DNA of 64,000 nt, taken from IMG/VR virus record IMGVR_UViG_3300037264_001603, positions 13,321-77,320 of that record; one strand, given 5' to 3'. The translations under genes were made by a program, and so were the position numbers. The stretch comes from a virus. Position 1 is the stretch's first letter. The number at the start of each line of letters is the position of its first letter. Positions 1 to 64,000 of this stretch are shown here, piece after piece. A model generated the notes under the pieces. That model had not been told where the DNA came from and did no database searches. It worked only from the letters and a program-made list of their open reading frames with translations.

Positions 1-150
1 GCCCGGGAAGTAGAAGCGGCTTTGGATTACGCTGTGTTGCGCTATCTCAAGCGGCACAATCAACTTCCTCCCAACATAAAGGACGCCTTTGATCCGGGGA
101 ACACCTTGGAGCTAAAGCGTAAACTGGCGATGGCATGGATGAACAGATAG
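1..150 (+). CDS. 3' end of hypothetical protein (partial)
   Basis: Frame 1 is open from the window start (AREVEAALDY...AWMNR) to TAG at 148-150 and overlaps the next start. Confidence 0.6.
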   Translation, partial: AREVEAALDYAVLRYLKRHNQLPPNIKDAFDPGNTLELKRKLAMAWMNR

Positions 151-377
151 CAGAAATCACCTTCCGGTGGATGGATGAGCGGAGATTTGGTTTTCTCTGG
201 CAACACGACTTGGTATTGGTACACTATGAGAAAGACTATCAGACTTACCGGATCTTGACTGACCACAGCGACGACCAGCTACCAGCCATCAATAACTGGA
301 TTACGGACAAACTGAAAGGGATTCGGGATGCGGACGAGGATACACCCTATCAAAAGAATCGGGATCGATCTAGATAG
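135..377 (+). CDS. hypothetical protein
   Basis: 80-aa ORF in the co-oriented gene run. Confidence 0.55.
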   Translation: MDEQIAEITFRWMDERRFGFLWQHDLVLVHYEKDYQTYRILTDHSDDQLPAINNWITDKLKGIRDADEDTPYQKNRDRSR

Positions 378-948
378 CACCGTAGCGGACTATCTAACCG
401 GAGCCATTCCGCTCCTTGAGCAACACTACGGTTTGGTGCCAGACTTGACCAAAGTCGCGTACACAATCGAAGAAGTATTCGGTTTGACGAAAGAAACTAG
501 GCCCAAGGGAATGCGTGAGTTCCTGTATGAGGAACTGCACTTATTCCGCAAGCTTCCAAAGTTGGAAGAAGATATAGAGCTGCTGACAGTTCTATTGGCG
601 CAGGATGGAGTAAAGATTTACTTCGTAACTGCCAGAACCGGATCGCGTACGATCCGCGAGGACACATTATTCTGGTTAGATAGCAATGGTTTCCAGTATG
701 ATGATGTCTTTCATGTGGAAGACAAAGCTGATTTCTGTAAGAAGGCGCACATTCAAGTCATGCACGAGGATGAAATTGGACAACTGCTCCGATTGCAAGA
801 AGCGGGTGTAGCTGCCGTAATCAGAAATCAACCCTGGAATGCAAATCTCCCCAGCGACCCTCACCATTTGGAGGGGCAGAGAGGAAAGCAAGCCCGGGTG
901 AATAATTGGCGAGAGGCTTACAGAGCCATTAAGGAGTTTTTAGAATGA
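328..948 (+). CDS. HAD-family 5'(3')-deoxyribonucleotidase-like protein
   Basis: Motif I IGIDLDST, motif II FVTAR, Lys of motif III (EDKADF), acidic motif IV HEDE. Confidence 0.8.
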   Translation: MRTRIHPIKRIGIDLDSTVADYLTGAIPLLEQHYGLVPDLTKVAYTIEEVFGLTKETRPKGMREFLYEELHLFRKLPKLEEDIELLTVLLAQDGVKIYFVTARTGSRTIREDTLFWLDSNGFQYDDVFHVEDKADFCKKAHIQVMHEDEIGQLLRLQEAGVAAVIRNQPWNANLPSDPHHLEGQRGKQARVNNWREAYRAIKEFLE

Positions 949-1490
949 AGTTTTACTTAAGCGGTGGAATGGAATACAAGAAGAATTTAGGAACTGTTTG
1001 GCGAGATTGGCTTACCGAAGAGCTTCAGAAACTTCACCACGATGCCATCAATCCAGTAAAGTTGGAAATGGCGGAAGAGGAAGAAGCAGAAGGTGACACG
1101 ACCCGCCAGCCTATTCAAGCTCGTCTGTCTGAATTGAAGGCAGAAGGGAAGCTGAACGAAGTACGAAAGCTTGTTAGAAAGACTCTATTTCGTAAGGACA
1201 TGTTCGCCATCCAGTTGGCAGACGCTATCGTAGTCTTTTACGACGAGTCTGTTCAAAAGGGTGCTGGGACTTTGTCTGAGGCCTGGGAAGCTTTCCGTGA
1301 GGGACGGCCAGTCTATCTGGTCACCGAGTTCCCCATGGAGAAGGTTCCCACATGGCTAATCGGAGAGACTACTGCCATCTTCAAGGATTTCGAAAGCTTC
1401 TTGGAGTATGTAAAGGATCACAGTCACATCATTCGTGATCAGATGCATGCCAAGCAGATTCGAGATGAGGTACTCGGCGGTCTCTACTAA
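945..1490 (+). CDS. nucleoside 2-deoxyribosyltransferase-like (NDT) protein
   Basis: N-terminal FYLSGGM, D..AI..AD.IVV, GAGTLSE (catalytic Glu), GRPVYLV; ATGA coupling. Confidence 0.75.
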   Translation: MKFYLSGGMEYKKNLGTVWRDWLTEELQKLHHDAINPVKLEMAEEEEAEGDTTRQPIQARLSELKAEGKLNEVRKLVRKTLFRKDMFAIQLADAIVVFYDESVQKGAGTLSEAWEAFREGRPVYLVTEFPMEKVPTWLIGETTAIFKDFESFLEYVKDHSHIIRDQMHAKQIRDEVLGGLY

Positions 1491-1503
1491 AGGAGGTACC
1501 GCC

Positions 1504-2001
1504 GTGGATCCTACGGACGTACAGTCAGTTGAACACACGTTAGAAGTTCTGGGTAACGCGGGCGCGGTACCCGTAGTAATCTTTCTTACCCAAATGGTCA
1601 AAAGTCGGGTTGGCGATTTCAAGTATGGCTCAGACCTACTTGCGCTAGCCATTGCTTTTGTTTTGTGCTTTGGGTGGACGTTCTACAACATGTCGCAGGA
1701 GGGCTTCTTCCTTTGGCAACAGATGAACAGCCTAGAGACCTTTAGGTGGGGCATTGACCAGTTGATTGTAGGTTTTGCCACCTGGCTAGCCGCCAGCAAG
1801 ATTTACGACCTCGGGCACGGAAACAAGAAGCGCACCCAACAGGTGGTCGCCCTTGAAGACGAGATCGTGAAGCTCCGAAACGGCCACTCCAATGAAGAAG
1901 AGGAAGCCGACGACGAAGGCTCGGGAGAAGCGGATGGGCAAGCTAAGGAAGATTCTACAGTCTCTGATAAACTGCGTGACATTTTGGAAGGGAAGGACTA
2001 A
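1504..2001 (+). CDS. membrane protein, holin-like (2-3 TM segments, acidic tail)
   Basis: AGGAGG then GTG at 1504; hydrophobic segments AVPVVIFLT, LLALAIAFVLCFGW, LIVGFATWLAAS. Confidence 0.55.
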   Translation: MDPTDVQSVEHTLEVLGNAGAVPVVIFLTQMVKSRVGDFKYGSDLLALAIAFVLCFGWTFYNMSQEGFFLWQQMNSLETFRWGIDQLIVGFATWLAASKIYDLGHGNKKRTQQVVALEDEIVKLRNGHSNEEEEADDEGSGEADGQAKEDSTVSDKLRDILEGKD

Positions 2002-2005
2002 ACAA

Positions 2006-2470
2006 GTGCCAGGAGTAGCAGACCAAATCGGTAAGACTCAGAAGAAGCAGGAGCAGAAGGCTAGACAAGCGGACATGAAAGAGCTTTTACGTATGGTCCA
2101 GGAAGGTAGACTTCATGAGGCCGACGAAAGGCAACTGGAGTCTCTCAAGTTAGCCTTAGAGATCAATACCCTCATAGGCGAGAAGTCCGCAGCTCCCGCG
2201 CCTACGATTGACCCTACCCAGCTAGTAGAGGCCGTCAAGCAGGCTATCACTGAGGGTATGTCTAACGTAACGATCAACGCGGTGTCTTCAGGCGACGCGA
2301 TCAACGACCCCTCCCGCCCCCAGATGAAGCATGTATCACTGGCCGATCTCGTCCAGGATGATACCAAGGTGGACATCTCCCATAGTGAAGGTGTCAGCAA
2401 GGATGTTGCGGGTGGAGAAGCGTCTACCGACAAGCTAGAGCAGTTGAGGAAGCTTAAGGGCGGCAAGTAA
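2006..2470 (+). CDS. hypothetical helical protein, possible partner of the actin-like protein
   Basis: GTG just after the preceding stop; TAATG coupling to the next gene; ends DKLEQLRKLKGGK. Confidence 0.55.
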   Translation: MPGVADQIGKTQKKQEQKARQADMKELLRMVQEGRLHEADERQLESLKLALEINTLIGEKSAAPAPTIDPTQLVEAVKQAITEGMSNVTINAVSSGDAINDPSRPQMKHVSLADLVQDDTKVDISHSEGVSKDVAGGEASTDKLEQLRKLKGGK

Positions 2471-3234
2471 TGCCCAGCAATATCAGCTCTATCCGGTTTG
2501 ATGGCATTTCTGGCCAAATGACCGTAACTGATTACAAGGGCGTTACGGGTCGTATTCCACGCAGTATTGCCTTTTGGATGAAGACCCCCGCATCTGGAGT
2601 GGCCAATGAAGGCACCATCTGTTACTGGGGAAACGAACTAGATACAGGTTCTTTGCGAACAGGAACAACTACAAAGGTCGGACTTGTTTCTGGAGGTAAA
2701 GACGAAACACACGCCGCATTGTTTGGTTTAGGCTCCTTCCGAGAATCTGACGATGATGTGGGGGATGGTAAATGGCATCACGTTTGTTTCACATGGCCAG
2801 GTGGGAAAAAAACCTACGGATCCTCGCAATGCTACATTGATGGGGCATTGAGTAATGGTCCGTCGGGAAAAGTTTCGGGCTCAGAGAACATAAACACGCC
2901 TGAAACACAAGATGTTACATTGGGATGTGAGCCGTCAGTGCTCTTTGGTAATCAAGAGTTCTTTGCCGGCCAATTAGATGATTTCTGTATCTTCAGCACT
3001 GACATAGGAAGCGTGGGGGCATCTCAACTAGCCGCCAGTGGACATGGGAATATAGATATTGCGGCAAGTGGTATCTTCTCATCAAACCTTGCGGTTTGGT
3101 ATCGTATGGGCGATGTTCCTGGGGACACTGCGGGGGACAACGGGACCATCCAGGATGCTTCTGGGAATGGCAGAGATGCCGCAACAACGGCCGGTACTAC
3201 CTTATTGGCAGATCCCGGACCGGAGGTGTACTAA
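2470..3234 (+). CDS. LamG/concanavalin-A-like domain virion protein
   Basis: SIAFWMK, DGKWHHVCFTW, YIDG, FFAGQLDDFCIF, LAVWYRM, DASGNG LamG signature. Confidence 0.8.
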   Translation: MPSNISSIRFDGISGQMTVTDYKGVTGRIPRSIAFWMKTPASGVANEGTICYWGNELDTGSLRTGTTTKVGLVSGGKDETHAALFGLGSFRESDDDVGDGKWHHVCFTWPGGKKTYGSSQCYIDGALSNGPSGKVSGSENINTPETQDVTLGCEPSVLFGNQEFFAGQLDDFCIFSTDIGSVGASQLAASGHGNIDIAASGIFSSNLAVWYRMGDVPGDTAGDNGTIQDASGNGRDAATTAGTTLLADPGPEVY

Positions 3235-4526
3235 TGGTTGACCAGGAAAAACTTCACGAGTTGACCAAAGATGGAATTGTAACTACCGAAGATGGCATTC
3301 GAGTAATCGATGCCTCCAGGCTGGACGGGCCGCAAAGGCTACGTGCAGCACCAGAAAAGCGACAGCCACGAAAAGTTGCCCCGCCACCGCCTGCTCCGGA
3401 ACCTGAGCCGGTGGAAGAAGTAGTAGAGGGGCCCAAGGTCTTACTGCCTCCTGATATGCAACAACGGGAGTCATTGAACACCCAGTTCAAGAAGGAGTTT
3501 ACCATGAATGAAGAAAACGTACCGAAGGGAGTAGGCTTGGACGTAGGAACCTCCTTTTTGGTTTCTGGACGATTCAACCAAGGCGGAACCGTTGACTACC
3601 GAAAGGTACGCGACTGCTTTCTCCACATTCCTTTCAAGAGCCCTATCAATCAGAAAATGATTCAGAAGGGGCTGAATGATCGACAGGTGCCCTACATTGC
3701 CCAAGAGGATGGGTTTTACGTTCTCGGTGAAGATGCATTCATTATGGCCAATGAGCGCCATCAGGAAACTCGACGCCCCATGAACCGCGGGGTCCTTTCT
3801 CCCAAGGAAAAGGCGGCGTTCCCGATCCTCAAGTCTTTGATCGACCTTGTAGTAGGTCCGCCACGAGTACCGGGGGAGCGTTTGGTATTCTCCGTACCGG
3901 CGAAGCCCATTGATGCCCAGTTCGATCAGGTCTTTCATCAGGACATGCTGCGCTCCTTCATCGCTAGTAAGGGATACGAGGCCGTGCCTATGAACGAAGC
4001 CGAGGCCCTGGCTTATTCCGAGCTTCTCAATGAGGGGCTTACGGGTATTGCCATTTCCTGTGGCGCAGGCATGATGAACGTAGTAGTCATGTCCTCTGGT
4101 GATCCGGTGGTAGCTTTCAGTACCAGCCGCTCCGGCGATTGGATCGATGAACAGGCCGCTATCGCTACGGACATGACGCGAGCCTTAGTCCAGCAAGAGA
4201 AGGAAGGTTCCGAGTTGGACCTAATGTCGCCGGACCCGAGTAATCAGATTCATCAGGCCATTGCTGTTTACTACGGAAACCTCTTGGTGTACACGCTAGA
4301 GAACATTGCCCACGATCTTGCTCGTTCTCCTGCGCTGCCCAAGTTCAAGGCTCCGATTCCTTTGGTAGTTGGCGGGGGTACTTCCCTCCCGCGTGGATTC
4401 CTAGACAAATTCAAGCAGGCTCTGGGGGCCGTAGCGATGCCTGTTGAGATTAGTGAGGTACGCCACGCCGCAGACCCGCTCCATGCGGTAGCACACGGAC
4501 TTACGTTAGCCGCATCTATGGAGTAG
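3234..4526 (+). CDS. actin-fold ATPase, volactin-like, with Pro-rich N-terminal extension
   Basis: Phosphate-1 GLDVGTS, connect NEAEA, phosphate-2 ISCGAGMMN, adenosine VVGGGTS, C-terminal PLHAVAHG. Confidence 0.85.
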   Translation: MVDQEKLHELTKDGIVTTEDGIRVIDASRLDGPQRLRAAPEKRQPRKVAPPPPAPEPEPVEEVVEGPKVLLPPDMQQRESLNTQFKKEFTMNEENVPKGVGLDVGTSFLVSGRFNQGGTVDYRKVRDCFLHIPFKSPINQKMIQKGLNDRQVPYIAQEDGFYVLGEDAFIMANERHQETRRPMNRGVLSPKEKAAFPILKSLIDLVVGPPRVPGERLVFSVPAKPIDAQFDQVFHQDMLRSFIASKGYEAVPMNEAEALAYSELLNEGLTGIAISCGAGMMNVVVMSSGDPVVAFSTSRSGDWIDEQAAIATDMTRALVQQEKEGSELDLMSPDPSNQIHQAIAVYYGNLLVYTLENIAHDLARSPALPKFKAPIPLVVGGGTSLPRGFLDKFKQALGAVAMPVEISEVRHAADPLHAVAHGLTLAASME

Positions 4527-4527
4527 A

Positions 4528-5559
4528 ATGCCAACTCTAACTCCCAAAATCGCGCTCAAAAAGCCAGTAGTAAACGTAGAGACCGATTGGGGGCTTAGGC
4601 TAAACGAGACGATTGATATTCTGGACGGCGCGGCCCTAACCGCCAACATCACTGGTCTAGGTAACGTTGTTTATACCGACAGTGGGGGTGGCACCGTAAC
4701 CGTCAGTGGAAGGCTTCTGGTCGGTAAGGGCGCGATTACCCTGATTACCGAAGGTAGCGCTATTGTCATCAGCGGCACCGGTGGAACGCACGGGGCCCTT
4801 CCGGGCTTGGGAAACGACGATCATCCGCAGTATGCCCATCTGGCTCAGAACGAGACGATTTCTGGAACGTGGAACTTCGTAGGACATCCTACCATCTCTG
4901 GTACCCCGGTAGTAACAGGAACAGCCCACGGGAACCTATCCGGACTACTCAACGACAACCATCCTCAGTACGTACTGGTAGATGGTACTAGGACAATTAC
5001 TGGCAACCTTACTGTAGCCAGTGGTATTACGGCCACTTCGATTGACGTTTCGTTGGTCAGTGCTTCTTCAGGTACGATCACTAATACTCTTACCGTGGGG
5101 TCAGGTGTAGTAAACATCAATCCTAATGGGGTTACGATTTCGGGTATTCGAGTAGCTACGATCAATGACATTCTGACAATCAGTGGTAGCGGACGCCAGG
5201 CCTTCAGAACTATCAATGCGGTTGGATCAGGCACGCACAGTATGGTCGCAAGTGATTATCTGGTGGTAGTAACAGGATCAGCCACCTACGCAGAATTGAT
5301 CTTACCTCCTATCAGTTCGGTTTTGGGGCAAACATTCCGAATACAGCTACCTTACAATGGTCCTTTGAGTGATAGGTACCCCAACCTAACCAGTGTTGTA
5401 GTCGATGCCCAAGCAGGAGAGTTGCGAGAAGGTACAGATGTCGCTTCCTATGATCTTCTCTACTACCAAATTACCCCGGCCGGAGATCCCCTCGGAATGG
5501 AGTTCATGGCGGTTGGCGGCGATTTAGGATGGACAGCACTGATTGATCGAGACGTCTAA
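4528..5559 (+). CDS. virion fibre-like protein
   Basis: T/S/G/V-rich; two HG.L.GL..D.HPQY repeats typical of phage fibre proteins. Confidence 0.65.
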   Translation: MPTLTPKIALKKPVVNVETDWGLRLNETIDILDGAALTANITGLGNVVYTDSGGGTVTVSGRLLVGKGAITLITEGSAIVISGTGGTHGALPGLGNDDHPQYAHLAQNETISGTWNFVGHPTISGTPVVTGTAHGNLSGLLNDNHPQYVLVDGTRTITGNLTVASGITATSIDVSLVSASSGTITNTLTVGSGVVNINPNGVTISGIRVATINDILTISGSGRQAFRTINAVGSGTHSMVASDYLVVVTGSATYAELILPPISSVLGQTFRIQLPYNGPLSDRYPNLTSVVVDAQAGELREGTDVASYDLLYYQITPAGDPLGMEFMAVGGDLGWTALIDRDV

Positions 5560-6365
5560 TGGTTACCCTGAGTGTTTACAACGAAGGCATCTACAACGAT
5601 GGGATCTACAACCTCGCTGTTTCGGGCACCACCGCCTCCATCGAGTTGGATGGTAAGAACCAGTACCTGGGAACGTACGAGCCATCGACATTAGGAGTTG
5701 CTAACACTTGGACTCTAGGTTTGTGGGCCAAGCCTCTAACCAATCCTGAACATACCGCAGTCTTTTCTACAGCCAGCCACCGGCGCACCAATGAGATCGA
5801 TGTATTCGTTACACCGATCGCCAGAGAATCTCAAGAACTCGGAAAGAGACCGGCATCACTTCGCGTAATGATCAAGGATGCCTCGGGAACCACTCTCAAA
5901 CATTTTGGTTGGGGAGATTTCTTCAAGACCGATGTGTGGACGCATGCGTTCATCCAATGGAATGGCACTGCGCTTACCGCCTACAAAGATGGCGCGCTAA
6001 CCACTACTGGTGTGGTACTTACCAGCGTTACTGGAACTATGACAGATGAGTCGCGTCAGATCTTCATGGGCTCTGCTGTGGCCGGAGTTACTGCCACCTT
6101 CAGTGGAATCCTTGGGCACTTTGCCATGTGGAACTCCATTCTTTCCCCCGCCGAATTGGTGGTTGTTTACAGCGGTGGTTTCGACATAGATCTAACCTCC
6201 GCGTCCGGTAGTTATGTTTCCACAAGCAGCTTGAAGCATTACTGGAAGCCTGGTTTGGACGACACCAACATTGGCAAGGACTTTGCGGTTAGCGGCACTA
6301 CTCCCATTGATTTGACCAAGCAGCATAATCTGACCACGGCCAACATTTCTGCGGAGGTCCCATAA
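5559..6365 (+). CDS. LamG-like domain virion protein
   Basis: WTLGLWAK, WTHAFIQWNG, AYKDG, FSGILGHFAMWNSILS, LKHYWK. Confidence 0.75.
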   Translation: MVTLSVYNEGIYNDGIYNLAVSGTTASIELDGKNQYLGTYEPSTLGVANTWTLGLWAKPLTNPEHTAVFSTASHRRTNEIDVFVTPIARESQELGKRPASLRVMIKDASGTTLKHFGWGDFFKTDVWTHAFIQWNGTALTAYKDGALTTTGVVLTSVTGTMTDESRQIFMGSAVAGVTATFSGILGHFAMWNSILSPAELVVVYSGGFDIDLTSASGSYVSTSSLKHYWKPGLDDTNIGKDFAVSGTTPIDLTKQHNLTTANISAEVP

Positions 6366-7057
6366 TGGTAGGCAGTCTAACTACTGTAGCCACAGGGATC
6401 CAAGGTGTGAATGGTAAGTCTCTTTCCTGGGAGATGATCACTACTGGTCCGCTTACCGCCAAACAGACATTGGTAGTCGTCGTAGCTGGTGTTGATTCGC
6501 AGAAAGCGATTCCTATCGTTGCCACCATATCGGGCTCAGCCAAGTCTCCATTTGCGGCAGTACCTTTGACTACGGCCACCAGTTTTACCGGCCCCGGCGG
6601 ACACAGCTTTCCCTGTGTGTGGATGATGACGCGACATGCGCCAATCCCAATTGCTGGGACAGTTACCGGTACTATCTACGTGGAATTCAGTGAAATAGTC
6701 AATCGCATGTGCGGGATGTCTGCAATCATTAGCGGAACCAGTGGAAACTACGATGGTGCCGCCGGCGGAATTGCACAGCATACCGATTTGCCAAACTTCT
6801 TTCTTTCCAGCGCGCACACCACAACCGGAACCAATTCAGTTTTGGTTGACGTGTGCATGTCGGAAGCCAGTAATCACCAAACGCATACTTTGGGGGCCAG
6901 TCAAACAGACGTCGGCAATGTCTTCTTTACGGGGCCCAAGTATTCGGTTTCCCTCAAGCAGGCCCCTACCCCCGGCACTGGTACTATGAGTCGGGCAGAT
7001 GTGGGCGGGCCGTTTGCTGGAGTATCCCTCGTTATCCTAGGACTACAGGGGCAGTAA
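6365..7057 (+). CDS. putative virion structural protein (beta-rich)
   Basis: T/S/G-rich 230 aa, TAATG-coupled on both sides. Confidence 0.5.
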   Translation: MVGSLTTVATGIQGVNGKSLSWEMITTGPLTAKQTLVVVVAGVDSQKAIPIVATISGSAKSPFAAVPLTTATSFTGPGGHSFPCVWMMTRHAPIPIAGTVTGTIYVEFSEIVNRMCGMSAIISGTSGNYDGAAGGIAQHTDLPNFFLSSAHTTTGTNSVLVDVCMSEASNHQTHTLGASQTDVGNVFFTGPKYSVSLKQAPTPGTGTMSRADVGGPFAGVSLVILGLQGQ

Positions 7058-7401
7058 TGTACCATAAAGAAGACACACGACCTTGGGGTAAGTTTGAGCA
7101 GTTCACCTGGAACGAGAAGACCACCGTTAAGATCATCACGGTCAATCCAGGGCAACAGCTTTCTATTCAAAGACACCAGCGGCGATCCGAGTTCTGGGTC
7201 GCCCTTGATGAAGGACTCATTACCTACTTGGAAGGAGAGTGGCGGGTATTTCACAAGGGTGATACTTTTAACATCGCCGCTCACAAAATTCATTCTATTC
7301 GGAATGAATACCAGAAGCCAGCGCGCTTCTTAGAAATCGCCTTTGGCCACTTTGACGAAGACGATATTGAGCGCCTGGAAGACAAATACGGGAGAAGCTA
7401 A
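7057..7401 (+). CDS. cupin, mannose-6-phosphate isomerase type II C-terminal-like
   Basis: RPWG, VNPGQQLSIQRHQRRSEFW, HSIRN, EDDIERLEDKYGR. Confidence 0.85.
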   Translation: MYHKEDTRPWGKFEQFTWNEKTTVKIITVNPGQQLSIQRHQRRSEFWVALDEGLITYLEGEWRVFHKGDTFNIAAHKIHSIRNEYQKPARFLEIAFGHFDEDDIERLEDKYGRS

Positions 7402-7402
7402 A

Positions 7403-7627
7403 ATGGTAAAAGTATTCAAGCCTACGGGAAAAGATACCGTTTCTAATCGCAAGATTACGCAAACTGCCGATGATCGAAAACAACAGCTCAAGGACTTTCG
7501 AGCGGACAAAGAGCATAAGCAGAAGCTCAAGGACGAGCGATATGCCAAGATGGCTGAGCGTAAGAAGCGTCCCTCCTCTCCTAAGGGCGGCGGTGGGATT
7601 GACATCCGGGTGACTGGAGAAAACTAA
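7403..7627 (+). CDS. small basic hypothetical protein
   Basis: ATG just after the upstream stop; K/R-rich. Confidence 0.5.
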   Translation: MVKVFKPTGKDTVSNRKITQTADDRKQQLKDFRADKEHKQKLKDERYAKMAERKKRPSSPKGGGGIDIRVTGEN

Positions 7628-7687
7628 GCAATTGTCTTATGATTACATCTGACAAGAACACACATCTTGTCAGCGGCGGAGGTGTCT

Positions 7688-8893
7688 ATGAAAGTGCTCC
7701 GAGGAGAGAGCGGCATTACCATTTTGTTCCGCCCAATGAAAACCGGATTGGTGGACATGCGCTATTTGGTAATGTGTGGCGCGGTAGACGAGTCCCCCGC
7801 GGAACGAGGGTTCTGCCACGCCTTAGAGCACATGGTGTTCGCTGGTACTGACAAGCGGTCATGGCTACAGATCAACAGAGATTGGGAGAAGCTAGGAACC
7901 TCCTATAACGCCATAACCGCACAAGATCGCACCTATTACATCGCCACAACCCTGAGGCGAAATTGGAAAGAATGCTACGAAGTATTGGCCGACATGTTTT
8001 ACAATTGCAAATTTCCAACGGAGCGCTGGGAAGACATTGAGAAGCCGGCTATCATTTCGGAGATCCTGGACAGCTTGGACGATGAAACCTCCGTATTGGA
8101 AGAAGAACTCTACATGCATGGAATTGGTGACCGATACCACCCTATCATGGGAGACATTGAGACTATCAAGAACGCCTCTGTTTCTGACCTCACCAACTTT
8201 TATGACCGATACTATCGTGGTTCCAGTGTGTTGCTTTTTATCTCCGGGGACCTCACAGAAGAGGAAGTTCTGCAAGAAGTGAATAGATACGACCGACTCC
8301 GGCCTTCTTCTCCTATTCGCAGGCAGAGATTTGATTTCGAGTTCAACCACGAAGATCTAGATGTTATCGATCCAGGCATCAAGCAGTGCTACCTACAGGC
8401 CCTGCTGCCTCTAAATGTTCCACGCAAATATACTACTCGTACTGCCATAGGCGTGGGAGTCAATTGCCTTTCCCAATTCCTCTTTGAAGAACTCCGAGAG
8501 AAGCGAGGGTTGGTTTATGGTGCCGATGCCTCTTTGTACTGGGACATTCCTGGACGTATCTTTCTGCACCTCCAGACTGCGACCGATAAGAGTCTATTGG
8601 AGAAGACCGAAGCTGCTTTCTTGGAAGCCATTGCTAAGTTCCCGGAAGAAGGACTATCTGGTGAACGTATTCGTAACATGAAGCTTTTGGAAGAGCACGT
8701 GGTGACCAGTGATTCCGAAGATCTAAGCACTTCCGCCGATTGGATGTGGGATGCTTGGAAAGAAGATGTATTTGAAGATCCGTATAGCAACCACGCTAAG
8801 ACGGTAGAGTCCCTGTCTGTCGATTCGATTAGGGAAACGACCCGCACCCACGTCAAGGGTGTTTACAAACTTGGAAGGTTGGTAGAAGACTAA
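7688..8893 (+). CDS. M16 family (pitrilysin-like) Zn-peptidase
   Basis: Inverted zinc motif HALEH(MVF.GT), NAIT..DRT.Y, EI, LFEELREKRGLVY; GGAGG upstream. Confidence 0.88.
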   Translation: MKVLRGESGITILFRPMKTGLVDMRYLVMCGAVDESPAERGFCHALEHMVFAGTDKRSWLQINRDWEKLGTSYNAITAQDRTYYIATTLRRNWKECYEVLADMFYNCKFPTERWEDIEKPAIISEILDSLDDETSVLEEELYMHGIGDRYHPIMGDIETIKNASVSDLTNFYDRYYRGSSVLLFISGDLTEEEVLQEVNRYDRLRPSSPIRRQRFDFEFNHEDLDVIDPGIKQCYLQALLPLNVPRKYTTRTAIGVGVNCLSQFLFEELREKRGLVYGADASLYWDIPGRIFLHLQTATDKSLLEKTEAAFLEAIAKFPEEGLSGERIRNMKLLEEHVVTSDSEDLSTSADWMWDAWKEDVFEDPYSNHAKTVESLSVDSIRETTRTHVKGVYKLGRLVED

Positions 8894-9882
8894 TGCGCGA
8901 AGCTCTTACTTTTGATGATGTGGCCCTTGTTCCTCGTTACAACAATGTTCAGAGCCGGACAGAGCCCGATCTGAGCACCTGGCTTACCAGAAACTTGAAG
9001 ATTGGTATGCCTTTGGTTCCAGCTAACATGGATACGGTAATCGGACCCGAGTTAGCTCAAGTCATTGTGTCTAATGGTGGTATTCCCATTTTCCATCGCT
9101 TCACTAACCTGGAAACCCAGAAGAAGTGGGTCGAGGAGTTCCAAGGAAAGGTGGTCTTGTCCTGTGGGATTGGTAAAACAGATGAAGTCGCTAGGATTCT
9201 TGATCTCGGTGCTGTTGGCATTTGCTTTGATGTCGCCCATGGGCATTCCGAAAAGATGGTCAACTTGGTCGGATGGGTCAAAACTCATTATCCGAACGTG
9301 GAAGTTATCGCCGGAAACGTTTGTACAGCAAGGGCGTATCACGATCTTGTTAATGCAGGTGCAGATGCTGTTAAGGTTGGCATCGGTCCTGGTGCGGCTT
9401 GCACTACCCGAGTTGTCACAGGCTTTGGTGTTCCGCAGTTTACAGCTATCAAGGATTGCGCAGAAGAAGCACAACATTTCCGTGTTCCTGTCATTGCAGA
9501 CGGCGGGATACGAACTTCAGCAGACATCGTCAAAGCACTGGCTGCTGGTGCCTCTACAGTAATGATGGGTAAGGTGTTTGCGCTAACAGACGAGAGCGCT
9601 GCAGAGAAGCTCAATGGTCGAGCCAAATACCGCGGACAGGCCAGTGAGGATTTCCAGAACGAGTACTATGGCGGCCTCAAAGAAAAGACCGTAGCAGAAG
9701 GTACTGATTTCTGGGCCCCGGTAACAGACAGTGCCCAAGCTGTCATTGATCAATTCCTGGGTGGTTTACGCAGCGGCATGACCTATGCCGGTGCGCGAGA
9801 CATCAAGGAACTACAGAGGAAGGCCGAATTCGTCAAAGTAACCGGATCCTACTCCGTCGAAAGTAACCCCAGGAGAGACTAA
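8893..9882 (+). CDS. IMP dehydrogenase/GMP reductase family protein (no CBS domain, GMPR-like)
   Basis: [34 protein letters not shown] catalytic Cys, IADGG, YRGQAS; flap lacks the IMPDH Arg-Tyr dyad. Confidence 0.88.
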
Positions 9883-10640
9883 TGGCAGTAAAAATCACCA
9901 CGGAACTACTCGAACGCGAAAAAGAAGTTCGAGGGTTCATTGAAACCTACGCAGATCTATTCGATCTGGATCCTAACCTCATTCGGGGACTGATCACCCA
10001 AGAGTCTCGCTTTGTAGCGGAAGCTACCAGCCCAACTGGCTGTTTCGGTTACGGGCAGTTCTCCCATATTGGGGCTAAACAAGTTCAGAACATTGCGGCT
10101 ATGACCGATAAGGCAGCTGATCTGGTTTCCTTTACCAAGCAGAACGCGTCTGATCCCGACGACGGCATCAAGGCGGTCTGTGCAACCCTCTGGTGGCTCT
10201 TCAACAAGAAGTATCATCAGATTACGGATAAGAAGATACAACTGGAAGCAGTTCTCACCTTCTACAATGCAGGAGGCCGGCCAGCCGCTTTGGTAGTTCA
10301 GCACGGCGGTCACGAGAATGCGGTAGAGTTTATCAAGGCCCTGCCCAGGAATCTTCGCAGCCAAGGTGCCACCTACGCACCAGAAGTAGCCCAGTGGTTT
10401 ATCGCTTGGCATGAGCACATGTCCGCCGCGGCCGTCGCAGCCCGGCCCACTCCTGCAACTCCGGTCACGAGGCCCGTCAATCCGTTTGACGAGAGGACCC
10501 GTGGACTTGATGTGCGCTACAAGGCACTCATCGAAGCACTTCGTTTGATGGACGAGGGCGACGACACCGTGGACATGCTCATCAACGTGCGAGATGGACT
10601 TACTGAAGTAACAATTATCTTTCCCGGAGAATTAAACTAG
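9882..10640 (+). CDS. lytic transglycosylase (SLT domain)
   Basis: LITQESRF catalytic Glu, SPTGCFGYGQF, FYNAG. Confidence 0.8.
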   Translation: MAVKITTELLEREKEVRGFIETYADLFDLDPNLIRGLITQESRFVAEATSPTGCFGYGQFSHIGAKQVQNIAAMTDKAADLVSFTKQNASDPDDGIKAVCATLWWLFNKKYHQITDKKIQLEAVLTFYNAGGRPAALVVQHGGHENAVEFIKALPRNLRSQGATYAPEVAQWFIAWHEHMSAAAVAARPTPATPVTRPVNPFDERTRGLDVRYKALIEALRLMDEGDDTVDMLINVRDGLTEVTIIFPGELN

Positions 10641-10641
10641 T

Positions 10642-11415
10642 ATGATTGATGGGCAGGATACGGTGGTCAAGACTCCCGAACAAATAGAGAAGATGAGAAT
10701 TTCTGCGGCTTTACTTTCGCGATGCCTAGATATACTGGTGGGACTCGCGAAGCCAGGTAAGTCAGGAAAGGAACTAGACGCGGTTGCGGAGGAATTTATC
10801 CGCGACCACGGCGCAGTTCCAGCTTTCAAGGATTATGGGCCAGCAACCCACCCCTTTCCTTCTTCGATCTGCTTTTCCCGCAATAGTGTCGTGGTTCACG
10901 GCATTCCTACGGAAACGGAAATTATTGAAGAAGGAGATCTCATAACCATTGATTGCGGTTTGAGTTTGGATGGGTGGTTTGCAGATGCGGCCCGCTTGTT
11001 CGGTGTGGGTCAGATCACCGACGAGGACAGAGACATCATTGCGTGGAGTGAGAAGGCTATCGGCGCAGGAATTGACGCGTGTGTTGTGGGGAACAAACTG
11101 GGGGATGTATGTTACGCGATCCAATGCTCTATTGGTCGCAGCCCGTACTACAACATCACGCAATTCTGCGGTCATGCCATCGGGCAACGAATGCACGAGG
11201 ATCCGCAGGTTCCTAACTGCGGATTCAAGGGCAAAGGATTGGAGTTACAGCCAGGAATGGTTTTCTGTTTAGAGCCCATGCTCAAGAAAACCGACGTTAG
11301 TCTGGGGATTCTCCCCGACAAATGGACGATCGTAACTCGGGATGGCACCCGGGCAACACATATAGAACACATGGTCTTAGTTACCGAAACTAAGCCCGAA
11401 ATTCTCACTGCATAA
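10642..11415 (+). CDS. map: type I methionine aminopeptidase
   Basis: VVHGIP, IDCG..DGWFAD, GHAIG..MHEDP, CLEPM, HIEH metal ligands. Confidence 0.92.
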   Translation: MIDGQDTVVKTPEQIEKMRISAALLSRCLDILVGLAKPGKSGKELDAVAEEFIRDHGAVPAFKDYGPATHPFPSSICFSRNSVVVHGIPTETEIIEEGDLITIDCGLSLDGWFADAARLFGVGQITDEDRDIIAWSEKAIGAGIDACVVGNKLGDVCYAIQCSIGRSPYYNITQFCGHAIGQRMHEDPQVPNCGFKGKGLELQPGMVFCLEPMLKKTDVSLGILPDKWTIVTRDGTRATHIEHMVLVTETKPEILTA

Positions 11416-11436
11416 ACGCAGTTTCTGTCGTATAAT
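11408..11436 (+). promoter_or_regulatory. sigma70-like promoter for the csp gene
   Basis: CTGCAT-N17-TATAAT. Confidence 0.45.
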
Positions 11437-11493
11437 TCTCAAGTGCGGATAAGTGTCCGCGACGACAGCACAGAATTTCCTAGGAGTTATACA

Positions 11494-11718
11494 ATGGTTA
11501 ATGGAGTAGTAAAGTGGTTTGATGCTAAGAAGGGATACGGTTTCGTCGTTTCCCCTGAGGTTGATGGTGATGTATTTGTTCACTACACCAAGATCAAGAT
11601 GGAAGGCTTCAAGAAGCTGGAGACTGGCGAGAAGGTCTCCTTTGACCTCATTCGCACCCCCGCTGGGAAGCCTCAGGCAGATAACGTTGTTCGAAACGGA
11701 GTAGAAACACAAGACTAG
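11494..11718 (+). CDS. csp: cold-shock protein
   Basis: GVVKWFDAKKGYGFV (RNP1), DVFVHY (RNP2); AGGAG RBS. Confidence 0.92.
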   Translation: MVNGVVKWFDAKKGYGFVVSPEVDGDVFVHYTKIKMEGFKKLETGEKVSFDLIRTPAGKPQADNVVRNGVETQD

Positions 11719-11722
11719 GGAT

Positions 11723-11751
11723 TTGACAAAAAAGCCCAGATGTCTTATGAT
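11723..11751 (+). promoter_or_regulatory. sigma70-like promoter
   Basis: TTGACA-N17-TATGAT. Confidence 0.65.
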
Positions 11752-11772
11752 TGCTGTGGGAGGATTAAAACA

Positions 11773-12045
11773 GTGGGCAATACAACTTACGTGGATTTAG
11801 AGATCCTTGCCGATCTCGGAGACGAGTATTTGGTACGCGTAGGCAAGGACGGGTTGAATGCTCTGGTGGAGTTTGATGCTACCCTGGTTGTTCGCCATTG
11901 GGATGGGGAAAAGCCGGTGGTGCTTGAGCCGTATGGAGATACCGCGGTTCGTACCAGAGAAGATGCCAGAAGTACCAATAACTTGGAGAATTTGCCAAAC
12001 GTAGACGTGGACGAGCTACTCACGTGGCTCGTGACCCAGGAGTGA
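11773..12045 (+). CDS. hypothetical protein
   Basis: GAGGA then GTG downstream of the promoter; acidic 90 aa. Confidence 0.55.
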   Translation: MGNTTYVDLEILADLGDEYLVRVGKDGLNALVEFDATLVVRHWDGEKPVVLEPYGDTAVRTREDARSTNNLENLPNVDVDELLTWLVTQE

Positions 12046-12050
12046 TTCGA

Positions 12051-12154
12051 GTATTAGGTTCTCCCTCCAGGGTATGTGGGGAATCTTCCCCCGGGCCTTC
12101 AGTGCCCTACCCGACCGCGTCTGCGGATACAATGGCCTAAGAACCTAAAAATAC
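12051..12154 (+). ncRNA. candidate structured RNA (unclassified multi-stem element)
   Basis: 9-bp closing stem TTAGGTTCT/AGAACCTAA enclosing four internal stems. Confidence 0.4.
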
Positions 12155-12176
12155 ATTGTACGGAGGGAAATACACA

Positions 12177-12452
12177 ATGGGTGTACTAAAGCACGACGGA
12201 ACTGTAGTCAATCTTGACGCGCTTGATTCCGTGTTCGATACCAATGCCAATGGCTTTGGTCCTGAGACCACGAGCAACCCTGACATGGTAGCAGGCGTCA
12301 AGGCGAATATGGCAGGCATGCCTTGGACTGGTGGATACAGCCTACCTACGGGTAATCGCTCTTCCAGCACTGGGCTTCCGCATGTTAGCCTCGGTCGAAG
12401 TGGCAAGCTCCCAGCGGGCAACGCTACTCTGGCTGGCGTAACGACTCGATAA
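12177..12452 (+). CDS. hypothetical protein
   Basis: GGAGG RBS, ATG 12177; G/T/N-rich. Confidence 0.6.
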   Translation: MGVLKHDGTVVNLDALDSVFDTNANGFGPETTSNPDMVAGVKANMAGMPWTGGYSLPTGNRSSSTGLPHVSLGRSGKLPAGNATLAGVTTR

Positions 12453-12509
12453 GCGCAGTCAACTTCATTACGGCTGGCCAAGGGCAATCCTTGGCCCGCC
12501 CCAAGATGC

Positions 12510-12541
12510 GGGTGTCCCCCCAAAGGGGGGCATCCTTTCTT
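12510..12541 (+). terminator. intrinsic terminator-like hairpin
   Basis: GGGTGTCCCCC-CAAA-GGGGGGCATCC followed by TTTCTT. Confidence 0.5.
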
Positions 12542-12581
12542 ACATCGTCCGAGGATTTGAATCCTACAGGAGGTGTATTCT

Positions 12582-12782
12582 ATGGAAGATCTAGTACTAG
12601 GCGCGCTTGGACTAGTCTCCGGTGCAATTCACTGGGGCCTTTCTAACGCACTACCCCTAGCAGTCGGTGCAGTACTTGGTGGCCCTCTCGGTCACGCCGC
12701 TCTTGGAATGGTTGGCGACGTCCTTAGCAGAACTAAGGAAGTAGTTGACTCCATCGGCTCTGCCATTTCTGGCAAGAAGTAG
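12582..12782 (+). CDS. small Gly-rich hydrophobic protein (glycine-zipper-like)
   Basis: AGGAGGT RBS; GxxxG repeats. Confidence 0.55.
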   Translation: MEDLVLGALGLVSGAIHWGLSNALPLAVGAVLGGPLGHAALGMVGDVLSRTKEVVDSIGSAISGKK

Positions 12783-12842
12783 TTCACCAGTATTTGGAAA
12801 GGGGCCTGGTACTACCAGTCTCCTTTCTCCAGAGGTTTTCTA

Positions 12843-13283
12843 ATGAAAATGAGCTTTGCCAATTTGAACAAAGATGGGCTCCATGGAGCTACTGTAGACG
12901 GAAACACGCTATTTTTTCAGTGTGTGAAGCCTTTGATTATCCAGCCTGCGGAAATCCAAAAAGTTCATGTTGGAATAGAACTTAGAATTCCCGAAGGATT
13001 TGTTCTCAATGTCAGTACTCACCCCAAGCTTGCAGATAAAGCAGGGGAGGTCTTTCCGGCCCTTACAGCTGTAGATCATACCCATGTGGGTGAAGTAGTG
13101 ATTCCAGTGCGCAACAACGGGCGCAATCCTTTGAGCCTAATGGTTGGAATGGTATTCGCACGTGGACATTTGGTTCGCGTCGAGGAGCTAGAATTCACGG
13201 AGGAAGCCCCGACGGTGGTTCCTACCGACCTACCTCGCACCCAACCGCAACGGAAGAATCCGTTCAACTTTGAGGTAAAGTAA
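12843..13283 (+). CDS. degenerate dUTPase-like paralogue
   Basis: Fold remnants ([27 protein letters not shown]) but catalytic motifs II, III and V altered or lost. Confidence 0.7.
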
Positions 13284-13714
13284 TGAAGTTCGTTTTGAAG
13301 CGTCTTCACGAAGATGCAATTGTTCCGACTTATCAAACCCCCGGATCAGCTGGTGCAGACCTCTGCTCCGTAGAGGATGTTGAGATTCCTGAGGGACAAA
13401 CCCGGGTGGTAAGTACTGGACTTGCTATAGAAATTCCTGCTGGATTCGAGATACAGATTCGTCCCCGAAGCGGCTTGGCGGCCAAGCACTCGGTCACTGT
13501 TCTCAATACACCAGGGACCATCGACAGCGACTATCGAGGTGAGGTAAAAGTCATCCTCATCAACCACGGAACCCGGCCTTTTGCAATTACCAAGGGTGAT
13601 AGAATCGCACAGATGGTTATTGGCCGCGTATTTCAAGCGGGCTTCGAAGAGGCCCTCGAACTGAATCAGACCCTCCGCGGCGCGGGGGGTTTCGGTTCCA
13701 CAGGAAGGAATTAG
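13283..13714 (+). CDS. dut: trimeric dUTPase
   Basis: [38 protein letters not shown]. Confidence 0.95.
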
Positions 13715-13715
13715 C

Positions 13716-13952
13716 ATGGAAGCTCAGTTACCTATTAACGTTGGTTGTGAAGTTCAAGTTGCAGCTCAAGATGGTATCGCTACCGTAACCGTGCCCCCGG
13801 AATTACGTCTCACGGAAAGGCTAGTCACCTTCTTGAATGCTGCTTTACAGGCTCGTGATCTCACCCTTAAGCATTGGACTATTACCACCCCCGAACAGGA
13901 AAAGGAATTGGAGAGCCTACCCAATGTCAAGATGGAGCAAACCAAAGAATAA
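13716..13952 (+). CDS. hypothetical protein
   Basis: 78-aa ORF in the operon run. Confidence 0.5.
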   Translation: MEAQLPINVGCEVQVAAQDGIATVTVPPELRLTERLVTFLNAALQARDLTLKHWTITTPEQEKELESLPNVKMEQTKE

Positions 13953-14769
13953 TGAGATCGATTTGGTACTTTCGTCTTCCGGAGTACGCGTTCCTTGTTT
14001 TATTGGAGGGTTAACTGCCCTCGAAGAACGAGGATACAAGATTCACAGAATTGCCGGCAGTTCCGGAGGGGCCATAATCGCTGCAGCATACGCACTCGGC
14101 ATGACCACTGCTGAGATGAGGGAACTTTCACTCGAAATTCCCTATCAAAGCTTCCGGGACTTCAAACTTCGAAACCTCCTGAGCCTGAGCAACCCTAGTG
14201 TTTATACAGGGCAGGAACTAGACGCCTACTATCAACAAATTTTCGGCGATGCTCTAATGCGGGACATGAAACTCGACTGCCGAATTTCAGTCGTTACAAT
14301 CATCGGCCGCAAACGCATCCTTATCGATCGAGAGTCTCACCCAGACCTTCCCGTTTGGAAGGCAGTGAGAATGTCCTCGACTATCCCCTTCATTTTCCCT
14401 TGGTGCGATTTGGACGGGCAGCCCGTCACTGATGGTGGCCTCGTCACCGGCATAAACGATATCTTTCCTAATAACCCGCGACCAGTAATCTGTTTGCGGC
14501 CCAGAGCAGATCACGTCCTGAAAAAGGCTATCCAGGATGTCAAGGCCTCCAAGTTGTTCATTTGGAATTACCTCAAGATCATTGCCGAGTACTTCTTGGA
14601 TGCGGTAGATAATCAACACGTACCAGAGGTTGAATGGAACCGCACCATTGTCATTCCGACCTTCGACATTGGTGGTTTCAACTTTGACATTACCCCGGAA
14701 GAGGTAAAGCAACTCATCCAGTACGGGTACAATGCCGTCATGACATCAGAGCTGTCCTTGTCTAAATAG
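13924..14769 (+). CDS. patatin-like phospholipase
   Basis: LVLSSSGVR oxyanion loop, GSSGG nucleophile, VRMSSTIPFIF, DGG. Confidence 0.85.
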   Translation: MSRWSKPKNNEIDLVLSSSGVRVPCFIGGLTALEERGYKIHRIAGSSGGAIIAAAYALGMTTAEMRELSLEIPYQSFRDFKLRNLLSLSNPSVYTGQELDAYYQQIFGDALMRDMKLDCRISVVTIIGRKRILIDRESHPDLPVWKAVRMSSTIPFIFPWCDLDGQPVTDGGLVTGINDIFPNNPRPVICLRPRADHVLKKAIQDVKASKLFIWNYLKIIAEYFLDAVDNQHVPEVEWNRTIVIPTFDIGGFNFDITPEEVKQLIQYGYNAVMTSELSLSK

Positions 14770-14816
14770 GGTGACTCCTCGCTAGGAGTGTACCCTCTTA
14801 TCATTTGGAGAAAATT

Positions 14817-15092
14817 ATGCCCGTAGTCATTACTGATTTCACCAATCGTGTTTGGGCGGTAGAACAGCCCAACGATGGATCTCTACATGTTGGCTTCACT
14901 GGTAAACCAGGCCCCCGGCTAACGGACGTCCTGGATTTCATTGAAACCCGCAGCAAGCAGTTTGAGAAGTTCGTTCAGAAACGCAAGATAGAGGAGTTCA
15001 AGGATGCCCAAAAGAGACGAGGTGCGGTACTTAGCCCAGCAGCTGGGAACGTACAGCATGCGCGTGGAAGGGACACCAGCACTCCTTCGTAA
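14817..15092 (+). CDS. hypothetical protein
   Basis: GGAG RBS, ATG 14817. Confidence 0.5.
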   Translation: MPVVITDFTNRVWAVEQPNDGSLHVGFTGKPGPRLTDVLDFIETRSKQFEKFVQKRKIEEFKDAQKRRGAVLSPAAGNVQHARGRDTSTPS

Positions 15093-15270
15093 GGAGTTGG
15101 TACTTCCAGAAGAGATAGCCGTCGGGGACAGAGTGAAACTATTCTCTCTCCCTGATGGAAAGCAATTTGTTTCCAAGGTAGACATCGACAGCTCCGAGGG
15201 TTTGGTTATTCGGAGAATCACTGCCGCACATATCTACTTTGATGGAGAAATCTCAATACAGGAGGCCTAA
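15058..15270 (+). CDS. hypothetical protein
   Basis: Short beta-rich ORF filling the gap before the next RBS. Confidence 0.45.
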   Translation: MRVEGTPALLRKELVLPEEIAVGDRVKLFSLPDGKQFVSKVDIDSSEGLVIRRITAAHIYFDGEISIQEA

Positions 15271-15272
15271 CC

Positions 15273-15707
15273 ATGTTCGGTAAAATCAAGAATTTCTTCA
15301 AGAAGGCCTGGGAGTGGGCAGAGGCCCTTTGGGAAAAGCACGACGAGATGATGGAAGATATGGTTACCGCCGTTCTTCCTATGGTTATCGACGTGGCATT
15401 CCGAACGGATCTCAACGGAGATCAGAAGAAGAAGGCTATTGTGGATGCCATCATCGACAATGCTCACCTTTCTGCGGCTAATGTCTCTCACTCCCTTCTC
15501 AATGAGGCGGTCGAGGTTGCCGCGGCCAAGTACAACATTCAGATTGGCAAGTTGACCCTTGACAAGATGGAGGCGTCTCGTCAAGCTGCCCTTCAAGCTG
15601 CTCGGGACTTTGCTAACAAGAAGCTCCAGATTAGCGGAAAAGAAGCAGAGGCCGCGGGCGTAAACGCAGCGGTTGTTCTAACCAATGCAGATGTGGATTC
15701 GAACTAA
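15273..15707 (+). CDS. hypothetical protein, LL-H-holin-like C-terminal pattern
   Basis: AGGAGG RBS; amphipathic N-terminus, G.QKKKAIV...LLNEAVEVAA. Confidence 0.45.
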   Translation: MFGKIKNFFKKAWEWAEALWEKHDEMMEDMVTAVLPMVIDVAFRTDLNGDQKKKAIVDAIIDNAHLSAANVSHSLLNEAVEVAAAKYNIQIGKLTLDKMEASRQAALQAARDFANKKLQISGKEAEAAGVNAAVVLTNADVDSN

Positions 15708-16419
15708 AGCCTTTTTCAAAGAGCTTTGGAGGAGGTTGCTTTTGATTGATTGGGTTTCGGCCGCTTTAGCTATTCTCAAGGCTGCCAAAAGGGAAGATCT
15801 CCGGGTCGAAGACAAGTACATTGTCATTCGACCGCGGCTTCTCAGCGATGAGAACTACTTGAGAGGTGTCTCCGTCCTGCGTGGAGTACTAACTCTCATC
15901 CCTCCGGCAGCCATTGCCGCCCCAATCCTTGGTTTAGGAGCCGTTGGCTTCAACATCTGGAAGCGTATAGCCCTCAGTGCCGAGTATGATCGTTTAGAGT
16001 ATCCGCCAATTGACCCCAACATGCTACGACTATCCATCGAAATGGACACAGAACTAAAGAAGCATTACGGGCATTGGATACTTGAACACAACTGGGACAC
16101 AGGTGCTATCGCAGATCTGGAGAAGGTCTACAATGACTTCCAGTTCATGACGGACGGGAAGATGCTCCAAGCCAAGTATCCTCATGTATCCGACGACTAC
16201 ATTATGGGCAGAGTGATGCTCAACAAGCACAACCTGCAGAAGAATTTGGAACAGATCGAACAAGGGCTATTGAAGGTTTCCCAGAAACCAGAAATCAGCC
16301 ACAACATCAGGGAGGCCTTTGAAACGATCAAAGAGCTGTTCCCGGTGATGAACGACTGGTCCCTATTCAACTCGGAAGGGTTTGACGATATAGTCGAGGT
16401 ATTGGATACCATTTTCTAA
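15691..16419 (+). CDS. hypothetical membrane-associated protein
   Basis: Hydrophobic segment LIPPAAIAAPILGLGAVGF. Confidence 0.55.
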   Translation: MWIRTKAFFKELWRRLLLIDWVSAALAILKAAKREDLRVEDKYIVIRPRLLSDENYLRGVSVLRGVLTLIPPAAIAAPILGLGAVGFNIWKRIALSAEYDRLEYPPIDPNMLRLSIEMDTELKKHYGHWILEHNWDTGAIADLEKVYNDFQFMTDGKMLQAKYPHVSDDYIMGRVMLNKHNLQKNLEQIEQGLLKVSQKPEISHNIREAFETIKELFPVMNDWSLFNSEGFDDIVEVLDTIF

Positions 16420-16430
16420 AAAGGATCATT

Positions 16431-17060
16431 ATGCGCATTTCAAGATGGTTTCTGTCTTTAGGATTACTTCTGGTAGTGGCTTGTCAGACCGTAGCCCCCA
16501 CCCCTTTTCTGATTGGGAGAATGACCGACCTCAACGATGAGGTAGTCCAACTCTACGTCAATTGTTCAGAGGGTGCCAACTACGTCCCTGCCAAGGAGGG
16601 TTGTGATTCCCCACTGTTGAGTACCAAGGTAGATGAGTTGATGACTCTCTCCGTGGATTTCATCAGTGCGGACATCAAGCAGCCCCAAGGGTACGACATT
16701 TATCTGGCCACTGCCATGATCTTCTTCCGCATTGGTGAACGGAACCTAAACGAATACACCAAGGCGGAGCAAATCGCACGCCAGTTTTTTGAGGTACAGA
16801 AGGCCCACTCAAGCCGTTCAATAGACGAAGCACGTTTTTACTGGGCCTGGTATGCAGCAGCAACTGCAGCCAAGCAGTATTTTGACGATCCTTTGTCTTT
16901 GACCGAGGCACGAAAGGCAGATCTTCTTTTAGCCCTGGGGGAAGGAACCAGCATTTTACCTTCAGTGACGGGCCCAAGATTGGTCCGACTACATTCTGCC
17001 CTAGATACTCTCCGATTTGTCATTGCCTTCATTGACGCCCTGACGACACAACCACAATAG
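16431..17060 (+). CDS. putative lipoprotein
   Basis: Signal peptide MRISRWFLSLGLLLVVA-C with lipobox. Confidence 0.65.
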   Translation: MRISRWFLSLGLLLVVACQTVAPTPFLIGRMTDLNDEVVQLYVNCSEGANYVPAKEGCDSPLLSTKVDELMTLSVDFISADIKQPQGYDIYLATAMIFFRIGERNLNEYTKAEQIARQFFEVQKAHSSRSIDEARFYWAWYAAATAAKQYFDDPLSLTEARKADLLLALGEGTSILPSVTGPRLVRLHSALDTLRFVIAFIDALTTQPQ

Positions 17061-17090
17061 CGCAACGTATTTCTGCGCCGAGGAGGCGCG

Positions 17091-17252
17091 ATGATACGTA
17101 TCACCGACCATGTCGTAATGGATTGGGGGGTGGTAATTTGGGAACAAGGTGGGGAAACGTTTGAACAGATCGAGGCCTTTTTATTCAGTGGCTTAATCAT
17201 GCGACTAGACCCAGCGGATTTCTTTAGCATAACGGATGACGAAGCATGGTAA
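17091..17252 (+). CDS. small hypothetical protein (53 aa, below the ORF-track cutoff)
   Basis: AGGAGG RBS; MIRITDHVVMDW...DDEAW*. Confidence 0.5.
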   Translation: MIRITDHVVMDWGVVIWEQGGETFEQIEAFLFSGLIMRLDPADFFSITDDEAW

Positions 17253-17467
17253 TAAACCGACCAATCAAAATGATACAGAACTTCGCCAAGACCGACTGTG
17301 TTCACTACGACGTAAGGGACGTGCCTAGCTGTTGTGGGCGCACCCATAAGGCCGGTGCTTGCTACATCAATTGGAAAGGCAACACTGGCGCGAAAACTTG
17401 TAGCACCCATATGAAGTGGTGCAAATACGAACAGGATCCTGCAAAGGGACCGGCGAAGGAGCAATAA
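17246..17467 (+). CDS. small Cys-rich protein
   Basis: 6 Cys plus His in 73 aa. Confidence 0.5.
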   Translation: MVINRPIKMIQNFAKTDCVHYDVRDVPSCCGRTHKAGACYINWKGNTGAKTCSTHMKWCKYEQDPAKGPAKEQ

Positions 17468-17469
17468 CC

Positions 17470-17553
17470 ATGTTCATCCTACGTAACTATCAGGTTTTGA
17501 CCGGTGGCACTGCCACGGTACGCAAGGTTGGAACTGCGCCTGGAACTAACTAA
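17470..17553 (+). CDS. 27-aa micro-ORF
   Basis: AAGGAG RBS, MFILRNYQVLTGGTATVRKVGTAPGTN*, TAATG-coupled to the next gene. Confidence 0.4.
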   Translation: MFILRNYQVLTGGTATVRKVGTAPGTN

Positions 17554-17927
17554 TGGCGCAACTCTCCATTCGATGCCCGAGTTCGACCGCGGGAGGTTCA
17601 ACCTCACTCACTACGGGTGTTGATGTTCAGCGGTTAGTCTTGGTCAGGACTGGGAGTCAGGTCCCGGAAAACACCGTGATCGACATTACCAATCCCGGTT
17701 CTGGCTGGGTAACTTTTGGAGACTCTATTACTCTTTCAGGATCGGCGGAATTAACGGAGCTTACCCAGGTTTACCGGAACGGAGTCATTCAATTGACCGC
17801 CGCATCCGCAAGCGATAACAACGATGTATACTTTGTCGCAGCGAGCGGAAGTATTGCATTCGAGTACAAGCTACACACCAACGACGTCGTTCAAGTATGG
17901 AAATTCAACCCCACCGCAAGTGGGTAG
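17553..17927 (+). CDS. virion beta-domain protein (paralogue of the next gene's C-terminus)
   Basis: VYRNGVIQ..NNDVY..IAFEYK..NDVVQ motif. Confidence 0.6.
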   Translation: MAQLSIRCPSSTAGGSTSLTTGVDVQRLVLVRTGSQVPENTVIDITNPGSGWVTFGDSITLSGSAELTELTQVYRNGVIQLTAASASDNNDVYFVAASGSIAFEYKLHTNDVVQVWKFNPTASG

Positions 17928-17985
17928 TATTCGGCTTTACCCTTTTTTACCGTAAGCAAATCCCAAAAAAGGAGGTTAAGCCCTA

Positions 17986-18726
17986 ATGAGTCCACGAACA
18001 CTAACGCTTCAAAACCAGATTCGTTCGACTACTTCGGGTATTGAATACGATGATACTCTGTCACTTCCATTGGCAGAAACTCTCGTAAATCTGGCGTTCA
18101 TTACCGACACCAGCCAAGTAACCGGAACTCTGGTTATGGACTTGAACTTCCTTCGAACTGCCGTTCGAGATATCAAGGGAGAGACTGCCTTCTACAACTG
18201 GTATGATGAGTCCAGCACGCTAACTACGTCTGGATTGATGTCTCTATCCGAAGCACGTCGCGAGATCAACAACCTACAGGATTTCGTTGGTTCCAATGGC
18301 GATGGCGACGCTACCCCGGATTACACCAGCACTTGTTTCATTGCGCAGAACGACCCCCTTGAAACTGCAATTAGTACCTTGGATGCCCAGCTTTGTATTG
18401 CAACTGGCACCATTTCACAGTCGAACGAAATTCAGAAGAGAGTTCTTATTCGCACAGGCGGACAGATTCTTGAGAACACTTCGATCAACATCAGCACCCC
18501 CGGTGCTGGCTGGACCGTATACGGTGATGACGTTCAGATCACCACTTCCGGTACCTTTGTGGAGTCCACCTCGGTGTACACCAACGGTGTTCTACAGCTT
18601 ACTGCCCCTGATGGCGCGGCAAACAATGACGTTTACTGGGTCTCTACTCCGTACACGATTGCTTTCGAGTACAAGATTAGAACCAATGACGTTATTCAGA
18701 TTTACAAGTTCCCGTCTATTCCGTAA
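17986..18726 (+). CDS. virion structural protein
   Basis: AGGAGG RBS; coiled segment LETAISTLDAQL plus the same C-terminal beta domain. Confidence 0.6.
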   Translation: MSPRTLTLQNQIRSTTSGIEYDDTLSLPLAETLVNLAFITDTSQVTGTLVMDLNFLRTAVRDIKGETAFYNWYDESSTLTTSGLMSLSEARREINNLQDFVGSNGDGDATPDYTSTCFIAQNDPLETAISTLDAQLCIATGTISQSNEIQKRVLIRTGGQILENTSINISTPGAGWTVYGDDVQITTSGTFVESTSVYTNGVLQLTAPDGAANNDVYWVSTPYTIAFEYKIRTNDVIQIYKFPSIP

Positions 18727-18782
18727 ATCTTTGTAAGGCGAAGGGTACATCCCTTCGTCTTACCCAGTAAAGGAGGAAACCC

Positions 18783-19211
18783 GTGGCAGAGGAGAATGAG
18801 GAGCTACGTGGCCGAGCTAAAGCCGATCTACGCAATGAACAGATACGAGTTCTGATTGGTAAATGGGAGAAGAGGCGAGACGAGCTTTTGGACGAAGTGT
18901 CTTTCCGTAAAGGACAGTTAGAGCTTCTAGAGGAACTGATCAGGCAATCCTACGAAAAAATCTTGGATGTAAACAAAGAAGAAAAGGCCAAGGAAGAGAA
19001 GCGGATTCAGGAAAGGTTAGACGAACTGAAGAAGCAGGCTGAGGTAGAAGAAGAGTCCAGGAGAAGTGCCGAGGCTTTGGCCCTACACGAACAGAAGCAG
19101 CGTGAGGTGGCGGAAGGAAAGAGACAGGGTAAGCCTCACCCCCTTGAGCGGGCCCGGGATCTTCAACTGAGAAAGGCCGCGGCCAGAAAGAAAAAAGACC
19201 AGGAGGAATAG
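18783..19211 (+). CDS. coiled-coil hypothetical protein
   Basis: E/K/R-rich heptads; AGGAGG RBS. Confidence 0.6.
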   Translation: MAEENEELRGRAKADLRNEQIRVLIGKWEKRRDELLDEVSFRKGQLELLEELIRQSYEKILDVNKEEKAKEEKRIQERLDELKKQAEVEEESRRSAEALALHEQKQREVAEGKRQGKPHPLERARDLQLRKAAARKKKDQEE

Positions 19212-19214
19212 CTC

Positions 19215-20753
19215 GTGGTACGAACGAGGATCCGAGAAGATCAAGAACAGGATGTCTCGTTTGTTAGTGAGGGTGAGCTAAACGAGTTCTTTACTTCGGT
19301 AGTTATCACTGGTACTGAGGATTCCACAAGTGTAATTCAGAACTTCAAGACCTTCTTCCCCGGACAGGGGTTGATTGTTGTCACGGACGGCCTTACAGTT
19401 ACTACAGGGACTCAGCTCGTCACCATCTCTGGTTTCAAGAACGAGTTTGTTTCTGCTTCCGGTAGTCTCCAATCCCAGATCCAGGTAGCAGGCGGTGTTA
19501 CTTCTATTACCGCCAGCGGAATTACTGTTTCTGGGGCTCTAACTTTCGCAGGGCTATCCGGAATAACCCTCATCCCGGACTTCAACACCAACACCATCAC
19601 CTTTTCAGGTTCTGGCGTTACCAGCATTGTAACTGTATCAGGAATTGAAGGCGACATCACCATCCTCGGGGCTGGCGAAGTAGATGTTATCACCGAAGGC
19701 AATACCATTGTCATTTCTGGTACACCACATACCCCAGTTCCCAATGCCATCATAGGTGCTGGGCAAGTTGTTGTCACCTCGGGTTCAAACATCACAACCA
19801 TTTCCGGCCAGCCGTCAGTGGGAAATGCCCTTATCGGTGGCGCAAATGTAACTATCGTCTCCGGAACTAGTACTACAACCATCTCGTCCGTAAATGATGT
19901 ATCAGATGCGCTGGTGGGTATCCGGGGCATCGTCGTCAATTCAGGCACTGATACTACCACCCTAGACTTCGTTCCTACGGCCCTAGTTGGGGTGCAAGGC
20001 GTTACAGTTACTTCGGGAAGCAACACGATCACGATTGGTCATGTTCCCAAAGCTTTGGTTAGCGACAATTTTGCGTCAGTGATTTCCGGAACCAATGTTG
20101 ATACCATCGTTCACAAAGCTATCATTAGTGGGCAAGGGTCAATTGTTGTAACGGGAACGAATGCCGTAACCATCAACACCTTTGATGAAACAGATGTGGA
20201 CTCTATCACCACCAGCGGTGTTACTTTCACAGGAAGCGTCAATCTCAATAGCGATGGCGGTATCCGATTAGTCCCCGGGGGTGGTAATACCATTACCGTA
20301 TCCGGTGGTAGTACTGTAGGTCAGCTCGTAGGGAACTTCTTCCAGGTAGAGTTTACTGCCGGTGGAAATGTGGCCAACACGTGGTTAGCGGTTAGCGACG
20401 CAGCCTTACCTAGCAATATCACTCCCTGGGTAGTATCGTTTCCTTGTCGGCTGGCAGGAATCTTCTTCTCTAACGCAAACGCCAATGTGGATCAGGATGT
20501 GGAGATTTACGCAGCCAACGCGGGGGCCGGCAATGCTGAAACCTTGCGATACACGTGGCAAGTACGCAATGCCCGGGTTTCGTATGATACGAACATCTCT
20601 GCCGGGGCGTTGATTCTAAATCCTGGTGATAAGGTAGGAGTATTTGTACGAGACCAGGGCGACAATGCCAAAGACGTGTGTGTGGGATTGTATGTAGAAA
20701 TCACACAGAGAACCCTCGCAGCCGCTACCGAAAACTACGCAGGTAACTTCTAA
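19215..20753 (+). CDS. fibre-like virion protein with ~27-aa repeats
   Basis: Repeats of type ALhG..xVTVxSGTxTxTI. Confidence 0.7.
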   Translation: MVRTRIREDQEQDVSFVSEGELNEFFTSVVITGTEDSTSVIQNFKTFFPGQGLIVVTDGLTVTTGTQLVTISGFKNEFVSASGSLQSQIQVAGGVTSITASGITVSGALTFAGLSGITLIPDFNTNTITFSGSGVTSIVTVSGIEGDITILGAGEVDVITEGNTIVISGTPHTPVPNAIIGAGQVVVTSGSNITTISGQPSVGNALIGGANVTIVSGTSTTTISSVNDVSDALVGIRGIVVNSGTDTTTLDFVPTALVGVQGVTVTSGSNTITIGHVPKALVSDNFASVISGTNVDTIVHKAIISGQGSIVVTGTNAVTINTFDETDVDSITTSGVTFTGSVNLNSDGGIRLVPGGGNTITVSGGSTVGQLVGNFFQVEFTAGGNVANTWLAVSDAALPSNITPWVVSFPCRLAGIFFSNANANVDQDVEIYAANAGAGNAETLRYTWQVRNARVSYDTNISAGALILNPGDKVGVFVRDQGDNAKDVCVGLYVEITQRTLAAATENYAGNF

Positions 20754-21670
20754 TGTCAGATTATCGACGCATAACAGAGCTGGTTAATACTGGCCCCGCG
20801 AACCTATTCTTTGATCAGGTTATTGGATCAGGTGAAGTCTGGGAAATTGGGGATAGAAAGATAGCCGGTTGGCGGGAAGATCTTACTGTTTCCGGAGCAT
20901 TGACTAGCGGCACTCTGAGAGTTAGAGATGGTACGCAAACCTTTGGTATCGCTAATGGTCTCCTGTACTTTTACGACCAACACCCCCAAAGGCATACTAC
21001 CATCACCATTCCAGGACAAGTATTGGTAACCCTGTCTTCTGGAGTAGATGCGCTCGGCGGCGTAAATTACACAATAGGTTCCCGCGCCATGCTGGGGGAT
21101 TCTTTCGTAAGTGTGGTCTCCGGTACCAACAGTATTCAGTGGTCAGCCAAGTCGATCATAGGTTCAGGCGCGGTTACCGTCACTTCAGGAACTGGAACAG
21201 TCTCTGTAGATGTGACTGGATCAACCCAAGCCGCCACGGCGCAGCGAGGTTTTACCAAAGAGAGCGAAGGTGTAAGTACTACAACTAGTACTACCTTACA
21301 AGAAAAGTTATCCATGTCCGCCAACGTGGCCTTGGTGGCGACCGGCACCGAGCCCGAGGCGTATCGATTACTTTGGTACTACGAGTACGGATACTCGTCT
21401 TCCAGTAATGAGTTTGAGGGCCGATTGCAGGTGGACAACAAAGACGATCTTCACTATGTGGTAGATAGACCTATCGCTACTGCCACGGGCACCTACTCTG
21501 CGGCCTCGGGATTTGCGGACATGTTGCTTACTTCTGGAACCCACACCTTTGACATTGACTATCGCTCCTCTGCTGCAGGAAAGACGGCACGTATTCGGAG
21601 CGCACGATTGAGTCTTGTTCAGCTAACCCTGGGGCCGACCTCGTCGACCCCTCCCCTGAAAGGCACATAG
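20753..21670 (+). CDS. virion structural protein
   Basis: Same SG/T-rich repeat; C-terminal LTSGTHTFDIDYRS jelly-roll-like motif. Confidence 0.6.
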   Translation: MSDYRRITELVNTGPANLFFDQVIGSGEVWEIGDRKIAGWREDLTVSGALTSGTLRVRDGTQTFGIANGLLYFYDQHPQRHTTITIPGQVLVTLSSGVDALGGVNYTIGSRAMLGDSFVSVVSGTNSIQWSAKSIIGSGAVTVTSGTGTVSVDVTGSTQAATAQRGFTKESEGVSTTTSTTLQEKLSMSANVALVATGTEPEAYRLLWYYEYGYSSSSNEFEGRLQVDNKDDLHYVVDRPIATATGTYSAASGFADMLLTSGTHTFDIDYRSSAAGKTARIRSARLSLVQLTLGPTSSTPPLKGT

Positions 21671-21680
21671 GAGGTATAGC

Positions 21681-22706
21681 GTGGCCGAGTTTCCGTATCT
21701 ATTCAACAAAGAATCCGGCATCACTAATACCGCCCAGCTGTTTAGTGAGATTCAGGACAGTAGCATCACTATTGCTTTAGACCGAATTGATGGTACTGAT
21801 CACACCCTTACAGCTATCTTCAAAGCAGCCCTATCCGGCGGGGAGTTCACAACCCTTAGCGGACTAGTAGTTGCACACGTTGGTAACCCTAATTTTGATC
21901 CTCCGGTATTCGTAACCGCAGGCGTAGACCCTGTGTCGGGAAAGACCGTTCTTGATCCGGCCAGCCCTAGAACCCCAGACGGAGAACTTCACGTAGTTGC
22001 CAGTAACTTTGGCCACATCACGGGAAACAAAGTCGTCAACTGGACTATGCAGTATACCCTCAATGCGGGAGCAACCATTTCAGAACGACTAGTGGTTCCT
22101 TCTGGTCAGACCTTGGCTCTTGAGTTCATGCAAGGACATGCCCCCACAACCCCATTCAACGTAGAGTTGAATTGGTTCGATCATTCGCCCAACAATACCA
22201 ACACGTTCTTTAGGCGCAATCCCGCTATCCGCATCAAAGAATTCAGTACTATGGTGGTCAGCGGTTCGCACACGCAGGGCGACAACACTATCCAGGTCAA
22301 TACTGACAATGGGTTCCTTTTGGCCAACAATCCAGTTCCTCGGCAGTATGGGTTCATCAATCTGGTTACTGGTAAGAGGGCCTTCATCCGAGCCAACAGC
22401 TTGAATGCTGGTACTGGTGTCCTCACCCTGAATGTGGGCATTCCTTTCAATCTTCCCAACAACTCCCCCATTGCTTTGGTGGATCGACAGATTGCTCGTA
22501 TAGGTGGCGCAGCGGGTACCTCATTGGTAGACTTTGAAATTCCGCCCAGCTTTGACGGGGACGGCTTCCGCTACATGGAAATGAAGCTTCAAAACACCCA
22601 CGCCAGCACAGCTGGTGTAGTTTTCGCCATGCTCAATGGGTGGATGACTTCTACTCTCAGCGGTACTATTCCTGGGGCCGGCGGAGGTGCCGAAGATGAG
22701 AACTAG
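21681..22706 (+). CDS. putative virion structural protein
   Basis: Beta-rich; AGGAGGT RBS. Confidence 0.55.
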   Translation: MAEFPYLFNKESGITNTAQLFSEIQDSSITIALDRIDGTDHTLTAIFKAALSGGEFTTLSGLVVAHVGNPNFDPPVFVTAGVDPVSGKTVLDPASPRTPDGELHVVASNFGHITGNKVVNWTMQYTLNAGATISERLVVPSGQTLALEFMQGHAPTTPFNVELNWFDHSPNNTNTFFRRNPAIRIKEFSTMVVSGSHTQGDNTIQVNTDNGFLLANNPVPRQYGFINLVTGKRAFIRANSLNAGTGVLTLNVGIPFNLPNNSPIALVDRQIARIGGAAGTSLVDFEIPPSFDGDGFRYMEMKLQNTHASTAGVVFAMLNGWMTSTLSGTIPGAGGGAEDEN

Positions 22707-23727
22707 TGATACCCTTCTCAAGGTCCGCGACTGGGCTTTCCTCAAAGCGTTGGCTACCATCAAGCCTCTCAAAATGGATTACGAAGAGAATGAAGATGGA
22801 TCGATTAGTGTTTTCGTCAAGCAGGGCAATTCGGAATTCTTTGTCAACTTGTTACCTCCTGGAGGCGAGCAAGTTATCGGAGGAAGCCTTACTAACGATG
22901 AAGACTACGCCGACTTCATAAACAACTACAAGCCGGGAATTGATGCTAATCCTCCGGCTAATGTAGCTCACGTACTGGATCCTGTTACCGGATTGGCCGT
23001 TCCTTCCTGGAAGACCCCAGTTACCGGAGATGGTAAGGCCCGAGTTTTAGCCAGCCACAAGCCCATCATTCCAGGCAAAGAGTCCTACAACTTCTTTACC
23101 AGCCGCGGAGATTTGGGATTGGTACTGGGAAGTGGCACTGCGCTACGTATAGAGTCCGTGTCCGGAACCGAGTACAATTACGTAGATGTTCATTTTAGTA
23201 CCGACGTCAATCCTTCCGAAGCTATCTACATCTTTGGTGGTGGCATCTCTTGGGAAGATGCTGGTTGGGGAGACGAAATTAGCCTGGAACTACGCGCCAC
23301 CCCCACTTCGGTGGTACCCGCAGTAGTGGCCTCTGGTCTTGGTCTTCCATGTGATTACAACTTGGTAGGAGATCGTATTCGCCACGCGGGTGTGGGGCAA
23401 GGCAGTCATGCCCTGGGCGGTTATCCAAAGTGGATTCCCAATTTCACCAAAACTGGGTACTGGGATTTAGACAAGGTAGCTATGAAGGCCATTCCCAGCG
23501 TTTCGGGTACAGGAACTTTTGATTGGCACACTACCGAGCAATTCGTGGGGTGCTATGTTCAAAACCTGTCGGTATACAAGAGCAACGCCCACCCGATCAT
23601 CATTGATGCGACTGAATCGGCCCCGCTGCCTTATGGTGTCTATCTCCGTTTGATTGCCCATAACGTCAGTGATACCGATTGGAAGGTTTGGGCCTTCATG
23701 AAGATGTATCGAGAAAGGTTGAAATAA
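22696..23727 (+). CDS. putative virion structural protein
   Basis: Beta-rich; coupled to neighbours. Confidence 0.55.
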   Translation: MRTSDTLLKVRDWAFLKALATIKPLKMDYEENEDGSISVFVKQGNSEFFVNLLPPGGEQVIGGSLTNDEDYADFINNYKPGIDANPPANVAHVLDPVTGLAVPSWKTPVTGDGKARVLASHKPIIPGKESYNFFTSRGDLGLVLGSGTALRIESVSGTEYNYVDVHFSTDVNPSEAIYIFGGGISWEDAGWGDEISLELRATPTSVVPAVVASGLGLPCDYNLVGDRIRHAGVGQGSHALGGYPKWIPNFTKTGYWDLDKVAMKAIPSVSGTGTFDWHTTEQFVGCYVQNLSVYKSNAHPIIIDATESAPLPYGVYLRLIAHNVSDTDWKVWAFMKMYRERLK

Positions 23728-24095
23728 TGCCAACACAGATCAAACATAACGGCGGATTAGTGGATGCGGTGCTAGAACTAGGTTTTGACGCCGTCAAGTA
23801 TTTCGAGATTTCGGCCACAGGGGTTGCGCAAATGTTGACCATCAGCCCCCCGGCCCGTAGATTGACTTTACGAAACGCGAGCACGTCTGTACCTGCCTAC
23901 TTCAACATCACTGGGGATGACGCAGTAGCAGCAGCCAGCTCTACTCCGGGCGACAACATAAAGCTCGGGCCAGAATGCACTTTTGAAATGGACTTTGACA
24001 CTTTGAAAAATATCTCCTTCATTACCGGCGGTGGCACAGCGCTGATTGAGGGTTGGTTGGGTTGGAAAGGTTCCGTCTGTTATCCACAAACCTAG
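23727..24095 (+). CDS. small beta-sandwich hypothetical protein
   Basis: TAATG coupling; RLTLRNAS..AYFN pattern. Confidence 0.5.
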   Translation: MPTQIKHNGGLVDAVLELGFDAVKYFEISATGVAQMLTISPPARRLTLRNASTSVPAYFNITGDDAVAAASSTPGDNIKLGPECTFEMDFDTLKNISFITGGGTALIEGWLGWKGSVCYPQT

Positions 24096-24124
24096 TTGCT
24101 AATTTGTGATTCACCACGTATAAT
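24096..24124 (+). promoter_or_regulatory. sigma70-like promoter
   Basis: TTGCTA-N17-TATAAT. Confidence 0.6.
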
Positions 24125-24146
24125 TCCTTAGTAAGGAGATCATCTC

Positions 24147-24797
24147 ATGAGTAAGCTCAACGCTGGAACTCTCGTACTCAACCGTAGTTGGTTGGCAGTA
24201 CAGGTCTGTTCTGTTAAGCGTGCTATCGCTTTGGTCTATCAAGGCCACGCCAAGGTTGTAGCTACAGATGGTCAAGCTTACGACTTTGAGGATTGGTCTC
24301 AAGTATCGCAAATCATGACCGAGGTGGGCGACGAAGAGTTCATTCACTCCCCTACCCTACGGATCAAGATCCCCCGCGTAATCGTCCTCATGTTCTACGA
24401 CAAGCTGCCAAAACGAACGGTAAGTTTCAGCCGCAAGAACATCTTCGAGCGCGACAAGTACACCTGCCAGTATTGTGGTACTCGTCCTCCGAGCAAGCGA
24501 GCTGCGCTAAAGTGGATGGAGCAAAAAGCCCTCACGTTCGACCACGTGGTTCCTAGATCCCAGGGTGGAAAGACCACTTGGGACAACATTGTAACTGCAT
24601 GCTACGATTGTAACCGTAAGAAGGCAAACCGAACTCCGGAAGACATGGGTTGGCGTCTAAAGCGACGGCCAGATCGGCCAGATTGGCACCCTACTCTGAA
24701 CATTCCGCTACGGATTATTCCGCACAAGGAATGGATCAACTTCCTGGATTTGGCTTATTACAACGTGGAGTTAGACAATGACAACGAAGGCGGTTGA
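24147..24797 (+). CDS. HNH endonuclease
   Basis: LVLN, RKNIFERDKYTCQYCG, LTFDHVVPRSQGG..WDNIVTACYDCNRKK. Confidence 0.9.
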   Translation: MSKLNAGTLVLNRSWLAVQVCSVKRAIALVYQGHAKVVATDGQAYDFEDWSQVSQIMTEVGDEEFIHSPTLRIKIPRVIVLMFYDKLPKRTVSFSRKNIFERDKYTCQYCGTRPPSKRAALKWMEQKALTFDHVVPRSQGGKTTWDNIVTACYDCNRKKANRTPEDMGWRLKRRPDRPDWHPTLNIPLRIIPHKEWINFLDLAYYNVELDNDNEGG

Positions 24798-25134
24798 GCT
24801 TTTCCAGTACCTTCGCGGGGCTGTTAGATCTGCCTATGGCACAGAAGATTTCCGTGGAAAGGCCGTGCTCTTTGTGGGAATGGATCGGGTTGGACAGGAG
24901 TTACTTCTCCGGCTATGTCTAGATGAGGTTAGCCTGTTCTTTGCCGACCATCGAGTAACCAATTACTACCAGGCACACGCTGTTTGTGGGCAGGTGTCCC
25001 CGCATCAAGGGGAGCCTGTTGACATCACGCTGGATTTTGAAAACAAGATCTTGGTGGTAAGGGGCAAATCCCTACCACTGCCCAAGCTGGGACAAGAGGC
25101 TTATACCCAGGGGGTCCATGACTTTTACCTATAA
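24778..25134 (+). CDS. degenerate stand-alone NAD-binding domain of Leu/Val/Phe dehydrogenase type
   Basis: AYGTEDFRGKAVLFVGMDRVGQELL...FFAD resembles G.D.L.GK.VAVQG.G.VG..L...L.V.D. Confidence 0.45.
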   Translation: MTTKAVELFQYLRGAVRSAYGTEDFRGKAVLFVGMDRVGQELLLRLCLDEVSLFFADHRVTNYYQAHAVCGQVSPHQGEPVDITLDFENKILVVRGKSLPLPKLGQEAYTQGVHDFYL

Positions 25135-25143
25135 GGGGGAAGC

Positions 25144-25425
25144 ATGGTTATCGTACTTCTGGATACCGTTTCAATCCTGGAACATCGTTTGGGGTTCCTG
25201 GAAGGTATTTCCGAAATTGCGACCCAGTGTAATTGGGCCCCTGGCCAAATTCAGGAGCTGCATGATTATCTGCTCGACGAGGTAATCAAGATCGACAACT
25301 TGATGTTCGATACTTACGAAGAAACTGAAGATCCAGAATTGGCCTATCTCATTTGGGAAGCGCACATGGAAGACTTGAGGCGCTGGTTAGGCCTAATCTT
25401 GGGTATCAAGATCAAATACGTTTAG
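25144..25425 (+). CDS. hypothetical helical acidic protein
   Basis: 93-aa ORF with RBS. Confidence 0.55.
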   Translation: MVIVLLDTVSILEHRLGFLEGISEIATQCNWAPGQIQELHDYLLDEVIKIDNLMFDTYEETEDPELAYLIWEAHMEDLRRWLGLILGIKIKYV

Positions 25426-25434
25426 GAGAATCAC

Positions 25435-25677
25435 ATGAAGACCTTTTGGGCAGCAAGCCTGTTATCCGTACTTTTGGCCTCGGCGGCTTTAGCCGGCCAA
25501 CCCGACCCCAACGAGCAGCGGCAGCAGCAAATGGCCCCGTCGGTAGTGGTAATTCCACAACCTGCCCCGGACAAAGATGATGGCGGCAACACTTTGATTA
25601 CAGTGGCCATTGTTGGTGCGGTGGGCGCAGTAGGTGCGGCCTACGTTTCTTCCCGGAGTCGAAAGAAGGGCGAGTAA
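25435..25677 (+). CDS. small exported/membrane-anchored protein
   Basis: Signal peptide (ALA-G) and C-terminal TM segment followed by a basic tail. Confidence 0.6.
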   Translation: MKTFWAASLLSVLLASAALAGQPDPNEQRQQQMAPSVVVIPQPAPDKDDGGNTLITVAIVGAVGAVGAAYVSSRSRKKGE

Positions 25678-26846
25678 TGTCCGTTTCGTATTGGCAGGAC
25701 ACTGGTGGCCCCAGAAAACGGGCTTACTCCCATGTAGTGATTATTGGGGCCGGTTTAGCTGGTCTATCTACCGCCTACTGGTTGCACAAGTTAGACCCTA
25801 CGCTAAGCATAGCCATTGTAGACAAGGGCACCGTTGGGTACGGAGCATCAGGGCGCAATGCAGGTTTCATTACCTGCGGTTCTACAGAACACTTCTCCCG
25901 TATGGCATCTGCGTATGGGGAGAGCAAGGCAGAAGAGATTTGGAAGTTTACCGAATACAACCACCGCTTGATTGTCGAAACCTTTGGGCTAGAGAGATTG
26001 CAGTCGGAATGCGAATACCGAAATTTGGGAAGTTGGACTCTGGCGGCTACGGAACACGAGATCCAGGTAATCGGTGAGACTGTAAAGCATCTTCAAGGCA
26101 AGGGTGTGAATGTTCAATGGTACGACAAAAAGATCGTAGATAACTGGCTGCATTGTGAAGGGTTTCACGGCGGTGCCAAATACGCAGACGACGGAGAAAT
26201 TCATCCGGTAAAGTATCTGAACCTACTGCAGCAAGAATCTGGCGCAACGCTTTACACCAACCAGGAAGTCTTTGGTTTCGAAAGCGACGGGGATGCCGTA
26301 CTTGTAAAAACCAATCAATTGGATCTCCGTGCCGAGGCTGTGGTCCTTTGTACTAATGCTTGGAGTGGGCAACTTTCCTCCTGGTTCCAAGACAAGATAG
26401 CACCTACACGCGGGCAGATTATCGTAACTGAGCCTGTCGCGCCGTTTCTAGAGCCTGCCTATTGCAGCTTTGTTCTAGACTACTTCCGACAACTCGTTGA
26501 TGGAAGAGTTTTGATTGGCGGCTTTCGCAATGCTGACATTGAACGCGAAGTAGGTTTCTCGGACGAAATCAATCCTACCATCGACGAGAAGTTGGAAGGA
26601 TTTTTGCACGATCATTTTCCTCGACTTCGTAATGCTCGCATCGACTATCGATGGAGCGGAGTCATGGGGTTCTCTGCAGATGGTTATCCCATGGTCGGGG
26701 CCTTGAACGAAGACCCGCGGATCTTCTACAATGTGGGGTTTACCGCACACGGATTAGGGTTTACTTTTGCAACCGGGGAGCTGACAGCCAAGCTTATTCT
26801 TGAAGGACAAGATCCCGGAATTTTCAGTGGGAGAAGGTTCTCATGA
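25677..26846 (+). CDS. FAD-dependent oxidoreductase (DAO/DadA/PuuB family)
   Basis: IIGAGLAG, GASGRNAG, RGQI, WSGVMGFSADGYPMVG, GFTAHG. Confidence 0.9.
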   Translation: MSVSYWQDTGGPRKRAYSHVVIIGAGLAGLSTAYWLHKLDPTLSIAIVDKGTVGYGASGRNAGFITCGSTEHFSRMASAYGESKAEEIWKFTEYNHRLIVETFGLERLQSECEYRNLGSWTLAATEHEIQVIGETVKHLQGKGVNVQWYDKKIVDNWLHCEGFHGGAKYADDGEIHPVKYLNLLQQESGATLYTNQEVFGFESDGDAVLVKTNQLDLRAEAVVLCTNAWSGQLSSWFQDKIAPTRGQIIVTEPVAPFLEPAYCSFVLDYFRQLVDGRVLIGGFRNADIEREVGFSDEINPTIDEKLEGFLHDHFPRLRNARIDYRWSGVMGFSADGYPMVGALNEDPRIFYNVGFTAHGLGFTFATGELTAKLILEGQDPGIFSGRRFS

Positions 26847-27160
26847 CTTTTGATGATCTAACGAGGGATTCGAAAGAACTATTGGATCTCCGCCCGGACG
26901 GGTGGACATGTAGCACCCTTCGCGACATGGTAAAGCTAGCGGAGGAAACAGGTGAGGTGGCCGAATGTATGGTCAAATCACACAAGACCAAGGAAGACTT
27001 GGGAGAAGAACTTTCTGATGTTTTGGTTGTAGTGGGAGTAATTGCTTTGCGTGCCGGAATTGATTTGAAGGCAGCACATCCCAAAAAGCAAGTCAAGAGA
27101 GTTCAGAAGTTGCTCAAAAGGTTTCACGGCGGAATTTACCCCTCAAAAATTGAGGGGTAG
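26843..27160 (+). CDS. MazG-like NTP pyrophosphohydrolase
   Basis: KLAEETGEVAE and EELSD acidic motifs. Confidence 0.8.
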   Translation: MTFDDLTRDSKELLDLRPDGWTCSTLRDMVKLAEETGEVAECMVKSHKTKEDLGEELSDVLVVVGVIALRAGIDLKAAHPKKQVKRVQKLLKRFHGGIYPSKIEG

Positions 27161-27234
27161 AAAATCACAATCCCCGATACTAAAATCTCGCTTCAAAGTG
27201 TGGGTTCTGCGAGATCCCATTTGTAGGAGGACGT

Positions 27235-28071
27235 ATGATGGCTTATGATTCGCAATTCGTTCTGTGTGTATTACACAACGGTAGTCCCGTAAGGGAAATT
27301 GATGGCACAGCCCATCTTCCGTTTCACAGCGAGTACAAGATTCGTGTAAAGAACAAGCATTCGTTTTTGAGGGCAAAGGCCCGTGTGTGGGTAGATGGTC
27401 GACAGGTATCTAACCTCGGAGACTTCATTCTACAGCCCAATGAGACTTTGGATCTGGAAAGGTTTCTCGATGAATCCATGACCAACGGACGACGTTTCAA
27501 GTTTGTCCCGCTTGGGGATGGTAGAGTCAACGATCCGACTGATCCGGAAAATGGCATCATCAAGGTAGAGTTCTATCGTGAGAAGCGATGGGATCCGCCG
27601 CGCATTACACCGAGACCGATTAAACGGTACGGTACCCAACCCGACTGGACTTACAATCAGAGTAATAGTGCAGGCCCTATTCTTACTGGCGGAGGACGTT
27701 CCTCTTGCTCGGTGAACTACATGTCTAGCACCATTACCAGCTCTATTGTTTCTGAGCAGTCTCCCTTTGTTGAAGAAGGGGCCGGTGCCACAGTAGAAGG
27801 GGGTCATTCTGGACAGAACTTCGTGTATGGAAGTGATTTCCCGACTGAGCCTTATCCGGTAACGCTTCGATTGAACATTCGTGGTTTGGAACGTGGAAAC
27901 TGGGACAACGAGTTTGAAATCTCTCCGCAGCCTCGGCCGCAGAAGAAGATGATCAAGTTCTGCCCCAATTGTGGAGCAAAGCGACATCGCCTGGCTGACA
28001 AGTTCTGCCATCGATGTGGTACTGCCTATCACCCACGCTACGACCAAGAGCGTGGACGTATTGTAAGATAG
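27235..28071 (+). CDS. hypothetical protein with C-terminal double zinc ribbon
   Basis: SEYKIRVKN..RA...VWVDG N-domain; FCPNCG...FCHRCGT. Confidence 0.7.
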   Translation: MMAYDSQFVLCVLHNGSPVREIDGTAHLPFHSEYKIRVKNKHSFLRAKARVWVDGRQVSNLGDFILQPNETLDLERFLDESMTNGRRFKFVPLGDGRVNDPTDPENGIIKVEFYREKRWDPPRITPRPIKRYGTQPDWTYNQSNSAGPILTGGGRSSCSVNYMSSTITSSIVSEQSPFVEEGAGATVEGGHSGQNFVYGSDFPTEPYPVTLRLNIRGLERGNWDNEFEISPQPRPQKKMIKFCPNCGAKRHRLADKFCHRCGTAYHPRYDQERGRIVR

Positions 28072-28118
28072 CCTTTCAGTCCTGGTACGGAGGGGTACCA
28101 GGACTTCCAGGAGAGAGA

Positions 28119-28361
28119 ATGCCGGAACCTTGGAAAGTCATTACTTGCGGACAAGAGCAGTGTATGGCTGAAACATTAGATGACAAAGGAAAAGTGAAAC
28201 CGGAATACAAGATCTATCCGGACATTGATACCGCGGAGTTTACGCAGTTCACTTGCAAGAGATGCGGCCATGTTGAGACCTGGGGCGTTACCAGGCGCAG
28301 CGTGGCCAAAGTACTCTACGAAAGGCTAACGAATGCTGGAATGGGTTCAAACCTGGCCTGA
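28119..28361 (+). CDS. small Zn-finger-like protein
   Basis: CGQEQC and CKRCG; AGGAG RBS. Confidence 0.55.
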   Translation: MPEPWKVITCGQEQCMAETLDDKGKVKPEYKIYPDIDTAEFTQFTCKRCGHVETWGVTRRSVAKVLYERLTNAGMGSNLA

Positions 28362-28581
28362 GTGGTTACAAACCGTATGGTTCTTTTACGTTACCTTTCA
28401 CGACATAATCCAATGGGCGGTTATTGTCCTGTTTGGACTTACCGCCTGGGGACAACGTCATAAGAAGAGGCAGCTTGAGTTACTCATAGAGCACATCCAT
28501 GAGGAATTGCATCAGCACATTCACGAGGATGCGTCGTTCCATGAGGATCTTGGGCAAAGCGGTATGACCAAAGGAGAGTAA
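28333..28581 (+). CDS. small membrane protein with His-rich tail
   Basis: TM segment IIQWAVIVLFGL; EHIHEELHQHIHE. Confidence 0.5.
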   Translation: MLEWVQTWPEWLQTVWFFYVTFHDIIQWAVIVLFGLTAWGQRHKKRQLELLIEHIHEELHQHIHEDASFHEDLGQSGMTKGE

Positions 28582-28800
28582 ATGTCCTTGGTAAACAAAG
28601 AAAACCTCCTAGCTGCACAACACATGTACCTGAATAGAATTAAAACTCTTCAACGGGAAGTAAACCGTGTGGTAGACAAGGGTCTACAACTTGGAGAGGC
28701 CAACGCGCAGACAACAATGTCCGCTCTCGATGAAATCGAAAAGGAGCTAGAGGGCATCGATGAGTGTCTCACAGTCCTGAAGCATCTCTTTAGGAGTTAG
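28582..28800 (+). CDS. coiled-coil hypothetical protein
   Basis: AGGAG RBS; heptad pattern. Confidence 0.55.
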   Translation: MSLVNKENLLAAQHMYLNRIKTLQREVNRVVDKGLQLGEANAQTTMSALDEIEKELEGIDECLTVLKHLFRS

Positions 28801-28801
28801 T

Positions 28802-29401
28802 ATGGATTTGCGTTTGTATCCCTTACGGGAAGAGGATTTTGATCGTATAATTGAACTGGGGGACTTGGTCCAAGGTAAGAACTACTTGAACCCCGAGTCG
28901 ATTAGCAAGATACACAGCATGAGTTATAGTCACGGCGCATGTTGTAGCTACGTCATGTATGATGGCCCCAGGATACATGGTAAGTTGATTGGCTTTCGGC
29001 TAACGTACGCGCCCGGGGTGTGGATACCCAATGAGTGGTGCTCCACCGAAGGTTGGCGAGCGCCGCCAGAAAAAGTCTGTTACTTCAAGTCCAATACCCT
29101 TCATCCGGATTACCAAGGAAAGGGGATTGGGCCCGTCCTGCTGAATGTCTCCATTGAATCAGTAAAACGAATGGGGGCGGTGGCAGGCGTTACGCACATC
29201 TGGATAGAAAGTCCTAGCAAGAGTGCGTACAAGTACTTTGCCAAAACCGGAGCAGAAACGCTCTGGATTTGGCCGGGACGTTGGAAAGACGACCTGGAGA
29301 ATGAAGGATACCAATGCGCGGTCTGCTGCGCCGACGGACAAGTAAGAGCTTGTAGTTGTAATGCAGCCGAAATGATTCTATACTTTGGAGAGGAACAATG
29401 A
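28802..29401 (+). CDS. GNAT acetyltransferase with C-terminal Cys cluster
   Basis: LHPDYQGKGIG acetyl-CoA motif A; CAVCC...CSC. Confidence 0.8.
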   Translation: MDLRLYPLREEDFDRIIELGDLVQGKNYLNPESISKIHSMSYSHGACCSYVMYDGPRIHGKLIGFRLTYAPGVWIPNEWCSTEGWRAPPEKVCYFKSNTLHPDYQGKGIGPVLLNVSIESVKRMGAVAGVTHIWIESPSKSAYKYFAKTGAETLWIWPGRWKDDLENEGYQCAVCCADGQVRACSCNAAEMILYFGEEQ

Positions 29402-29688
29402 GTACACAAGTGGTTGATGGGGTTTGGGTAATCGTTTGTGATTGGGTAGACGGGGGCGGAAATGCCTGCACTCAAGGACGCGATGGTGGCCCGCGCATGT
29501 TCGTAGATCCTGATGGTGGGAAAAAGCCCGAGAACCACTTTCAATGTGGCGCGCACCACGGGGTTCTGAAGCAAAAGGATAAGCCCGAGTTTCAGCTTCC
29601 TGCTGATCACACGCTGAATGAGGCAGTTCTTCACCCCGGCCAAGAAACAGACGGAGTTGTGGTAGAAGAGGTAGATGATGTCGGATAG
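29398..29688 (+). CDS. hypothetical protein (Cys/His)
   Basis: ATGA coupling; C..C..CGAH. Confidence 0.5.
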   Translation: MSTQVVDGVWVIVCDWVDGGGNACTQGRDGGPRMFVDPDGGKKPENHFQCGAHHGVLKQKDKPEFQLPADHTLNEAVLHPGQETDGVVVEEVDDVG

Positions 29689-29950
29689 TACTGCCCCCTC
29701 TACTCTGAAGACCGGCAAATACTCTATCCAGTTTTCTGGTAGTGGCACTACCATTTTTGCCGAAGAAGAGTTTGGAGACAAGAAGTGGATTGCCACGACC
29801 ACCGACCCTGAAATGGCCATGACTATTGTCGAGGGTTTGATTTTGGTAGAACACAAACGGTTCTATCATCCTGAAACAAAACCAGTGATCAAGGATCAAG
29901 AGAATAAACCTCTTCCCCCTTTCCTCAGGAGAGGGGTTGAGAAGTCCTAG
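29675..29950 (+). CDS. hypothetical protein
   Basis: GAGG RBS; 91 aa. Confidence 0.5.
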   Translation: MMSDSTAPSTLKTGKYSIQFSGSGTTIFAEEEFGDKKWIATTTDPEMAMTIVEGLILVEHKRFYHPETKPVIKDQENKPLPPFLRRGVEKS

Positions 29951-30027
29951 GATCGCGTATACCGCGTTTTTCTAGGAGGGCCCGACTCTCGGGGTCGGCC
30001 CCCACACAAAACAAGGAGGGATGACCA

Positions 30028-30258
30028 ATGGGTGGATTCTTCCTACGACCGAAAGATACGAATCGAGCATCGAATGGCCACATCAATGCCGAGCCAATCG
30101 GTGTGGTTTCTGATTACGAAGCAGAGTACACTGATGAAGCGGGTGTGGCAGTTCACCGCCGACGACATCCGTCGAATGCCACTGAGCCAAAGGGCAATGC
30201 TCCGCTACCGGGGGGTAGCTGGAGAGGGGCTGTTTCTAAGTCCGGAAGGATTCGATAG
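30028..30258 (+). CDS. hypothetical protein
   Basis: AAGGAGG RBS; abuts the next gene. Confidence 0.45.
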   Translation: MGGFFLRPKDTNRASNGHINAEPIGVVSDYEAEYTDEAGVAVHRRRHPSNATEPKGNAPLPGGSWRGAVSKSGRIR

Positions 30259-30521
30259 TGAGCGATTATCGACGAGTACAATGTTTTGGCACTAAGCGCC
30301 GGCCGCGTAAGGCAGACGAGCCTTGTCGAAAGCAGTTTCTCTGGATTGCGCGCGGCGCTTCAGGTAACTTTGGTCGAAAGGGCGCACAGGCTTGTCCTAA
30401 TTGTGGCACTTTGCCTAACTTCGATCATCCGTACAATAAGTTCTTGAGTGGCGACATTACTCACGAGCAAGCAGTTGCTCTGATGCCTGAGTACACAAAA
30501 AGTTTGGAAGAGAGCAAATAA
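30258..30521 (+). CDS. Zn-ribbon protein
   Basis: C...C..F...CPNCG. Confidence 0.55.
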   Translation: MSDYRRVQCFGTKRRPRKADEPCRKQFLWIARGASGNFGRKGAQACPNCGTLPNFDHPYNKFLSGDITHEQAVALMPEYTKSLEESK

Positions 30522-30524
30522 CAA

Positions 30525-30553
30525 TTGACTTTCTTGGAAACTTGTCTTATCCT
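30525..30553 (+). promoter_or_regulatory. sigma70-like promoter upstream of thyA
   Basis: TTGACT-N17-TATCCT. Confidence 0.55.
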
Positions 30554-30688
30554 TAGGAAGCCTGTTGGGGTTGCTATTAGATCTTATCTTAACCTACACT
30601 AAGATATCTTACTGAGTAGGGGCAAGAGCCAATTCCAAGCCTTACAGATTTCAAATTAGAACACGCGCGTACCAATGGGGAGATAGTT

Positions 30689-31507
30689 GTGAAGCAGTAC
30701 TTAGACTTGCTTGAGGATTGTTTTTACGGAGAAGAGAAGGACGACAGGACAGGTGTAGGTACCACGGGTGTTTTCGGGAGACAGCTCCGCTTCAATCTCC
30801 AAGATGGATTCCCTTTGCTCACGACCAAGAAGGTATTCACCAAAGCCATCATTCACGAACTGCTTTGGTTTATCACCGGCGAAACCAACATCCAATACCT
30901 GCAAGAGAATGGCGTTACCATTTGGGACGAGTGGGCAGATGCAGATGGAAACCTCGGACCTGTGTACGGACATCAGTGGCGGCATTGGCCTACCTACAAG
31001 GAAGTTGAGGATGGTTTGCTCATTCCAGGACCAGAGCTTGATCAACTTGATCAGGTAGTCAAGGATCTGAGAAAGAACCCCAGCTCCCGTAGGCACATCG
31101 TTACTGCGTGGAACCCAGCCGACGTACCAAATATGGCACTTCCGCCTTGTCACCTTCTGTACCAGTTCTATGCCGCCAATGGTCGATTGTCGTGTCAGAT
31201 GTACCAAAGAAGTTGTGACGTTTTCCTGGGAGTACCATTTAACATTGCGAGCTACGCCCTGTTGACGATGATGGTAGCGCAGGTAACTGGATTGGTACCC
31301 AACGAGTTCATTCACACCTTTGGCGACGTCCACCTGTACAAGAATCATCGTGAGCAAGCAATCGAGCAGTTGTCCCGCGAGCCCCGACCGCTTCCCAAGA
31401 TGATCATCAATCCCGATGTGAAAGACATCGACGATTTCAAGTTCTCGGATTTCCAGTTGGTGGGGTACAATCCTCACCCAGCCATCAAGGCGGAGGTAGC
31501 GGTCTAA
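30689..31507 (+). CDS. thyA: thymidylate synthase
   Basis: [43 protein letters not shown]. Confidence 0.97.
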
Positions 31508-32154
31508 TGCTTTTGTCCCTTATCGTGGCGTATGCTAAGGATAGTGCTGGTGCGCGGGTGATTGGTTTGAAGAACCAAATGCCTTGGCACTTTCCTCATG
31601 ATTTGGAGCGCTTTCGAGAGCATACGTTGGATTGTGCAATCATTATGGGGCGCAAAACATTCGAGTCTATTGGGCGCGTTCTACCTCGGCGTGAGAACAT
31701 TATCCTTACGCGGCAGCTTGACTATAAGGTCCCGGGAGCTTATATCTTCCATGATCTAGAAGCCGCTTTGGACTTTGCAGGCACCCGGAACAGCGAGGCC
31801 TTCATTATTGGGGGACAAGAGCTTTATGAGCAAACCCTAGAGCGGGCGGACCGGCTGTATTTGACTTCCTTCAAGATTTCTGGGATCGAAGGCGACTCCT
31901 TCTTCCCGAACTATGAGCTAAACAAATACAAGATGATTCACCACGAGAAGTCAGGCATTAGTGGGGATTGTTTCCGCATCCTGGAAAGAATTCGCTATAC
32001 TGCCTCGCAGCAGGCAGGGTCCGAAGCCACTGCGTATTCCTCTATTACAGGAATGTCCACCGCAGCAGCAGCGGCCGGTCCTGGTCAAGACGAAGTAGAG
32101 GACGACGAGGAGGATGCAGTTCTTGTGCCTTGGGAAGTCGGGTATGTTCTCTAA
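31507..32154 (+). CDS. folA: dihydrofolate reductase with acidic C-terminal extension
   Basis: IG..NQMPW..P.DL..F, IMGRKTFESIG..LP.RENIILTR, IIGG, EGDSFFP. Confidence 0.92.
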   Translation: MLLSLIVAYAKDSAGARVIGLKNQMPWHFPHDLERFREHTLDCAIIMGRKTFESIGRVLPRRENIILTRQLDYKVPGAYIFHDLEAALDFAGTRNSEAFIIGGQELYEQTLERADRLYLTSFKISGIEGDSFFPNYELNKYKMIHHEKSGISGDCFRILERIRYTASQQAGSEATAYSSITGMSTAAAAAGPGQDEVEDDEEDAVLVPWEVGYVL

Positions 32155-32435
32155 TGGTGGAATTTAGAGGTGTCGTTAACATCAACGAACAAGGCGAGAT
32201 TGTTTGCTTTTGTTCTCTAGAAGAGGCATTGCGTGGTCAGTGCTTGTGCCAGAACAAGTATGATTGTCCAGAAGCGATTATCAGTGTCGAAACGCTTCCT
32301 GGGACTAAGCCATCCGAACGGGGTATAAGGCAAGTCGTGGTGGATACGGAGCGGGTGGCCAAGGAAGTAACCAAGATCAAGGAAGGCCTGTCTAGGTTGG
32401 AACAGGCTGTCAAGAAAACCAAGTTTAGACTTTAG
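32154..32435 (+). CDS. Cys-containing hypothetical protein
   Basis: TAATG coupling; CFC, CLC, C. Confidence 0.5.
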   Translation: MVEFRGVVNINEQGEIVCFCSLEEALRGQCLCQNKYDCPEAIISVETLPGTKPSERGIRQVVVDTERVAKEVTKIKEGLSRLEQAVKKTKFRL

Positions 32436-32450
32436 GGAAAAGGGGAACCC

Positions 32451-33032
32451 ATGCTTATCGTAGGATTTGGAACAACTGCCCAGGTGGGCAAGGACACCGC
32501 AGCGGAATATCTTGAGAAGAAGTACCCAGGACGAGTCAAGAGAGTAGCGTTTGCGGACAAGTTGAAAAAGATTGCGATGGATCTTTTCGGTTTGAGTTGG
32601 GAGCAGTGCTATGGTTCCCAGCAAGTCAAGGAAGCAGTAGATCCTCGCTACGGAATGACGCCTCGTGAGATTCTCCAGGGAATTGGAGAAAAGATGCGAC
32701 ATGTGTTTCCGGATATCTGGGTAGACACAGTATTCAATACTACCATTCCGGAGTATGTTCAGCAGGGGTTTGATTGCTTTGTCATTTCCGATGTGCGCTA
32801 CCCCAATGAAGCCAACAAGATTCACGCAATTGGCGGGTCGGTAGTGAAGGTAACTCGCAAGGGAAGTGGTGTAACGGTAGGTGCTTCTCATTCTAGCGAA
32901 ACCTCAATGCAGGATTACAAAGAGTTTGACTTCATCCTTGAAAATAATGGCGACTTCCAAGAATATTTCTGGAAGATTGACCAGCTGATGAAGGAGCTAA
33001 ACTACAATGGCAGAGAAGAGAGACAAGACTGA
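32451..33032 (+). CDS. deoxynucleoside monophosphate kinase
   Basis: G..QVGKDTAA P-loop, FADKLK, PREILQ..G, ISDVRYPNE, HSSE. Confidence 0.88.
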   Translation: MLIVGFGTTAQVGKDTAAEYLEKKYPGRVKRVAFADKLKKIAMDLFGLSWEQCYGSQQVKEAVDPRYGMTPREILQGIGEKMRHVFPDIWVDTVFNTTIPEYVQQGFDCFVISDVRYPNEANKIHAIGGSVVKVTRKGSGVTVGASHSSETSMQDYKEFDFILENNGDFQEYFWKIDQLMKELNYNGREERQD

Positions 33033-33852
33033 TACCAGCGGACGAGGACTAGGGCACTCGTGGGCTGATGATAATGTGGAACGCGGTGCGCCCGATGCAG
33101 ATTTTGAGAAGCGACGCCCCACTTACCCACTTGGGGATGACCCCCGTGGTCGAGAGATTGATTTCGAAGACGACTCTGGTCGAGAATCGTATGGTAAGAA
33201 CGACGTTTATCGAGCTTATCGCGGACAAGCCCCAATTGAAGGACAGGAGTACGGCGCGCCTGTTCGAGCAGGTAAGATCTACAAGAAGGTTCAGGATCTT
33301 CGCCCTGAGCAACCTAATCGTAGTACCAACATTGAATACCACGCCGCTCTTCAGGCAGGACAGGCAGCAGAGCTAACTGCCACTAACTTCCAAGCTTTGA
33401 TGCCCAGCCCCACTATTTCGACGCCTGCCCCAGGGGCTAGCTTTAGCCCGGGTGCGACGTTGGAAGTCATTGCCCCTACGACAGCTCTTCGAAATCTCCA
33501 CTCTGCTATTCTGGAGATCAATGGGTTAGCAGTGGAACGAAGAGTAATTGATCGCCGCGACCAAGATTCTACTACTCAGCACGATTTCCATTTCTTCTAC
33601 ACGATTCCGTCCAACCAGCCCCTTGGTTCCATGTCCGTTACGGTGCGTGTGTTCAATATGGAATCTGCCTTCCGGGGAGTGATCGCAGACGATGCATTGT
33701 TTACTACCAACGTTCAAACTGGCATAGGTAGTGCGGAACACCCTCGACCGGGTTCGGCCACATCTTCGGATGCCTACCAACTACAGCTGGATGATACAGG
33801 TATTCTTCGCCAGCACGCAGGTGCGGTTAGCATCACAGTCAACATTGTGTAA
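33007..33852 (+). CDS. hypothetical protein with Ig-like domain
   Basis: PTISTPAPGA...LEING...SVTVRVFN Ig-like pattern after a charged N-terminus. Confidence 0.5.
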   Translation: MAEKRDKTDTSGRGLGHSWADDNVERGAPDADFEKRRPTYPLGDDPRGREIDFEDDSGRESYGKNDVYRAYRGQAPIEGQEYGAPVRAGKIYKKVQDLRPEQPNRSTNIEYHAALQAGQAAELTATNFQALMPSPTISTPAPGASFSPGATLEVIAPTTALRNLHSAILEINGLAVERRVIDRRDQDSTTQHDFHFFYTIPSNQPLGSMSVTVRVFNMESAFRGVIADDALFTTNVQTGIGSAEHPRPGSATSSDAYQLQLDDTGILRQHAGAVSITVNIV

Positions 33853-33862
33853 AGGATGGTAA

Positions 33863-34348
33863 ATGTCTAAGCCCAAAAACAAGGGTTCGGTAAACGTAGA
33901 CGCGGTCCGTCGCGAAGTCAAAAAGATGGTGCAGGACCACGATTCTAAGCACGATTCTAAGCCCCAGAACCCCAAGGCTCGTTCTTCGATTCATCGGGAA
34001 AGCCCTCTCGAACAAGAGATGGGGACTACCAAATACAAGCAGATGATTCATGATCACAACGAGAAGAACGCACACATCCTGGATCGTTTGCCTTTTACTT
34101 TTCCAGCCAAAAAGAAGATTCGTTCGCACCTCAGCGTGTTGTTAGAGTGCCCAGAATGCGGGGACGAGAAATGGGGGAGCGAACACACGGTAGGTTTTGT
34201 TTGTAGCAAATGCAACAAGTATGTCTCTGCCAAGAACCCGGAAGCAGAAAGTAGGGGATACGACCCTGACCTGAAAGTCGGAATTCGCGGTACAGCGTCC
34301 GATAAGCTCCGTCTACTTGAGGAACGGGACAAGAAAAAAGGCCAATAG
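33863..34348 (+). CDS. Zn-ribbon protein
   Basis: CPECG...CSKC. Confidence 0.6.
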   Translation: MSKPKNKGSVNVDAVRREVKKMVQDHDSKHDSKPQNPKARSSIHRESPLEQEMGTTKYKQMIHDHNEKNAHILDRLPFTFPAKKKIRSHLSVLLECPECGDEKWGSEHTVGFVCSKCNKYVSAKNPEAESRGYDPDLKVGIRGTASDKLRLLEERDKKKGQ

Positions 34349-34350
34349 GC

Positions 34351-34379
34351 TTGCGAAAATCCAAAAAACCATGTATAAT
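34351..34379 (+). promoter_or_regulatory. sigma70-like promoter upstream of nusG
   Basis: TTGCGA-N17-TATAAT. Confidence 0.65.
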
Positions 34380-34405
34380 TGGAACAGGTTGAGAAGGAGC
34401 CTATA

Positions 34406-34948
34406 ATGTCTGATCAGAAGAAGCAATGGCACTCTTGGGTGATCAAGCGGAACCGCTTGGACAACGTAGTTTCCTACATCAAGGAGAACTGCCCCGAGAT
34501 CGACAAGTTTTTCTACCCCTTTATCAAGAAGGAGTACCAAACCAAGAAGGGCGTTAACCGTATCAAGGACATGCCCCTTTACGAGGGATACCTATTCTTG
34601 AGGTACCACAGCCATCCGCAGGTTTTCCACAAGCTTAGCCAATACCCCCAAGTCACTACTTACTGCGGGCCCGTTTCTGAACTTGAAATCGATAAGATGC
34701 AGGCCGCACAAGGGAAACTGATTTCGGAGTTGAAAGCTAGCCGTTTCAAGCAGGGCGACACGGTCATCCTCAAGGATGGCCCGTTCAAGGGTTGGGAGGC
34801 CAAAGTGGTCTCCCTGAGCGGGACGTCTGTAAAGGTGAAGATTGACGCTGTAATCCTTGGGTCTTCAAATCACGAAGTGGTTTATTCCGAGGATCTGCTG
34901 GAAAAGAAGACTGAACTACAAAACTCCGAAGTGCAGGACATCCTCTAA
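34406..34948 (+). CDS. nusG: NusG-family transcription elongation/antitermination factor
   Basis: NGN domain (W...P....PLYEGYLFL) plus KOW (FKQGDTVILKDGPFKGWEAKV). Confidence 0.85.
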   Translation: MSDQKKQWHSWVIKRNRLDNVVSYIKENCPEIDKFFYPFIKKEYQTKKGVNRIKDMPLYEGYLFLRYHSHPQVFHKLSQYPQVTTYCGPVSELEIDKMQAAQGKLISELKASRFKQGDTVILKDGPFKGWEAKVVSLSGTSVKVKIDAVILGSSNHEVVYSEDLLEKKTELQNSEVQDIL

Positions 34949-34959
34949 AGAGAAAATAC

Positions 34960-35376
34960 ATGTCAGGTAAACCTGGAAGTAGTGGAAGACGTCCTGGATT
35001 TAAGCATTCCGACGATACTAAGCGGAAAATTGCCGATACCTTGCGAGGCTCGTTGCTATCTGACACCCGTAAGGAACATATCGCGCAAGCCAAGATGATG
35101 TATGATTTAGACGAAAAGTGCGTCCGCCGGTTCGAGGAATTGAAGGCTAACTACCCGGATCAAGAGGAGTTTTTTGAGGAGAATGAGGCTGACCTCCTTT
35201 TCGCCATGCGCGACCTGCGCACCGAAAAGGAACTGGGTGACATTCGCAAGCACGTTGAGAATGCTATACTCAGACAAGACGAGCCGTACCAATACTCCAG
35301 TAGCTCCTGCTACGCAGCCGAAGATGCGATGATCGCACTTCTGGACTTCAAGAGATACATACAGAAACTCCACTAA
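34960..35376 (+). CDS. NUMOD3-motif DNA-binding protein
   Basis: GFKHSDDTKRKIADTLRG and LSDTRKEHIAQAK tandem NUMOD3-like motifs. Confidence 0.6.
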   Translation: MSGKPGSSGRRPGFKHSDDTKRKIADTLRGSLLSDTRKEHIAQAKMMYDLDEKCVRRFEELKANYPDQEEFFEENEADLLFAMRDLRTEKELGDIRKHVENAILRQDEPYQYSSSSCYAAEDAMIALLDFKRYIQKLH

Positions 35377-35468
35377 AGTACCAAAGCATTTTAACCAACT
35401 GCCCTACTTAATGAGGGGATAGTGTCTATCTTTTCCCCTTTTGCTATTTGGTACTACGAGGATTAGGA

Positions 35469-36134
35469 ATGATCGATACGCCAAAAGACCCAAAACTGGA
35501 CGTCGATGACCTCACTCGCAAGGGCGAGGAAGATCCTAAATCTAAAGGGTGGAACAACCCGAACAGTCGTAAGAATTTGAGGCAGTACCAAGAGCCCCTC
35601 GTTCCCGAAGTCGTTTCAGGAGATCTGGAAGACGAAGAGAGCGACATCTCACAGATTGTAATAGGGCGCAAGCTAAGTCCCGACGTAGTCAGAAAATTGA
35701 TGCCCCAGCGGGGAGTCCTTACTGCCGCCGAAAAAAAGCGGTTCATTGGGGTGGTTCAACAATTTCTGGGAGATTTCAAGACTGAAGAGCCCACAGCTGC
35801 TGACGTAGATGATATCTTCGAAATAGCGGAAAGCGACATCATGAAAACCCGGCTGCTCTCAGCCGCCAAAGATAGTCCCGATGCCATCGTCAATATCAAC
35901 CAAGCGTTGGAGCGTATCTACAAGAGAAAGCAAACTGCTAAAGAGAACCTATCCGCCCGCCGATCTGATCGGAAGGATGCCAGGGCTTCTCAGGACATCA
36001 ACATCGTTGATCTCGTGGTCCGTTACGACCTAGAACAAAAGAGACGAGACGAAGAACGTGTTGCTGTTCTACTCGCGGAAGAAGAGACTACAGCCAATAA
36101 GCTTAGCGAGGTCCTGGAGAAGGACGGATACTAA
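35469..36134 (+). CDS. putative terminase small subunit
   Basis: Immediately upstream of terL; NPNSRKNL motif, helical. Confidence 0.55.
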   Translation: MIDTPKDPKLDVDDLTRKGEEDPKSKGWNNPNSRKNLRQYQEPLVPEVVSGDLEDEESDISQIVIGRKLSPDVVRKLMPQRGVLTAAEKKRFIGVVQQFLGDFKTEEPTAADVDDIFEIAESDIMKTRLLSAAKDSPDAIVNINQALERIYKRKQTAKENLSARRSDRKDARASQDINIVDLVVRYDLEQKRRDEERVAVLLAEEETTANKLSEVLEKDGY

Positions 36135-36136
36135 TC

Positions 36137-37969
36137 TTGCAGAGTCTGCTGGAAGACTTAGACTTTCTTAACCAATCAGATGAACTCGTAGAGTTCTATC
36201 GACAATATCCTGAAATCGCAGCCGAAGACCTTCTAAGAGTCAAACTTAGTTCGATTCAAAAGGTAGTCTTGAGGTCCATGTGGTTTCGGGACTATGTTAT
36301 GGCCATCATGTGTCGAGGCGCTGGTAAGACTTTCTTACTGGCTGTCTTTTCGTGTTTGAAGGCCATGCTCTACCCAGGACATCGCGTCGGACTTCTAGCC
36401 CCTACCTTTCGTCAGAGCAAGTACATCTTTGACGAATGTGATAAGCTCTATCATCGCTCCCCCGTCCTGCAAGCGGCCTGCGAGCGTAAACCCACCTCGG
36501 CCTCGGACAACTGCTACCTCCGCTTCAAAGCCGTAGGCACCAAGAACCCCTCCGTCATTCAAGCCATCCCCCTCGGCGACGGTACCAAGATCAGAGGTTC
36601 GCGTTTCTTCACCATCCTCTGCGACGAGTTTCCTCACATTCCAGACGAGATCTTCAACATGGTTATCCGTCCAATGGCGGCTACTCTTGCCGACCCGATG
36701 GAGAATGTAGAGAAGGTTTCTCGCCAGAAAGAGCTGTTGGAACGAGGTTTGATTACCCAAGCAGACATTGATGCTGACACCGCCACCAACCAAATCATCA
36801 TTACGTCATCTGGTTACTTTACCTTTAACCACATGTACAAGTTGTATTGCGCTTACAAAGAGGAAATGAGGACGGGGAATGGTAAGTATGCCGTTTTTCG
36901 TGTGCCTTACTGGCTTTTACCAGACGGATTTTTGGATAAGAAGGCAATTGAAGCTGCCAAACGAGAAATGTCTAGCCTTGAGTTTAGGATGGAGTATGAA
37001 GCAGCCTTCATTCCTGACACAGATGCGTTCTATAAGGCTTCCCTATTAGAAGCATGTTCGCGTACAGGGTTCTCTACACGGGTTGCGGGCGAGCATGGAA
37101 AGACTTATTGTTTAGGTATAGACCCAGCCAGAAGTGAAGACTCCTTCGCTATCGCTATCGCAGAACTTGGCGTCCCAGCTAAAATCGTCCATGCCCTAGA
37201 ACTTCAGAAGCAGCCCTTCCCTAGAATGGCGGAGCTGATTGAAGATCTATGCGATGCATTCAACGTTCAACACATTTACATGGATGCTGGCGGTGGTGGA
37301 TTAGCCATCAAAGACATTCTTGCAGAAAACAATCGCGGCCATCGAGCAGGCCCAATTTTGGATCCCGAGGATGAGGCCCATCAGGTCAAATCCGGAAGAC
37401 ACATCATAAAGATGTGCAACTTCGGAGTAGATTTCATCTCGGAGTCCAACTTTGCGGCACTAAGACTGCTTGAGAACCGCGATTTGCTTTTTCCGAGTGT
37501 GCCTGTTGGAGATACTCCCACCCCCGCTGAAGAAGAGGGTTGGGATAAGATCCAGGAAATGAAGCGCCAGATGCAGATGATCTCGCTTTCGGAGACTCCC
37601 ACTGGTAAGTATCATTTCGATGTACCCAAAGGCGAAGGACACGGGAAGCAGAAGAAGGATTTGTATACATCCTTCATGCTGGCTGCCCGTTGTGTATATG
37701 ACCATTTGTGGGCACATGAACTTGCGGAGAGTGTTCTCTTCCACGGGGGCGTACTTAGGCCCCGGGAAGATCGAGCTTCTCGTCCCGTCATCAACTCTGA
37801 TGGCGTTCCTGTCGATGATGCTATTCCCCAGGTGATTAGGGATAAACTGGAAATGGCACAAGATCCTGTCGGCTTCAAACAGCGTTTGATGCAAAGGGCA
37901 TTCAATAAGCGTACCTTGTTGACTAGTCCCTACGCCGTCTTGAAACCGGTTCCCAAGAAGAAGAAATAG
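36137..37969 (+). CDS. terL: terminase large subunit
   Basis: Walker A CRGAGKT, Walker B ILCDE, ITSSG coupling motif, nuclease LGIDPA..D, KKDLY. Confidence 0.92.
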   Translation: MQSLLEDLDFLNQSDELVEFYRQYPEIAAEDLLRVKLSSIQKVVLRSMWFRDYVMAIMCRGAGKTFLLAVFSCLKAMLYPGHRVGLLAPTFRQSKYIFDECDKLYHRSPVLQAACERKPTSASDNCYLRFKAVGTKNPSVIQAIPLGDGTKIRGSRFFTILCDEFPHIPDEIFNMVIRPMAATLADPMENVEKVSRQKELLERGLITQADIDADTATNQIIITSSGYFTFNHMYKLYCAYKEEMRTGNGKYAVFRVPYWLLPDGFLDKKAIEAAKREMSSLEFRMEYEAAFIPDTDAFYKASLLEACSRTGFSTRVAGEHGKTYCLGIDPARSEDSFAIAIAELGVPAKIVHALELQKQPFPRMAELIEDLCDAFNVQHIYMDAGGGGLAIKDILAENNRGHRAGPILDPEDEAHQVKSGRHIIKMCNFGVDFISESNFAALRLLENRDLLFPSVPVGDTPTPAEEEGWDKIQEMKRQMQMISLSETPTGKYHFDVPKGEGHGKQKKDLYTSFMLAARCVYDHLWAHELAESVLFHGGVLRPREDRASRPVINSDGVPVDDAIPQVIRDKLEMAQDPVGFKQRLMQRAFNKRTLLTSPYAVLKPVPKKKK

Positions 37970-37979
37970 GAGATCTTAG

Positions 37980-39839
37980 ATGGCCGACGAAGTAAAGGAC
38001 AGGTTGAACCAGGACCTCAAGAACTCTAAAGTTCTCTCCCATGAGGAAGTTAGGCCCGGTGTTCATGCGATGGAAATTGATGTAGGCCCTAAAGGCAAGC
38101 CTGCCGCAGAGCTAGCTTATCTTGATCCTCGTCGCGGCGATACCAACCCAATGAAGTTCCACGAGGGTGGTCGAGTTATTACCCGCGATTATGTTCGACG
38201 CGTAGACCTGGATCTTTTGAGTGGTAGGCCAGAGGTTACTCGGGCGCAACCACAACAGATTTACCAGCGCGCTATCGATTTCTACAAGGCCAAGGGCCCC
38301 TATGGTACTTGGATTGACACCCTTTCTAACTTTGCATCCAAGGGTTTCAAGAATGACATCGACGACGAAGACATCAAGCTCTTCTATGACACCTGGACTG
38401 AAGAGATCGGTTTCCAGGAGACGGTAGAGAAGATCTTCTTTGATTTCTTTCGCGTGGGAATGGTTCGTACCTTCAAGTTGGTGGGTAAGTTTGACCCCAA
38501 GCTGAAGCCAGAAAATTTTGATTCAGTAGTAGCTCGCCGCAGCCAAGCTAATCTTTCCGAGAGTTCTGAGGACATGAAGAAGCTGATTGCGTATCGAGAT
38601 ATTGCAGCAGCTAAGAAGATTTGGTCCAAGTCCTTTGTCCCCCTGCAGTACACCATCCTCAATCCGGTGCTGATTGAGAGTCGTGGGTCCCTATTGTTCG
38701 ATCAGACTGAAACTTACCTGAAGCCCGAAGCCTTCAAGGAACTATCTGAAGTACTAAAGAATCCTTCCAAAGCCAGCCCGGAACAACGTAAGTTCATTTC
38801 CGCCCTGCCCAAGGAACTCAAGGACGCTATTCGTAAGAACCAACCTGTTCTTCTTCCCGCCGAGTTGGTAGGCAAGTGCGACTATCGACGCCAGGACTAT
38901 GAACGCTATGCGATGCCTAAAGCGGCTAGAATGTTCGATGACATGTTCTACAAGGATAAGCTCAAGGAAGCAGACTATTCCACTTTGGATGGTATCACCA
39001 ATTACATCCTCAAGGTTACTGTGGGTAATGACGAGCATCCCGTAACGACCCAAGCCGAACTGGATTCTATCGCTCGACTATTTGATACTTCCAGCAAGAG
39101 CTTCGATATCGTCTACAACCACACTCTGGAGATCGAGAAGATTACCTTCCCCGAGATTAGCCAGATTCTGGGTGTGTCCAAGTTCGAGCAGGTAAACGAC
39201 GATCTGAGCCAGGCGATTGGAGTTACCCGGGCCCTGTTAGATGGGAACACTACCGGTAATGCTGAAGGTATCAAGGCTGCTCTCAAGGGATTTTCTGAGG
39301 AAGTAAACTACGCTAGACGTCAAATTCGGCGTTGGATCAATAACGAGTACGAAGAAGTTGCTCTGGCTATGGGCTTTGATCGTTATCCAATTGTACGTTT
39401 CGACGAGAACACCCTCAAGGACGAGATCATGATGATGAGCGTCATCCAGGGTATGATCGACCGACGCATCCTCTCCTACGAGACGGGTATCGAGAAGCTA
39501 GGCTTCGACTTCTCCAACGAGTTGGCCAACTTCAAGCAAGAGAAGCCGCTGGTTCAGGACGGTATTCTGGGCATCCTTGGTTCGCCGTACAACATGAAGG
39601 CGATGCCGGCGACCGGCCCGGTTCCGGACAAGGATACTACTGTCGACGGACAGCCTACCACGGTTACCAAGAAGGATCTTACCGACTTCCAGAACAACAT
39701 CCAGAAGATGGTTGAGGAAAACATTCAGAAGGTCCAGCGTACCCCTGTGGGTACTCCGAGCGAGGGCCGCCCCCGAAAGGGACGCGGCAAGCCCCGCCAG
39801 AAGTCCACCACCCCGAACATTAAACCAACAAAACCCTAA
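37980..39839 (+). CDS. portal protein
   Basis: Follows terL; 619 aa; KVTVG clip region; basic C-terminal GRP tail. Confidence 0.8.
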   Translation: MADEVKDRLNQDLKNSKVLSHEEVRPGVHAMEIDVGPKGKPAAELAYLDPRRGDTNPMKFHEGGRVITRDYVRRVDLDLLSGRPEVTRAQPQQIYQRAIDFYKAKGPYGTWIDTLSNFASKGFKNDIDDEDIKLFYDTWTEEIGFQETVEKIFFDFFRVGMVRTFKLVGKFDPKLKPENFDSVVARRSQANLSESSEDMKKLIAYRDIAAAKKIWSKSFVPLQYTILNPVLIESRGSLLFDQTETYLKPEAFKELSEVLKNPSKASPEQRKFISALPKELKDAIRKNQPVLLPAELVGKCDYRRQDYERYAMPKAARMFDDMFYKDKLKEADYSTLDGITNYILKVTVGNDEHPVTTQAELDSIARLFDTSSKSFDIVYNHTLEIEKITFPEISQILGVSKFEQVNDDLSQAIGVTRALLDGNTTGNAEGIKAALKGFSEEVNYARRQIRRWINNEYEEVALAMGFDRYPIVRFDENTLKDEIMMMSVIQGMIDRRILSYETGIEKLGFDFSNELANFKQEKPLVQDGILGILGSPYNMKAMPATGPVPDKDTTVDGQPTTVTKKDLTDFQNNIQKMVEENIQKVQRTPVGTPSEGRPRKGRGKPRQKSTTPNIKPTKP

Positions 39840-39875
39840 CCGAGGTTAGGTAATTCTACGGAGGGTTAGCAAACC

Positions 39876-42164
39876 ATGACTACAAAAGACGTAGGCAAGA
39901 ACGCCGCAAAGAGCCTACTCGAAGAAGTTCGAGAGCTTGCTCTAGTTGTAGGCGAAGATTGTCCAGAAGGGCATCGCAAAGATCCTGGCAGCGGAAGATG
40001 CTTGCCAATGGGCGGACAAGACCACACACGATTCACGCGAAGCGTCAATAATGATGACGGCCCACAGTGGCGCGGAGAGGTCGATAAGACCAATACCACC
40101 TTTGCTTCCCAGAAAGAAGTGGCCCTTGACGCAGATGATATGGACGAACCACAAAGTTGTGCTGCCGGCACGACTTTTTCTTTTGTGCAGAGAAAATGCG
40201 TTTCCCTAGAGGAAGCCGAAGCGGAAGATAACGGAGACCTTGCGTTCGTAGAGGAAGAGGTAGCGGTGCAGCCTGAAGGCCGTCGCGATACTCCTAATCA
40301 CGCATGCCCGGCCAACCAGTTCTTCGATTTCAAGCGCCGCGAGTGCATCCCTCTAAACAAGGATACTGTATTGGCATCTGAGGATGTGGACGATGAGTTC
40401 AAGAAGGTGGTAGCTACTTACTTGTCGGGACGACTAGGAGTAACCTCCCCTGATCCTATTGATGGCCACAAGCATTTGGTTACAGTAGACACCGAAGGGA
40501 GTGGTAAGTCTTCCGTTTCTTCTAGCTATCATGGGGCGGAGTCTTACTATCATTCCCATGATGTAGAAGGTTATCTAGTTCAGGATTACAAGAAAGGCGA
40601 CTACCTCTCTCAGCACTTTGGACACGTTATTCCCAAGGAAATGTGGGAGCACGAGGACCACAGTTCAGACGCGGTTCCGGGCACGGCTGTGCCAGTTGCC
40701 GCCGAAGAAGCCAAGGAACTGCGCTCCAAGCAGCGAAACGCTCTTCCGGACAGCTCCTTTGGAGTTCCCGGTAAGAGGAAGTTCCCGCTAAACGACTGCG
40801 GGCATGTGCGCAATGCCATGGCTCGTTTCAATCAGGCCAAGGGCCTGACTTCCGGCGAGAAGGCGACTCTCCGCCGAAAGATCCTATCCCGGGCCAACGC
40901 CTGTGGAATCAAAGTCACCAGCTTCGGTAAGGCAAATACTGCAGAGGAGTTTGCCGCCGTCGTACAGGAGCTAATAGCAATGGAAACTCCAACCGAGACC
41001 CCTGTAGAGACTACAGAAACCGCTGAACGAATGAAGACATATGAGGCCGCAGCCCCGTACGCGGGACCTTGTCCTCCCGGAATGGTGTGGGATAAGATGG
41101 CCAAGAAGTGCTCCAAGGTTAGAGGTTTTGTAGAGGAACTGGCCAACCATTCTGAAATCGTTAGCAAGCAGCCAGAAGGCCGCCGAGACCCCGTTGGTTT
41201 CCAGTGCCCCGCTGGCAGCTTCTTTGACTTTACGGATCGCAAGTGTGTTCCTCTTGATCCTTCCAAGAAGCCTGGTACTACAACTACTAAGGCCAATGAG
41301 GAAGAGGATGCCGCAAAGAACAACCTCTCCCCGGGTCCCGCAGGTCAGCCTGCTCGTCTTCCCCAGGATTGCCCAGCCGGTACTATTTGGGATGGCGATC
41401 TACGAACTTGCAAGCCTTTAGACAGCAGCAAGAAGACCAAGTCCGCTGAGGAAGAGGCTGCATTGCCGGACTTCCTGAAAAAGATGATGGAGAAGAAAAA
41501 GAACAAGAAGGCCAAGTCTGAAGAGGAAGAGTCCCAGAGTACTTCTAACGGCCCCGGTAATAAGGGTGGCCCCGGTTGCCCTGAAGGCCAGTTCATGAAT
41601 CCTGTTACTAAGAAGTGCATGCCTCGCAAGGGTGCCTTCAAGGGGAAGAGTGAGACTGAGACCGCAGGACGCGAAGGCCTAACGACTGAAGTTCCGGGTA
41701 AGGTAAAGCTTCCCCAGGATTGCCCAGATGGTACCATTTGGGATGGCAACCGCCGCACCTGCACCCCACTAGATCCTAGCGACAAGAACCGCCCTAGCGG
41801 TAGTTCTGGTCCGATGAATCCCAAGAGTGTGGCTTCTCTATCCACCGCACAGTTGATTCAGGCGCTGGATGAGATTCTCAAGGAGCAGGGTGCCAAGGAG
41901 AAGAGTAGGGTTGTAGCCAAGTCTCTTCCCAACGCCGCGTTTCCTCCCTCCCTCGTCAGCGCTGCTCACCGCGCTTTGATGCATCACAATCCAGACGTTA
42001 CAGATCCCTATGATAACGCATCGGTTGATGTGGCCCGCCTGCGCAATGCTCTTTACCGCTCAGGCAAGGTAGAAGGTTTCTCGGATAAGGCTGTTGAGGA
42101 TGGAATTGAACATCTTCTCTTCCACGCCCGCGAGATCGTAGAGGCCCGAACAAAAAAAGACTAA
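39876..42164 (+). CDS. Cys-repeat head-associated protein (C-x12-C repeats, DUF6582-like segment); -1 frameshift extension to 42613
   Basis: 8 C-x12-C (CPxGxxF/WD-like) repeats; LPDSSFGVPGKRKFPL..GHVRNAMARFNQ. Confidence 0.7.
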   Translation: MTTKDVGKNAAKSLLEEVRELALVVGEDCPEGHRKDPGSGRCLPMGGQDHTRFTRSVNNDDGPQWRGEVDKTNTTFASQKEVALDADDMDEPQSCAAGTTFSFVQRKCVSLEEAEAEDNGDLAFVEEEVAVQPEGRRDTPNHACPANQFFDFKRRECIPLNKDTVLASEDVDDEFKKVVATYLSGRLGVTSPDPIDGHKHLVTVDTEGSGKSSVSSSYHGAESYYHSHDVEGYLVQDYKKGDYLSQHFGHVIPKEMWEHEDHSSDAVPGTAVPVAAEEAKELRSKQRNALPDSSFGVPGKRKFPLNDCGHVRNAMARFNQAKGLTSGEKATLRRKILSRANACGIKVTSFGKANTAEEFAAVVQELIAMETPTETPVETTETAERMKTYEAAAPYAGPCPPGMVWDKMAKKCSKVRGFVEELANHSEIVSKQPEGRRDPVGFQCPAGSFFDFTDRKCVPLDPSKKPGTTTTKANEEEDAAKNNLSPGPAGQPARLPQDCPAGTIWDGDLRTCKPLDSSKKTKSAEEEAALPDFLKKMMEKKKNKKAKSEEEESQSTSNGPGNKGGPGCPEGQFMNPVTKKCMPRKGAFKGKSETETAGREGLTTEVPGKVKLPQDCPDGTIWDGNRRTCTPLDPSDKNRPSGSSGPMNPKSVASLSTAQLIQALDEILKEQGAKEKSRVVAKSLPNAAFPPSLVSAAHRALMHHNPDVTDPYDNASVDVARLRNALYRSGKVEGFSDKAVEDGIEHLLFHAREIVEARTKKD

Positions 42165-42216
42165 GCGGATGGATTGATGAAGGTCAGATTACCAACCCCG
42201 CTGAGTTTCATCCGCT
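42152..42216 (+). other. candidate programmed -1 ribosomal frameshift signal
   Basis: In-frame A AAA AAA (42152-42158), 5-nt spacer, stem AGCGGATGGA/TTCATCCGCT; -1 frame open to 42613. Confidence 0.7.
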
Positions 42217-42613
42217 GTGCCAACCCCAGGAAGTGTTTGATCCCAAGTCCGGCTCTTGCATCCCCGTCACTAATGTGAAGGGAGCTGATCCAGCGGGTAC
42301 GCTGGAATGTCCGCCGGGCTACGTCCTGGACGAAAGTTTGGGCATGTGTCGTCCGGACGATCCGGTGAACACGGCGTCTATGTCTTCAGGAGATAACTTT
42401 GTTCGATTGGAAGATATTCCTAAAGAATTGAGACCCGACCCTAAGAAGGTCAATAAGAAGAAAGAGACAGCTGCCCCCTTCAGACCTGACGCTAAAATGG
42501 AACGCTGCATTCGTGATGTAAAAGCCAATTTGGGTAACAAGAATCCCAAATTCAAAGGACAATCTGTTAAGAGTGCAGCGATAGCAATTTGTAGATCGCG
42601 CCTCAAAGAATAG
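42158..42613 (+). CDS. -1 frame extension of the Cys-repeat protein
   Basis: Two more repeats (CQPQEVFDPKSGSC, CPPGYVLDESLGMC); the first begins upstream of the GTG at 42233. Confidence 0.65.
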   Translation, partial: RLSGWIDEGQITNPAEFHPLCQPQEVFDPKSGSCIPVTNVKGADPAGTLECPPGYVLDESLGMCRPDDPVNTASMSSGDNFVRLEDIPKELRPDPKKVNKKKETAAPFRPDAKMERCIRDVKANLGNKNPKFKGQSVKSAAIAICRSRLKE

Positions 42614-42623
42614 GAGGTAGCCG

Positions 42624-42893
42624 ATGTGGGATTTTTTTCTCGAACTTCTAAAGACACATGGGCTACTAGCGGTGATCGAGGTTGCGGAAGCCCTCGTAAT
42701 AGTTTATCTTTTTAGAGAGTCGCAGAAGAAGGATAAAGAGGTCCGCACTCTCAACGATAAACTTCTGGCCCAGTCGGAGAAGCGTTTAGAAGATGCATTA
42801 GAAGAAAAGGAATCCTACGAGGAGCTTGCTCGTGGGTTGGATAGATCCATAGACTTGCTAATCAAGGTATTCAAGAAGCAAAACGGAGATTAG
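42624..42893 (+). CDS. small membrane protein, holin-like
   Basis: N-terminal TM segment followed by a coiled coil; AGGAGGT RBS. Confidence 0.5.
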   Translation: MWDFFLELLKTHGLLAVIEVAEALVIVYLFRESQKKDKEVRTLNDKLLAQSEKRLEDALEEKESYEELARGLDRSIDLLIKVFKKQNGD

Positions 42894-42894
42894 T

Positions 42895-43119
42895 ATGGCC
42901 CAAACAGCTCTACAGGAGGTAGAAACTTCCATGAAGAAGATTCTAGACCAGCGTAATGCCGACGTCGAGAAGGTTAAGGCCGCTAAGAAAGTGCGCCGAA
43001 AGAATACCATCAAGAATTTGGATTCCTTATGCGAATTGATTCAGAACGGGGACCACAAACATGACTCAGAAGAGGCAAAAGCCGAGGCCCTCCCCGAGCC
43101 TCAACCCCTGGTAAGTTAG
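42895..43119 (+). CDS. hypothetical protein
   Basis: 74 aa, GGAG RBS. Confidence 0.55.
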   Translation: MAQTALQEVETSMKKILDQRNADVEKVKAAKKVRRKNTIKNLDSLCELIQNGDHKHDSEEAKAEALPEPQPLVS

Positions 43120-43125
43120 GAGGAC

Positions 43126-44502
43126 ATGATGACAACAGAGAACAAGGTCAGAGTCTATGCTCCGATTCAAGTCCAGCAGGAAGTGGAGCTGGCAGCAGCG
43201 GAGAAAGCGGCAGTTCTAACTTTTCCAGACGAAAAACAGGGCGATCTTCAGTATATTCGCTCCATTCTAGTATCTGCCGGTACTAACAAGAACGGTGCCC
43301 ATTTCTTGCCTTCCGAGATGATGCGGGCACACAATACCATCGTGCATAAGGCTATTGATATTGAGCACGAAGAGGATAAGGTTATTGGGCATATCTACGA
43401 ATGTGCTTTCCTCTACAAGGATGGTTCCCAGTTTGATCCGACCAAGGTAATGGCGGAGTTCCAGGAAACCTCCAAGAATCCTGATGATCTTGATATGGAC
43501 ATTGCTGTAGCGGGTGTGATACACAAGATGCGGTTCCCACAGTTGGCCGAAGAGATTTTCAAGGGCGACTGGAAGGTCAGCATGGAATGCTACTTCAAGG
43601 ATTTCGATATCAAGATTGGCAATCAGATCATTACTCGGTCCGAAGCGCAGGCTTTGGGCTATAACCCCGACGACCTCATCGGGGGCTTTGTAAAGGTAGT
43701 CGCTGGTACGAAGGCGCTAGGCAAGCACTTCGTTGCCCGAGTACTTCGAAACATTACCTTCAGTGGTATGGGTATCGTCAAGAACCCAGCCAACCCCCAC
43801 TCCATCATTATGGAAACTGCTGCTCATCGTGAGCAACTGGAAAAGGGAGAGCAGGTAGTTGATTTGGAGCACATCGATAACCTCCGAGGTCATAAAATCG
43901 AACTCTCTTCCGCAAAGGAAGATGAGCCAAAGGAGAAGGCTGCTGCCGTAAAGGTGGTCTCCGAAGATGGAACTATGCAAGCAGAAGAGCAAATCTACAT
44001 CGAATTAGACAACGAAACCGGCGGCATCAAGCGCGTACTTACCGTTGGCGGTAAGGAAGACGCAGGTCTTCGCTGGTCTGGCCCTGGTACTGGTGGGCCT
44101 GGCAGCATTACCTCTTATCCTGATGAGCTTTGTAAGAGCTTCAAGAAGAGAGTAACCAAGTTCAATGCATTGGATCAGTCCGAGGCACAGGTAGTTCATG
44201 AGCACTGGTGTGCTCTGTTCGAAGAGTCCTGCCCGGTTATTGGTGCTACGGCCAAGGCCCCGGAATGTCTACGCAACGTTCGTAACCGAACTACGCGGGA
44301 CGAGGCTGATAACACTCTGACCAAGACGGTACGGGACCATGTTTCCAAGGGACCGGCCAACACTTTCACTACGACCCTGCACCAGCAATCTGCTTCTACC
44401 GGAGATCGCAAGGAGCAGGTGTCTCGTATCCGTACAGAAGCAGAAGCACTTAGAAATTCTCTTCGATCTTTTGTTGCGGCCGAAAAAAAAACTTTAGAAT
44501 AA
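43126..44502 (+). CDS. prohead (capsid maturation) serine protease; -1 extension to 44819
   Basis: NKNG..F, IDIEH..VIGH, VSMEC catalytic Ser, FSGMGIVKNPA. Confidence 0.8.
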   Translation: MMTTENKVRVYAPIQVQQEVELAAAEKAAVLTFPDEKQGDLQYIRSILVSAGTNKNGAHFLPSEMMRAHNTIVHKAIDIEHEEDKVIGHIYECAFLYKDGSQFDPTKVMAEFQETSKNPDDLDMDIAVAGVIHKMRFPQLAEEIFKGDWKVSMECYFKDFDIKIGNQIITRSEAQALGYNPDDLIGGFVKVVAGTKALGKHFVARVLRNITFSGMGIVKNPANPHSIIMETAAHREQLEKGEQVVDLEHIDNLRGHKIELSSAKEDEPKEKAAAVKVVSEDGTMQAEEQIYIELDNETGGIKRVLTVGGKEDAGLRWSGPGTGGPGSITSYPDELCKSFKKRVTKFNALDQSEAQVVHEHWCALFEESCPVIGATAKAPECLRNVRNRTTRDEADNTLTKTVRDHVSKGPANTFTTTLHQQSASTGDRKEQVSRIRTEAEALRNSLRSFVAAEKKTLE

Positions 44503-44819
44503 TCAGTGAGCCAATTGAGGCTTCCTCAGTCATAGCTTCGAACAAGGTAGTAAGATACAAGAGTAAGGCGGATGCATTCAAGACCGCTCACGCCTTAGAG
44601 CCCTCCGCAGAGAGGGAGAAGGTGGAAGGTTTCGTTCTTTTCGTTGGAGCCGGTCCAGACGTACTAGAGGCCGGTACCGATCGCGAAGCTGCGATTGAGA
44701 GGGCCGTGGAAATTCTCAATGAGAATGACACGGTCGTTTTCCTATCGAAACTTCAATCCAAATTTGGCCAAGTATACGTAACTAAAGATCAGCTGATGCT
44801 AGTAAGGAAATCAGAATAA
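44483..44819 (+). other. candidate -1 frameshift/slippage site (A9) and 109-aa extension
   Basis: GAA AAA AAA ACT TTA GAA TAA; -1 frame open from 44490 to 44819. Confidence 0.55.
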
Positions 44820-44832
44820 GGAGGAACGCAAA

Positions 44833-45045
44833 ATGGCAAAGCCGGATATTCAAGCGTCGTTCATCACTGCTTCTGGTACCCTATATCGTGATAAAGGTAA
44901 GCTTGGGCTCGAAGATAAAGGCCCGATTACCGGGAAAGCTCTCGGGGCTCTCAACTTTGCTAACGATGGCGCTGCCGCCCTCGGTGGCGTTCGCGTAGGC
45001 GAACTTTATCACAACGCAGGTGCAGTGAGAATCCGACTAGTCTAA
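44833..45045 (+). CDS. small virion-type protein
   Basis: FANDGAAALGGVRVGELYHN..AVRIR motif seen at phage fibre termini; AGGAGG RBS. Confidence 0.55.
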   Translation: MAKPDIQASFITASGTLYRDKGKLGLEDKGPITGKALGALNFANDGAAALGGVRVGELYHNAGAVRIRLV

Positions 45046-45213
45046 CTAGTCTAGGTTTAACCGTATTAGTGTGTTGACTACACTTTAGTCAAGGATTGCT
45101 TTTACAAGGGACACGGAGTAGATGAGAGGAAGTGTGACACAAAGAGCACACACGTTTGAAGCTCGTCGGGGGACGAGATACAAACAGAATCCTGATAAGG
45201 AGGAAAAGCCGAT

Positions 45214-46098
45214 ATGACAGACCTAAACAAGGAAGAGTTCAACGCAGCTGTCCAGGCTGAAGTCGAGAGAATTCTTTCCTCCAAAGAGGAAGCTCAGGCT
45301 CGTGCTGAGGCTGAGACTGCCCTAAAAGAGGCTAAGGAAACCTTCGAGACCTTGAAGGCATCGCTAGAGGCAAAAGATGCCAAGATCAAGGAATACGAAG
45401 AGGCCCTTGCTGTTCTCGACAATTCAGAGCCGACTGATGCTGAAGTCGCAACCAATGAGAAGATCGTGGCCCTTGAGGCAGAGCTTGCTGATTGGAAGCA
45501 CAAGGCAGAAGTAACACAGGCTGCCCTTGATACACTCGCTCGTGAGGAGACTGCGGCCGGACGTATGTCCGCACTGGAAGAAGACGGCGTCGCCCTTGAT
45601 GACGAAGCCGCCGAAGTACAGTACGCCAAGATCCGAGACATGTCGGATGAGGCATTCGCATCTTACAAGAGTGAGCTTGTTGCTCTAAAGACTAAGTACG
45701 CCTCCTCTTCAGAAGAAGAAGGAGAAGAGGAAATCGAGGTTAACAAACTGTCCGCACAGGAAGTTAGCTCAATTGCTCAAAGCCTAGGGTGTGACCCGGC
45801 TGACTCCAAATGCATTTCCCTCGTCAACGAAGTGGCACAAAAGGTCGCTGAAGTTTCTAAGAATCGACGCACCCCTGCCGCTGTAGAAGAGACCCCGGTT
45901 GTTACCGAGGAAGCTTCGCAGGAGACGGTGGAAGAGCCAAAGAAGGAGACCGCTTCTACCAAGAAGATGTCTCTGGGAGAGGCAATTACTCGATCTATGA
46001 ATCAAGAGATTCGCGCAAGCGCATCTCTGAAGGAAGAAATGTCCCAAGCATGGGAGGAGTACATCGCTGAAAAGCGAGGTAAGAAAAAGTCAAACTAA
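45214..46098 (+). CDS. capsid scaffolding protein
   Basis: Acidic coiled coil between the protease and capsid genes. Confidence 0.7.
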   Translation: MTDLNKEEFNAAVQAEVERILSSKEEAQARAEAETALKEAKETFETLKASLEAKDAKIKEYEEALAVLDNSEPTDAEVATNEKIVALEAELADWKHKAEVTQAALDTLAREETAAGRMSALEEDGVALDDEAAEVQYAKIRDMSDEAFASYKSELVALKTKYASSSEEEGEEEIEVNKLSAQEVSSIAQSLGCDPADSKCISLVNEVAQKVAEVSKNRRTPAAVEETPVVTEEASQETVEEPKKETASTKKMSLGEAITRSMNQEIRASASLKEEMSQAWEEYIAEKRGKKKSN

Positions 46099-46112
46099 GG
46101 AGGTACTAACAC

Positions 46113-46583
46113 ATGGTGTTCATCCCACGAGACCCTGTTGTTCAGAACCAATTCCTTGTTCATGATACGAGCAAGGGTGACGGTACTGAATCCGCAGGTT
46201 GTGTGGTTTATCTTTCGGGAGATCAGCTTGTAGCGTGTGTAAGTGGTTCTGGCAATGCCCCGTACGGGTTTCTTATGCAGAACGTCAAGGCCGAGTCCTC
46301 CGCACATCCGACAGGTTTCCGACTCCCAGGCGATCTGGGCAGCTCTGATGCCTTTAGTGGCGATCCTGTTGCGGTTGCTCACCTTGGTGTTTATGACACC
46401 ACTTTCTATGTTTCCGCGGCTTATACAGCTGGCACGAATTTGACCGTTGGACCTAATGGTAAAGTATGCCCCACGGGCAACGGAGCCCAGGTCAATTCGA
46501 CGGTAGTAGGCGTTGCGCAAAATTCCCTGACTGCTGCTCAAGCAGCTGCAGGCGAAAAACTGCGAGTCAAACTCTCAGTCTAA
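46113..46583 (+). CDS. head decoration/cement protein
   Basis: G/A/V-rich 156 aa directly upstream of the MCP. Confidence 0.65.
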   Translation: MVFIPRDPVVQNQFLVHDTSKGDGTESAGCVVYLSGDQLVACVSGSGNAPYGFLMQNVKAESSAHPTGFRLPGDLGSSDAFSGDPVAVAHLGVYDTTFYVSAAYTAGTNLTVGPNGKVCPTGNGAQVNSTVVGVAQNSLTAAQAAAGEKLRVKLSV

Positions 46584-46602
46584 CCCAAAGGAGGAAATTG
46601 TC

Positions 46603-47670
46603 ATGGACAAGCAAAAGCTTGCTGAACTTTTTAAGGCAACTGCTGCATTTGACACTCCTGAGGGTGTCGAAGCATACAAGGCCTTCGCACAGGCACTAAC
46701 CGTGCCCATTCTCCAGGAAATTCGAGACGCATCCATTATGCGACAGCTCTTCGCTGTTGAGCGACTCGCTCCTGGTGCTCAGGCCGTCTATCCAGTTGCT
46801 GACGACTTCGAGGTACCGGTGTTCGTTCTACCTGGCCTCGGATACATCGCACAGAACTTCGTCGAAGGTGTTGGTGAGGAAGTATACGTTCCTACCTTCT
46901 CCATCTCTGCATCCGCAGACTGGAAGGTAACCTACGCCCGAGATTCCCGCATTGACATTCCGGAGAGAGCAGCCCGCAATACTGCTCGTGCAATTGCAGA
47001 CTTCGAGGAAGAGTCCGGTTGGCGCGTAATCGTGCCCGGCGGTACTACTAACTTCTCGGGTCAGGGTCTTCTCGGCCCACGCAATGCTCCGATTTATCAG
47101 GTTCCTGCCGGTGCAACCGGTGAGAAGTTCCTTTCCAAGGAATTGATCAACCTGATGATGGTCGGTATGAAGCGAGTTCGCCGATCCCTAACTGATCTCT
47201 ACATCTCCCCTGAGGACGCCGCTGACATTCGTGAGTGGACTGATACCCAGGTCGATCCTATCACCCGCCGAGAGATTTTCCAGGCTGCTGGTATGGGTAC
47301 GGTTTGGAACGTCAATCTCCACGAGGTCTTCCAACTCGGTGCCACTGGTCGATTCAACATCAATCAGAACGGTGCTTCGTTTGGTATCTTCCAGGTTGAT
47401 GGCGCTGGCGATTTCAACGACTATTCCCCAACCAACATTAACACTGTTGACGCGAATGGTAACGTTACCACCGCTGGTGAGACTCAGGTTTGGGGTTTCG
47501 ATCTCTCTGTTAATGACTCTCTCGTCATGCCTATTCGCAAGGAGTACGAGGCCCACGACGATCCGACTCTTCTACGACAGCAGAAGCAAGGTTTCTTCGG
47601 CTGGGAGGAAGTTGGTTTCGCTCTACTCGATTCTCGAATGGTATCTCTTGGTGTCATCGACCGATCGTAA
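46603..47670 (+). CDS. major capsid protein (HK97-fold, inferred)
   Basis: 355 aa; strong codon bias; position; RQLFAVE.L, VYVPTF, C-terminal GFFGWEEVGF; followed by a terminator. Confidence 0.85.
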   Translation: MDKQKLAELFKATAAFDTPEGVEAYKAFAQALTVPILQEIRDASIMRQLFAVERLAPGAQAVYPVADDFEVPVFVLPGLGYIAQNFVEGVGEEVYVPTFSISASADWKVTYARDSRIDIPERAARNTARAIADFEEESGWRVIVPGGTTNFSGQGLLGPRNAPIYQVPAGATGEKFLSKELINLMMVGMKRVRRSLTDLYISPEDAADIREWTDTQVDPITRREIFQAAGMGTVWNVNLHEVFQLGATGRFNINQNGASFGIFQVDGAGDFNDYSPTNINTVDANGNVTTAGETQVWGFDLSVNDSLVMPIRKEYEAHDDPTLLRQQKQGFFGWEEVGFALLDSRMVSLGVIDRS

Positions 47671-47744
47671 TCTCATTTCATCCTTTAGGGAGGGGGTGGA
47701 AACGCCCCCTCCCTCTGGGAGCAAGTATATGGGGTCGCTACTTT

Positions 47745-47781
47745 ACCGATAGGGATTCGGCATGACCCCTATCGGTTTTTT
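47745..47781 (+). terminator. intrinsic terminator after the MCP gene
   Basis: ACCGATAGGG/CCCTATCGGT stem followed by TTTTT; preceded by a hairpin at 47687-47714. Confidence 0.7.
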
Positions 47782-47874
47782 GTATGGGGAACAATCAGCC
47801 AGGCCCTGGTTTGTCCTAGGTAAAACGAGGTCTCCCCGCCCCGTTACCAGGGTCTGGCATAAGGAGAAAAGGTA

Positions 47875-48156
47875 ATGCCTGATGCAAATCTATACGAGAG
47901 TGTGAGTAGGTATGCTCATCTTACCGGCGCAGCCACTGCTATTAGCAGAAGCGGGCCGGCTAAACTTCACAGGATTACCGTTAATGATGCGGGGGCTACA
48001 ACCCTCACCGTTTACGATGCCAGCACGGCAGTTGCGCCGGTGATCGCTGTCATTGATTGTAGCGTAGCTGGAACGTATGAGTTCGGGTTAACTCTTACAG
48101 GCGGACTTACCGTAGTTCTTGCTGGTGCTGCTGACGTTACTGTAGTCTATCAGTAA
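47875..48156 (+). CDS. small beta-rich virion protein
   Basis: LHRITVN...LTVYD...GLTVV...VTVVY. Confidence 0.55.
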   Translation: MPDANLYESVSRYAHLTGAATAISRSGPAKLHRITVNDAGATTLTVYDASTAVAPVIAVIDCSVAGTYEFGLTLTGGLTVVLAGAADVTVVYQ

Positions 48157-48166
48157 AGGAGATTTC

Positions 48167-48514
48167 ATGTTGCTTTTCTTGCTTATTCAGATCTTTTTCT
48201 GTGTGGTGCTGACCGAACTACTTACGGAGTTAGCAATCAAGTCACAGATTTTCAAGCCCGTACGTGAGCAGCTTTTCCGATTGGGAAAATGGTTCCATGA
48301 ACTATTCACCTGCGGGTACTGCTTTTCTGTATGGGCGGCTTTCGGGGTTGTCTTTTTGACCGAAACAAGTTATCCTTTAAGTGGGAACAAATTTCTGGAC
48401 CTGGGCCTGATGGCCCTAGTGATCCATCGTCTGTCCAACATCCTACATAATGTGATCGACAAGTGGACAGATAAGTATTACGACACTCGGTATGTAAATA
48501 CCGACAAGGAGTAG
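48167..48514 (+). CDS. DUF1360-like membrane protein
   Basis: TM helices, IFKPVRE, ELFTCGYCFSVW. Confidence 0.65.
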   Translation: MLLFLLIQIFFCVVLTELLTELAIKSQIFKPVREQLFRLGKWFHELFTCGYCFSVWAAFGVVFLTETSYPLSGNKFLDLGLMALVIHRLSNILHNVIDKWTDKYYDTRYVNTDKE

Positions 48515-48527
48515 GAGGGGAGACTTT

Positions 48528-49052
48528 ATGAAGGGATATGTACAGAATACAGGCAATGCTGCTTTCTTTGTGCTTCAGCGACAAGTTCCGCCCAACGGAA
48601 AGGTAAAGCTGGAAGACGCATTCAAAGTGGTAGGTAAGAAGAGTGGATTGAGTGAGGATCAGGAAGCTGAGTTCGTGCAATTCTTGCGGGAGAAGGTTCT
48701 TCTTCGTGGAACTTGGGGCTATTTTGACGCCAGTGGGTCTTCTTTAGACGCACCTGTCGACAAGGCACCTAAGGCCAAGAAGGTTGTCAACGAAAAGGTC
48801 TCCACCAAGAAGCAGGATGACGCCAAGGGTGCGGGTAGAAATCTTCGCCGCTCCGATGTAGACGATATTGGTAGGGGAGTAGAAATCACCCCCGCGTCCA
48901 TTATCGAAGCACCCTACGATGCTGCTCGAACTATGATTGAAAAGACCAAGGATCGCACGGTGCTGAAGAAAGCTTTGACTCTTACTAAACACTTTTCTGG
49001 CAAAGAACAGCATATGCGGCATCTTCTCAAGAAGCTCGAACAAACCGCGTAA
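48528..49052 (+). CDS. hypothetical protein (neck region)
   Basis: 174 aa, AGGAGG RBS. Confidence 0.55.
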   Translation: MKGYVQNTGNAAFFVLQRQVPPNGKVKLEDAFKVVGKKSGLSEDQEAEFVQFLREKVLLRGTWGYFDASGSSLDAPVDKAPKAKKVVNEKVSTKKQDDAKGAGRNLRRSDVDDIGRGVEITPASIIEAPYDAARTMIEKTKDRTVLKKALTLTKHFSGKEQHMRHLLKKLEQTA

Positions 49053-49067
49053 AGGGGGACAACGTAG

Positions 49068-50033
49068 ATGACATCGGTTCTCAAACCAGAGATTACCTCG
49101 ATCATCAACGGCCTCATTACCATCACAGTCAGAAGTTCCAGTGAGGTAGGGGCTGTTTTCAATCAGTTACTGGTTATGCGGGCCGATGGGGCTAGTGGTC
49201 CCTACTCTACAATTACGACCATCGCCCTCACGGGTGCCGGCGCATATACTTATCTAGACACCGGAACCAACCCTGGGAAGTACTACAAGGCCCAGTTTTT
49301 TCACAGCGTAAGTCTAGTCAGCAGCGTCTTTTCCGAGGTAGGTCAGGAAACCGGTATCTTTTCGGAGTATACGGTTCCCACCAGTACTGCTACATACCCA
49401 CCTGAGATTGCCCTTTCTGAGCAAGACCGGGAGATTGTAGAGTCTATTCGAGTAACTATTGGAGACTTTGGAGTAATCGAGAGAGACTACTATTCCTCCA
49501 CTGATCCTCAGTCCCAGCATTCTTGTGGTAGCCAGATCTCGGCGGACAAGAAGACTTGGGAGCTATTTGAGTGGAAGGGTTGGCCTCAACGAGTTCTCCT
49601 CAATGGACTTGAGAAGACCAGCATTAGTGATCCTCAGATTTTGGGGTATCGCTTTTTGACCTTCACTGGTATCAGTGCTTGTATCACTGGTACACTAGAC
49701 ATCTTCTACCAGCATTTCCGCTTCTCGGATCGAGAGATTCTTTTGGCCTACGATCGTGCTAAAAACCTACTGGTTTCTTGTGGCTTGTCTGCCAGCCAGA
49801 TTACAACCGAGATGCTGATTATGCAGGCTGCCATTCTTCTTTTGGAAGGAGAACTGCGTCAGTCACAAGAAAAGGCTGTTTCCATTAGAGACGGAGACAC
49901 CTCATACGACAATACTCAGAACATTCGTTCACGAAGCGAGGACCTGTCAGATCTTAGACAAAAGCTACGAGACCTGCTGGAGTGTGCCCGGCATATTGCA
50001 TCTTACGCTCTGGAAGGGATTAGGTTAGACTAA
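49068..50033 (+). CDS. putative head-tail adaptor with N-terminal Fn3-like domain
   Basis: IRVTIGD, FSDREI, SIRDGDTS helical adaptor pattern; position. Confidence 0.6.
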   Translation: MTSVLKPEITSIINGLITITVRSSSEVGAVFNQLLVMRADGASGPYSTITTIALTGAGAYTYLDTGTNPGKYYKAQFFHSVSLVSSVFSEVGQETGIFSEYTVPTSTATYPPEIALSEQDREIVESIRVTIGDFGVIERDYYSSTDPQSQHSCGSQISADKKTWELFEWKGWPQRVLLNGLEKTSISDPQILGYRFLTFTGISACITGTLDIFYQHFRFSDREILLAYDRAKNLLVSCGLSASQITTEMLIMQAAILLLEGELRQSQEKAVSIRDGDTSYDNTQNIRSRSEDLSDLRQKLRDLLECARHIASYALEGIRLD

Positions 50034-50713
50034 TGCCCCGTAAACTGGTGCCTAACTCTATCAAGAAAGAATACAAGAGTCTCATGCATCAACTGGTGTT
50101 AGACTTGTCTCAACCTCTTTGTGTGATCCAAGAGAGCCCCATGTTCGTGGATTGCCCGAACTGTATTTGGGATTCTATCAACAAGAAGTCCTCCAATGTC
50201 TTCGATGCGTCTTTCGTGGCATTCTCCAACATCTTTGTAGGCACAGATCAGGCCCGCACCCTCACCCCTATTCCTTTTACCGAAGGACGTTGCCCTGTAT
50301 GTATCGGGGAAGGGCAGCTATTCACAGCAAAAGAAGTTTGCATCCCTGCCATGGTAAACTTCGTTAGCCGGGACGACAGGGGTGGTCGGTTTCTGGATCT
50401 TCCTGCCGGAAAAGAAGGTATCAATTTCGTGGTCGTAAAGACCCTGGCCTGTAACTACGAGTTGATTGTAAACAATGAGGTCTTTCTGCTGCACAACGGT
50501 ATGAAGTGCGAGAAATTCACTCCCCCGTTTGTTCGAGGGCTGGGTGGGGAAGAGGCAGTATGTGAGGTAGTTCTCCAGACCGTAGAGGCCGGTCAGCGCT
50601 CTACCGCTAAGTTTGGTAGCAATGATAAGCTCCGCCGAGAGGCCGATGCTCGTCGCAAGATAAAGGGTCCTACGGATTCTACAATCCTAACTGGTCGCCT
50701 ACGAGGTAGGTAA
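50033..50713 (+). CDS. putative head closure protein with Zn finger
   Basis: CPNC...CPVC.G.G; position. Confidence 0.55.
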   Translation: MPRKLVPNSIKKEYKSLMHQLVLDLSQPLCVIQESPMFVDCPNCIWDSINKKSSNVFDASFVAFSNIFVGTDQARTLTPIPFTEGRCPVCIGEGQLFTAKEVCIPAMVNFVSRDDRGGRFLDLPAGKEGINFVVVKTLACNYELIVNNEVFLLHNGMKCEKFTPPFVRGLGGEEAVCEVVLQTVEAGQRSTAKFGSNDKLRREADARRKIKGPTDSTILTGRLRGR

Positions 50714-51375
50714 TGGCTGGGTTCAAAATCAAGATGAAGGTGGATGCCCCTAAACTGAAGAGTATCCTTCAGAAGCAGCAGGCCTTGATTCAGCACAATG
50801 TGGCCGAGGTATTAAAGCAGGAAGCTATTCCCTTTCTCATAACCCGCATCATGATTGGATATGATAGTTTATCGGAACGAGCCAACATGCTCCCAGAAGA
50901 TCCTACCAATCCCGCCAACTGGCGCGTTGAGTTTTTGGCTAAACTTCATACGGAACTGGAACAGACTTTCATCGTAACAGGCAATCGAGTTTCGGTTAGG
51001 CTGGGTGAAAAGGACTTTCTTGGATACAATCCTTCCGGTGAGATAGATACTGATGACACTCAGCCTCTCCATTGGTTGGTTTTTTTCTTGGAAGGATTGA
51101 TTGGGGACTGGGCATTCATTTCCCCGGAGAACTATACTAAGATCACCAAGAGGCCGTATCAAGTAGGGTGGGGTCGTTTCGAACAGGGTTTCATGGTTAG
51201 TAAGCAGGACTACCAAGAACAGGGGTGGGATAAGGTTATACCCTTTGCGGAAGTTAGGCATCCCTTTTCGGGCTATTCGCCCGTTGATATCTTTGCGGAA
51301 GCCCTAAGGGAGTTTAGACTTCGGCCTTTCATCCAAAAGGCAATAAACGCGGCTGTCAAGGGGAGGCGACTATAA
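50713..51375 (+). CDS. putative neck/tail completion protein
   Basis: Position; C-terminal RPFIQKAI. Confidence 0.5.
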   Translation: MAGFKIKMKVDAPKLKSILQKQQALIQHNVAEVLKQEAIPFLITRIMIGYDSLSERANMLPEDPTNPANWRVEFLAKLHTELEQTFIVTGNRVSVRLGEKDFLGYNPSGEIDTDDTQPLHWLVFFLEGLIGDWAFISPENYTKITKRPYQVGWGRFEQGFMVSKQDYQEQGWDKVIPFAEVRHPFSGYSPVDIFAEALREFRLRPFIQKAINAAVKGRRL

Positions 51376-52223
51376 TGACCATCACATTAGCTCGATGTGA
51401 AGACATGTCTCTCCAGCATTGGATCAAGGATGTAATCATCCCGATGAAGTGGGTAGAGAAGGTGGTCAATGCCTCTCTTACTTTCAGTCCCGAAAAGGCA
51501 GCATACGAAGCAGAAATTCAATGGCTGCCCAGCTTTCTTGATGAGGGGCGTGGGTGGGTTTTCTTTGATCCCGCCGGAAGTGGAAGCTGTGTTGTATCAG
51601 ACATTCCTGCAACGGAACAGTCTACTAGAGTTACCGTAAAGAATGAAGTTGGGGCGACTATCTCCTCTTCCTTGTACACTATCAACTATCTGGATGGTAC
51701 GATTGCTCTTCCTGGCGGGGCCACTACTACGATCCAGGGCACGCCCACTACTGTGGATTTTTACCAGTATTACGTAGCTATCGTTGATGGTTGGCCGGGA
51801 ACCGAGCCGCCGGAGCCACCGATTGTGGCTATCGAAATGAAAGGCTATGACAAGCGCCCCTTCCAACTGGGAGGGGGACGTAAGTCCGTACGGATGTGTA
51901 CAATCGATATCTTTGCCACATCCAGTGCAGAACGAGATGATCTAACTGAATTCCTACACGACGCTATTTACAATAGACACATTCCAGTTTTTGACTTTCG
52001 GGAAGGGGAGCCGTTGGTTTATGACGGCACCTACAATACCACTTGGAGTGGTACCCTACTGCGACTCGACAACAATGATGACGCGATTTTCTACTTCCGG
52101 AATATCAAGGTTGAACACATTACCGGAAGACAAGACTGGAGTGATTTGAATAGATGGCGCTCCAGAATAACATTCGAGATGGAATCTTATAGAGATGGGT
52201 TAGACTTTAACGCCCTTTCTTAA
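51375..52223 (+). CDS. putative tail terminator protein
   Basis: PIVAIE...FQLGG...IDIFATSSAERDDL. Confidence 0.6.
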   Translation: MTITLARCEDMSLQHWIKDVIIPMKWVEKVVNASLTFSPEKAAYEAEIQWLPSFLDEGRGWVFFDPAGSGSCVVSDIPATEQSTRVTVKNEVGATISSSLYTINYLDGTIALPGGATTTIQGTPTTVDFYQYYVAIVDGWPGTEPPEPPIVAIEMKGYDKRPFQLGGGRKSVRMCTIDIFATSSAERDDLTEFLHDAIYNRHIPVFDFREGEPLVYDGTYNTTWSGTLLRLDNNDDAIFYFRNIKVEHITGRQDWSDLNRWRSRITFEMESYRDGLDFNALS

Positions 52224-52350
52224 GGTGGGCGCAGTAGCGCCCCAGGCATGGTACAGGCCATTCCTTCAAAGCCGCCTCAGCTTTGAGGTGTTACATAGAA
52301 CTCCCCCGTCTAATGTAGCAAAACAAATCTCGTAAAGGAGGAAAGACCTA

Positions 52351-54243
52351 ATGGCACGACGTAATCGAATCATTTACCCAAGCAATGCAGTTTGGGCCAA
52401 CGGTAACGTTCTCTACCGTGTGCAGACGTTTGGTTCTACCACAACGTTCAACACCGAGGACGTGTTCGAGCTTGGTCAGCTCAACATCATCGACGTAGTT
52501 GATGACTCCCCGACTGTAGCCGTGACCATTGAGACCAATGAATTTGGCTCGCTCTCCAACCTCTATGCGCTTGCGAACCTTGAACAGGACAACGTCCTTG
52601 TTCACGACGCAACCAGCGTAAGCGGACACCTTACTGTAGTAAGTGGTCTGGGGGATGCGGCAGTCAACATTGCGTACTATCACGGTGTCGCCCTTACTGA
52701 CTTTGGTCTATCCGCAGTTTGCGGTAACTCTTCGGTCGAGATCTGGGCCCCTATCCAGGATGAATGCTCCATTGGTACTGACAATGATGTCATTGAACAG
52801 ACCATGTTCCTGCCTCGCGTATTCGTCAACTCTGTTGAGTGGGCGTATTCTGCAGGTGCGAACGCTACCGAGAATTACGGTGGTGAAACGGATGCTAAGT
52901 TCTGGTTCGTAAACGACGGTAGGTTTGTATCGAGTGAAGAATTTGTCTACACCAGCGCAGCCGCAGGTACCGATCCTGATTCTAATAATGGTACTACCGG
53001 AGGAACCGGCTTCAAGATTAACACGGCCGTTACTACGGTATTCCTTGGTCTTGACCAAGGTGCAGCAACCCCAGAGCTAATTTCTACTCGCTCCACGGGT
53101 CAGCTTGCTTTCTTGCGCTTCGACAACTTCGGCAATCCAGCAGTTCGTTACTACAATGCTTCTGCTGGTGCAACTACGGAAATTCCAGTTCAGGCTGGTA
53201 CCGTAGCCGTTGCAGGCGCTTATGTTTACAACAGTGCAAACAACGCACTCATTCAACCCACCGATTTGACCACCAACACTGATCTTCTAGGTGAAGCAAA
53301 GGCTACTGGCGACATTCTCATGGTGATTTACGCAGCGAATGCATTTGCCAATTCCTTCGCAGGTCTAGTCGTAGGTACCCAAGCCGTTCGCGGTGGCGGT
53401 ACTGCCCCAACTTCTGTAATGGCAACTCGGCGCGACGCTGAGTACTTTGCCCCGATTGAAGTTGATACGGCCCACAAGCCAGAGGATCTTGGTGCTGTCC
53501 GACAGGGTCAGATTGAGATCTATCTAATTGACAAGGATGTTCTTGATTCAACCTTTGATTTGGATGATCAGCTAGCTCTACGCTTGACTTCTGTGACAAT
53601 TGCCGCAGATCTCACCCGTGAACCGCTGTTCGAACTCTCGCATCTACGACCGTATGACCGATCGCTCACTTTCCCAATTCCGTTCACTGTAACCGTTGAG
53701 TCTACGGCGAACGACCTCGTTGAGTACGCAACTTTGGCGTCCAAGCGACAAGGTGTTGTCACTGACGGCACCACCGATGAAATCTCGATTTACGATTTCA
53801 TGACTGCCAATACGCGCCTTGACCTTGTTGTTCAGGTTTACCAGCAGACTGATGAGGAAGCAGGTGGAACTGGTTCTAACCGACGCGTAGTTACTCGCGA
53901 AATGGTTGGTGATGAGTACTTCCAGAGGGGCAATCGCTCCGTCTACTACGACGGTGTGCTTGGCTCGGACCCGGATTTCCCGGCGACGAACTTTGGTTCT
54001 ACAATCCCAGCTGTTCCAACGAAGTCCAACACGCATCGAGAGCGCCCGCTTAAGACGATCGTTGCTAAGGATCTGCGAATCACCGACGAGGCCTACAACC
54101 TCTCTATGGGTGAGAACGCAACTCAGACCTTCGGCTTCCGAGGATCTAACAACCTCTTCGCCGTTCTCGGCGAAATTGATGTAGCAGATATGGTTGCTAG
54201 CCCCGGTCTCCAGGTCAATCCTTCCGCAAGGCGATTGTTCTAA
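52351..54243 (+). CDS. major tail (tube) protein
   Basis: 630 aa; high codon bias; RVQ...EDVFELG and REPLFEL tube-domain motifs; upstream of the chaperone and TMP genes. Confidence 0.75.
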   Translation: MARRNRIIYPSNAVWANGNVLYRVQTFGSTTTFNTEDVFELGQLNIIDVVDDSPTVAVTIETNEFGSLSNLYALANLEQDNVLVHDATSVSGHLTVVSGLGDAAVNIAYYHGVALTDFGLSAVCGNSSVEIWAPIQDECSIGTDNDVIEQTMFLPRVFVNSVEWAYSAGANATENYGGETDAKFWFVNDGRFVSSEEFVYTSAAAGTDPDSNNGTTGGTGFKINTAVTTVFLGLDQGAATPELISTRSTGQLAFLRFDNFGNPAVRYYNASAGATTEIPVQAGTVAVAGAYVYNSANNALIQPTDLTTNTDLLGEAKATGDILMVIYAANAFANSFAGLVVGTQAVRGGGTAPTSVMATRRDAEYFAPIEVDTAHKPEDLGAVRQGQIEIYLIDKDVLDSTFDLDDQLALRLTSVTIAADLTREPLFELSHLRPYDRSLTFPIPFTVTVESTANDLVEYATLASKRQGVVTDGTTDEISIYDFMTANTRLDLVVQVYQQTDEEAGGTGSNRRVVTREMVGDEYFQRGNRSVYYDGVLGSDPDFPATNFGSTIPAVPTKSNTHRERPLKTIVAKDLRITDEAYNLSMGENATQTFGFRGSNNLFAVLGEIDVADMVASPGLQVNPSARRLF

Positions 54244-54260
54244 GACCATCCAGTTTTATC

Positions 54261-54290
54261 TGAATACTCCTGGGCAACCAGGAGTATTCA
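54261..54290 (+). promoter_or_regulatory. perfect 13-bp GCAA-capped hairpin after the major tail gene
   Basis: TGAATACTCCTGG-GCAA-CCAGGAGTATTCA; no U-tract. Confidence 0.5.
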
Positions 54291-54346
54291 ACAAGTGCTT
54301 CCTCCGGAATAACCGGAGGAGATGGCTTAAAGGAAAGGAACTAACT

Positions 54347-54634
54347 ATGAATGATTCAAGGGAAGATAAAGCCTTGGAGCGCTCCAAGGACAAATTCAAG
54401 CGCGATCTCGAAAAACGCGTTATGAAGGGGATCGATGAGATCCTGGACATGGCGGAAGTAGCAATTGGTGATTCTCAGCGGTATAAGCCTTTCCGATCGA
54501 AAGTTCTGCGCGCGGGAAACAATGCTATCCGCGATTTGAAGGTAGAACTGGATCGACATTACAAGGTACTCTTTGTACCCACCTCTGAGGATGTTATCGA
54601 AGTTCAGACCGCTTCCGTTCGGAAAGCGAATTAA
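54347..54634 (+). CDS. hypothetical protein
   Basis: AGGA RBS, ATG 54347. Confidence 0.6.
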   Translation: MNDSREDKALERSKDKFKRDLEKRVMKGIDEILDMAEVAIGDSQRYKPFRSKVLRAGNNAIRDLKVELDRHYKVLFVPTSEDVIEVQTASVRKAN

Positions 54635-54657
54635 GGAATAGGAAAAGGAGAACAATC

Positions 54658-55470
54658 ATGGCCGATGCTGAAAGCGCAAAGAGCGCTGTTAAGGAAATTT
54701 TGGATAATCGCCGGGAGTTTACTATTGAAACTTCGGAGCGAGAAATCGTACACTTCTTCATTGCTAGCCCCTCAGGCGAGGATATCCGTAAGGCGGATTG
54801 GCAGTATTCCAAGGTTTACAACCAGGCTATCATGGATGGGCTTTTGACCCAGTCTCAAATGTTGGAGCTACTCAAGGAGAAGAAGATTCTCAGTGAGGAG
54901 TATACCCAGAGACTAGAGGGGGTCAGGATTTCTTTGGGAGCAGAACTTTTCAAGTTGGAACACTTGATGGGTAATGCCACCGAGGAAGAACGGGAACTTG
55001 TAGCTTTAGAAGTAGCCCGTCTCCGAGACGAACTCTTTCAGTTGAATCAGAGAGTCAACGGGCCCATGGCTAATACCTGTGAGAATCTGGCTGAAGATTC
55101 TCGAACCGATTTTCTGACCAGCCGCATTGTGGAACGTAAGGATAAGTCCAAGGCTTGGAAGGACTATGACGCGTATCGCAACGAAGATAACACCGCACTA
55201 GCTATCAAGGCCCGCTTTGAAGTTATGCTGTGGATGCAGGGCTTGGACAGCAACTTCCTGGAGAACACCCCGGAACAGTCCACCCTACGAAACATTGCGC
55301 AGGCTAGAATGGAACGACTCGCAGCAGCACCAGAACCAGAACCCGAACCCGAACCCGAACCCGAGGCCGCCCCGGTTGTTGAGGAGATAGCTCTTCCCGA
55401 GAGCCCTGTGGTAGAGGAATCCTCAAAGAAGCGAGGACGCCCCAAGGGAAGTACCAAGAAGGTTAGCTAA
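54658..55470 (+). CDS. putative tail assembly chaperone
   Basis: Helical, between the tail tube and TMP genes. Confidence 0.55.
   Translation: MADAESAKSAVKEILDNRREFTIETSEREIVHFFIASPSGEDIRKADWQYSKVYNQAIMDGLLTQSQMLELLKEKKILSEEYTQRLEGVRISLGAELFKLEHLMGNATEEERELVALEVARLRDELFQLNQRVNGPMANTCENLAEDSRTDFLTSRIVERKDKSKAWKDYDAYRNEDNTALAIKARFEVMLWMQGLDSNFLENTPEQSTLRNIAQARMERLAAAPEPEPEPEPEPEAAPVVEEIALPESPVVEESSKKRGRPKGSTKKVS
55330..55365 (+). repeat. hexanucleotide repeat encoding (PE)6
   Basis: CCAGAA x2, CCCGAA x3, CCCGAG. Confidence 0.7.
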
Positions 55471-56525
55471 TGGCTGAGGAGCTTTCTTTTCAGGAAGTTG
55501 AACAACTTCTAGAAAGCGTAATCAACAACAAGCAGCTGGTACATGTTAAGGGACGTACGGGTACAGATAAGTTTCTAGTTTTTTCTCATCCTTCATCCAA
55601 TGATATTCTGTCTAGCAGATATTTTCGAGAGAACGCTCTCATCGCCGCCGCCAAAGAAGAATTGCCTTCCAGAAAAGATGTAGATGCTCTTATAGAATCT
55701 CGCGGCCTAGGACATACTGATAAGCAGCAGATATCGGACTTGGAAGGTAAGATTGATGCGCAGCGTCGACTGCTCAGTCTTACTAAGCTTGAGGGACGTA
55801 GAAAACCGATACAAGATACTATCCAGGGCCTGTCCTTAGAAGTTTCCAAGCTGAAGGCTAAAAATGAGCACTTGTACTCTATGACTCAGGAGTTCAAGGC
55901 TGATGAGGAATCACTTCTATTTTTGACGTGGGCAGCTTCCCACAGTATTGACGGTGCCAAGTATTGGCCGACATTTCAGGACTTTGAGGATGAGACTGAT
56001 TTGTTCCTACGAGGCAACATCATTGAGCAGTTTGCTTACTTCAATCGTGGAACGGCTGTATCCAAGATTAGATATTTAGCCCGGCACGTGCTGTGGAGAA
56101 TTCGCTACACTGCCGGGTTGAAATTGGGCGGCCCTTTATTTCCTCAAGGGCTCCACGATCTTACTCCAGATCAGCAATCACTTTTGTATTGGAGCAATTA
56201 CTACCAGTCGATTTATGAGATGCTTCCGGATGATCAGCCGGACGATGATATCATTAAGGACGACGAAGCTTTGGACTCCTACATGGAGTCCTACTTCCAA
56301 CAAAGGGAAAAGGACAGGAACCAGGGAAGGCTCAAGCGAGGTTCGGGTGCCAGAGGTAAGGCTTCTGAAGCCGATGAAGTGATCATTACACCCAACCATC
56401 CGGATTACCTAAAGATGTCCTACAGCGAAGAACGTGTTAAAGCTGGAAAGGCGTCAGACGTCCAAGTAGTTGCTCCTAATAGCAAAAGAGCGCGTAACAT
56501 GAGGGCTGCTAGGAGAGGTAGATAA
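55470..56525 (+). CDS. putative tail assembly chaperone (second)
   Basis: IRYLAR..WR, QQSLLYWS.YY..IYE...P...I.DDEALD pattern; upstream of the TMP gene. Confidence 0.55.
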   Translation: MAEELSFQEVEQLLESVINNKQLVHVKGRTGTDKFLVFSHPSSNDILSSRYFRENALIAAAKEELPSRKDVDALIESRGLGHTDKQQISDLEGKIDAQRRLLSLTKLEGRRKPIQDTIQGLSLEVSKLKAKNEHLYSMTQEFKADEESLLFLTWAASHSIDGAKYWPTFQDFEDETDLFLRGNIIEQFAYFNRGTAVSKIRYLARHVLWRIRYTAGLKLGGPLFPQGLHDLTPDQQSLLYWSNYYQSIYEMLPDDQPDDDIIKDDEALDSYMESYFQQREKDRNQGRLKRGSGARGKASEADEVIITPNHPDYLKMSYSEERVKAGKASDVQVVAPNSKRARNMRAARRGR

Positions 56526-56543
56526 GGTGGAGGAAAAGGCAAG

Positions 56544-59500
56544 GTGGTAGAAGAGAACTTCAAAATTGGTATAGAGCTAGAAGTTGACCAAAAAAGTCTA
56601 GCAGATATAACCAAACAAGTTGAACAGGCCGTAAAAGCTGGCTATCAAGGGGCTATCGGTCGGGCCGCCGCAAGCGGTCCGGCTGCTCCTCCTGCCGTCG
56701 CGGGAGGAACAGCTACAGCTAGAAGTATTCGGGAGGCGACCAGGGTAACCTCCGGAGATTTTACTGAGGCCGTGACGAAGCTCGCGAGGGAGAACCACGT
56801 AGTAGCGTCGCGATTTGACGACGCCGCAGCCGGTGTAGTTCAAGCATTAAGCAAACTTACGAAGGCTATTGAAAGCCGTGCAAGCGCCCAAACCGCTAGC
56901 GTGGCTAAAGCTGCAGCTGATGCTACCAGTAAGATTGTAGAGCAGCAGGTAGGGCCTTCTAACAAGAATCTAGCTAGAGATATTCAAAGAGGACGCCGCG
57001 AGGCAGGCCGCCAGGAAGAGGGCCTGTCTCAGCGGCGCTCTGATTTGAAGACCGGAACATCAAGGGATAGACCTAATGCCGGCGCATCTGCTCAGAGAGG
57101 AGTGGAAGCTAGGACCGACCCCCCAAAGGGACGGGCCATTCACCCCCTCGAACGACACGCAGAGGCGCAGGCTAAAGCTGTTGCTATCAGCCTAGATAGG
57201 CTCGGAAAGACCATTACTAGTTTGGGTAAGCTGGGTGAAATTCCCGGTCTACTCAAAAAGATTGGCCTACCTACTGGCGCGGATGTAAAAGTAGGTGAGG
57301 GTGCCTCTGTTCAAATCAAGACCCTTTCTGGTGAAGCAAAGACGGTTACCAGCTCTCTCCAAATTGTAGGTAGTAAGCTTACTCAGTTTAGTGATATTGT
57401 CACTAGGAGAGTAAACGATCTTCTGGCCGCTCCAGAATTTACTAGTCGTCTACAGAAAGCGGAACTCGCCGGTCGACGCGACCCAGAGCGTGCCATCGCT
57501 ATGCTCCGTAAGGAGCTTAAGGGTGTGCTGAATCTACCCATAGCCAAACTGGGTGGCGCGCAGGCGTATGAGAAGGCCGGGGAAGCTGTCCTAAACATTG
57601 ACTTCTCTGGTAATCCAGAACTTCAGGAGCGCTTAGTCCAACTAAAGGACGAAGCTGCCCAAATCTCTCTTTTGAATCGTGAACTTTGGGAAATGAACGA
57701 AGTTCTTGCCGAGCTACGAAAGAGGGGCGGGGAAGTCATTGGTTCGGTTGGCTTAAGTGAAGAGTCTGCGGCTAAGGCTAAGATCATCAAGGGAGAAGGT
57801 GGCGTCCCCATGGCCGCCGAGCTGCCCGTGCAGATTCGAGATTTGGCCGGTATGATTATGGGCGGTAAGGGTGCCATGCGTTGGGCTCGTTCTTTCCAGC
57901 CCCAGCAGGGACGTCAGATGGTGGAAGGTGAACGTCCTCGCATTATGGGTAAGGGTGAAGCTCAGGCCTATGAGACGGGTATGTACCGCGAGAATATGAC
58001 TCGCTCAATCAAGACGGCGTATGTTGACGCTCGTCAAGTACCCGAAGCGCACGAAGACATGATTTTGTTGGATAAGAAAGTCGCTGATAAGATGTCCACA
58101 TGGGAGCCTCAGATTACTGATGCCCTGAAGACTTTGGCCCACGATCTCCAAAAAGGACAGCAGCTAATTCATGGCCAGGTCTTGGGATACGATGTAGAGG
58201 GACAAGAGATCAAGTTCGATCTCAAGGGTGTACAAGCCGAAGTAGAGGGAGTTGAGGAAGTTGTAGAGAACGGTATAGAGGGCGTGCGCATCCGATTCAA
58301 GGAACTCTATAAGATGGCCACGGGTAGTAAGATGACTACCACGGCTGGTTTCAAGGGTGTCGTTCGCGTTGTCGAGGATTTGACTAAGTTCGGTGCTCCT
58401 AAGGGAGCCGAAGCAGCTATCACTGGTTTTGGAGCTGCGAAGCGTGGTGTTCTTTCTGACCCCATGAAGATGATGGCTTCTGAGATTTCCAAAATGGCAG
58501 GAGAAGGCGTTTCTCCACAAGAAGTAGCAGATAAGATTGAACAGGGTATGCGAGAAGGCGGACAAGACCTTGTTCAGGCAGTAGAGGCCGCGGCCCAGAT
58601 GGTTGGTGTTAAGGGCTTCAAGGCGGAAACTGCAGGTATGATAGGCGATATGCCGTGGGAGAGATTGAAGGAACCCAGGGTTCCCGGCCCGGCGGCAATT
58701 GGTACGAAGTATTACGATCTGCCGGCCATGAAAGCCCTTGGTATGCGGGCGGATACGTCCAAGATGATCGAGGATATGCAGGCCCGCATGTCCGAAGTAA
58801 CTGCTAAGAATTCCGAGTTCGTGGCTACTCTTAAGGCTTTAGCCGGAGAAACGGATGTAGCGGCTGAAAATCTACGCACTATGCTGCCGGAGGAGTTCAA
58901 GAGACTTCCTCCGGGAGTGGGCGCTATAGAGACATTTGCTGACACCATCTTGGATCCTAGATTCAAGGAGGCGTTAGCTATTCGTTTGCCCTCCCGCAGC
59001 GGCGAGGAGCGACTCCTCCGCATGCCCGGCATTGGTGGTGGCCTGGGTGCCCGCGGCTCATTTGAGACCTCTCTCGGAGCCAAAGGTCCGGATCCCCTCA
59101 CAAGAATGTTTGATAAGATGATTCAGACGGCACGGGATATTAGAGTGGCGGAAGGTAAGGCAAGCCCGGATCTTGCAGCTGATAGCGAGACAGCGAGCAA
59201 TGCCGCTCACGCTACGGCTAGGGCTATAAAAGATCAAGTTGATGCCTTGGAGAAACTCAACCTCAAGAGTGAGGCTGGCGCTGCTGCTGCAGACAAGTTT
59301 GTTAATGGACTATTGCCACTTATTGAAGCTCTAAATACTAAGCTAACCGATCCTATTCAGTTCTTTAAGATGAAAGGCGGCGAGCGCGTAGGAGAGACGC
59401 CTGTCACCACGGCACGTGCCGGTTCGGATGCCGCTGGATTTATCCGTGGGGCACCTACCGCCGAACGACGATTGTATGGGTTACAGGACGTATTGACGGG

Positions 59501-62500
59501 TAGAACAGCACGTAAGTCTCAGAAGTCAGAGAATGTTCCCACTATGGGCGAGCTGTTCAAGAATGCTCCATTGCTACAAAAGGTTATGGAACAACTAGGA
59601 GTTACTCTACAAGCAGACGCCGCGGCGGCCGATAAATTGTATTCCCGCTTAGAGAAACTGGAAGATGGTCTGGTTAGTGCGTACAGCATGTTGACTTTTG
59701 CTACCGAGGGTGGGGGTAAGCCTAGTTCCGCGATGAAGACCCCATTCTCAGGACAAGTAGGTACTGGTTTGGCTATGACCCACCGGGAATTGACGGCGAT
59801 TCAAATGCGAACCGATGTCGATGAAGAGTTAGGGGCAGTTCATGATAGATTACAACAATTAGCTGCTGCCGGACAAGATGTCAACGCCGCAATGGCTGCT
59901 TTGGATAGATTGGCTAACTTACAAGGAAATGTAGCCAAGATTCCACGCGACGCAGTATTTATCAATAAGACGGATTGGGCCAATCTTGTAAAGGCCACTA
60001 TGAAGGAAAAGGGCATTGATCAGGGAGAGGCTGAACGAAGGTTGTCTCGTCCCGGACTTTTGCATCGTTATCCTACGACAGGCGGCGCTAGCTTCTTAGC
60101 TACTCGCCCGCAGGTTGATCCCACTGGTACCATTCCGGAAGGTAAGATCGGCGTGGCTGGACCAATGGCGGCGTCTCCGGAAGATTTGGCAACCATGTTG
60201 AAGCCTTTGCGCGAGCACGAGCAGGAACTATACCGTGTAATAGAGGCCGAACGTGGTCAGGGCGCGGCCTCTGATGCTGCCCGTGTTCAATTGGAGTCCC
60301 TAGTTCCTGTACTCCAAAGGCTACAGCAGCTTTACTTGGCTGTAGGCCTAAATTTGGACTTTGACGGGGATAAGATCAGCTGGCTAGCTAACATGTCTAA
60401 AGAGGCAGGTTCCGGCATAGAAACTTTCACTCAGAAGATTGATAAGGGCGGGGTTAGCTTCCAGCAAATGATGCTGAATATTATGGGTAAGGTCAAGGGC
60501 GGGGCAACTGGAAATCTCAAGGAATACTCCGAGCTGTTCGGGCAGGTAGCCAAGGGTAGATCTGGTGACCTCCGCCGTTCCGTTCTCATGCCAGAAACGG
60601 GAGCCACTGCTCAGTTCGAGACCCAGGCGCACATTGGTGGTAAGAAGTCGGTGGGTCTTCTTACCGATGCATTCAACAAGATCATGGTATCCATTTCGGT
60701 AGGTACCAAGGAAGTAGGTGATTCCTTCGCTACCGGTATGGACTACATCATGATGAACATCAATAAGTCCCTTGCTCAAAAGAGCGGCGGCGCAGGTATC
60801 GCTGGACCTAAGGAGTTTTTGGACGACCTCAAGGCTGGAAGTCTAGAGAAGATCTCCCAGGGCATGCGCTCCGGAAAGGGCGGCCTCTATGAGGAAATGG
60901 GTGAGTATAACAAGCAGATGCGCAACCAGATGCGCGAATCCTTTACTAGCACGTTCTTCCGAAAGGGAGCAGGCGGGCTACAAGATGTTGCTAAGGCCGA
61001 AGGAATAGCTGGAGAGCTACCTAAGGACATCACTTTTGAGAACTTCCGTTCTGTTGTTGATCAGATGGTAGATTCTTTGGACCTAGAGGCACAAATTACT
61101 CGTATGTTCCAAATGATGAAGAAGAACATGGTAACAGCATTGGCCAAGCAGGGCATGGGGATGCCGGAAATAGAAACTGCTATGGGAAAGATGTTTACTC
61201 CAGGAAAGGGAGGCAAGATCCCAGGACTCGATGTGGATCAGCTATTGGGCCAATTGGCTCCAGAATACCTCATGACCAGGCGAAAGCAAGTCAAGGGTCT
61301 GCGAGAAGAAGCATCCCCGATGGCGAAGGCGCAAGAGGCTTTGAAGATTCTGGCCAGAAACGTAGCAGAACAAGTAGCAACCACTTCTGACGAATTCAAC
61401 CTGGAAGAAACGGTAGACCCGCGCGCCCAGGCCAGAGAGATTTCTCAGAAGCTATTGGCGTGGTATCAGAGCATCAAAGACAGTTTCTCTGTGGTAATGC
61501 GACAGGAAGATTTTGGCAAACTAACCGGAGGTAAGTACCCGGAGAAGGTTGTTGGTAGGATTGGAGGCATGCACAAGCCTGAGGCTGGTGGCCCCGGCGA
61601 AATCTTCATGAGCTTTCAGAACAGGATTAAGCCATTCATGGAAGCGGTAAAGAAACTGAAAGAGATCGGGGAAGGAGCACCTGCTACTGCCGAGGGAGTT
61701 CAGAAACTTGCCAAAGACATTAAGGCTTTCGGTGCAACTCTAAGCCACGAGAAGATTCACCAGGCCAATAAGATTTGGACAGACGCCATTGACGGACTTG
61801 TCCGCAGTCTGCAATCTAAGCGAACCTTCATTGGTAAGGAATCTGACAAGATTCTAGCCGCCCTGCTGCCGAAAGCTAACATTGCGGCCTTGTCTAAAGA
61901 TGCGGATAGGTGGAAGAAGGTATCCGAAGAGGTCGGAGACCCTGAACTTCCTGAGTTAAAAGGTGCCGCCAAGAAACTCTTCACTCAATTGGCCGAAGAG
62001 CTTATGGCATACCAGGCCGACCCTGCCGCATTCAAGAAGATGATGGAAGGCGCAGACGTATCGGAAAGAGCCATCCGAAAGCTCTCCGAAGCATTGAACA
62101 CCCTGGTAAAAGATGCTTCGCGGGCGACCGGGGCAACAGTAGATAAGGACATCCTGGGCGCGTCCCGCACTGCCGGTGAGGCCTCCTCCGAAGTCATGAG
62201 TCTATCCCAAAGCATTGGGCAGCTGTGCGCCACTACTAGCGACGCAACGCAAGATATGAAGAAGCTAGGCGACGCCATGGGGGCCAGCTTCGCAGGTATT
62301 TTCCAGTCCATGAATGAGAAGTTGACTCAGCAAGAAGCTGCGGTTATGCAGGGAACTGGAATGCTGGGATTGCCCTCAGTCGCTCGAAAGGGAGGCAAGC
62401 TAGAGTTTGGCGAGGACATTGGTAAGTTGGGGGTAGAGACGCAACTACCAATCCTTACAGATAAGATCAAGAGTATTATGGAAGCAGCCCGATCTGGCTT

Positions 62501-64000
62501 CCCCGATGTCGGAACGCTAGCCACCGCTGAACGTGAACTCAATAATGCAGCTAACGATCTCCGCGCGGGGGTTTCTCAACTAGAGAAGGATAGGGAGAGT
62601 GGCATAGGACGAGGTACTGGGCACAAGGTGTTCCAGAAGGTTTGGCGAGAATTCCACCAGGCTGTTTCTTTGAGCATGATTAACAAGGCACGAGGCCTTC
62701 AACGAGAAATTTCGGAGATGAAGTCCACTGGTGCGGACGTCAAAGATCCCGGTAAATTGAGGGATCTGCTCAACGAACTAAACCAAACCGTCATTCAGCA
62801 TGAGGAATATTTGGCTAGGTCTCTCAAGTCCCGCGGCCGCGGTCGAGGCACTATGACTAGCCACATCGCCACTGCCGGCGGTGAACTGGTTCCTGCAGCG
62901 GTTGAGTCTGGAATTAGACCATCTCAGGAAATGCTGGACGCACAACTATCTTCCATTGCTGGATACGGCAAGGAAGGCAAGACATTCATGACCCAAATGG
63001 GTGGAGCTATCGAATTTGCTGTTTCGGAAATGAAGCAGGGCAAAGACATTACTGAGGCTTGGGTGGGCCTATTCTCCGCTCTCAAAGAGCAGCCGGAGTT
63101 GTTCCACACCAACTTGGTAAAGGTTGCTGAAATGCTTTCCCGTATCGCTACCCACTTGGGGACCTTTGGTGGCAAGTTTGCTGATACATCCACCAGCATG
63201 ATGGAAATGGTGAAGCACGCCAAGGCGCTCGGCCGCGCTACCGAAGGTAAGATCATCAAGAACGCAGGAGATTTGAATGAGGCCCTTACAGGGGCACCAA
63301 AGCAGGCTAAGATGGCGGCCGCCGTTGGCGGTGGTACCAGTTTGGCGGAATCCGTCAAGACCCAGTACGCAGAGGCAGAGGCTGCCGCTAAGAGTTATCA
63401 ACAACGCCTACAATCCCTGGTAAACGACCAAGAAGCATTTGCCAAGGCTGGTAGACCCAAGGTATTTGCACCAATCACTAAGGACATTATCGACCCAAGC
63501 ACGGGCAAGGTTCTGCAGCAAGTTAGAATCGAAGCTAAGAGATCCGGAGATACTGTTACTACCAGCATGAAGAATGCTACCGGTGCGGCTAATCTCTTTG
63601 GTAATCAGATGCGCAGCGCTCTCCGACGTGTTGTTCAGTGGGGATTTGCATCAGGTGCCATTTACGGATTGATCCGAGGCTTCCGTGCTCTATCCGACAC
63701 CGTTGTTACCGTACAGAATAAGATGGCCGAACTTCAGAAGGTTATGGATACTTCCATTACTGACTTTGGGCGTTTGCAGACTACAGCGGTGAACATGGCC
63801 AAGAACTTCGGTGTGGCTATCGAAGATGTGTTGGATGGTATGGTGGTATATGGTCAGCAAGGTTTGAAGATGAATCAGATTACTGAGAGAACCAAGGCTA
63901 CCCTGTTGGCTGTTAATACCACTACTCTAGATACTACCGAAGCGACGGAAGCCCTCACCGCGGCGCATAAGGTATTTTCTGATGAGATTGGTACCAGTAT
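56544..64000 (+). CDS. giant tape-measure polyprotein with two-barrel RNA polymerase motifs and zincin domain (3' partial, at least 2485 aa)
   Basis: GGAGG then GTG at 56544; no stop to the window end; HED (58050), GSKMTTTAGFKGVV (58323), HRYP (60063), NLDFDGD (60351), HEKIH (61746), TP901-like TMP core from ~63600. Confidence 0.85.
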   Translation, partial: MVEENFKIGIELEVDQKSLADITKQVEQAVKAGYQGAIGRAAASGPAAPPAVAGGTATARSIREATRVTSGDFTEAVTKLARENHVVASRFDDAAAGVVQALSKLTKAIESRASAQTASVAKAAADATSKIVEQQVGPSNKNLARDIQRGRREAGRQEEGLSQRRSDLKTGTSRDRPNAGASAQRGVEARTDPPKGRAIHPLERHAEAQAKAVAISLDRLGKTITSLGKLGEIPGLLKKIGLPTGADVKVGEGASVQIKTLSGEAKTVTSSLQIVGSKLTQFSDIVTRRVNDLLAAPEFTSRLQKAELAGRRDPERAIAMLRKELKGVLNLPIAKLGGAQAYEKAGEAVLNIDFSGNPELQERLVQLKDEAAQISLLNRELWEMNEVLAELRKRGGEVIGSVGLSEESAAKAKIIKGEGGVPMAAELPVQIRDLAGMIMGGKGAMRWARSFQPQQGRQMVEGERPRIMGKGEAQAYETGMYRENMTRSIKTAYVDARQVPEAHEDMILLDKKVADKMSTWEPQITDALKTLAHDLQKGQQLIHGQVLGYDVEGQEIKFDLKGVQAEVEGVEEVVENGIEGVRIRFKELYKMATGSKMTTTAGFKGVVRVVEDLTKFGAPKGAEAAITGFGAAKRGVLSDPMKMMASEISKMAGEGVSPQEVADKIEQGMREGGQDLVQAVEAAAQMVGVKGFKAETAGMIGDMPWERLKEPRVPGPAAIGTKYYDLPAMKALGMRADTSKMIEDMQARMSEVTAKNSEFVATLKALAGETDVAAENLRTMLPEEFKRLPPGVGAIETFADTILDPRFKEALAIRLPSRSGEERLLRMPGIGGGLGARGSFETSLGAKGPDPLTRMFDKMIQTARDIRVAEGKASPDLAADSETASNAAHATARAIKDQVDALEKLNLKSEAGAAAADKFVNGLLPLIEALNTKLTDPIQFFKMKGGERVGETPVTTARAGSDAAGFIRGAPTAERRLYGLQDVLTGRTARKSQKSENVPTMGELFKNAPLLQKVMEQLGVTLQADAAAADKLYSRLEKLEDGLVSAYSMLTFATEGGGKPSSAMKTPFSGQVGTGLAMTHRELTAIQMRTDVDEELGAVHDRLQQLAAAGQDVNAAMAALDRLANLQGNVAKIPRDAVFINKTDWANLVKATMKEKGIDQGEAERRLSRPGLLHRYPTTGGASFLATRPQVDPTGTIPEGKIGVAGPMAASPEDLATMLKPLREHEQELYRVIEAERGQGAASDAARVQLESLVPVLQRLQQLYLAVGLNLDFDGDKISWLANMSKEAGSGIETFTQKIDKGGVSFQQMMLNIMGKVKGGATGNLKEYSELFGQVAKGRSGDLRRSVLMPETGATAQFETQAHIGGKKSVGLLTDAFNKIMVSISVGTKEVGDSFATGMDYIMMNINKSLAQKSGGAGIAGPKEFLDDLKAGSLEKISQGMRSGKGGLYEEMGEYNKQMRNQMRESFTSTFFRKGAGGLQDVAKAEGIAGELPKDITFENFRSVVDQMVDSLDLEAQITRMFQMMKKNMVTALAKQGMGMPEIETAMGKMFTPGKGGKIPGLDVDQLLGQLAPEYLMTRRKQVKGLREEASPMAKAQEALKILARNVAEQVATTSDEFNLEETVDPRAQAREISQKLLAWYQSIKDSFSVVMRQEDFGKLTGGKYPEKVVGRIGGMHKPEAGGPGEIFMSFQNRIKPFMEAVKKLKEIGEGAPATAEGVQKLAKDIKAFGATLSHEKIHQANKIWTDAIDGLVRSLQSKRTFIGKESDKILAALLPKANIAALSKDADRWKKVSEEVGDPELPELKGAAKKLFTQLAEELMAYQADPAAFKKMMEGADVSERAIRKLSEALNTLVKDASRATGATVDKDILGASRTAGEASSEVMSLSQSIGQLCATTSDATQDMKKLGDAMGASFAGIFQSMNEKLTQQEAAVMQGTGMLGLPSVARKGGKLEFGEDIGKLGVETQLPILTDKIKSIMEAARSGFPDVGTLATAERELNNAANDLRAGVSQLEKDRESGIGRGTGHKVFQKVWREFHQAVSLSMINKARGLQREISEMKSTGADVKDPGKLRDLLNELNQTVIQHEEYLARSLKSRGRGRGTMTSHIATAGGELVPAAVESGIRPSQEMLDAQLSSIAGYGKEGKTFMTQMGGAIEFAVSEMKQGKDITEAWVGLFSALKEQPELFHTNLVKVAEMLSRIATHLGTFGGKFADTSTSMMEMVKHAKALGRATEGKIIKNAGDLNEALTGAPKQAKMAAAVGGGTSLAESVKTQYAEAEAAAKSYQQRLQSLVNDQEAFAKAGRPKVFAPITKDIIDPSTGKVLQQVRIEAKRSGDTVTTSMKNATGAANLFGNQMRSALRRVVQWGFASGAIYGLIRGFRALSDTVVTVQNKMAELQKVMDTSITDFGRLQTTAVNMAKNFGVAIEDVLDGMVVYGQQGLKMNQITERTKATLLAVNTTTLDTTEATEALTAAHKVFSDEIGTS

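Follow-up and report, generated by a model that had tools for sequence, protein, structure and literature searches.

A giant phage tape measure protein with a predicted single-chain two-barrel RNA polymerase in front of its core, without sequence similarity to P23-45 gp96

The 64,000-nt window analysed here ends in a giant gene whose product has a TP901-type tape measure core behind a two-barrel polymerase module on the same chain. Judging from conserved motifs and a modelled fold, the module is predicted to be a single-chain RNA polymerase that looks catalytically intact. With good but not full confidence, the product is read as a giant tail tape measure protein whose polymerase is delivered through the tail, by analogy with gp96 of the Thermus phage P23-45. 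Injection of its own transcription enzyme by this uncultured sediment phage is therefore probable. A phage that brings its own polymerase on entry would not have to rely on the host enzyme even in the first second of infection. In N4, crAss-like and phiKZ-like phages virion polymerases are packaged separately from the tape measure, which was the only form known until 2024. The initial annotation of this DNA, which had proposed the fusion, knew of no description of the architecture; this was wrong, since Chaban et al. proved it for gp96 (Chaban et al., 2024, Nat Commun 15:317; PMC10770324; bioRxiv 2022). What is new here is a second lineage, sequence-unrelated to gp96 and of a different build, while the architecture itself was already known.

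The giant gene and its tape measure core

The gene runs on the plus strand as one unbroken frame from the GTG at 56544 to the end of the window (63998/64000), giving 2,485 codons without a stop, as had been read at the outset. A GGAGG Shine-Dalgarno sequence is found about 9 nt upstream of the GTG, and both the leader and the GTG are kept in a relative (L001, 55% identical) that can be aligned from residue 1. The window corresponds to bases 13321-77320 of a 77,320-nt contig, so that its end coincides with the contig end. When the two contig ends were compared for a circular join, terminal overlap was absent and joining added only 55 residues. From this, it was concluded that the gene is truncated by the assembly. 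Its full-size relatives have about 4,365-5,062 residues.

With the gene truncated at the contig end, and with chimeras possible in metagenome assemblies, the long frame might be an artefact in which a chimera or a frame error fused two separate genes, one for a polymerase and one for a tape measure. This is very improbable. A 6,593-nt contig from a different study spans 57029-63621, from the polymerase into the ruler core, with 0 differences and 0 indels. Moreover, the 2,485 codons are free of stops at a G+C content of 50%, and the same fusion is carried by many independent assemblies. On the viral contig of L001 the genes upstream are arranged in the same order and the frame has 5,062 residues, and the metagenome contigs L006 and L007 hold full genes of 4,596 and 4,365 residues, respectively. 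Another copy, also truncated at its contig end, was found on a contig that had been assigned to the bin of a Candidatus Altiarchaeales MAG. When 1.84 billion representatives were searched exhaustively with a profile, 39 proteins were obtained (27 at E < 1e-30), and nearly all of the full-length members have 4,000-5,300 residues. The layout of L001, L006 and L007 was repeated in about 20 further giants of that size, and the fusion is kept in more than 20 independently assembled giants overall. It is thus conserved across the family rather than a chance product of one assembly.

The tape measure part was identified by several searches. PHROG tape measure families match residues ~2,260-2,480 (phrog_4211, E 9e-34), and by tblastn residues 2,317-2,446 match tape measure proteins from Bacillus phage Basilisk and related phages. 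In the window the PF10145 core is cut after ~100 residues, and a Pfam search with the giant protein itself gave no match; in the full-size relatives L006, L007, L001 and P0007, PF10145 was found above the Pfam cut-off (84-88 bits against 33.2). These matches bear out the TP901-type core that had first been recognized from the sequence alone. As in tape measure proteins of the TP901-1 family (PF10145, PhageMin_Tail), the common core motif region begins at residue ~2,340 with a hydrophobic segment before it. Ordinary PF10145 members have 600-2,000 residues in total, whereas here an extension of ~2,300 residues bearing the predicted enzyme precedes the core. In full-size relatives, one or two membrane-like segments come after the core, and ~2,000 further helical residues after these. 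Peptidase_M23 was searched for in L001, L006 and L007, and none was found at E <= 0.01.

The giant gene lies downstream of the terminase and the major head protein, with synteny conserved in relatives, and this order suggests that it occupies a tail-module position. It had initially been placed in a tape measure slot behind tail tube and chaperone genes. The order relative to terminase and head protein agrees with this placement, but the eight genes between head protein and giant gene have no PHROG, Pfam or NCBIfam match, so the tube and chaperone labels found no family to attach to. The neighbouring and downstream genes likewise gave no tail-family match against PHROG, Pfam and NCBIfam. The features of the gene are collected in Table 1.

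Table 1. Features of the giant gene, with window coordinates, residue numbers and the basis of each assignment
Feature	Position	Strand	Residues	Basis
Ribosome-binding site GGAGG and GTG start codon	56530-56546	+		Sequence reading; leader shared with L001
Giant tape measure gene, first 2,485 codons, truncated at contig end	56544-64000	+		Frame; indel-free independent contig
N-terminal extension, Ala/Gly/Lys/Glu-rich	56544-57950	+	1-469	Composition; present in L001 from residue 1
Predicted beta-like module with first barrel	57951-58796	+	470-751	
Two-lysine motif TGSKMTTTAGFKG	58320-58358	+	593-605	Family conservation
Predicted beta-prime-like module, including the part matching a solved clamp domain	58842-61370	+	767-1,609	
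Predicted catalytic barrel	59775-60428	+	~1,078-1,295	Inside beta-prime-like module
RYPTTGGAS	60066-60092	+	1,175-1,183	27-sequence alignment
NLDFDGD, putative metal-binding aspartate triad	60351-60371	+	1,270-1,276	Family invariance; hhalign
GGKKSVGLLTDAFNK in 33-residue helix, tentative bridge helix	60636-60680	+		Strong conservation; helical in model (H884-916)
HEKIH (HExxH), candidate zincin site	61746-61760	+	1,735-1,739	Family conservation
Conserved EEL downstream of HEKIH	61995-62003	+		
TP901-type tape measure core, start	63558-63977	+	2,339-2,478	phrog_4211; tblastn; PF10145 in relatives
Hydrophobic RRVVQWGF... segment, described as preceding the core	63624-63683	+		

Motifs and predicted fold of the polymerase module

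Three motifs upstream of the core, in the same frame, point to a two-barrel polymerase. The first of these, TGSKMTTTAGFKG (TGSK..GFKG), is conserved in the family as TGxKxxTxxGxKG and resembles the beta motif GDKxxxxxGNKG. In the second, RYPTTGGAS, residues R1175, P1177, T1179 and S1183 are invariant in an alignment of 27 sequences with identity down to 17%. We take RYPTTGGAS to be the counterpart of the beta-prime R-x-P-[ST]-L-H-x-x-S strand; together with the third motif, NLDFDGD, it presumably reproduces the beta-prime barrel signature R-x-P-[ST]-L-H-x-x-S ... NADFDGD. NLDFDGD holds the sole DxDxD in the protein, and the chance expectation for DFDGD by composition is 0.0008. In the same alignment the D, D, G and D of the triad are invariant and the N and L nearly so, and N-[LAM]-D-[FIL]-D-G-D is present in every full-length family member, with NADFDGD and DFDGDQLMVH among the variants. 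All three motifs are kept in ~27 divergent members, down to 17-20% identity, and those of the two barrels lie ~680 residues apart.

Profile comparison gave a partial anchor for these motifs. When the family was aligned with E. coli beta-prime by hhalign, it landed on NADFDGD (residues 455-484, probability 70%, E 4e-5), and the beta-like part landed on RpoB 1063-1135, the expected place, without significance. Polymerases were absent when the family profile was run against PDB sequences, polymerase families were absent when Pfam was searched with family members at E values up to 10, and phmmer of the giant protein against PDB gave no match. A strongly conserved 33-residue segment with GKKSVGLLTDxFN, which is helical in the predicted model, may be the bridge helix; hhalign of this helix against the beta-prime bridge helix gave no support. 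The N-terminal extension ahead of the motifs is mostly variable in the family consensus, with poor conservation, and lies outside the structural model.

The fold was predicted with AF2 for residues 470-1,660, template-free, from 33 family sequences in an alignment without any known polymerase, and the model reached a pLDDT of 84.4 and a pTM of 0.75. An earlier model of residues 760-1,700 from 5 sequences (pLDDT 40.6) was unusable, and the beta-like barrel was outside its range. Searching PDB with Foldseek, 279 chains were matched at E <= 0.001, and the best matches listed were all RNA polymerase second-largest subunits. The model matches polymerase beta first and beta-prime second, in chain order, and VIA-align returned plain double-psi barrels for positions 609-826 of the model. 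Two double-psi barrels, beta-type and then beta-prime-type, were thus predicted in one catalytic core, with the DxDGD triad in the beta-prime-type barrel and the two lysines in the beta-type barrel. Further, part of the stretch behind the first barrel has its match in a solved polymerase clamp domain. Among predicted viral structures, giant-virus and poxvirus beta subunits were matched, and long alignments included one with a Microcystis phage protein and one with a protein annotated as "minor tail protein" in an uncultured siphovirus. The two-barrel polymerase that had been proposed from its catalytic motifs is in this way upheld by the conserved motifs, the model and the fold matches. An ESM Atlas look-up with the polymerase part was uninformative.

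The best fold matches are thus multisubunit beta and beta-prime (Rpb2/Rpb1, including giant-virus and jumbo-phage versions), namely the C-terminal part of beta followed by beta-prime. Multisubunit polymerases have in common with the module GxKxxxxxGxKG, RxP[ST]....S and N[AL]DFDGD. In contrast to them, the module is predicted to form one chain fused to a tail protein, the modelled part is without the beta N-terminal lobes, and a sequence match at the Pfam or COG level is absent. Other two-barrel polymerases are single-chain too (QDE-1/RDR2, P23-45 gp64 and P74-26 gp62, crAss-like phi14:2 gp66, and YonO), but in none of them is a tape measure part of the chain; crAss gp66 is packaged in the virion as a protein of its own, unlike the fusion here. 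Its structure (6VR4) was absent among the listed fold matches, which says nothing against kinship. Comparing gp64 with the family by hhalign and BLASTP, no sequence similarity was found beyond DFDGD. The mReC phage polymerases were set aside: they have separate beta and beta-prime genes and were found with COG HMMs (PMC7481178), and Pfam polymerase models are silent here.

A polymerase-derived fold need not transcribe genes, and the module might instead grip or pull DNA, or make primers, during genome entry. We regard this as unlikely. Invariance of the full metal triad, of both lysines and of the R-x-P-T..S strand argues for nucleotide addition; fold matches to DNA-dependent enzymes are at least equally strong; and gp96 is a DNA-dependent transcriptase (PMC10770324).

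Delivery through the tail and possible release

The tested precedent is gp96, a 5,002-residue tape measure protein whose N-terminal part is an active two-barrel polymerase (PDB 8H2M, 8H2N). Its minimal active fragment comprises residues 327-1,124, with DFDGD at 779, and the N-terminal 326 residues are dispensable and disordered. The protein was found full-length in virions, and 5 min post infection it was located on the pre-early genes at one genome end, which it transcribes. It is flat and clamp-less, a shape which the authors tie to passage through the tail (PMC10770324). The protein described here is like gp96 in being a tape measure of ~5,000 residues with a predicted single-chain two-barrel polymerase near its N-terminus, in the order of the beta-like and beta-prime-like barrels, in the DFDGD triad, in the N-terminal arm ahead of the polymerase (dispensable in gp96), and in membrane-like segments in the ruler part. 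Because the fusion is conserved in more than 20 giants, and by analogy with gp96, tail delivery is the most economical reading.

The chain would accordingly be ordered as a variable arm of ~470 residues, a beta-like barrel module, a beta-prime-like module with the clamp match and the NLDFDGD magnesium site, the HExxH, and the TP901 core. By analogy with gp96, the whole protein would be assembled into the tail, its C-terminus pointing to the tip, and would be ejected at infection. A channel through the envelope would then be formed by the ruler part with its membrane segments, and the N-terminal polymerase would adjoin the incoming DNA end and transcribe the first genes without the host enzyme. 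As a clamp part is matched in the model, while the flat shape of gp96 was tied to passage, the enzyme would have to pass unfolded or sit outside the tube.

A candidate zincin site lies between polymerase and ruler core. Nearly all full-length members, though not P0033 and P0037, carry an HExxH ~450 residues past DFDGD, and its H, E and H together with the downstream EEL are invariant in 5 aligned sequences. When the profile of this region was compared with PDB and with a language-model Atlas, no peptidase was returned, only helical or tape-measure-like look-alikes. As far as its sequence goes, the HExxH segment may cut the polymerase free once the protein has been delivered.

The same conserved site is also what a different scheme would use, in which the polymerase is cut off in the infected cell, for example at the HExxH, before the tail is assembled, so that only the ruler is packaged and the polymerase serves as a non-virion middle or late enzyme. 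With a matched clamp part and a size of 1,190 residues, passage through a tail tube is indeed awkward. Moreover, a separate polymerase gene is not seen in the 77-kb contig, where a search for a second polymerase (a DxDxD candidate or a paralogue) found none in what is ~26% of the estimated genome. However, gp96, the sole tested case, is full-length in virions (PMC10770324), it would be hard to explain why all of the more than 20 divergent giants carry the fusion if its parts acted separately, and a tape measure gene is a late gene and thus a poor site for an enzyme needed earlier. Cleavage before assembly is therefore a minority reading of low probability, and delivery of the intact protein through the tail is preferred.

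Relation to gp96 and the phage clade

Chaban et al. reported the fusion only in P23-45, P74-26, G20c and TSP4 (PMC10770324), and our full-text literature search found no further paper on fusions of tape measure and polymerase. When the family was compared with gp96 by BLASTP, by HMM against PDB and by hhalign, no similarity was found except the DFDGD pentapeptide, and gp96 was the weakest fold match to the model among polymerases. The comparison of the window genes with the structural half of P23-45 yielded no other gene match. The two proteins also differ in build. The barrel motifs are ~680 residues apart here, and the spacing in gp96 looks several-fold shorter (DFDGD at 779, with a connector of 67 residues spanning 613-679). 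One part of the model has its match in a solved clamp domain, whereas gp96 has no clamp. The gp96 ruler carries Peptidase_M23 (E 1e-21) and lacks PF10145 and HExxH, whereas this family has PF10145 and HExxH and lacks M23. Finally, the genome is estimated at ~300 kb, whereas that of P23-45 has 84-86 kb.

Neither half of the fusion thus looks related to its counterpart in gp96, and an origin of the fusion independent of gp96 is therefore plausible; very deep common descent may also be compatible with these data. Tentatively, and with less confidence than in tail delivery itself, we suggest a convergent fusion in a sediment clade with genomes of ~300 kb, in which a polymerase nearer to cellular beta and beta-prime, with a clamp-like part, was joined to a TP901 ruler and is released by the HExxH. 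If this is true, tail-delivered transcription would be a repeatedly evolved strategy and not an oddity of Thermus phages. The same solution appears in a lineage without detectable kinship to P23-45, with dozens of sediment relatives, some on contigs of up to 312 kb. Given the different ruler family, the clamp match and these dozens of relatives, the fusion looks general and possibly of multiple origins. Moreover, an enzyme that bears a clamp, as predicted here, would challenge the need for a flat shape in tail passage, and the family offers a source of compact cell-type polymerases for structural and evolutionary work.

Repeated promoter-like motifs were looked for in the window, and none was convincing in a contig that makes up no more than roughly a quarter of the estimated genome. 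The stretch occurs in metatranscriptome contigs, which is no sign of transcription, DNA carry-over being possible; the uncovered parts in runs X3 and X4 are uninformative. By CheckV, the 77-kb contig is 26% complete and a 31-kb relative 10% complete. For a neighbouring gene product of 630 residues (52351-54243), more than 500 relatives were found at 70-93% identity, some of them on contigs of 246-312 kb. The runs that contain the stretch are sediment metagenomes, and the contig of the DNA run extends ~3.5 kb beyond the end of the window. From these observations, the phage probably belongs to a widespread sediment clade with genomes of ~300 kb.

Genome size and a conserved neighbour of the tape measure

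CheckV completeness was estimated at only 26% for the 77-kb contig that holds the window and only 10% for its 31-kb relative. These low values therefore imply a jumbo genome with a size near 300 kb. Close to the tape measure gene lies a gene for a 630-residue protein, which shows conservation far above that of the tape measure itself. More than 500 relatives of this protein were found, the best 120 of which share roughly 40-93% identity, and some of the relatives sit on contigs of 246-312 kb. Its product is probably a component of the virion, such as a major tail protein, and it provides a convenient marker of this clade of ~300 kb phages. The giant gene and the same tail module were also found on a relative contig of 49.6 kb (L012; WJJK01000045.1), which was binned into a Candidatus Altiarchaeales MAG. 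This placement may reflect a mis-binned phage contig or may be a hint of the host.

Further segments of the tape measure and a head-module protein

An HExxH motif and, after it, an EEL motif lie in the part of the tape measure that separates the polymerase from the ruler core. This segment is a candidate self-processing peptidase; sequence searches with it returned no peptidase match. In the complete copy of the giant protein encoded on contig L006, an alanine-zipper match was found with a score exactly equal to the Pfam cut-off, and this stretch may serve for contact with the membrane where the ruler meets the tail tip. In the head module, a 762-residue protein was found to carry Cys repeats of the chitin-binding, peritrophin-A-like type (CBM_14, E 1e-16) together with a DUF6582 domain.

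Coordinates of features in the window and in the relative contig L006
Feature	Position	Strand	Description
762-residue head-module protein	window 39876-42164	+	CBM_14 and DUF6582
Two 79-nt direct repeats	window 41358 and 41709		
630-residue protein	window 52351-54243	+	no known family
HExxH	window 61746-61760		conserved across family
EEL	window 61995-62003		downstream of HExxH; conserved across family
Alanine-zipper match (outer-membrane lipoprotein-like)	L006 22280-22400; residues 4,477-4,535		C-terminus of 4,596-residue relative

Distant members of the polymerase family

Three proteins from the exhaustive profile search, P0037 (3,068 aa), P0040 (544 aa), and P0033 (5,013 aa), contain the motif [QK]-L-D-[FY]-D-G-D-[AQ]-L-x-[FLV]-H in architectures which differ from that of the family. 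This motif is found at residue 2,040 in P0037 and within a protein of 544 residues in P0040. The three may be more fusion types or free-standing paralogues. The same polymerase may also be hidden in other catalogued phage proteins, as suggested by the predicted structure of the polymerase part. Compared with BFVD, this model gave long alignments (1,100-1,400 columns) with three proteins, namely a Siphoviridae sp. ctnpt50 protein named 'Minor tail protein', an uncharacterised protein of Microcystis phage MaMV-DC, and A0A7R7G2L5.

Follow-up and report, generated by a model that had tools for sequence, protein, structure and literature searches.

A two-barrel RNA polymerase module fused to the tape measure protein of an uncultured phage and its probable role in early transcription

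Phage N4 packages its virion RNA polymerase (RNAP), a T7-like right-hand enzyme, in the head and uses it for early transcription. An RNAP fused to the tail tape measure protein (TMP) is already known as well, namely the virion RNAP gp96 of Thermus phage P23-45 (also P74-26, G20c and TSP4; PDB 8H2M and 8H2N; Chaban et al. 2024, Nat Commun 15:317, PMC10770324). It is active in vitro, is found in virions and transcribes pre-early genes, among them that of the non-virion RNAP, and its flat, clampless shape was proposed to permit passage through the tail channel (PMC10770324). The strategy of injecting a TMP-fused RNAP has so far been proven for this one Thermus phage only, which is unrelated to the phage described here. 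The first-pass annotation of the present locus reported a polymerase without mention of gp96, its closest functional precedent.

The window analysed here is a stretch of 64,000 nucleotides from IMG/VR record IMGVR_UViG_3300037264_001603 (positions 13,321 to 77,320). Its giant ORF (56544..63998, + strand) is one open frame with a GTG start, agreeing with the family consensus MVEExFK, and encodes 2,485 aa within the window. The product is a TMP with an N-terminal RNAP module. The window ends where the contig ends, so that the ORF is cut and the C-terminal half of the protein is missing; full-length relatives have about 3,800–5,300 aa. The beginning of the tape measure core (TP901/PhageMin_Tail type) lies at 63534..63998 (+) and is likewise cut by the contig end. 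Residues 2331–2482 matched PHROG 4211 ("tail length tape measure protein", E 9e-34) and PHROG 14917 (E 2e-22), and PF10145 was above threshold at the aligned position in full-length homologues. At the other end of the protein, residues 1–283 (56544..57392, +) begin with a conserved head and continue in a stretch rich in Ala/Gly and Arg; Pfam and PHROG searches gave no match for them.

The fusion would be an artefact if the contig were an assembly chimera, or if a stop or frameshift separating a polymerase gene from a TMP gene had been missed. The contig is metagenomic, and at one homologous locus (L003) an in-frame TAA interrupts the polymerase part, but more than 20 independent proteins (50%-identity clusters; JGI, ENA, Logan) keep the order of polymerase, HExxH motif and tape measure core uninterrupted, and two of them, located on complete genomes, are encoded by stop-free frames of 4,562 and 4,651 aa. 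An artefact is therefore hardly credible.

The fused gene comes after those for terminase, portal and major capsid protein, which share its strand. The two complete relatives, of 295,848 bp (with terminal repeats) and 297,725 bp, encode the fused polymerase and also a free-standing one of 1,057–1,120 aa; no free-standing polymerase gene was found on the source contig, a fragment of about 26%. A jumbo phage of about 296 kb that has not been cultured is the best explanation for the source. The window showed no repeated promoter-like motif. The profile of the fused family matched the free-standing polymerases with an hhalign probability of 99.4% and E 7e-22, and this and three other collinear hits cover both barrels (446–1438). 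The match reaches back to residue 284 (E 1e-5) and leaves residues 1–283 outside the alignable portion. The free-standing family in turn matched bacterial RpoB chains (E 6e-7), and one of its members exceeded the Pfam threshold for RNA_pol_Rpb2_6 (27.7 bits vs 23.4); the family also matched Rpb1_2. Neither the fused nor the free-standing polymerase had a tblastn match in 50,697 GenBank phage genomes. Family members are all metagenomic and 25–63% identical to the window protein; the earlier suggestion of a possibly new clade is borne out in that the family has no representative among the cultured phages in that set.

Six motifs in order had been considered unlikely to arise by chance, and the match is indeed far beyond it. 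All six were found in their places in the one frame of the ORF (all + strand): TAYVD (residues 491–495, 58014–58028) with PEAHEDMILL (500–509, 58041–58070), GSKMTTTAGFKGVV (594–607, 58323–58364), AEAAITGFGAAKR (622–634, 58407–58445), IGDMPWERLKE (700–710, 58641–58673), LLHRYP (1172–1177, 60057–60074) and NLDFDGD (1270–1276, 60351–60371). The start that had been given for them, 58020, is two codons past that of the first motif. The E. coli motifs and residue numbers cited for comparison proved correct when read from MG1655 rpoB and rpoC, i.e. β E813/D814, K1065/K1073, R1106 and H1237 and β′ R425 and D460/462/464. In profile alignments with RpoB and RpoC, K596, K604 and R634 were placed on K1065, K1073 and R1106, and NLDFDGD on NADFDGD; the β′-like barrel aligned with RpoC 455–476 at an hhalign E of 0.0045.

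The catalytic residues E504/D505, K596, K604, R634, R1175-x-P1177 and N1270-x-D-x-D-G-D1276 were unchanged in 24–26 of 26 relatives, with the residues of the β-like barrel conserved in 25–26 and the RxP and NxDFDGD of the β′-like barrel invariant in 24–26 sequences. At 25–63% identity, this is a signature of selection on catalysis. The proposed pairing of E710 with His1237 is not supported as a lineage-specific replacement, since position 710 varies within the family (E in 10, K in 8, P in 2, and others); R707 close by is conserved in 23 of 26.

The RNAP module spans about residues 284–1600 (57393..61343, +) and is supported by hhalign, an AlphaFold (AF2) model, Foldseek and VIA. The AF2 model of residues 440–1600 had a pLDDT of 84.1 and a pTM of 0.74, and the whole module is predicted with high confidence to fold as an RNAP core. 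Foldseek returned at least 391 PDB chains at E ≤ 1e-3, of which the best 50 were all second-largest RNAP subunits. Both catalytic barrels are present in one chain, β before β′ and with intact active-site residues, as first proposed. The β-like barrel (DPBB-B, about residues 485–720, 57996..58703, +) carries E504-D505, K596, K604 and R634, and its ED and K motifs are separated by a β-rich insert (about 520–590) that may be flap-like or SBHM-like. In VIA comparisons, the β-like half (model residues 1–279) matched Rpb2-type chains with Z 12.5–16.6 over 250–300 aligned residues, the best being 4c2m_B (Z 16.6, 260 aligned, rmsd 4.3).

The barrels are joined by a connector of ∼440 residues (about 721–1164, 58704..60035, +) made of helices and small sheets. 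In VIA, model residues 329–869 matched tobacco RpoC1 residues 20–526 (Z 8.4), and model residues 312–1161 matched the archaeal RNAP clamp construct 3qqc_A (Z 8.8, rmsd 2.8, 140 aligned). Part of the connector may thus resemble the N-terminal (clamp) region of β′/Rpb1, a lead rather than a proof because the Z scores are moderate. With an extent of ∼284–1600 and such a connector, the module is not the minimal RNAP that had been suggested.

The β′-like barrel (DPBB-A, about residues 1165–1285, 60036..60398, +) holds R1175-x-P1177 and the Mg-binding motif N1270-L-D-F-D-G-D1276, and the β′-like half matched Rpb1-type chains with Z 8–9 (9mu7_A: Z 8.9, 376 aligned). From R1175 to D1272 there are 97 residues compared to 32 in RpoC, 35 in gp96 and about 35 in the free-standing paralogues. 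The helical insert postulated for this long spacing is seen in the model as a family-specific hairpin of 50 residues just before the DFDGD strand (residues 1212–1261, 60177..60326, +; model helices 773–796 and 802–822).

Behind the barrels, a long helix (residues 1353–1385, model 914–946) with the invariant K1367 is followed by a helix-loop-helix (residues 1393–1431) that holds the conserved I-N-x-S-L-x-x-K-[H/S]-G-G (together 60600..60836, +). Model helices 954–972 and 983–992 flank a low-confidence loop, and the region aligns with the free-standing RNAPs (hhalign, hit 2). The long helix appears bridge-helix-like and the helix-loop-helix is a candidate trigger loop. In the K-H-G-G loop, His is found in 15 of 23 relatives and Ser in the window protein. 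This Ser would fit a decayed, catalytically dead relic that is retained only to give the TMP structure or length, as would the very low direct sequence similarity to characterised RNAPs; a HMMER search of the PDB sequences with the family profile matched no chain, gp96 included. Still, a relic is very improbable given the unchanged catalytic residues and the confident prediction of an RNAP core for the whole module.

One rigid-body fit took in both barrels for RDR2 (Z 9.7, 373 aligned), QDE-1 (Z 8.8, 334 aligned) and P74 gp62 (Z 8.0), so that the barrels are placed as in real two-barrel polymerases. T7 is known to draw in its genome by transcription, a mode of entry for which a polymerase tethered at the pore would be well placed. 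Together with the overlay of the whole model on the RNA-dependent RDR2 and QDE-1, this leaves room for an active enzyme with a main task other than early mRNA, such as genome pulling, replication priming or RNA-templated synthesis. Such a main task is improbable, as the β-like half is much nearer to DNA-dependent multisubunit RNAPs and pre-early mRNAs are what the one characterised fusion of this kind produces (PMC10770324); moreover, genome pulling and early transcription can coexist.

Residues ∼284–1600 are probably a single-chain, cell-type (two-barrel) DNA-dependent RNAP that the jumbo phage injects with its TMP to start its own transcription. The active site would lie between the barrels, with E504/D505, K596, K604 and R634 from the β-like side and R1175-x-P1177 and the Mg-binding D1272/D1274/D1276 from the β′-like side, and the bridge-helix-like and trigger-loop-like elements would come after them. 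In the virion, the C-terminal tape measure part would be located in the tail tube and set the tail length, while the polymerase end would point towards the head beside the leading DNA end. At infection, the TMP would be expelled into the cell envelope, and the polymerase, still tethered or freed by the HExxH module, would transcribe the first-entering DNA. The free-standing paralogue, whose gene is probably part of this DNA, would then take over.

The HExxH motif (H1735, E1736, H1739) and E1819 (61746..62000, +), located between the polymerase and the tape measure core, did not vary among the 22 family members aligned, and HExxH follows DFDGD by about 450–480 residues in every full-length member where both motifs were found. 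Judged by sequence, they form a candidate zinc metallopeptidase site. When a zincin fold was sought for this region, the best VIA matches were generic helical bundles (Z 9.4) and Foldseek gave none at E ≤ 1e-3. Proteolytic processing of TMPs occurs in other phages, and the polymerase could be cut from the TMP during assembly or after synthesis, e.g. by this invariant site, and act as a non-virion or head-packaged enzyme. The fusion would then serve only co-expression or delivery to the assembling particle without expulsion via the tail, and folded passage of a clamp-like region and a large connector through the tail tube is indeed hard to picture. However, such a course is rather unlikely: the site lacks a recognisable zincin fold in these searches, P23-45 virions contain the polymerase within full-length gp96 (PMC10770324) and the complete relatives already own a free-standing paralogue as non-virion enzyme. 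Injection of the fused polymerase is thus preferred.

Compared to known systems, the locus resembles N4 in that a giant virion protein would carry an RNAP into the cell for early transcription; the N4 enzyme is head-packaged, right-handed and neither two-barrel nor a TMP. With multisubunit RNAPs, including the split enzymes of AR9 and phiKZ (PDB 7S00, 7OGP), the module shares the motif order ED, K-x7-K, R, RxP, NxDFDGD at nearly the same spacing. Its β-like half is nearest to Pol I A135 (Z 16.6), vaccinia Rpo132 (15.6) and the non-virion RNAPs of AR9 (15.2) and phiKZ (12.5), and its free-standing paralogue reaches Pfam Rpb2_6 and Rpb1_2. Unlike them, it is a single chain (theirs number two to five) and is attached to a tail protein; its match to β is confined to roughly the C-terminal third, and the β′ match spans most of the chain, yet only about 380 residues align. 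There is no cysteine in residues 440–1600 and hence no zinc-binding element.

YonO, crAss gp66 and QDE-1 likewise have both barrels on one polypeptide, and gp66 is virion-delivered within a very large protein. Still, the proposed YonO/crAss style is not supported: the β-like half scores much higher with multisubunit RNAPs than with QDE-1, RDR2, P74 gp62 and gp96, the paralogue matches Rpb2_6 and RpoB by sequence, and crAss gp66 was not among the best 50 VIA matches. YonO and the RdRPs are also reported by Iyer and Aravind to have no flap-position insert between the ED and K motifs, where the β-rich insert is present here.

Gp96 is alike as a single-chain two-barrel RNAP with DFDGD, N-terminal in a giant TMP, and its gene, too, belongs to the tail portion of the morphogenesis module. 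In both cases the genome (here that of the complete relatives) has a further gene for a free-standing paralogous RNAP, and the two copies are mutually closest, as reported for gp96/gp64 (PMC10770324). The fused family is set apart from gp96 by sequence, fold affinity, clamp-like region, hairpin, HExxH...E and its jumbo phage. There is no usable sequence similarity (hhalign E 0.058 over 22 columns around DFDGD) and the structural match is modest, with Z 6.4–6.8 in VIA vs up to 16.6 for multisubunit β subunits; QDE-1, RDR2, P74 gp62 and gp96 together range from 6.4 to 9.7. The polymerase starts at ∼284 with DFDGD at 1272 here, compared to 327 and 779 in gp96. Gp96 has neither the HExxH nor the 50-residue β′-barrel hairpin with its spacing of 97 instead of 35, and its connector is 67 residues long and disordered (PMC10770324), whereas that of about 440 residues has a clamp-like match here. 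Set against the flat, clampless gp96, the apparent clamp-like region and large connector of a folded module of ∼1,300 residues speak against passage through the tail tube. Finally, the phage has about 296 kb here and 84 kb in the case of gp96.

The motifs of the predicted polymerase are located in a single open frame (56544–63998, + strand) that has a GTG start, comprises 2,485 codons and reaches the end of the window. This is the exact end of the 77,320-bp IMG/VR contig, for which CheckV estimated 26% completeness, and thus it is the assembly that truncates the fused protein, rather than a stop codon. All genes around the ORF are on the same strand. The genes for the large terminase (36137–37969), the portal protein (37980–39839) and an HK97-type major capsid protein (46603–47670) lie upstream on this strand, so that the ORF occupies the expected position of the tail tape measure gene. 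The RNAP module (residues 284–1600) is N-terminal, and matches to PHROG tape measure families follow in the same frame at residues 2331–2482; the last 150 residues matched with E-values of 9e-34 (PHROG 4211) and 2e-22. Pfam gave nothing significant on the window ORF; its tape measure domain is incomplete at the contig end and falls below the threshold. Full-length homologues scored 82.8–84.2 bits with PF10145 (PhageMin_Tail, cut-off 33.2 bits) at the aligned position. Given the PhageMin_Tail core and the position in the tail block, the fused protein is assigned as the tail tape measure protein.

The first-pass annotation had compared the ORF with E. coli RNAP. All motifs that it listed were found in one frame and at their places when the fused ORF was read, and the E. 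coli residues given there (β E813/D814, K1065/K1073, R1106 and H1237; β′ R425 and D460/462/464) are correct for MG1655 rpoB and rpoC. The K-x7-K spacing is kept, and the metal-binding DxDxD signature (NxDFDGD) is present together with the preceding RxP. The unusually long gap between the latter two was also confirmed, with 97 residues from R1175 to D1272 compared to 32 in RpoC and 35 in gp96, the virion RNAP fused to the tape measure protein of Thermus phage P23-45. In the structural model, the extra spacing forms a helical hairpin (residues 1212–1261).

Conservation was assessed in a family alignment of 29 sequences with 25–63% identity to the window protein, and the catalytic residues were essentially invariant. 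This applies to the β-type barrel with E504, D505 and K596 (25/25 each) and G602, K604 and R634 (26/26) as well as to the β′-type barrel with R1175 and P1177 (26/26) and N1270, D1272, D1274, G1275 and D1276 (24/24). A chance coincidence of motifs was rejected. The replacement of His1237 by Glu, which had been taken for a lineage-specific change, did not hold, since the corresponding position 710 varies within the family (Glu in ten sequences, Lys in eight, Pro in two, and others); the nearby R707 is conserved in 23 of 26. Residues 440–1600 contain no cysteine at all and thus lack the zinc-binding elements seen in cellular RNAPs.

Direct searches with the polymerase region against PDB sequences (phmmer and profile hmmsearch) yielded chance matches to dynamin or none. 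The link to known polymerases runs via a family of free-standing paralogues, which are encoded separately from the tape-measure-fused copy. One of them with 1,129 aa (L006:3305-6694, on a metagenomic homologous locus) matched Pfam RNA_pol_Rpb2_6 with 27.7 bits (threshold 23.4) and also RNA_pol_Rpb1_2, and a profile of nine free-standing members matched bacterial RpoB chains with an E-value of 6e-7. The window family was aligned to the free-standing family by hhalign with a probability of 99.4% (E 7e-22) over 354 columns of the β half. Three further matches followed in the same order, namely, a connector segment, the RYP motif, and DFDGD with the 150 columns after it (E 1.6e-4); the alignment with the free-standing RNAPs reaches back to residue 284. 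Directly against E. coli RpoB and RpoC, the family profile gave weak matches (E 0.0095 and 0.0045), which pair K596/K604/R634 with K1065/K1073/R1106 and NLDFDGD with NADFDGD (RpoC 455–476).

An AlphaFold2 model of residues 440–1600 was calculated from the family alignment and reached a mean pLDDT of 84.1 and a pTM of 0.74. Foldseek matched it to at least 391 PDB chains at E ≤ 1e-3 with a best E-value of 1.1e-7, and the 50 matches listed were all second-largest RNAP subunits. The model was also compared to 48,161 representative chains with VIA-align. Its residues 1–279 aligned best with Pol I A135 (Z 16.6, 260 aligned residues, rmsd 4.3), followed by vaccinia Rpo132 (Z 15.6) and the non-virion RNAPs of AR9 (15.2) and phiKZ (12.5). 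Model residues 329–1158 aligned with Pol II Rpb1 (Z 8.9, 376 aligned), and this half also with residues 20–526 of tobacco RpoC1 (8w9z_C, Z 8.4). As one body, the whole model was matched by RDR2 (Z 9.7, 373 aligned), QDE-1 (8.8) and P74 gp62 (8.0). These rigid-body fits of the whole chain indicate that the two barrels are juxtaposed as in solved polymerases, which is indirect evidence from the model that the catalytic residues would meet at one site. Taken from profile alignments and predicted fold, the fused module is assigned to the two-barrel (double-psi beta-barrel) RNAP superfamily, and RNA synthesis is its predicted activity.

The first-pass annotation had proposed a minimal single-chain RNAP in the style of YonO and the crAss phages. 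The single-chain β/β′ polymerase of a new family was corroborated; the clade label was not, as the β-like half resembles multisubunit RNAPs much more closely. Their β subunits reached Z 12.5–16.6 compared to 8.8 for QDE-1 and 9.7 for RDR2, and gp66 was absent among the VIA-align matches listed. Furthermore, the model has a β-rich insert between the ED and K motifs, where cellular β subunits carry the flap, and such a flap insert is absent from YonO and RdRPs (Iyer and Aravind). The insert is a candidate SBHM, judged from the model. On these comparisons with QDE-1 and RDR2, membership in a YonO/crAss clade was rejected as the best label.

The two barrels are joined by a connector of about 440 residues that was modelled confidently. 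It includes a clamp-like match to an archaeal clamp-domain construct (3qqc_A, Z 8.8, 140 aligned, rmsd 2.8), and the tobacco RpoC1 match (8w9z_C) places it on the N-terminal region of β′. With Z values in a moderate range, the modelled connector points away from a clampless shape. Behind DFDGD, we read a 33-residue helix (1353–1385) with the invariant K1367 as a candidate bridge helix and the helix-loop-helix at residues 1393–1431 as a candidate equivalent of the trigger loop. The helix-loop-helix contains a conserved I-N-x-S-L-x-x-K-H-G-G motif, in which the window protein has Ser where His is usual.

Every full-length member has an HExxH motif approx. 450–480 residues past DFDGD, in the stretch that separates the polymerase from the tape measure core. 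H1735, E1736, H1739 and E1819 were invariant in all 22 aligned sequences. Residues 1601–2330 gave a confident and mostly helical model. Fold searches with this part yielded generic helical bundles (best Z 9.4) and no zincin among the matches, and there was neither a Foldseek match at E ≤ 1e-3 nor a Pfam match. On the strength of its motif, the region is a candidate zinc metallopeptidase.

Relatives were found in several collections. A word-indexed search returned three giant proteins from JGI that carried an annotation as TP901-type tape measure proteins, and a metagenome scan three more loci and two distant ones. An exhaustive profile search with a cut-off of E ≤ 1e-3 gave 53 proteins, and approx. 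25 of them were giant proteins of 3,800–5,300 aa (counted at the level of 50%-identity clusters); it also returned the free-standing group with approx. 1,000–1,160 aa. In IMG/VR, eight related loci surfaced only with an alignment as query, and a scan with the single protein found no relative there. Two of the IMG/VR relatives are on complete genomes, one of which has 295,848 bp and direct terminal repeats and the other 297,725 bp. They encode fused proteins of 4,651 and 4,562 aa without stops as well as free-standing polymerases of 1,120 and 1,057 aa. The completeness of 26% is consistent with a genome of about 296 kb, and no free-standing polymerase was found on the 77-kb window contig, which represents that share of a genome. 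An assembly chimera was rejected as the source of the fusion between polymerase and tape measure protein. In one of the metagenomic homologues, the polymerase part is interrupted by an in-frame TAA directly before the RxP motif (L003:8607-8609), which may reflect an error in sequencing, a pseudogene or a genuine split.

All family proteins that were looked up are metagenomic. With tblastn, neither the fused nor the free-standing polymerases had a match in 50,697 GenBank phage genomes, P23-45 among them. The terminase shares 29% identity with its best cultured relatives, which are Bacillus siphophages. In one complete relative, the free-standing gene lies in a tight operon and its upstream intergenic region was not obvious. 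Repeated promoter-like motifs were sought in the window, where merely short, chance-like repeats in two copies were detected. The window contains no tRNA genes.

In five giants from the profile search (P0032, P0037, P0042, P0045 and P0053; 2,236–5,013 aa), an LDFDGD polymerase segment occurs a long way behind the N-terminus. P0037 and P0045 start with a part that resembles a DNA polymerase exonuclease, and P0042 has a DarB-like part. PHROGs gave no tape measure family for these latter three, which were rejected as tape measure fusions and look, by sequence, like different giant polymerase-bearing proteins. In BFVD, approx. 1,100–1,300 columns of the RNAP model (m0ec57821fd0a) were aligned with segments of public viral proteins, namely, 'Minor tail protein [Siphoviridae sp. 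ctnpt50]', an uncharacterised protein of Microcystis phage MaMV-DC and the unnamed A0A7R7G2L5_2. Similar hidden polymerases may, according to these modelled folds, exist in phage records that are already deposited.

Several other genes of the window were annotated, all on the + strand. A protein of 476 aa (3096–4526) matched Pfam Volactin (PF25216) over the full profile with an E-value of 2e-64, and MreB weakly. The jumbo phage thus encodes a member of the actin family whose type takes its name from a protein of haloarchaea. A homologue with 41% identity to the fused polymerase lies on a 49.6-kb contig (L017, WJJK01000045.1) binned as 'Candidatus Altiarchaeales archaeon', which points either to wrong binning of a viral contig or, as a hint, to a host among the archaea. 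The bin and the volactin-like gene together make such a host possible. Auxiliary genes encode an M16 insulinase-type peptidase (7667–8893), an enzyme of the IMP dehydrogenase/GMP reductase family (8893–9882, E 4e-96), a patatin-like phospholipase (13837–14769) and a DAO-type FAD oxidoreductase (25677–26846). A head-module protein of 762 aa (39876–42164) has repeated Cys units similar to the chitin-binding peritrophin-A domain (CBM_14, E 1e-16) and a DUF6582 segment; its gene contains a 79-nt internal direct repeat at 41358 and 41709. Upstream of the tape measure gene, a protein of 630 aa (52351–54243) had no Pfam or PHROG match. Its protein-atlas neighbours include a cluster with Phage_tube_2 in 21% of the members (score 0.91), and as a lead it is a candidate for a large tail tube protein.

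The tape measure proteins of lambda, T5 and SPP1 reach the tail tip with their C-terminus, and their N-terminus faces the head. In the most likely mechanism, which assumes the same orientation, the N-terminal polymerase would be packed and carried beside the leading end of the packaged DNA. During infection, the tape measure protein would be expelled and would form or line a channel across the envelope, and the polymerase would follow and transcribe the first DNA that enters. It might then remain attached to the inner opening of the channel, a tethering that was proposed for gp96, or be freed by the putative peptidase of the HExxH module, and the free-standing paralogue would transcribe later genes. 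The main difficulty is physical: judged from the model, a folded, clamp-bearing module of ∼1,300 residues would be too bulky for the tail tube, so that it would travel unfolded or sit elsewhere.

The closest known system is gp96 of P23-45, a tape measure protein of 5,002 residues with an N-terminal two-barrel RNAP (Chaban et al. 2024, PMC10770324). Its DFDGD is located at residues 779–783, and residues 327–1124 are the minimal active fragment (PMC10770324). It was found full-length in virions and transcribes pre-early genes including the one for the non-virion RNAP gp64 (PMC10770324). The authors called the association of tape measure and polymerase "previously unsuspected" and named fusions only in P23-45, P74-26, G20c and TSP4 (PMC10770324). 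The window family is like gp96 in having the polymerase at the front of the tape measure protein. As with gp96 and gp64, a paralogous free-standing RNAP is present in the same genome in the complete relatives, and the two copies are mutually closest.

In sequence, the HMMER family profile retrieved none of the PDB chains at E ≤ 10 from a library that includes the gp96 fragments 8H2M and 8H2N, and hhalign of the window family against gp96 residues 1–1600 gave an E-value of 0.058 over 22 columns. Homology to gp96 was thus not found beyond the DFDGD loop, and the structural similarity of the whole model is modest with Z 6.8 and 6.4. While gp96 is flat and clampless with a disordered connector of 67 residues (PMC10770324), the connector of the window family is long and ordered in the model and includes a clamp-like match. 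Its hairpin insert is absent from gp96, RpoC and the free-standing paralogues, and its HExxH motif is lacking in gp96. By the tests run, the window family is outside the gp96 family. The free-standing family matched the gp96 β′ barrel (E 4e-6) and the RpoB β barrel (E 3e-6); considering this resemblance, a very deep common origin of window family and gp96 is possible.

It is possible, albeit rather doubtful, that an RNAP was fused to a tape measure protein here for a second time and independently, derived from a clamp-keeping polymerase of the multisubunit-like β/β′ type and not from the gp96/gp64 lineage. If so, phages would have tethered their first polymerase to the DNA-entry channel more than once, and a bulky polymerase would pass the tail differently, e.g. 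by unfolding or by self-cleavage through HExxH. The same layout occurs in a family unrelated in sequence, in jumbo phages of ∼296 kb from many environmental assemblies, and is again paired with a free-standing paralogue. It follows that polymerase delivery by the tail ruler looks like a general way to transcribe early genes independently of the host and not like the curiosity of one genus. The differences to gp96, namely, the clamp-like region, the hairpin in the catalytic barrel, the invariant HExxH module and the β-like half close to cellular enzymes, are handles on packing in and expulsion from the tail and on tethering at the entry pore. The list of minimal RNAPs gains a compact, cysteine-free core of the β/β′ type with ∼1,300 residues. 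Tape-measure-fused RNAPs as a kind were first described in 2024 with gp96; new here are an unrelated lineage of jumbo phages and a differently built enzyme.
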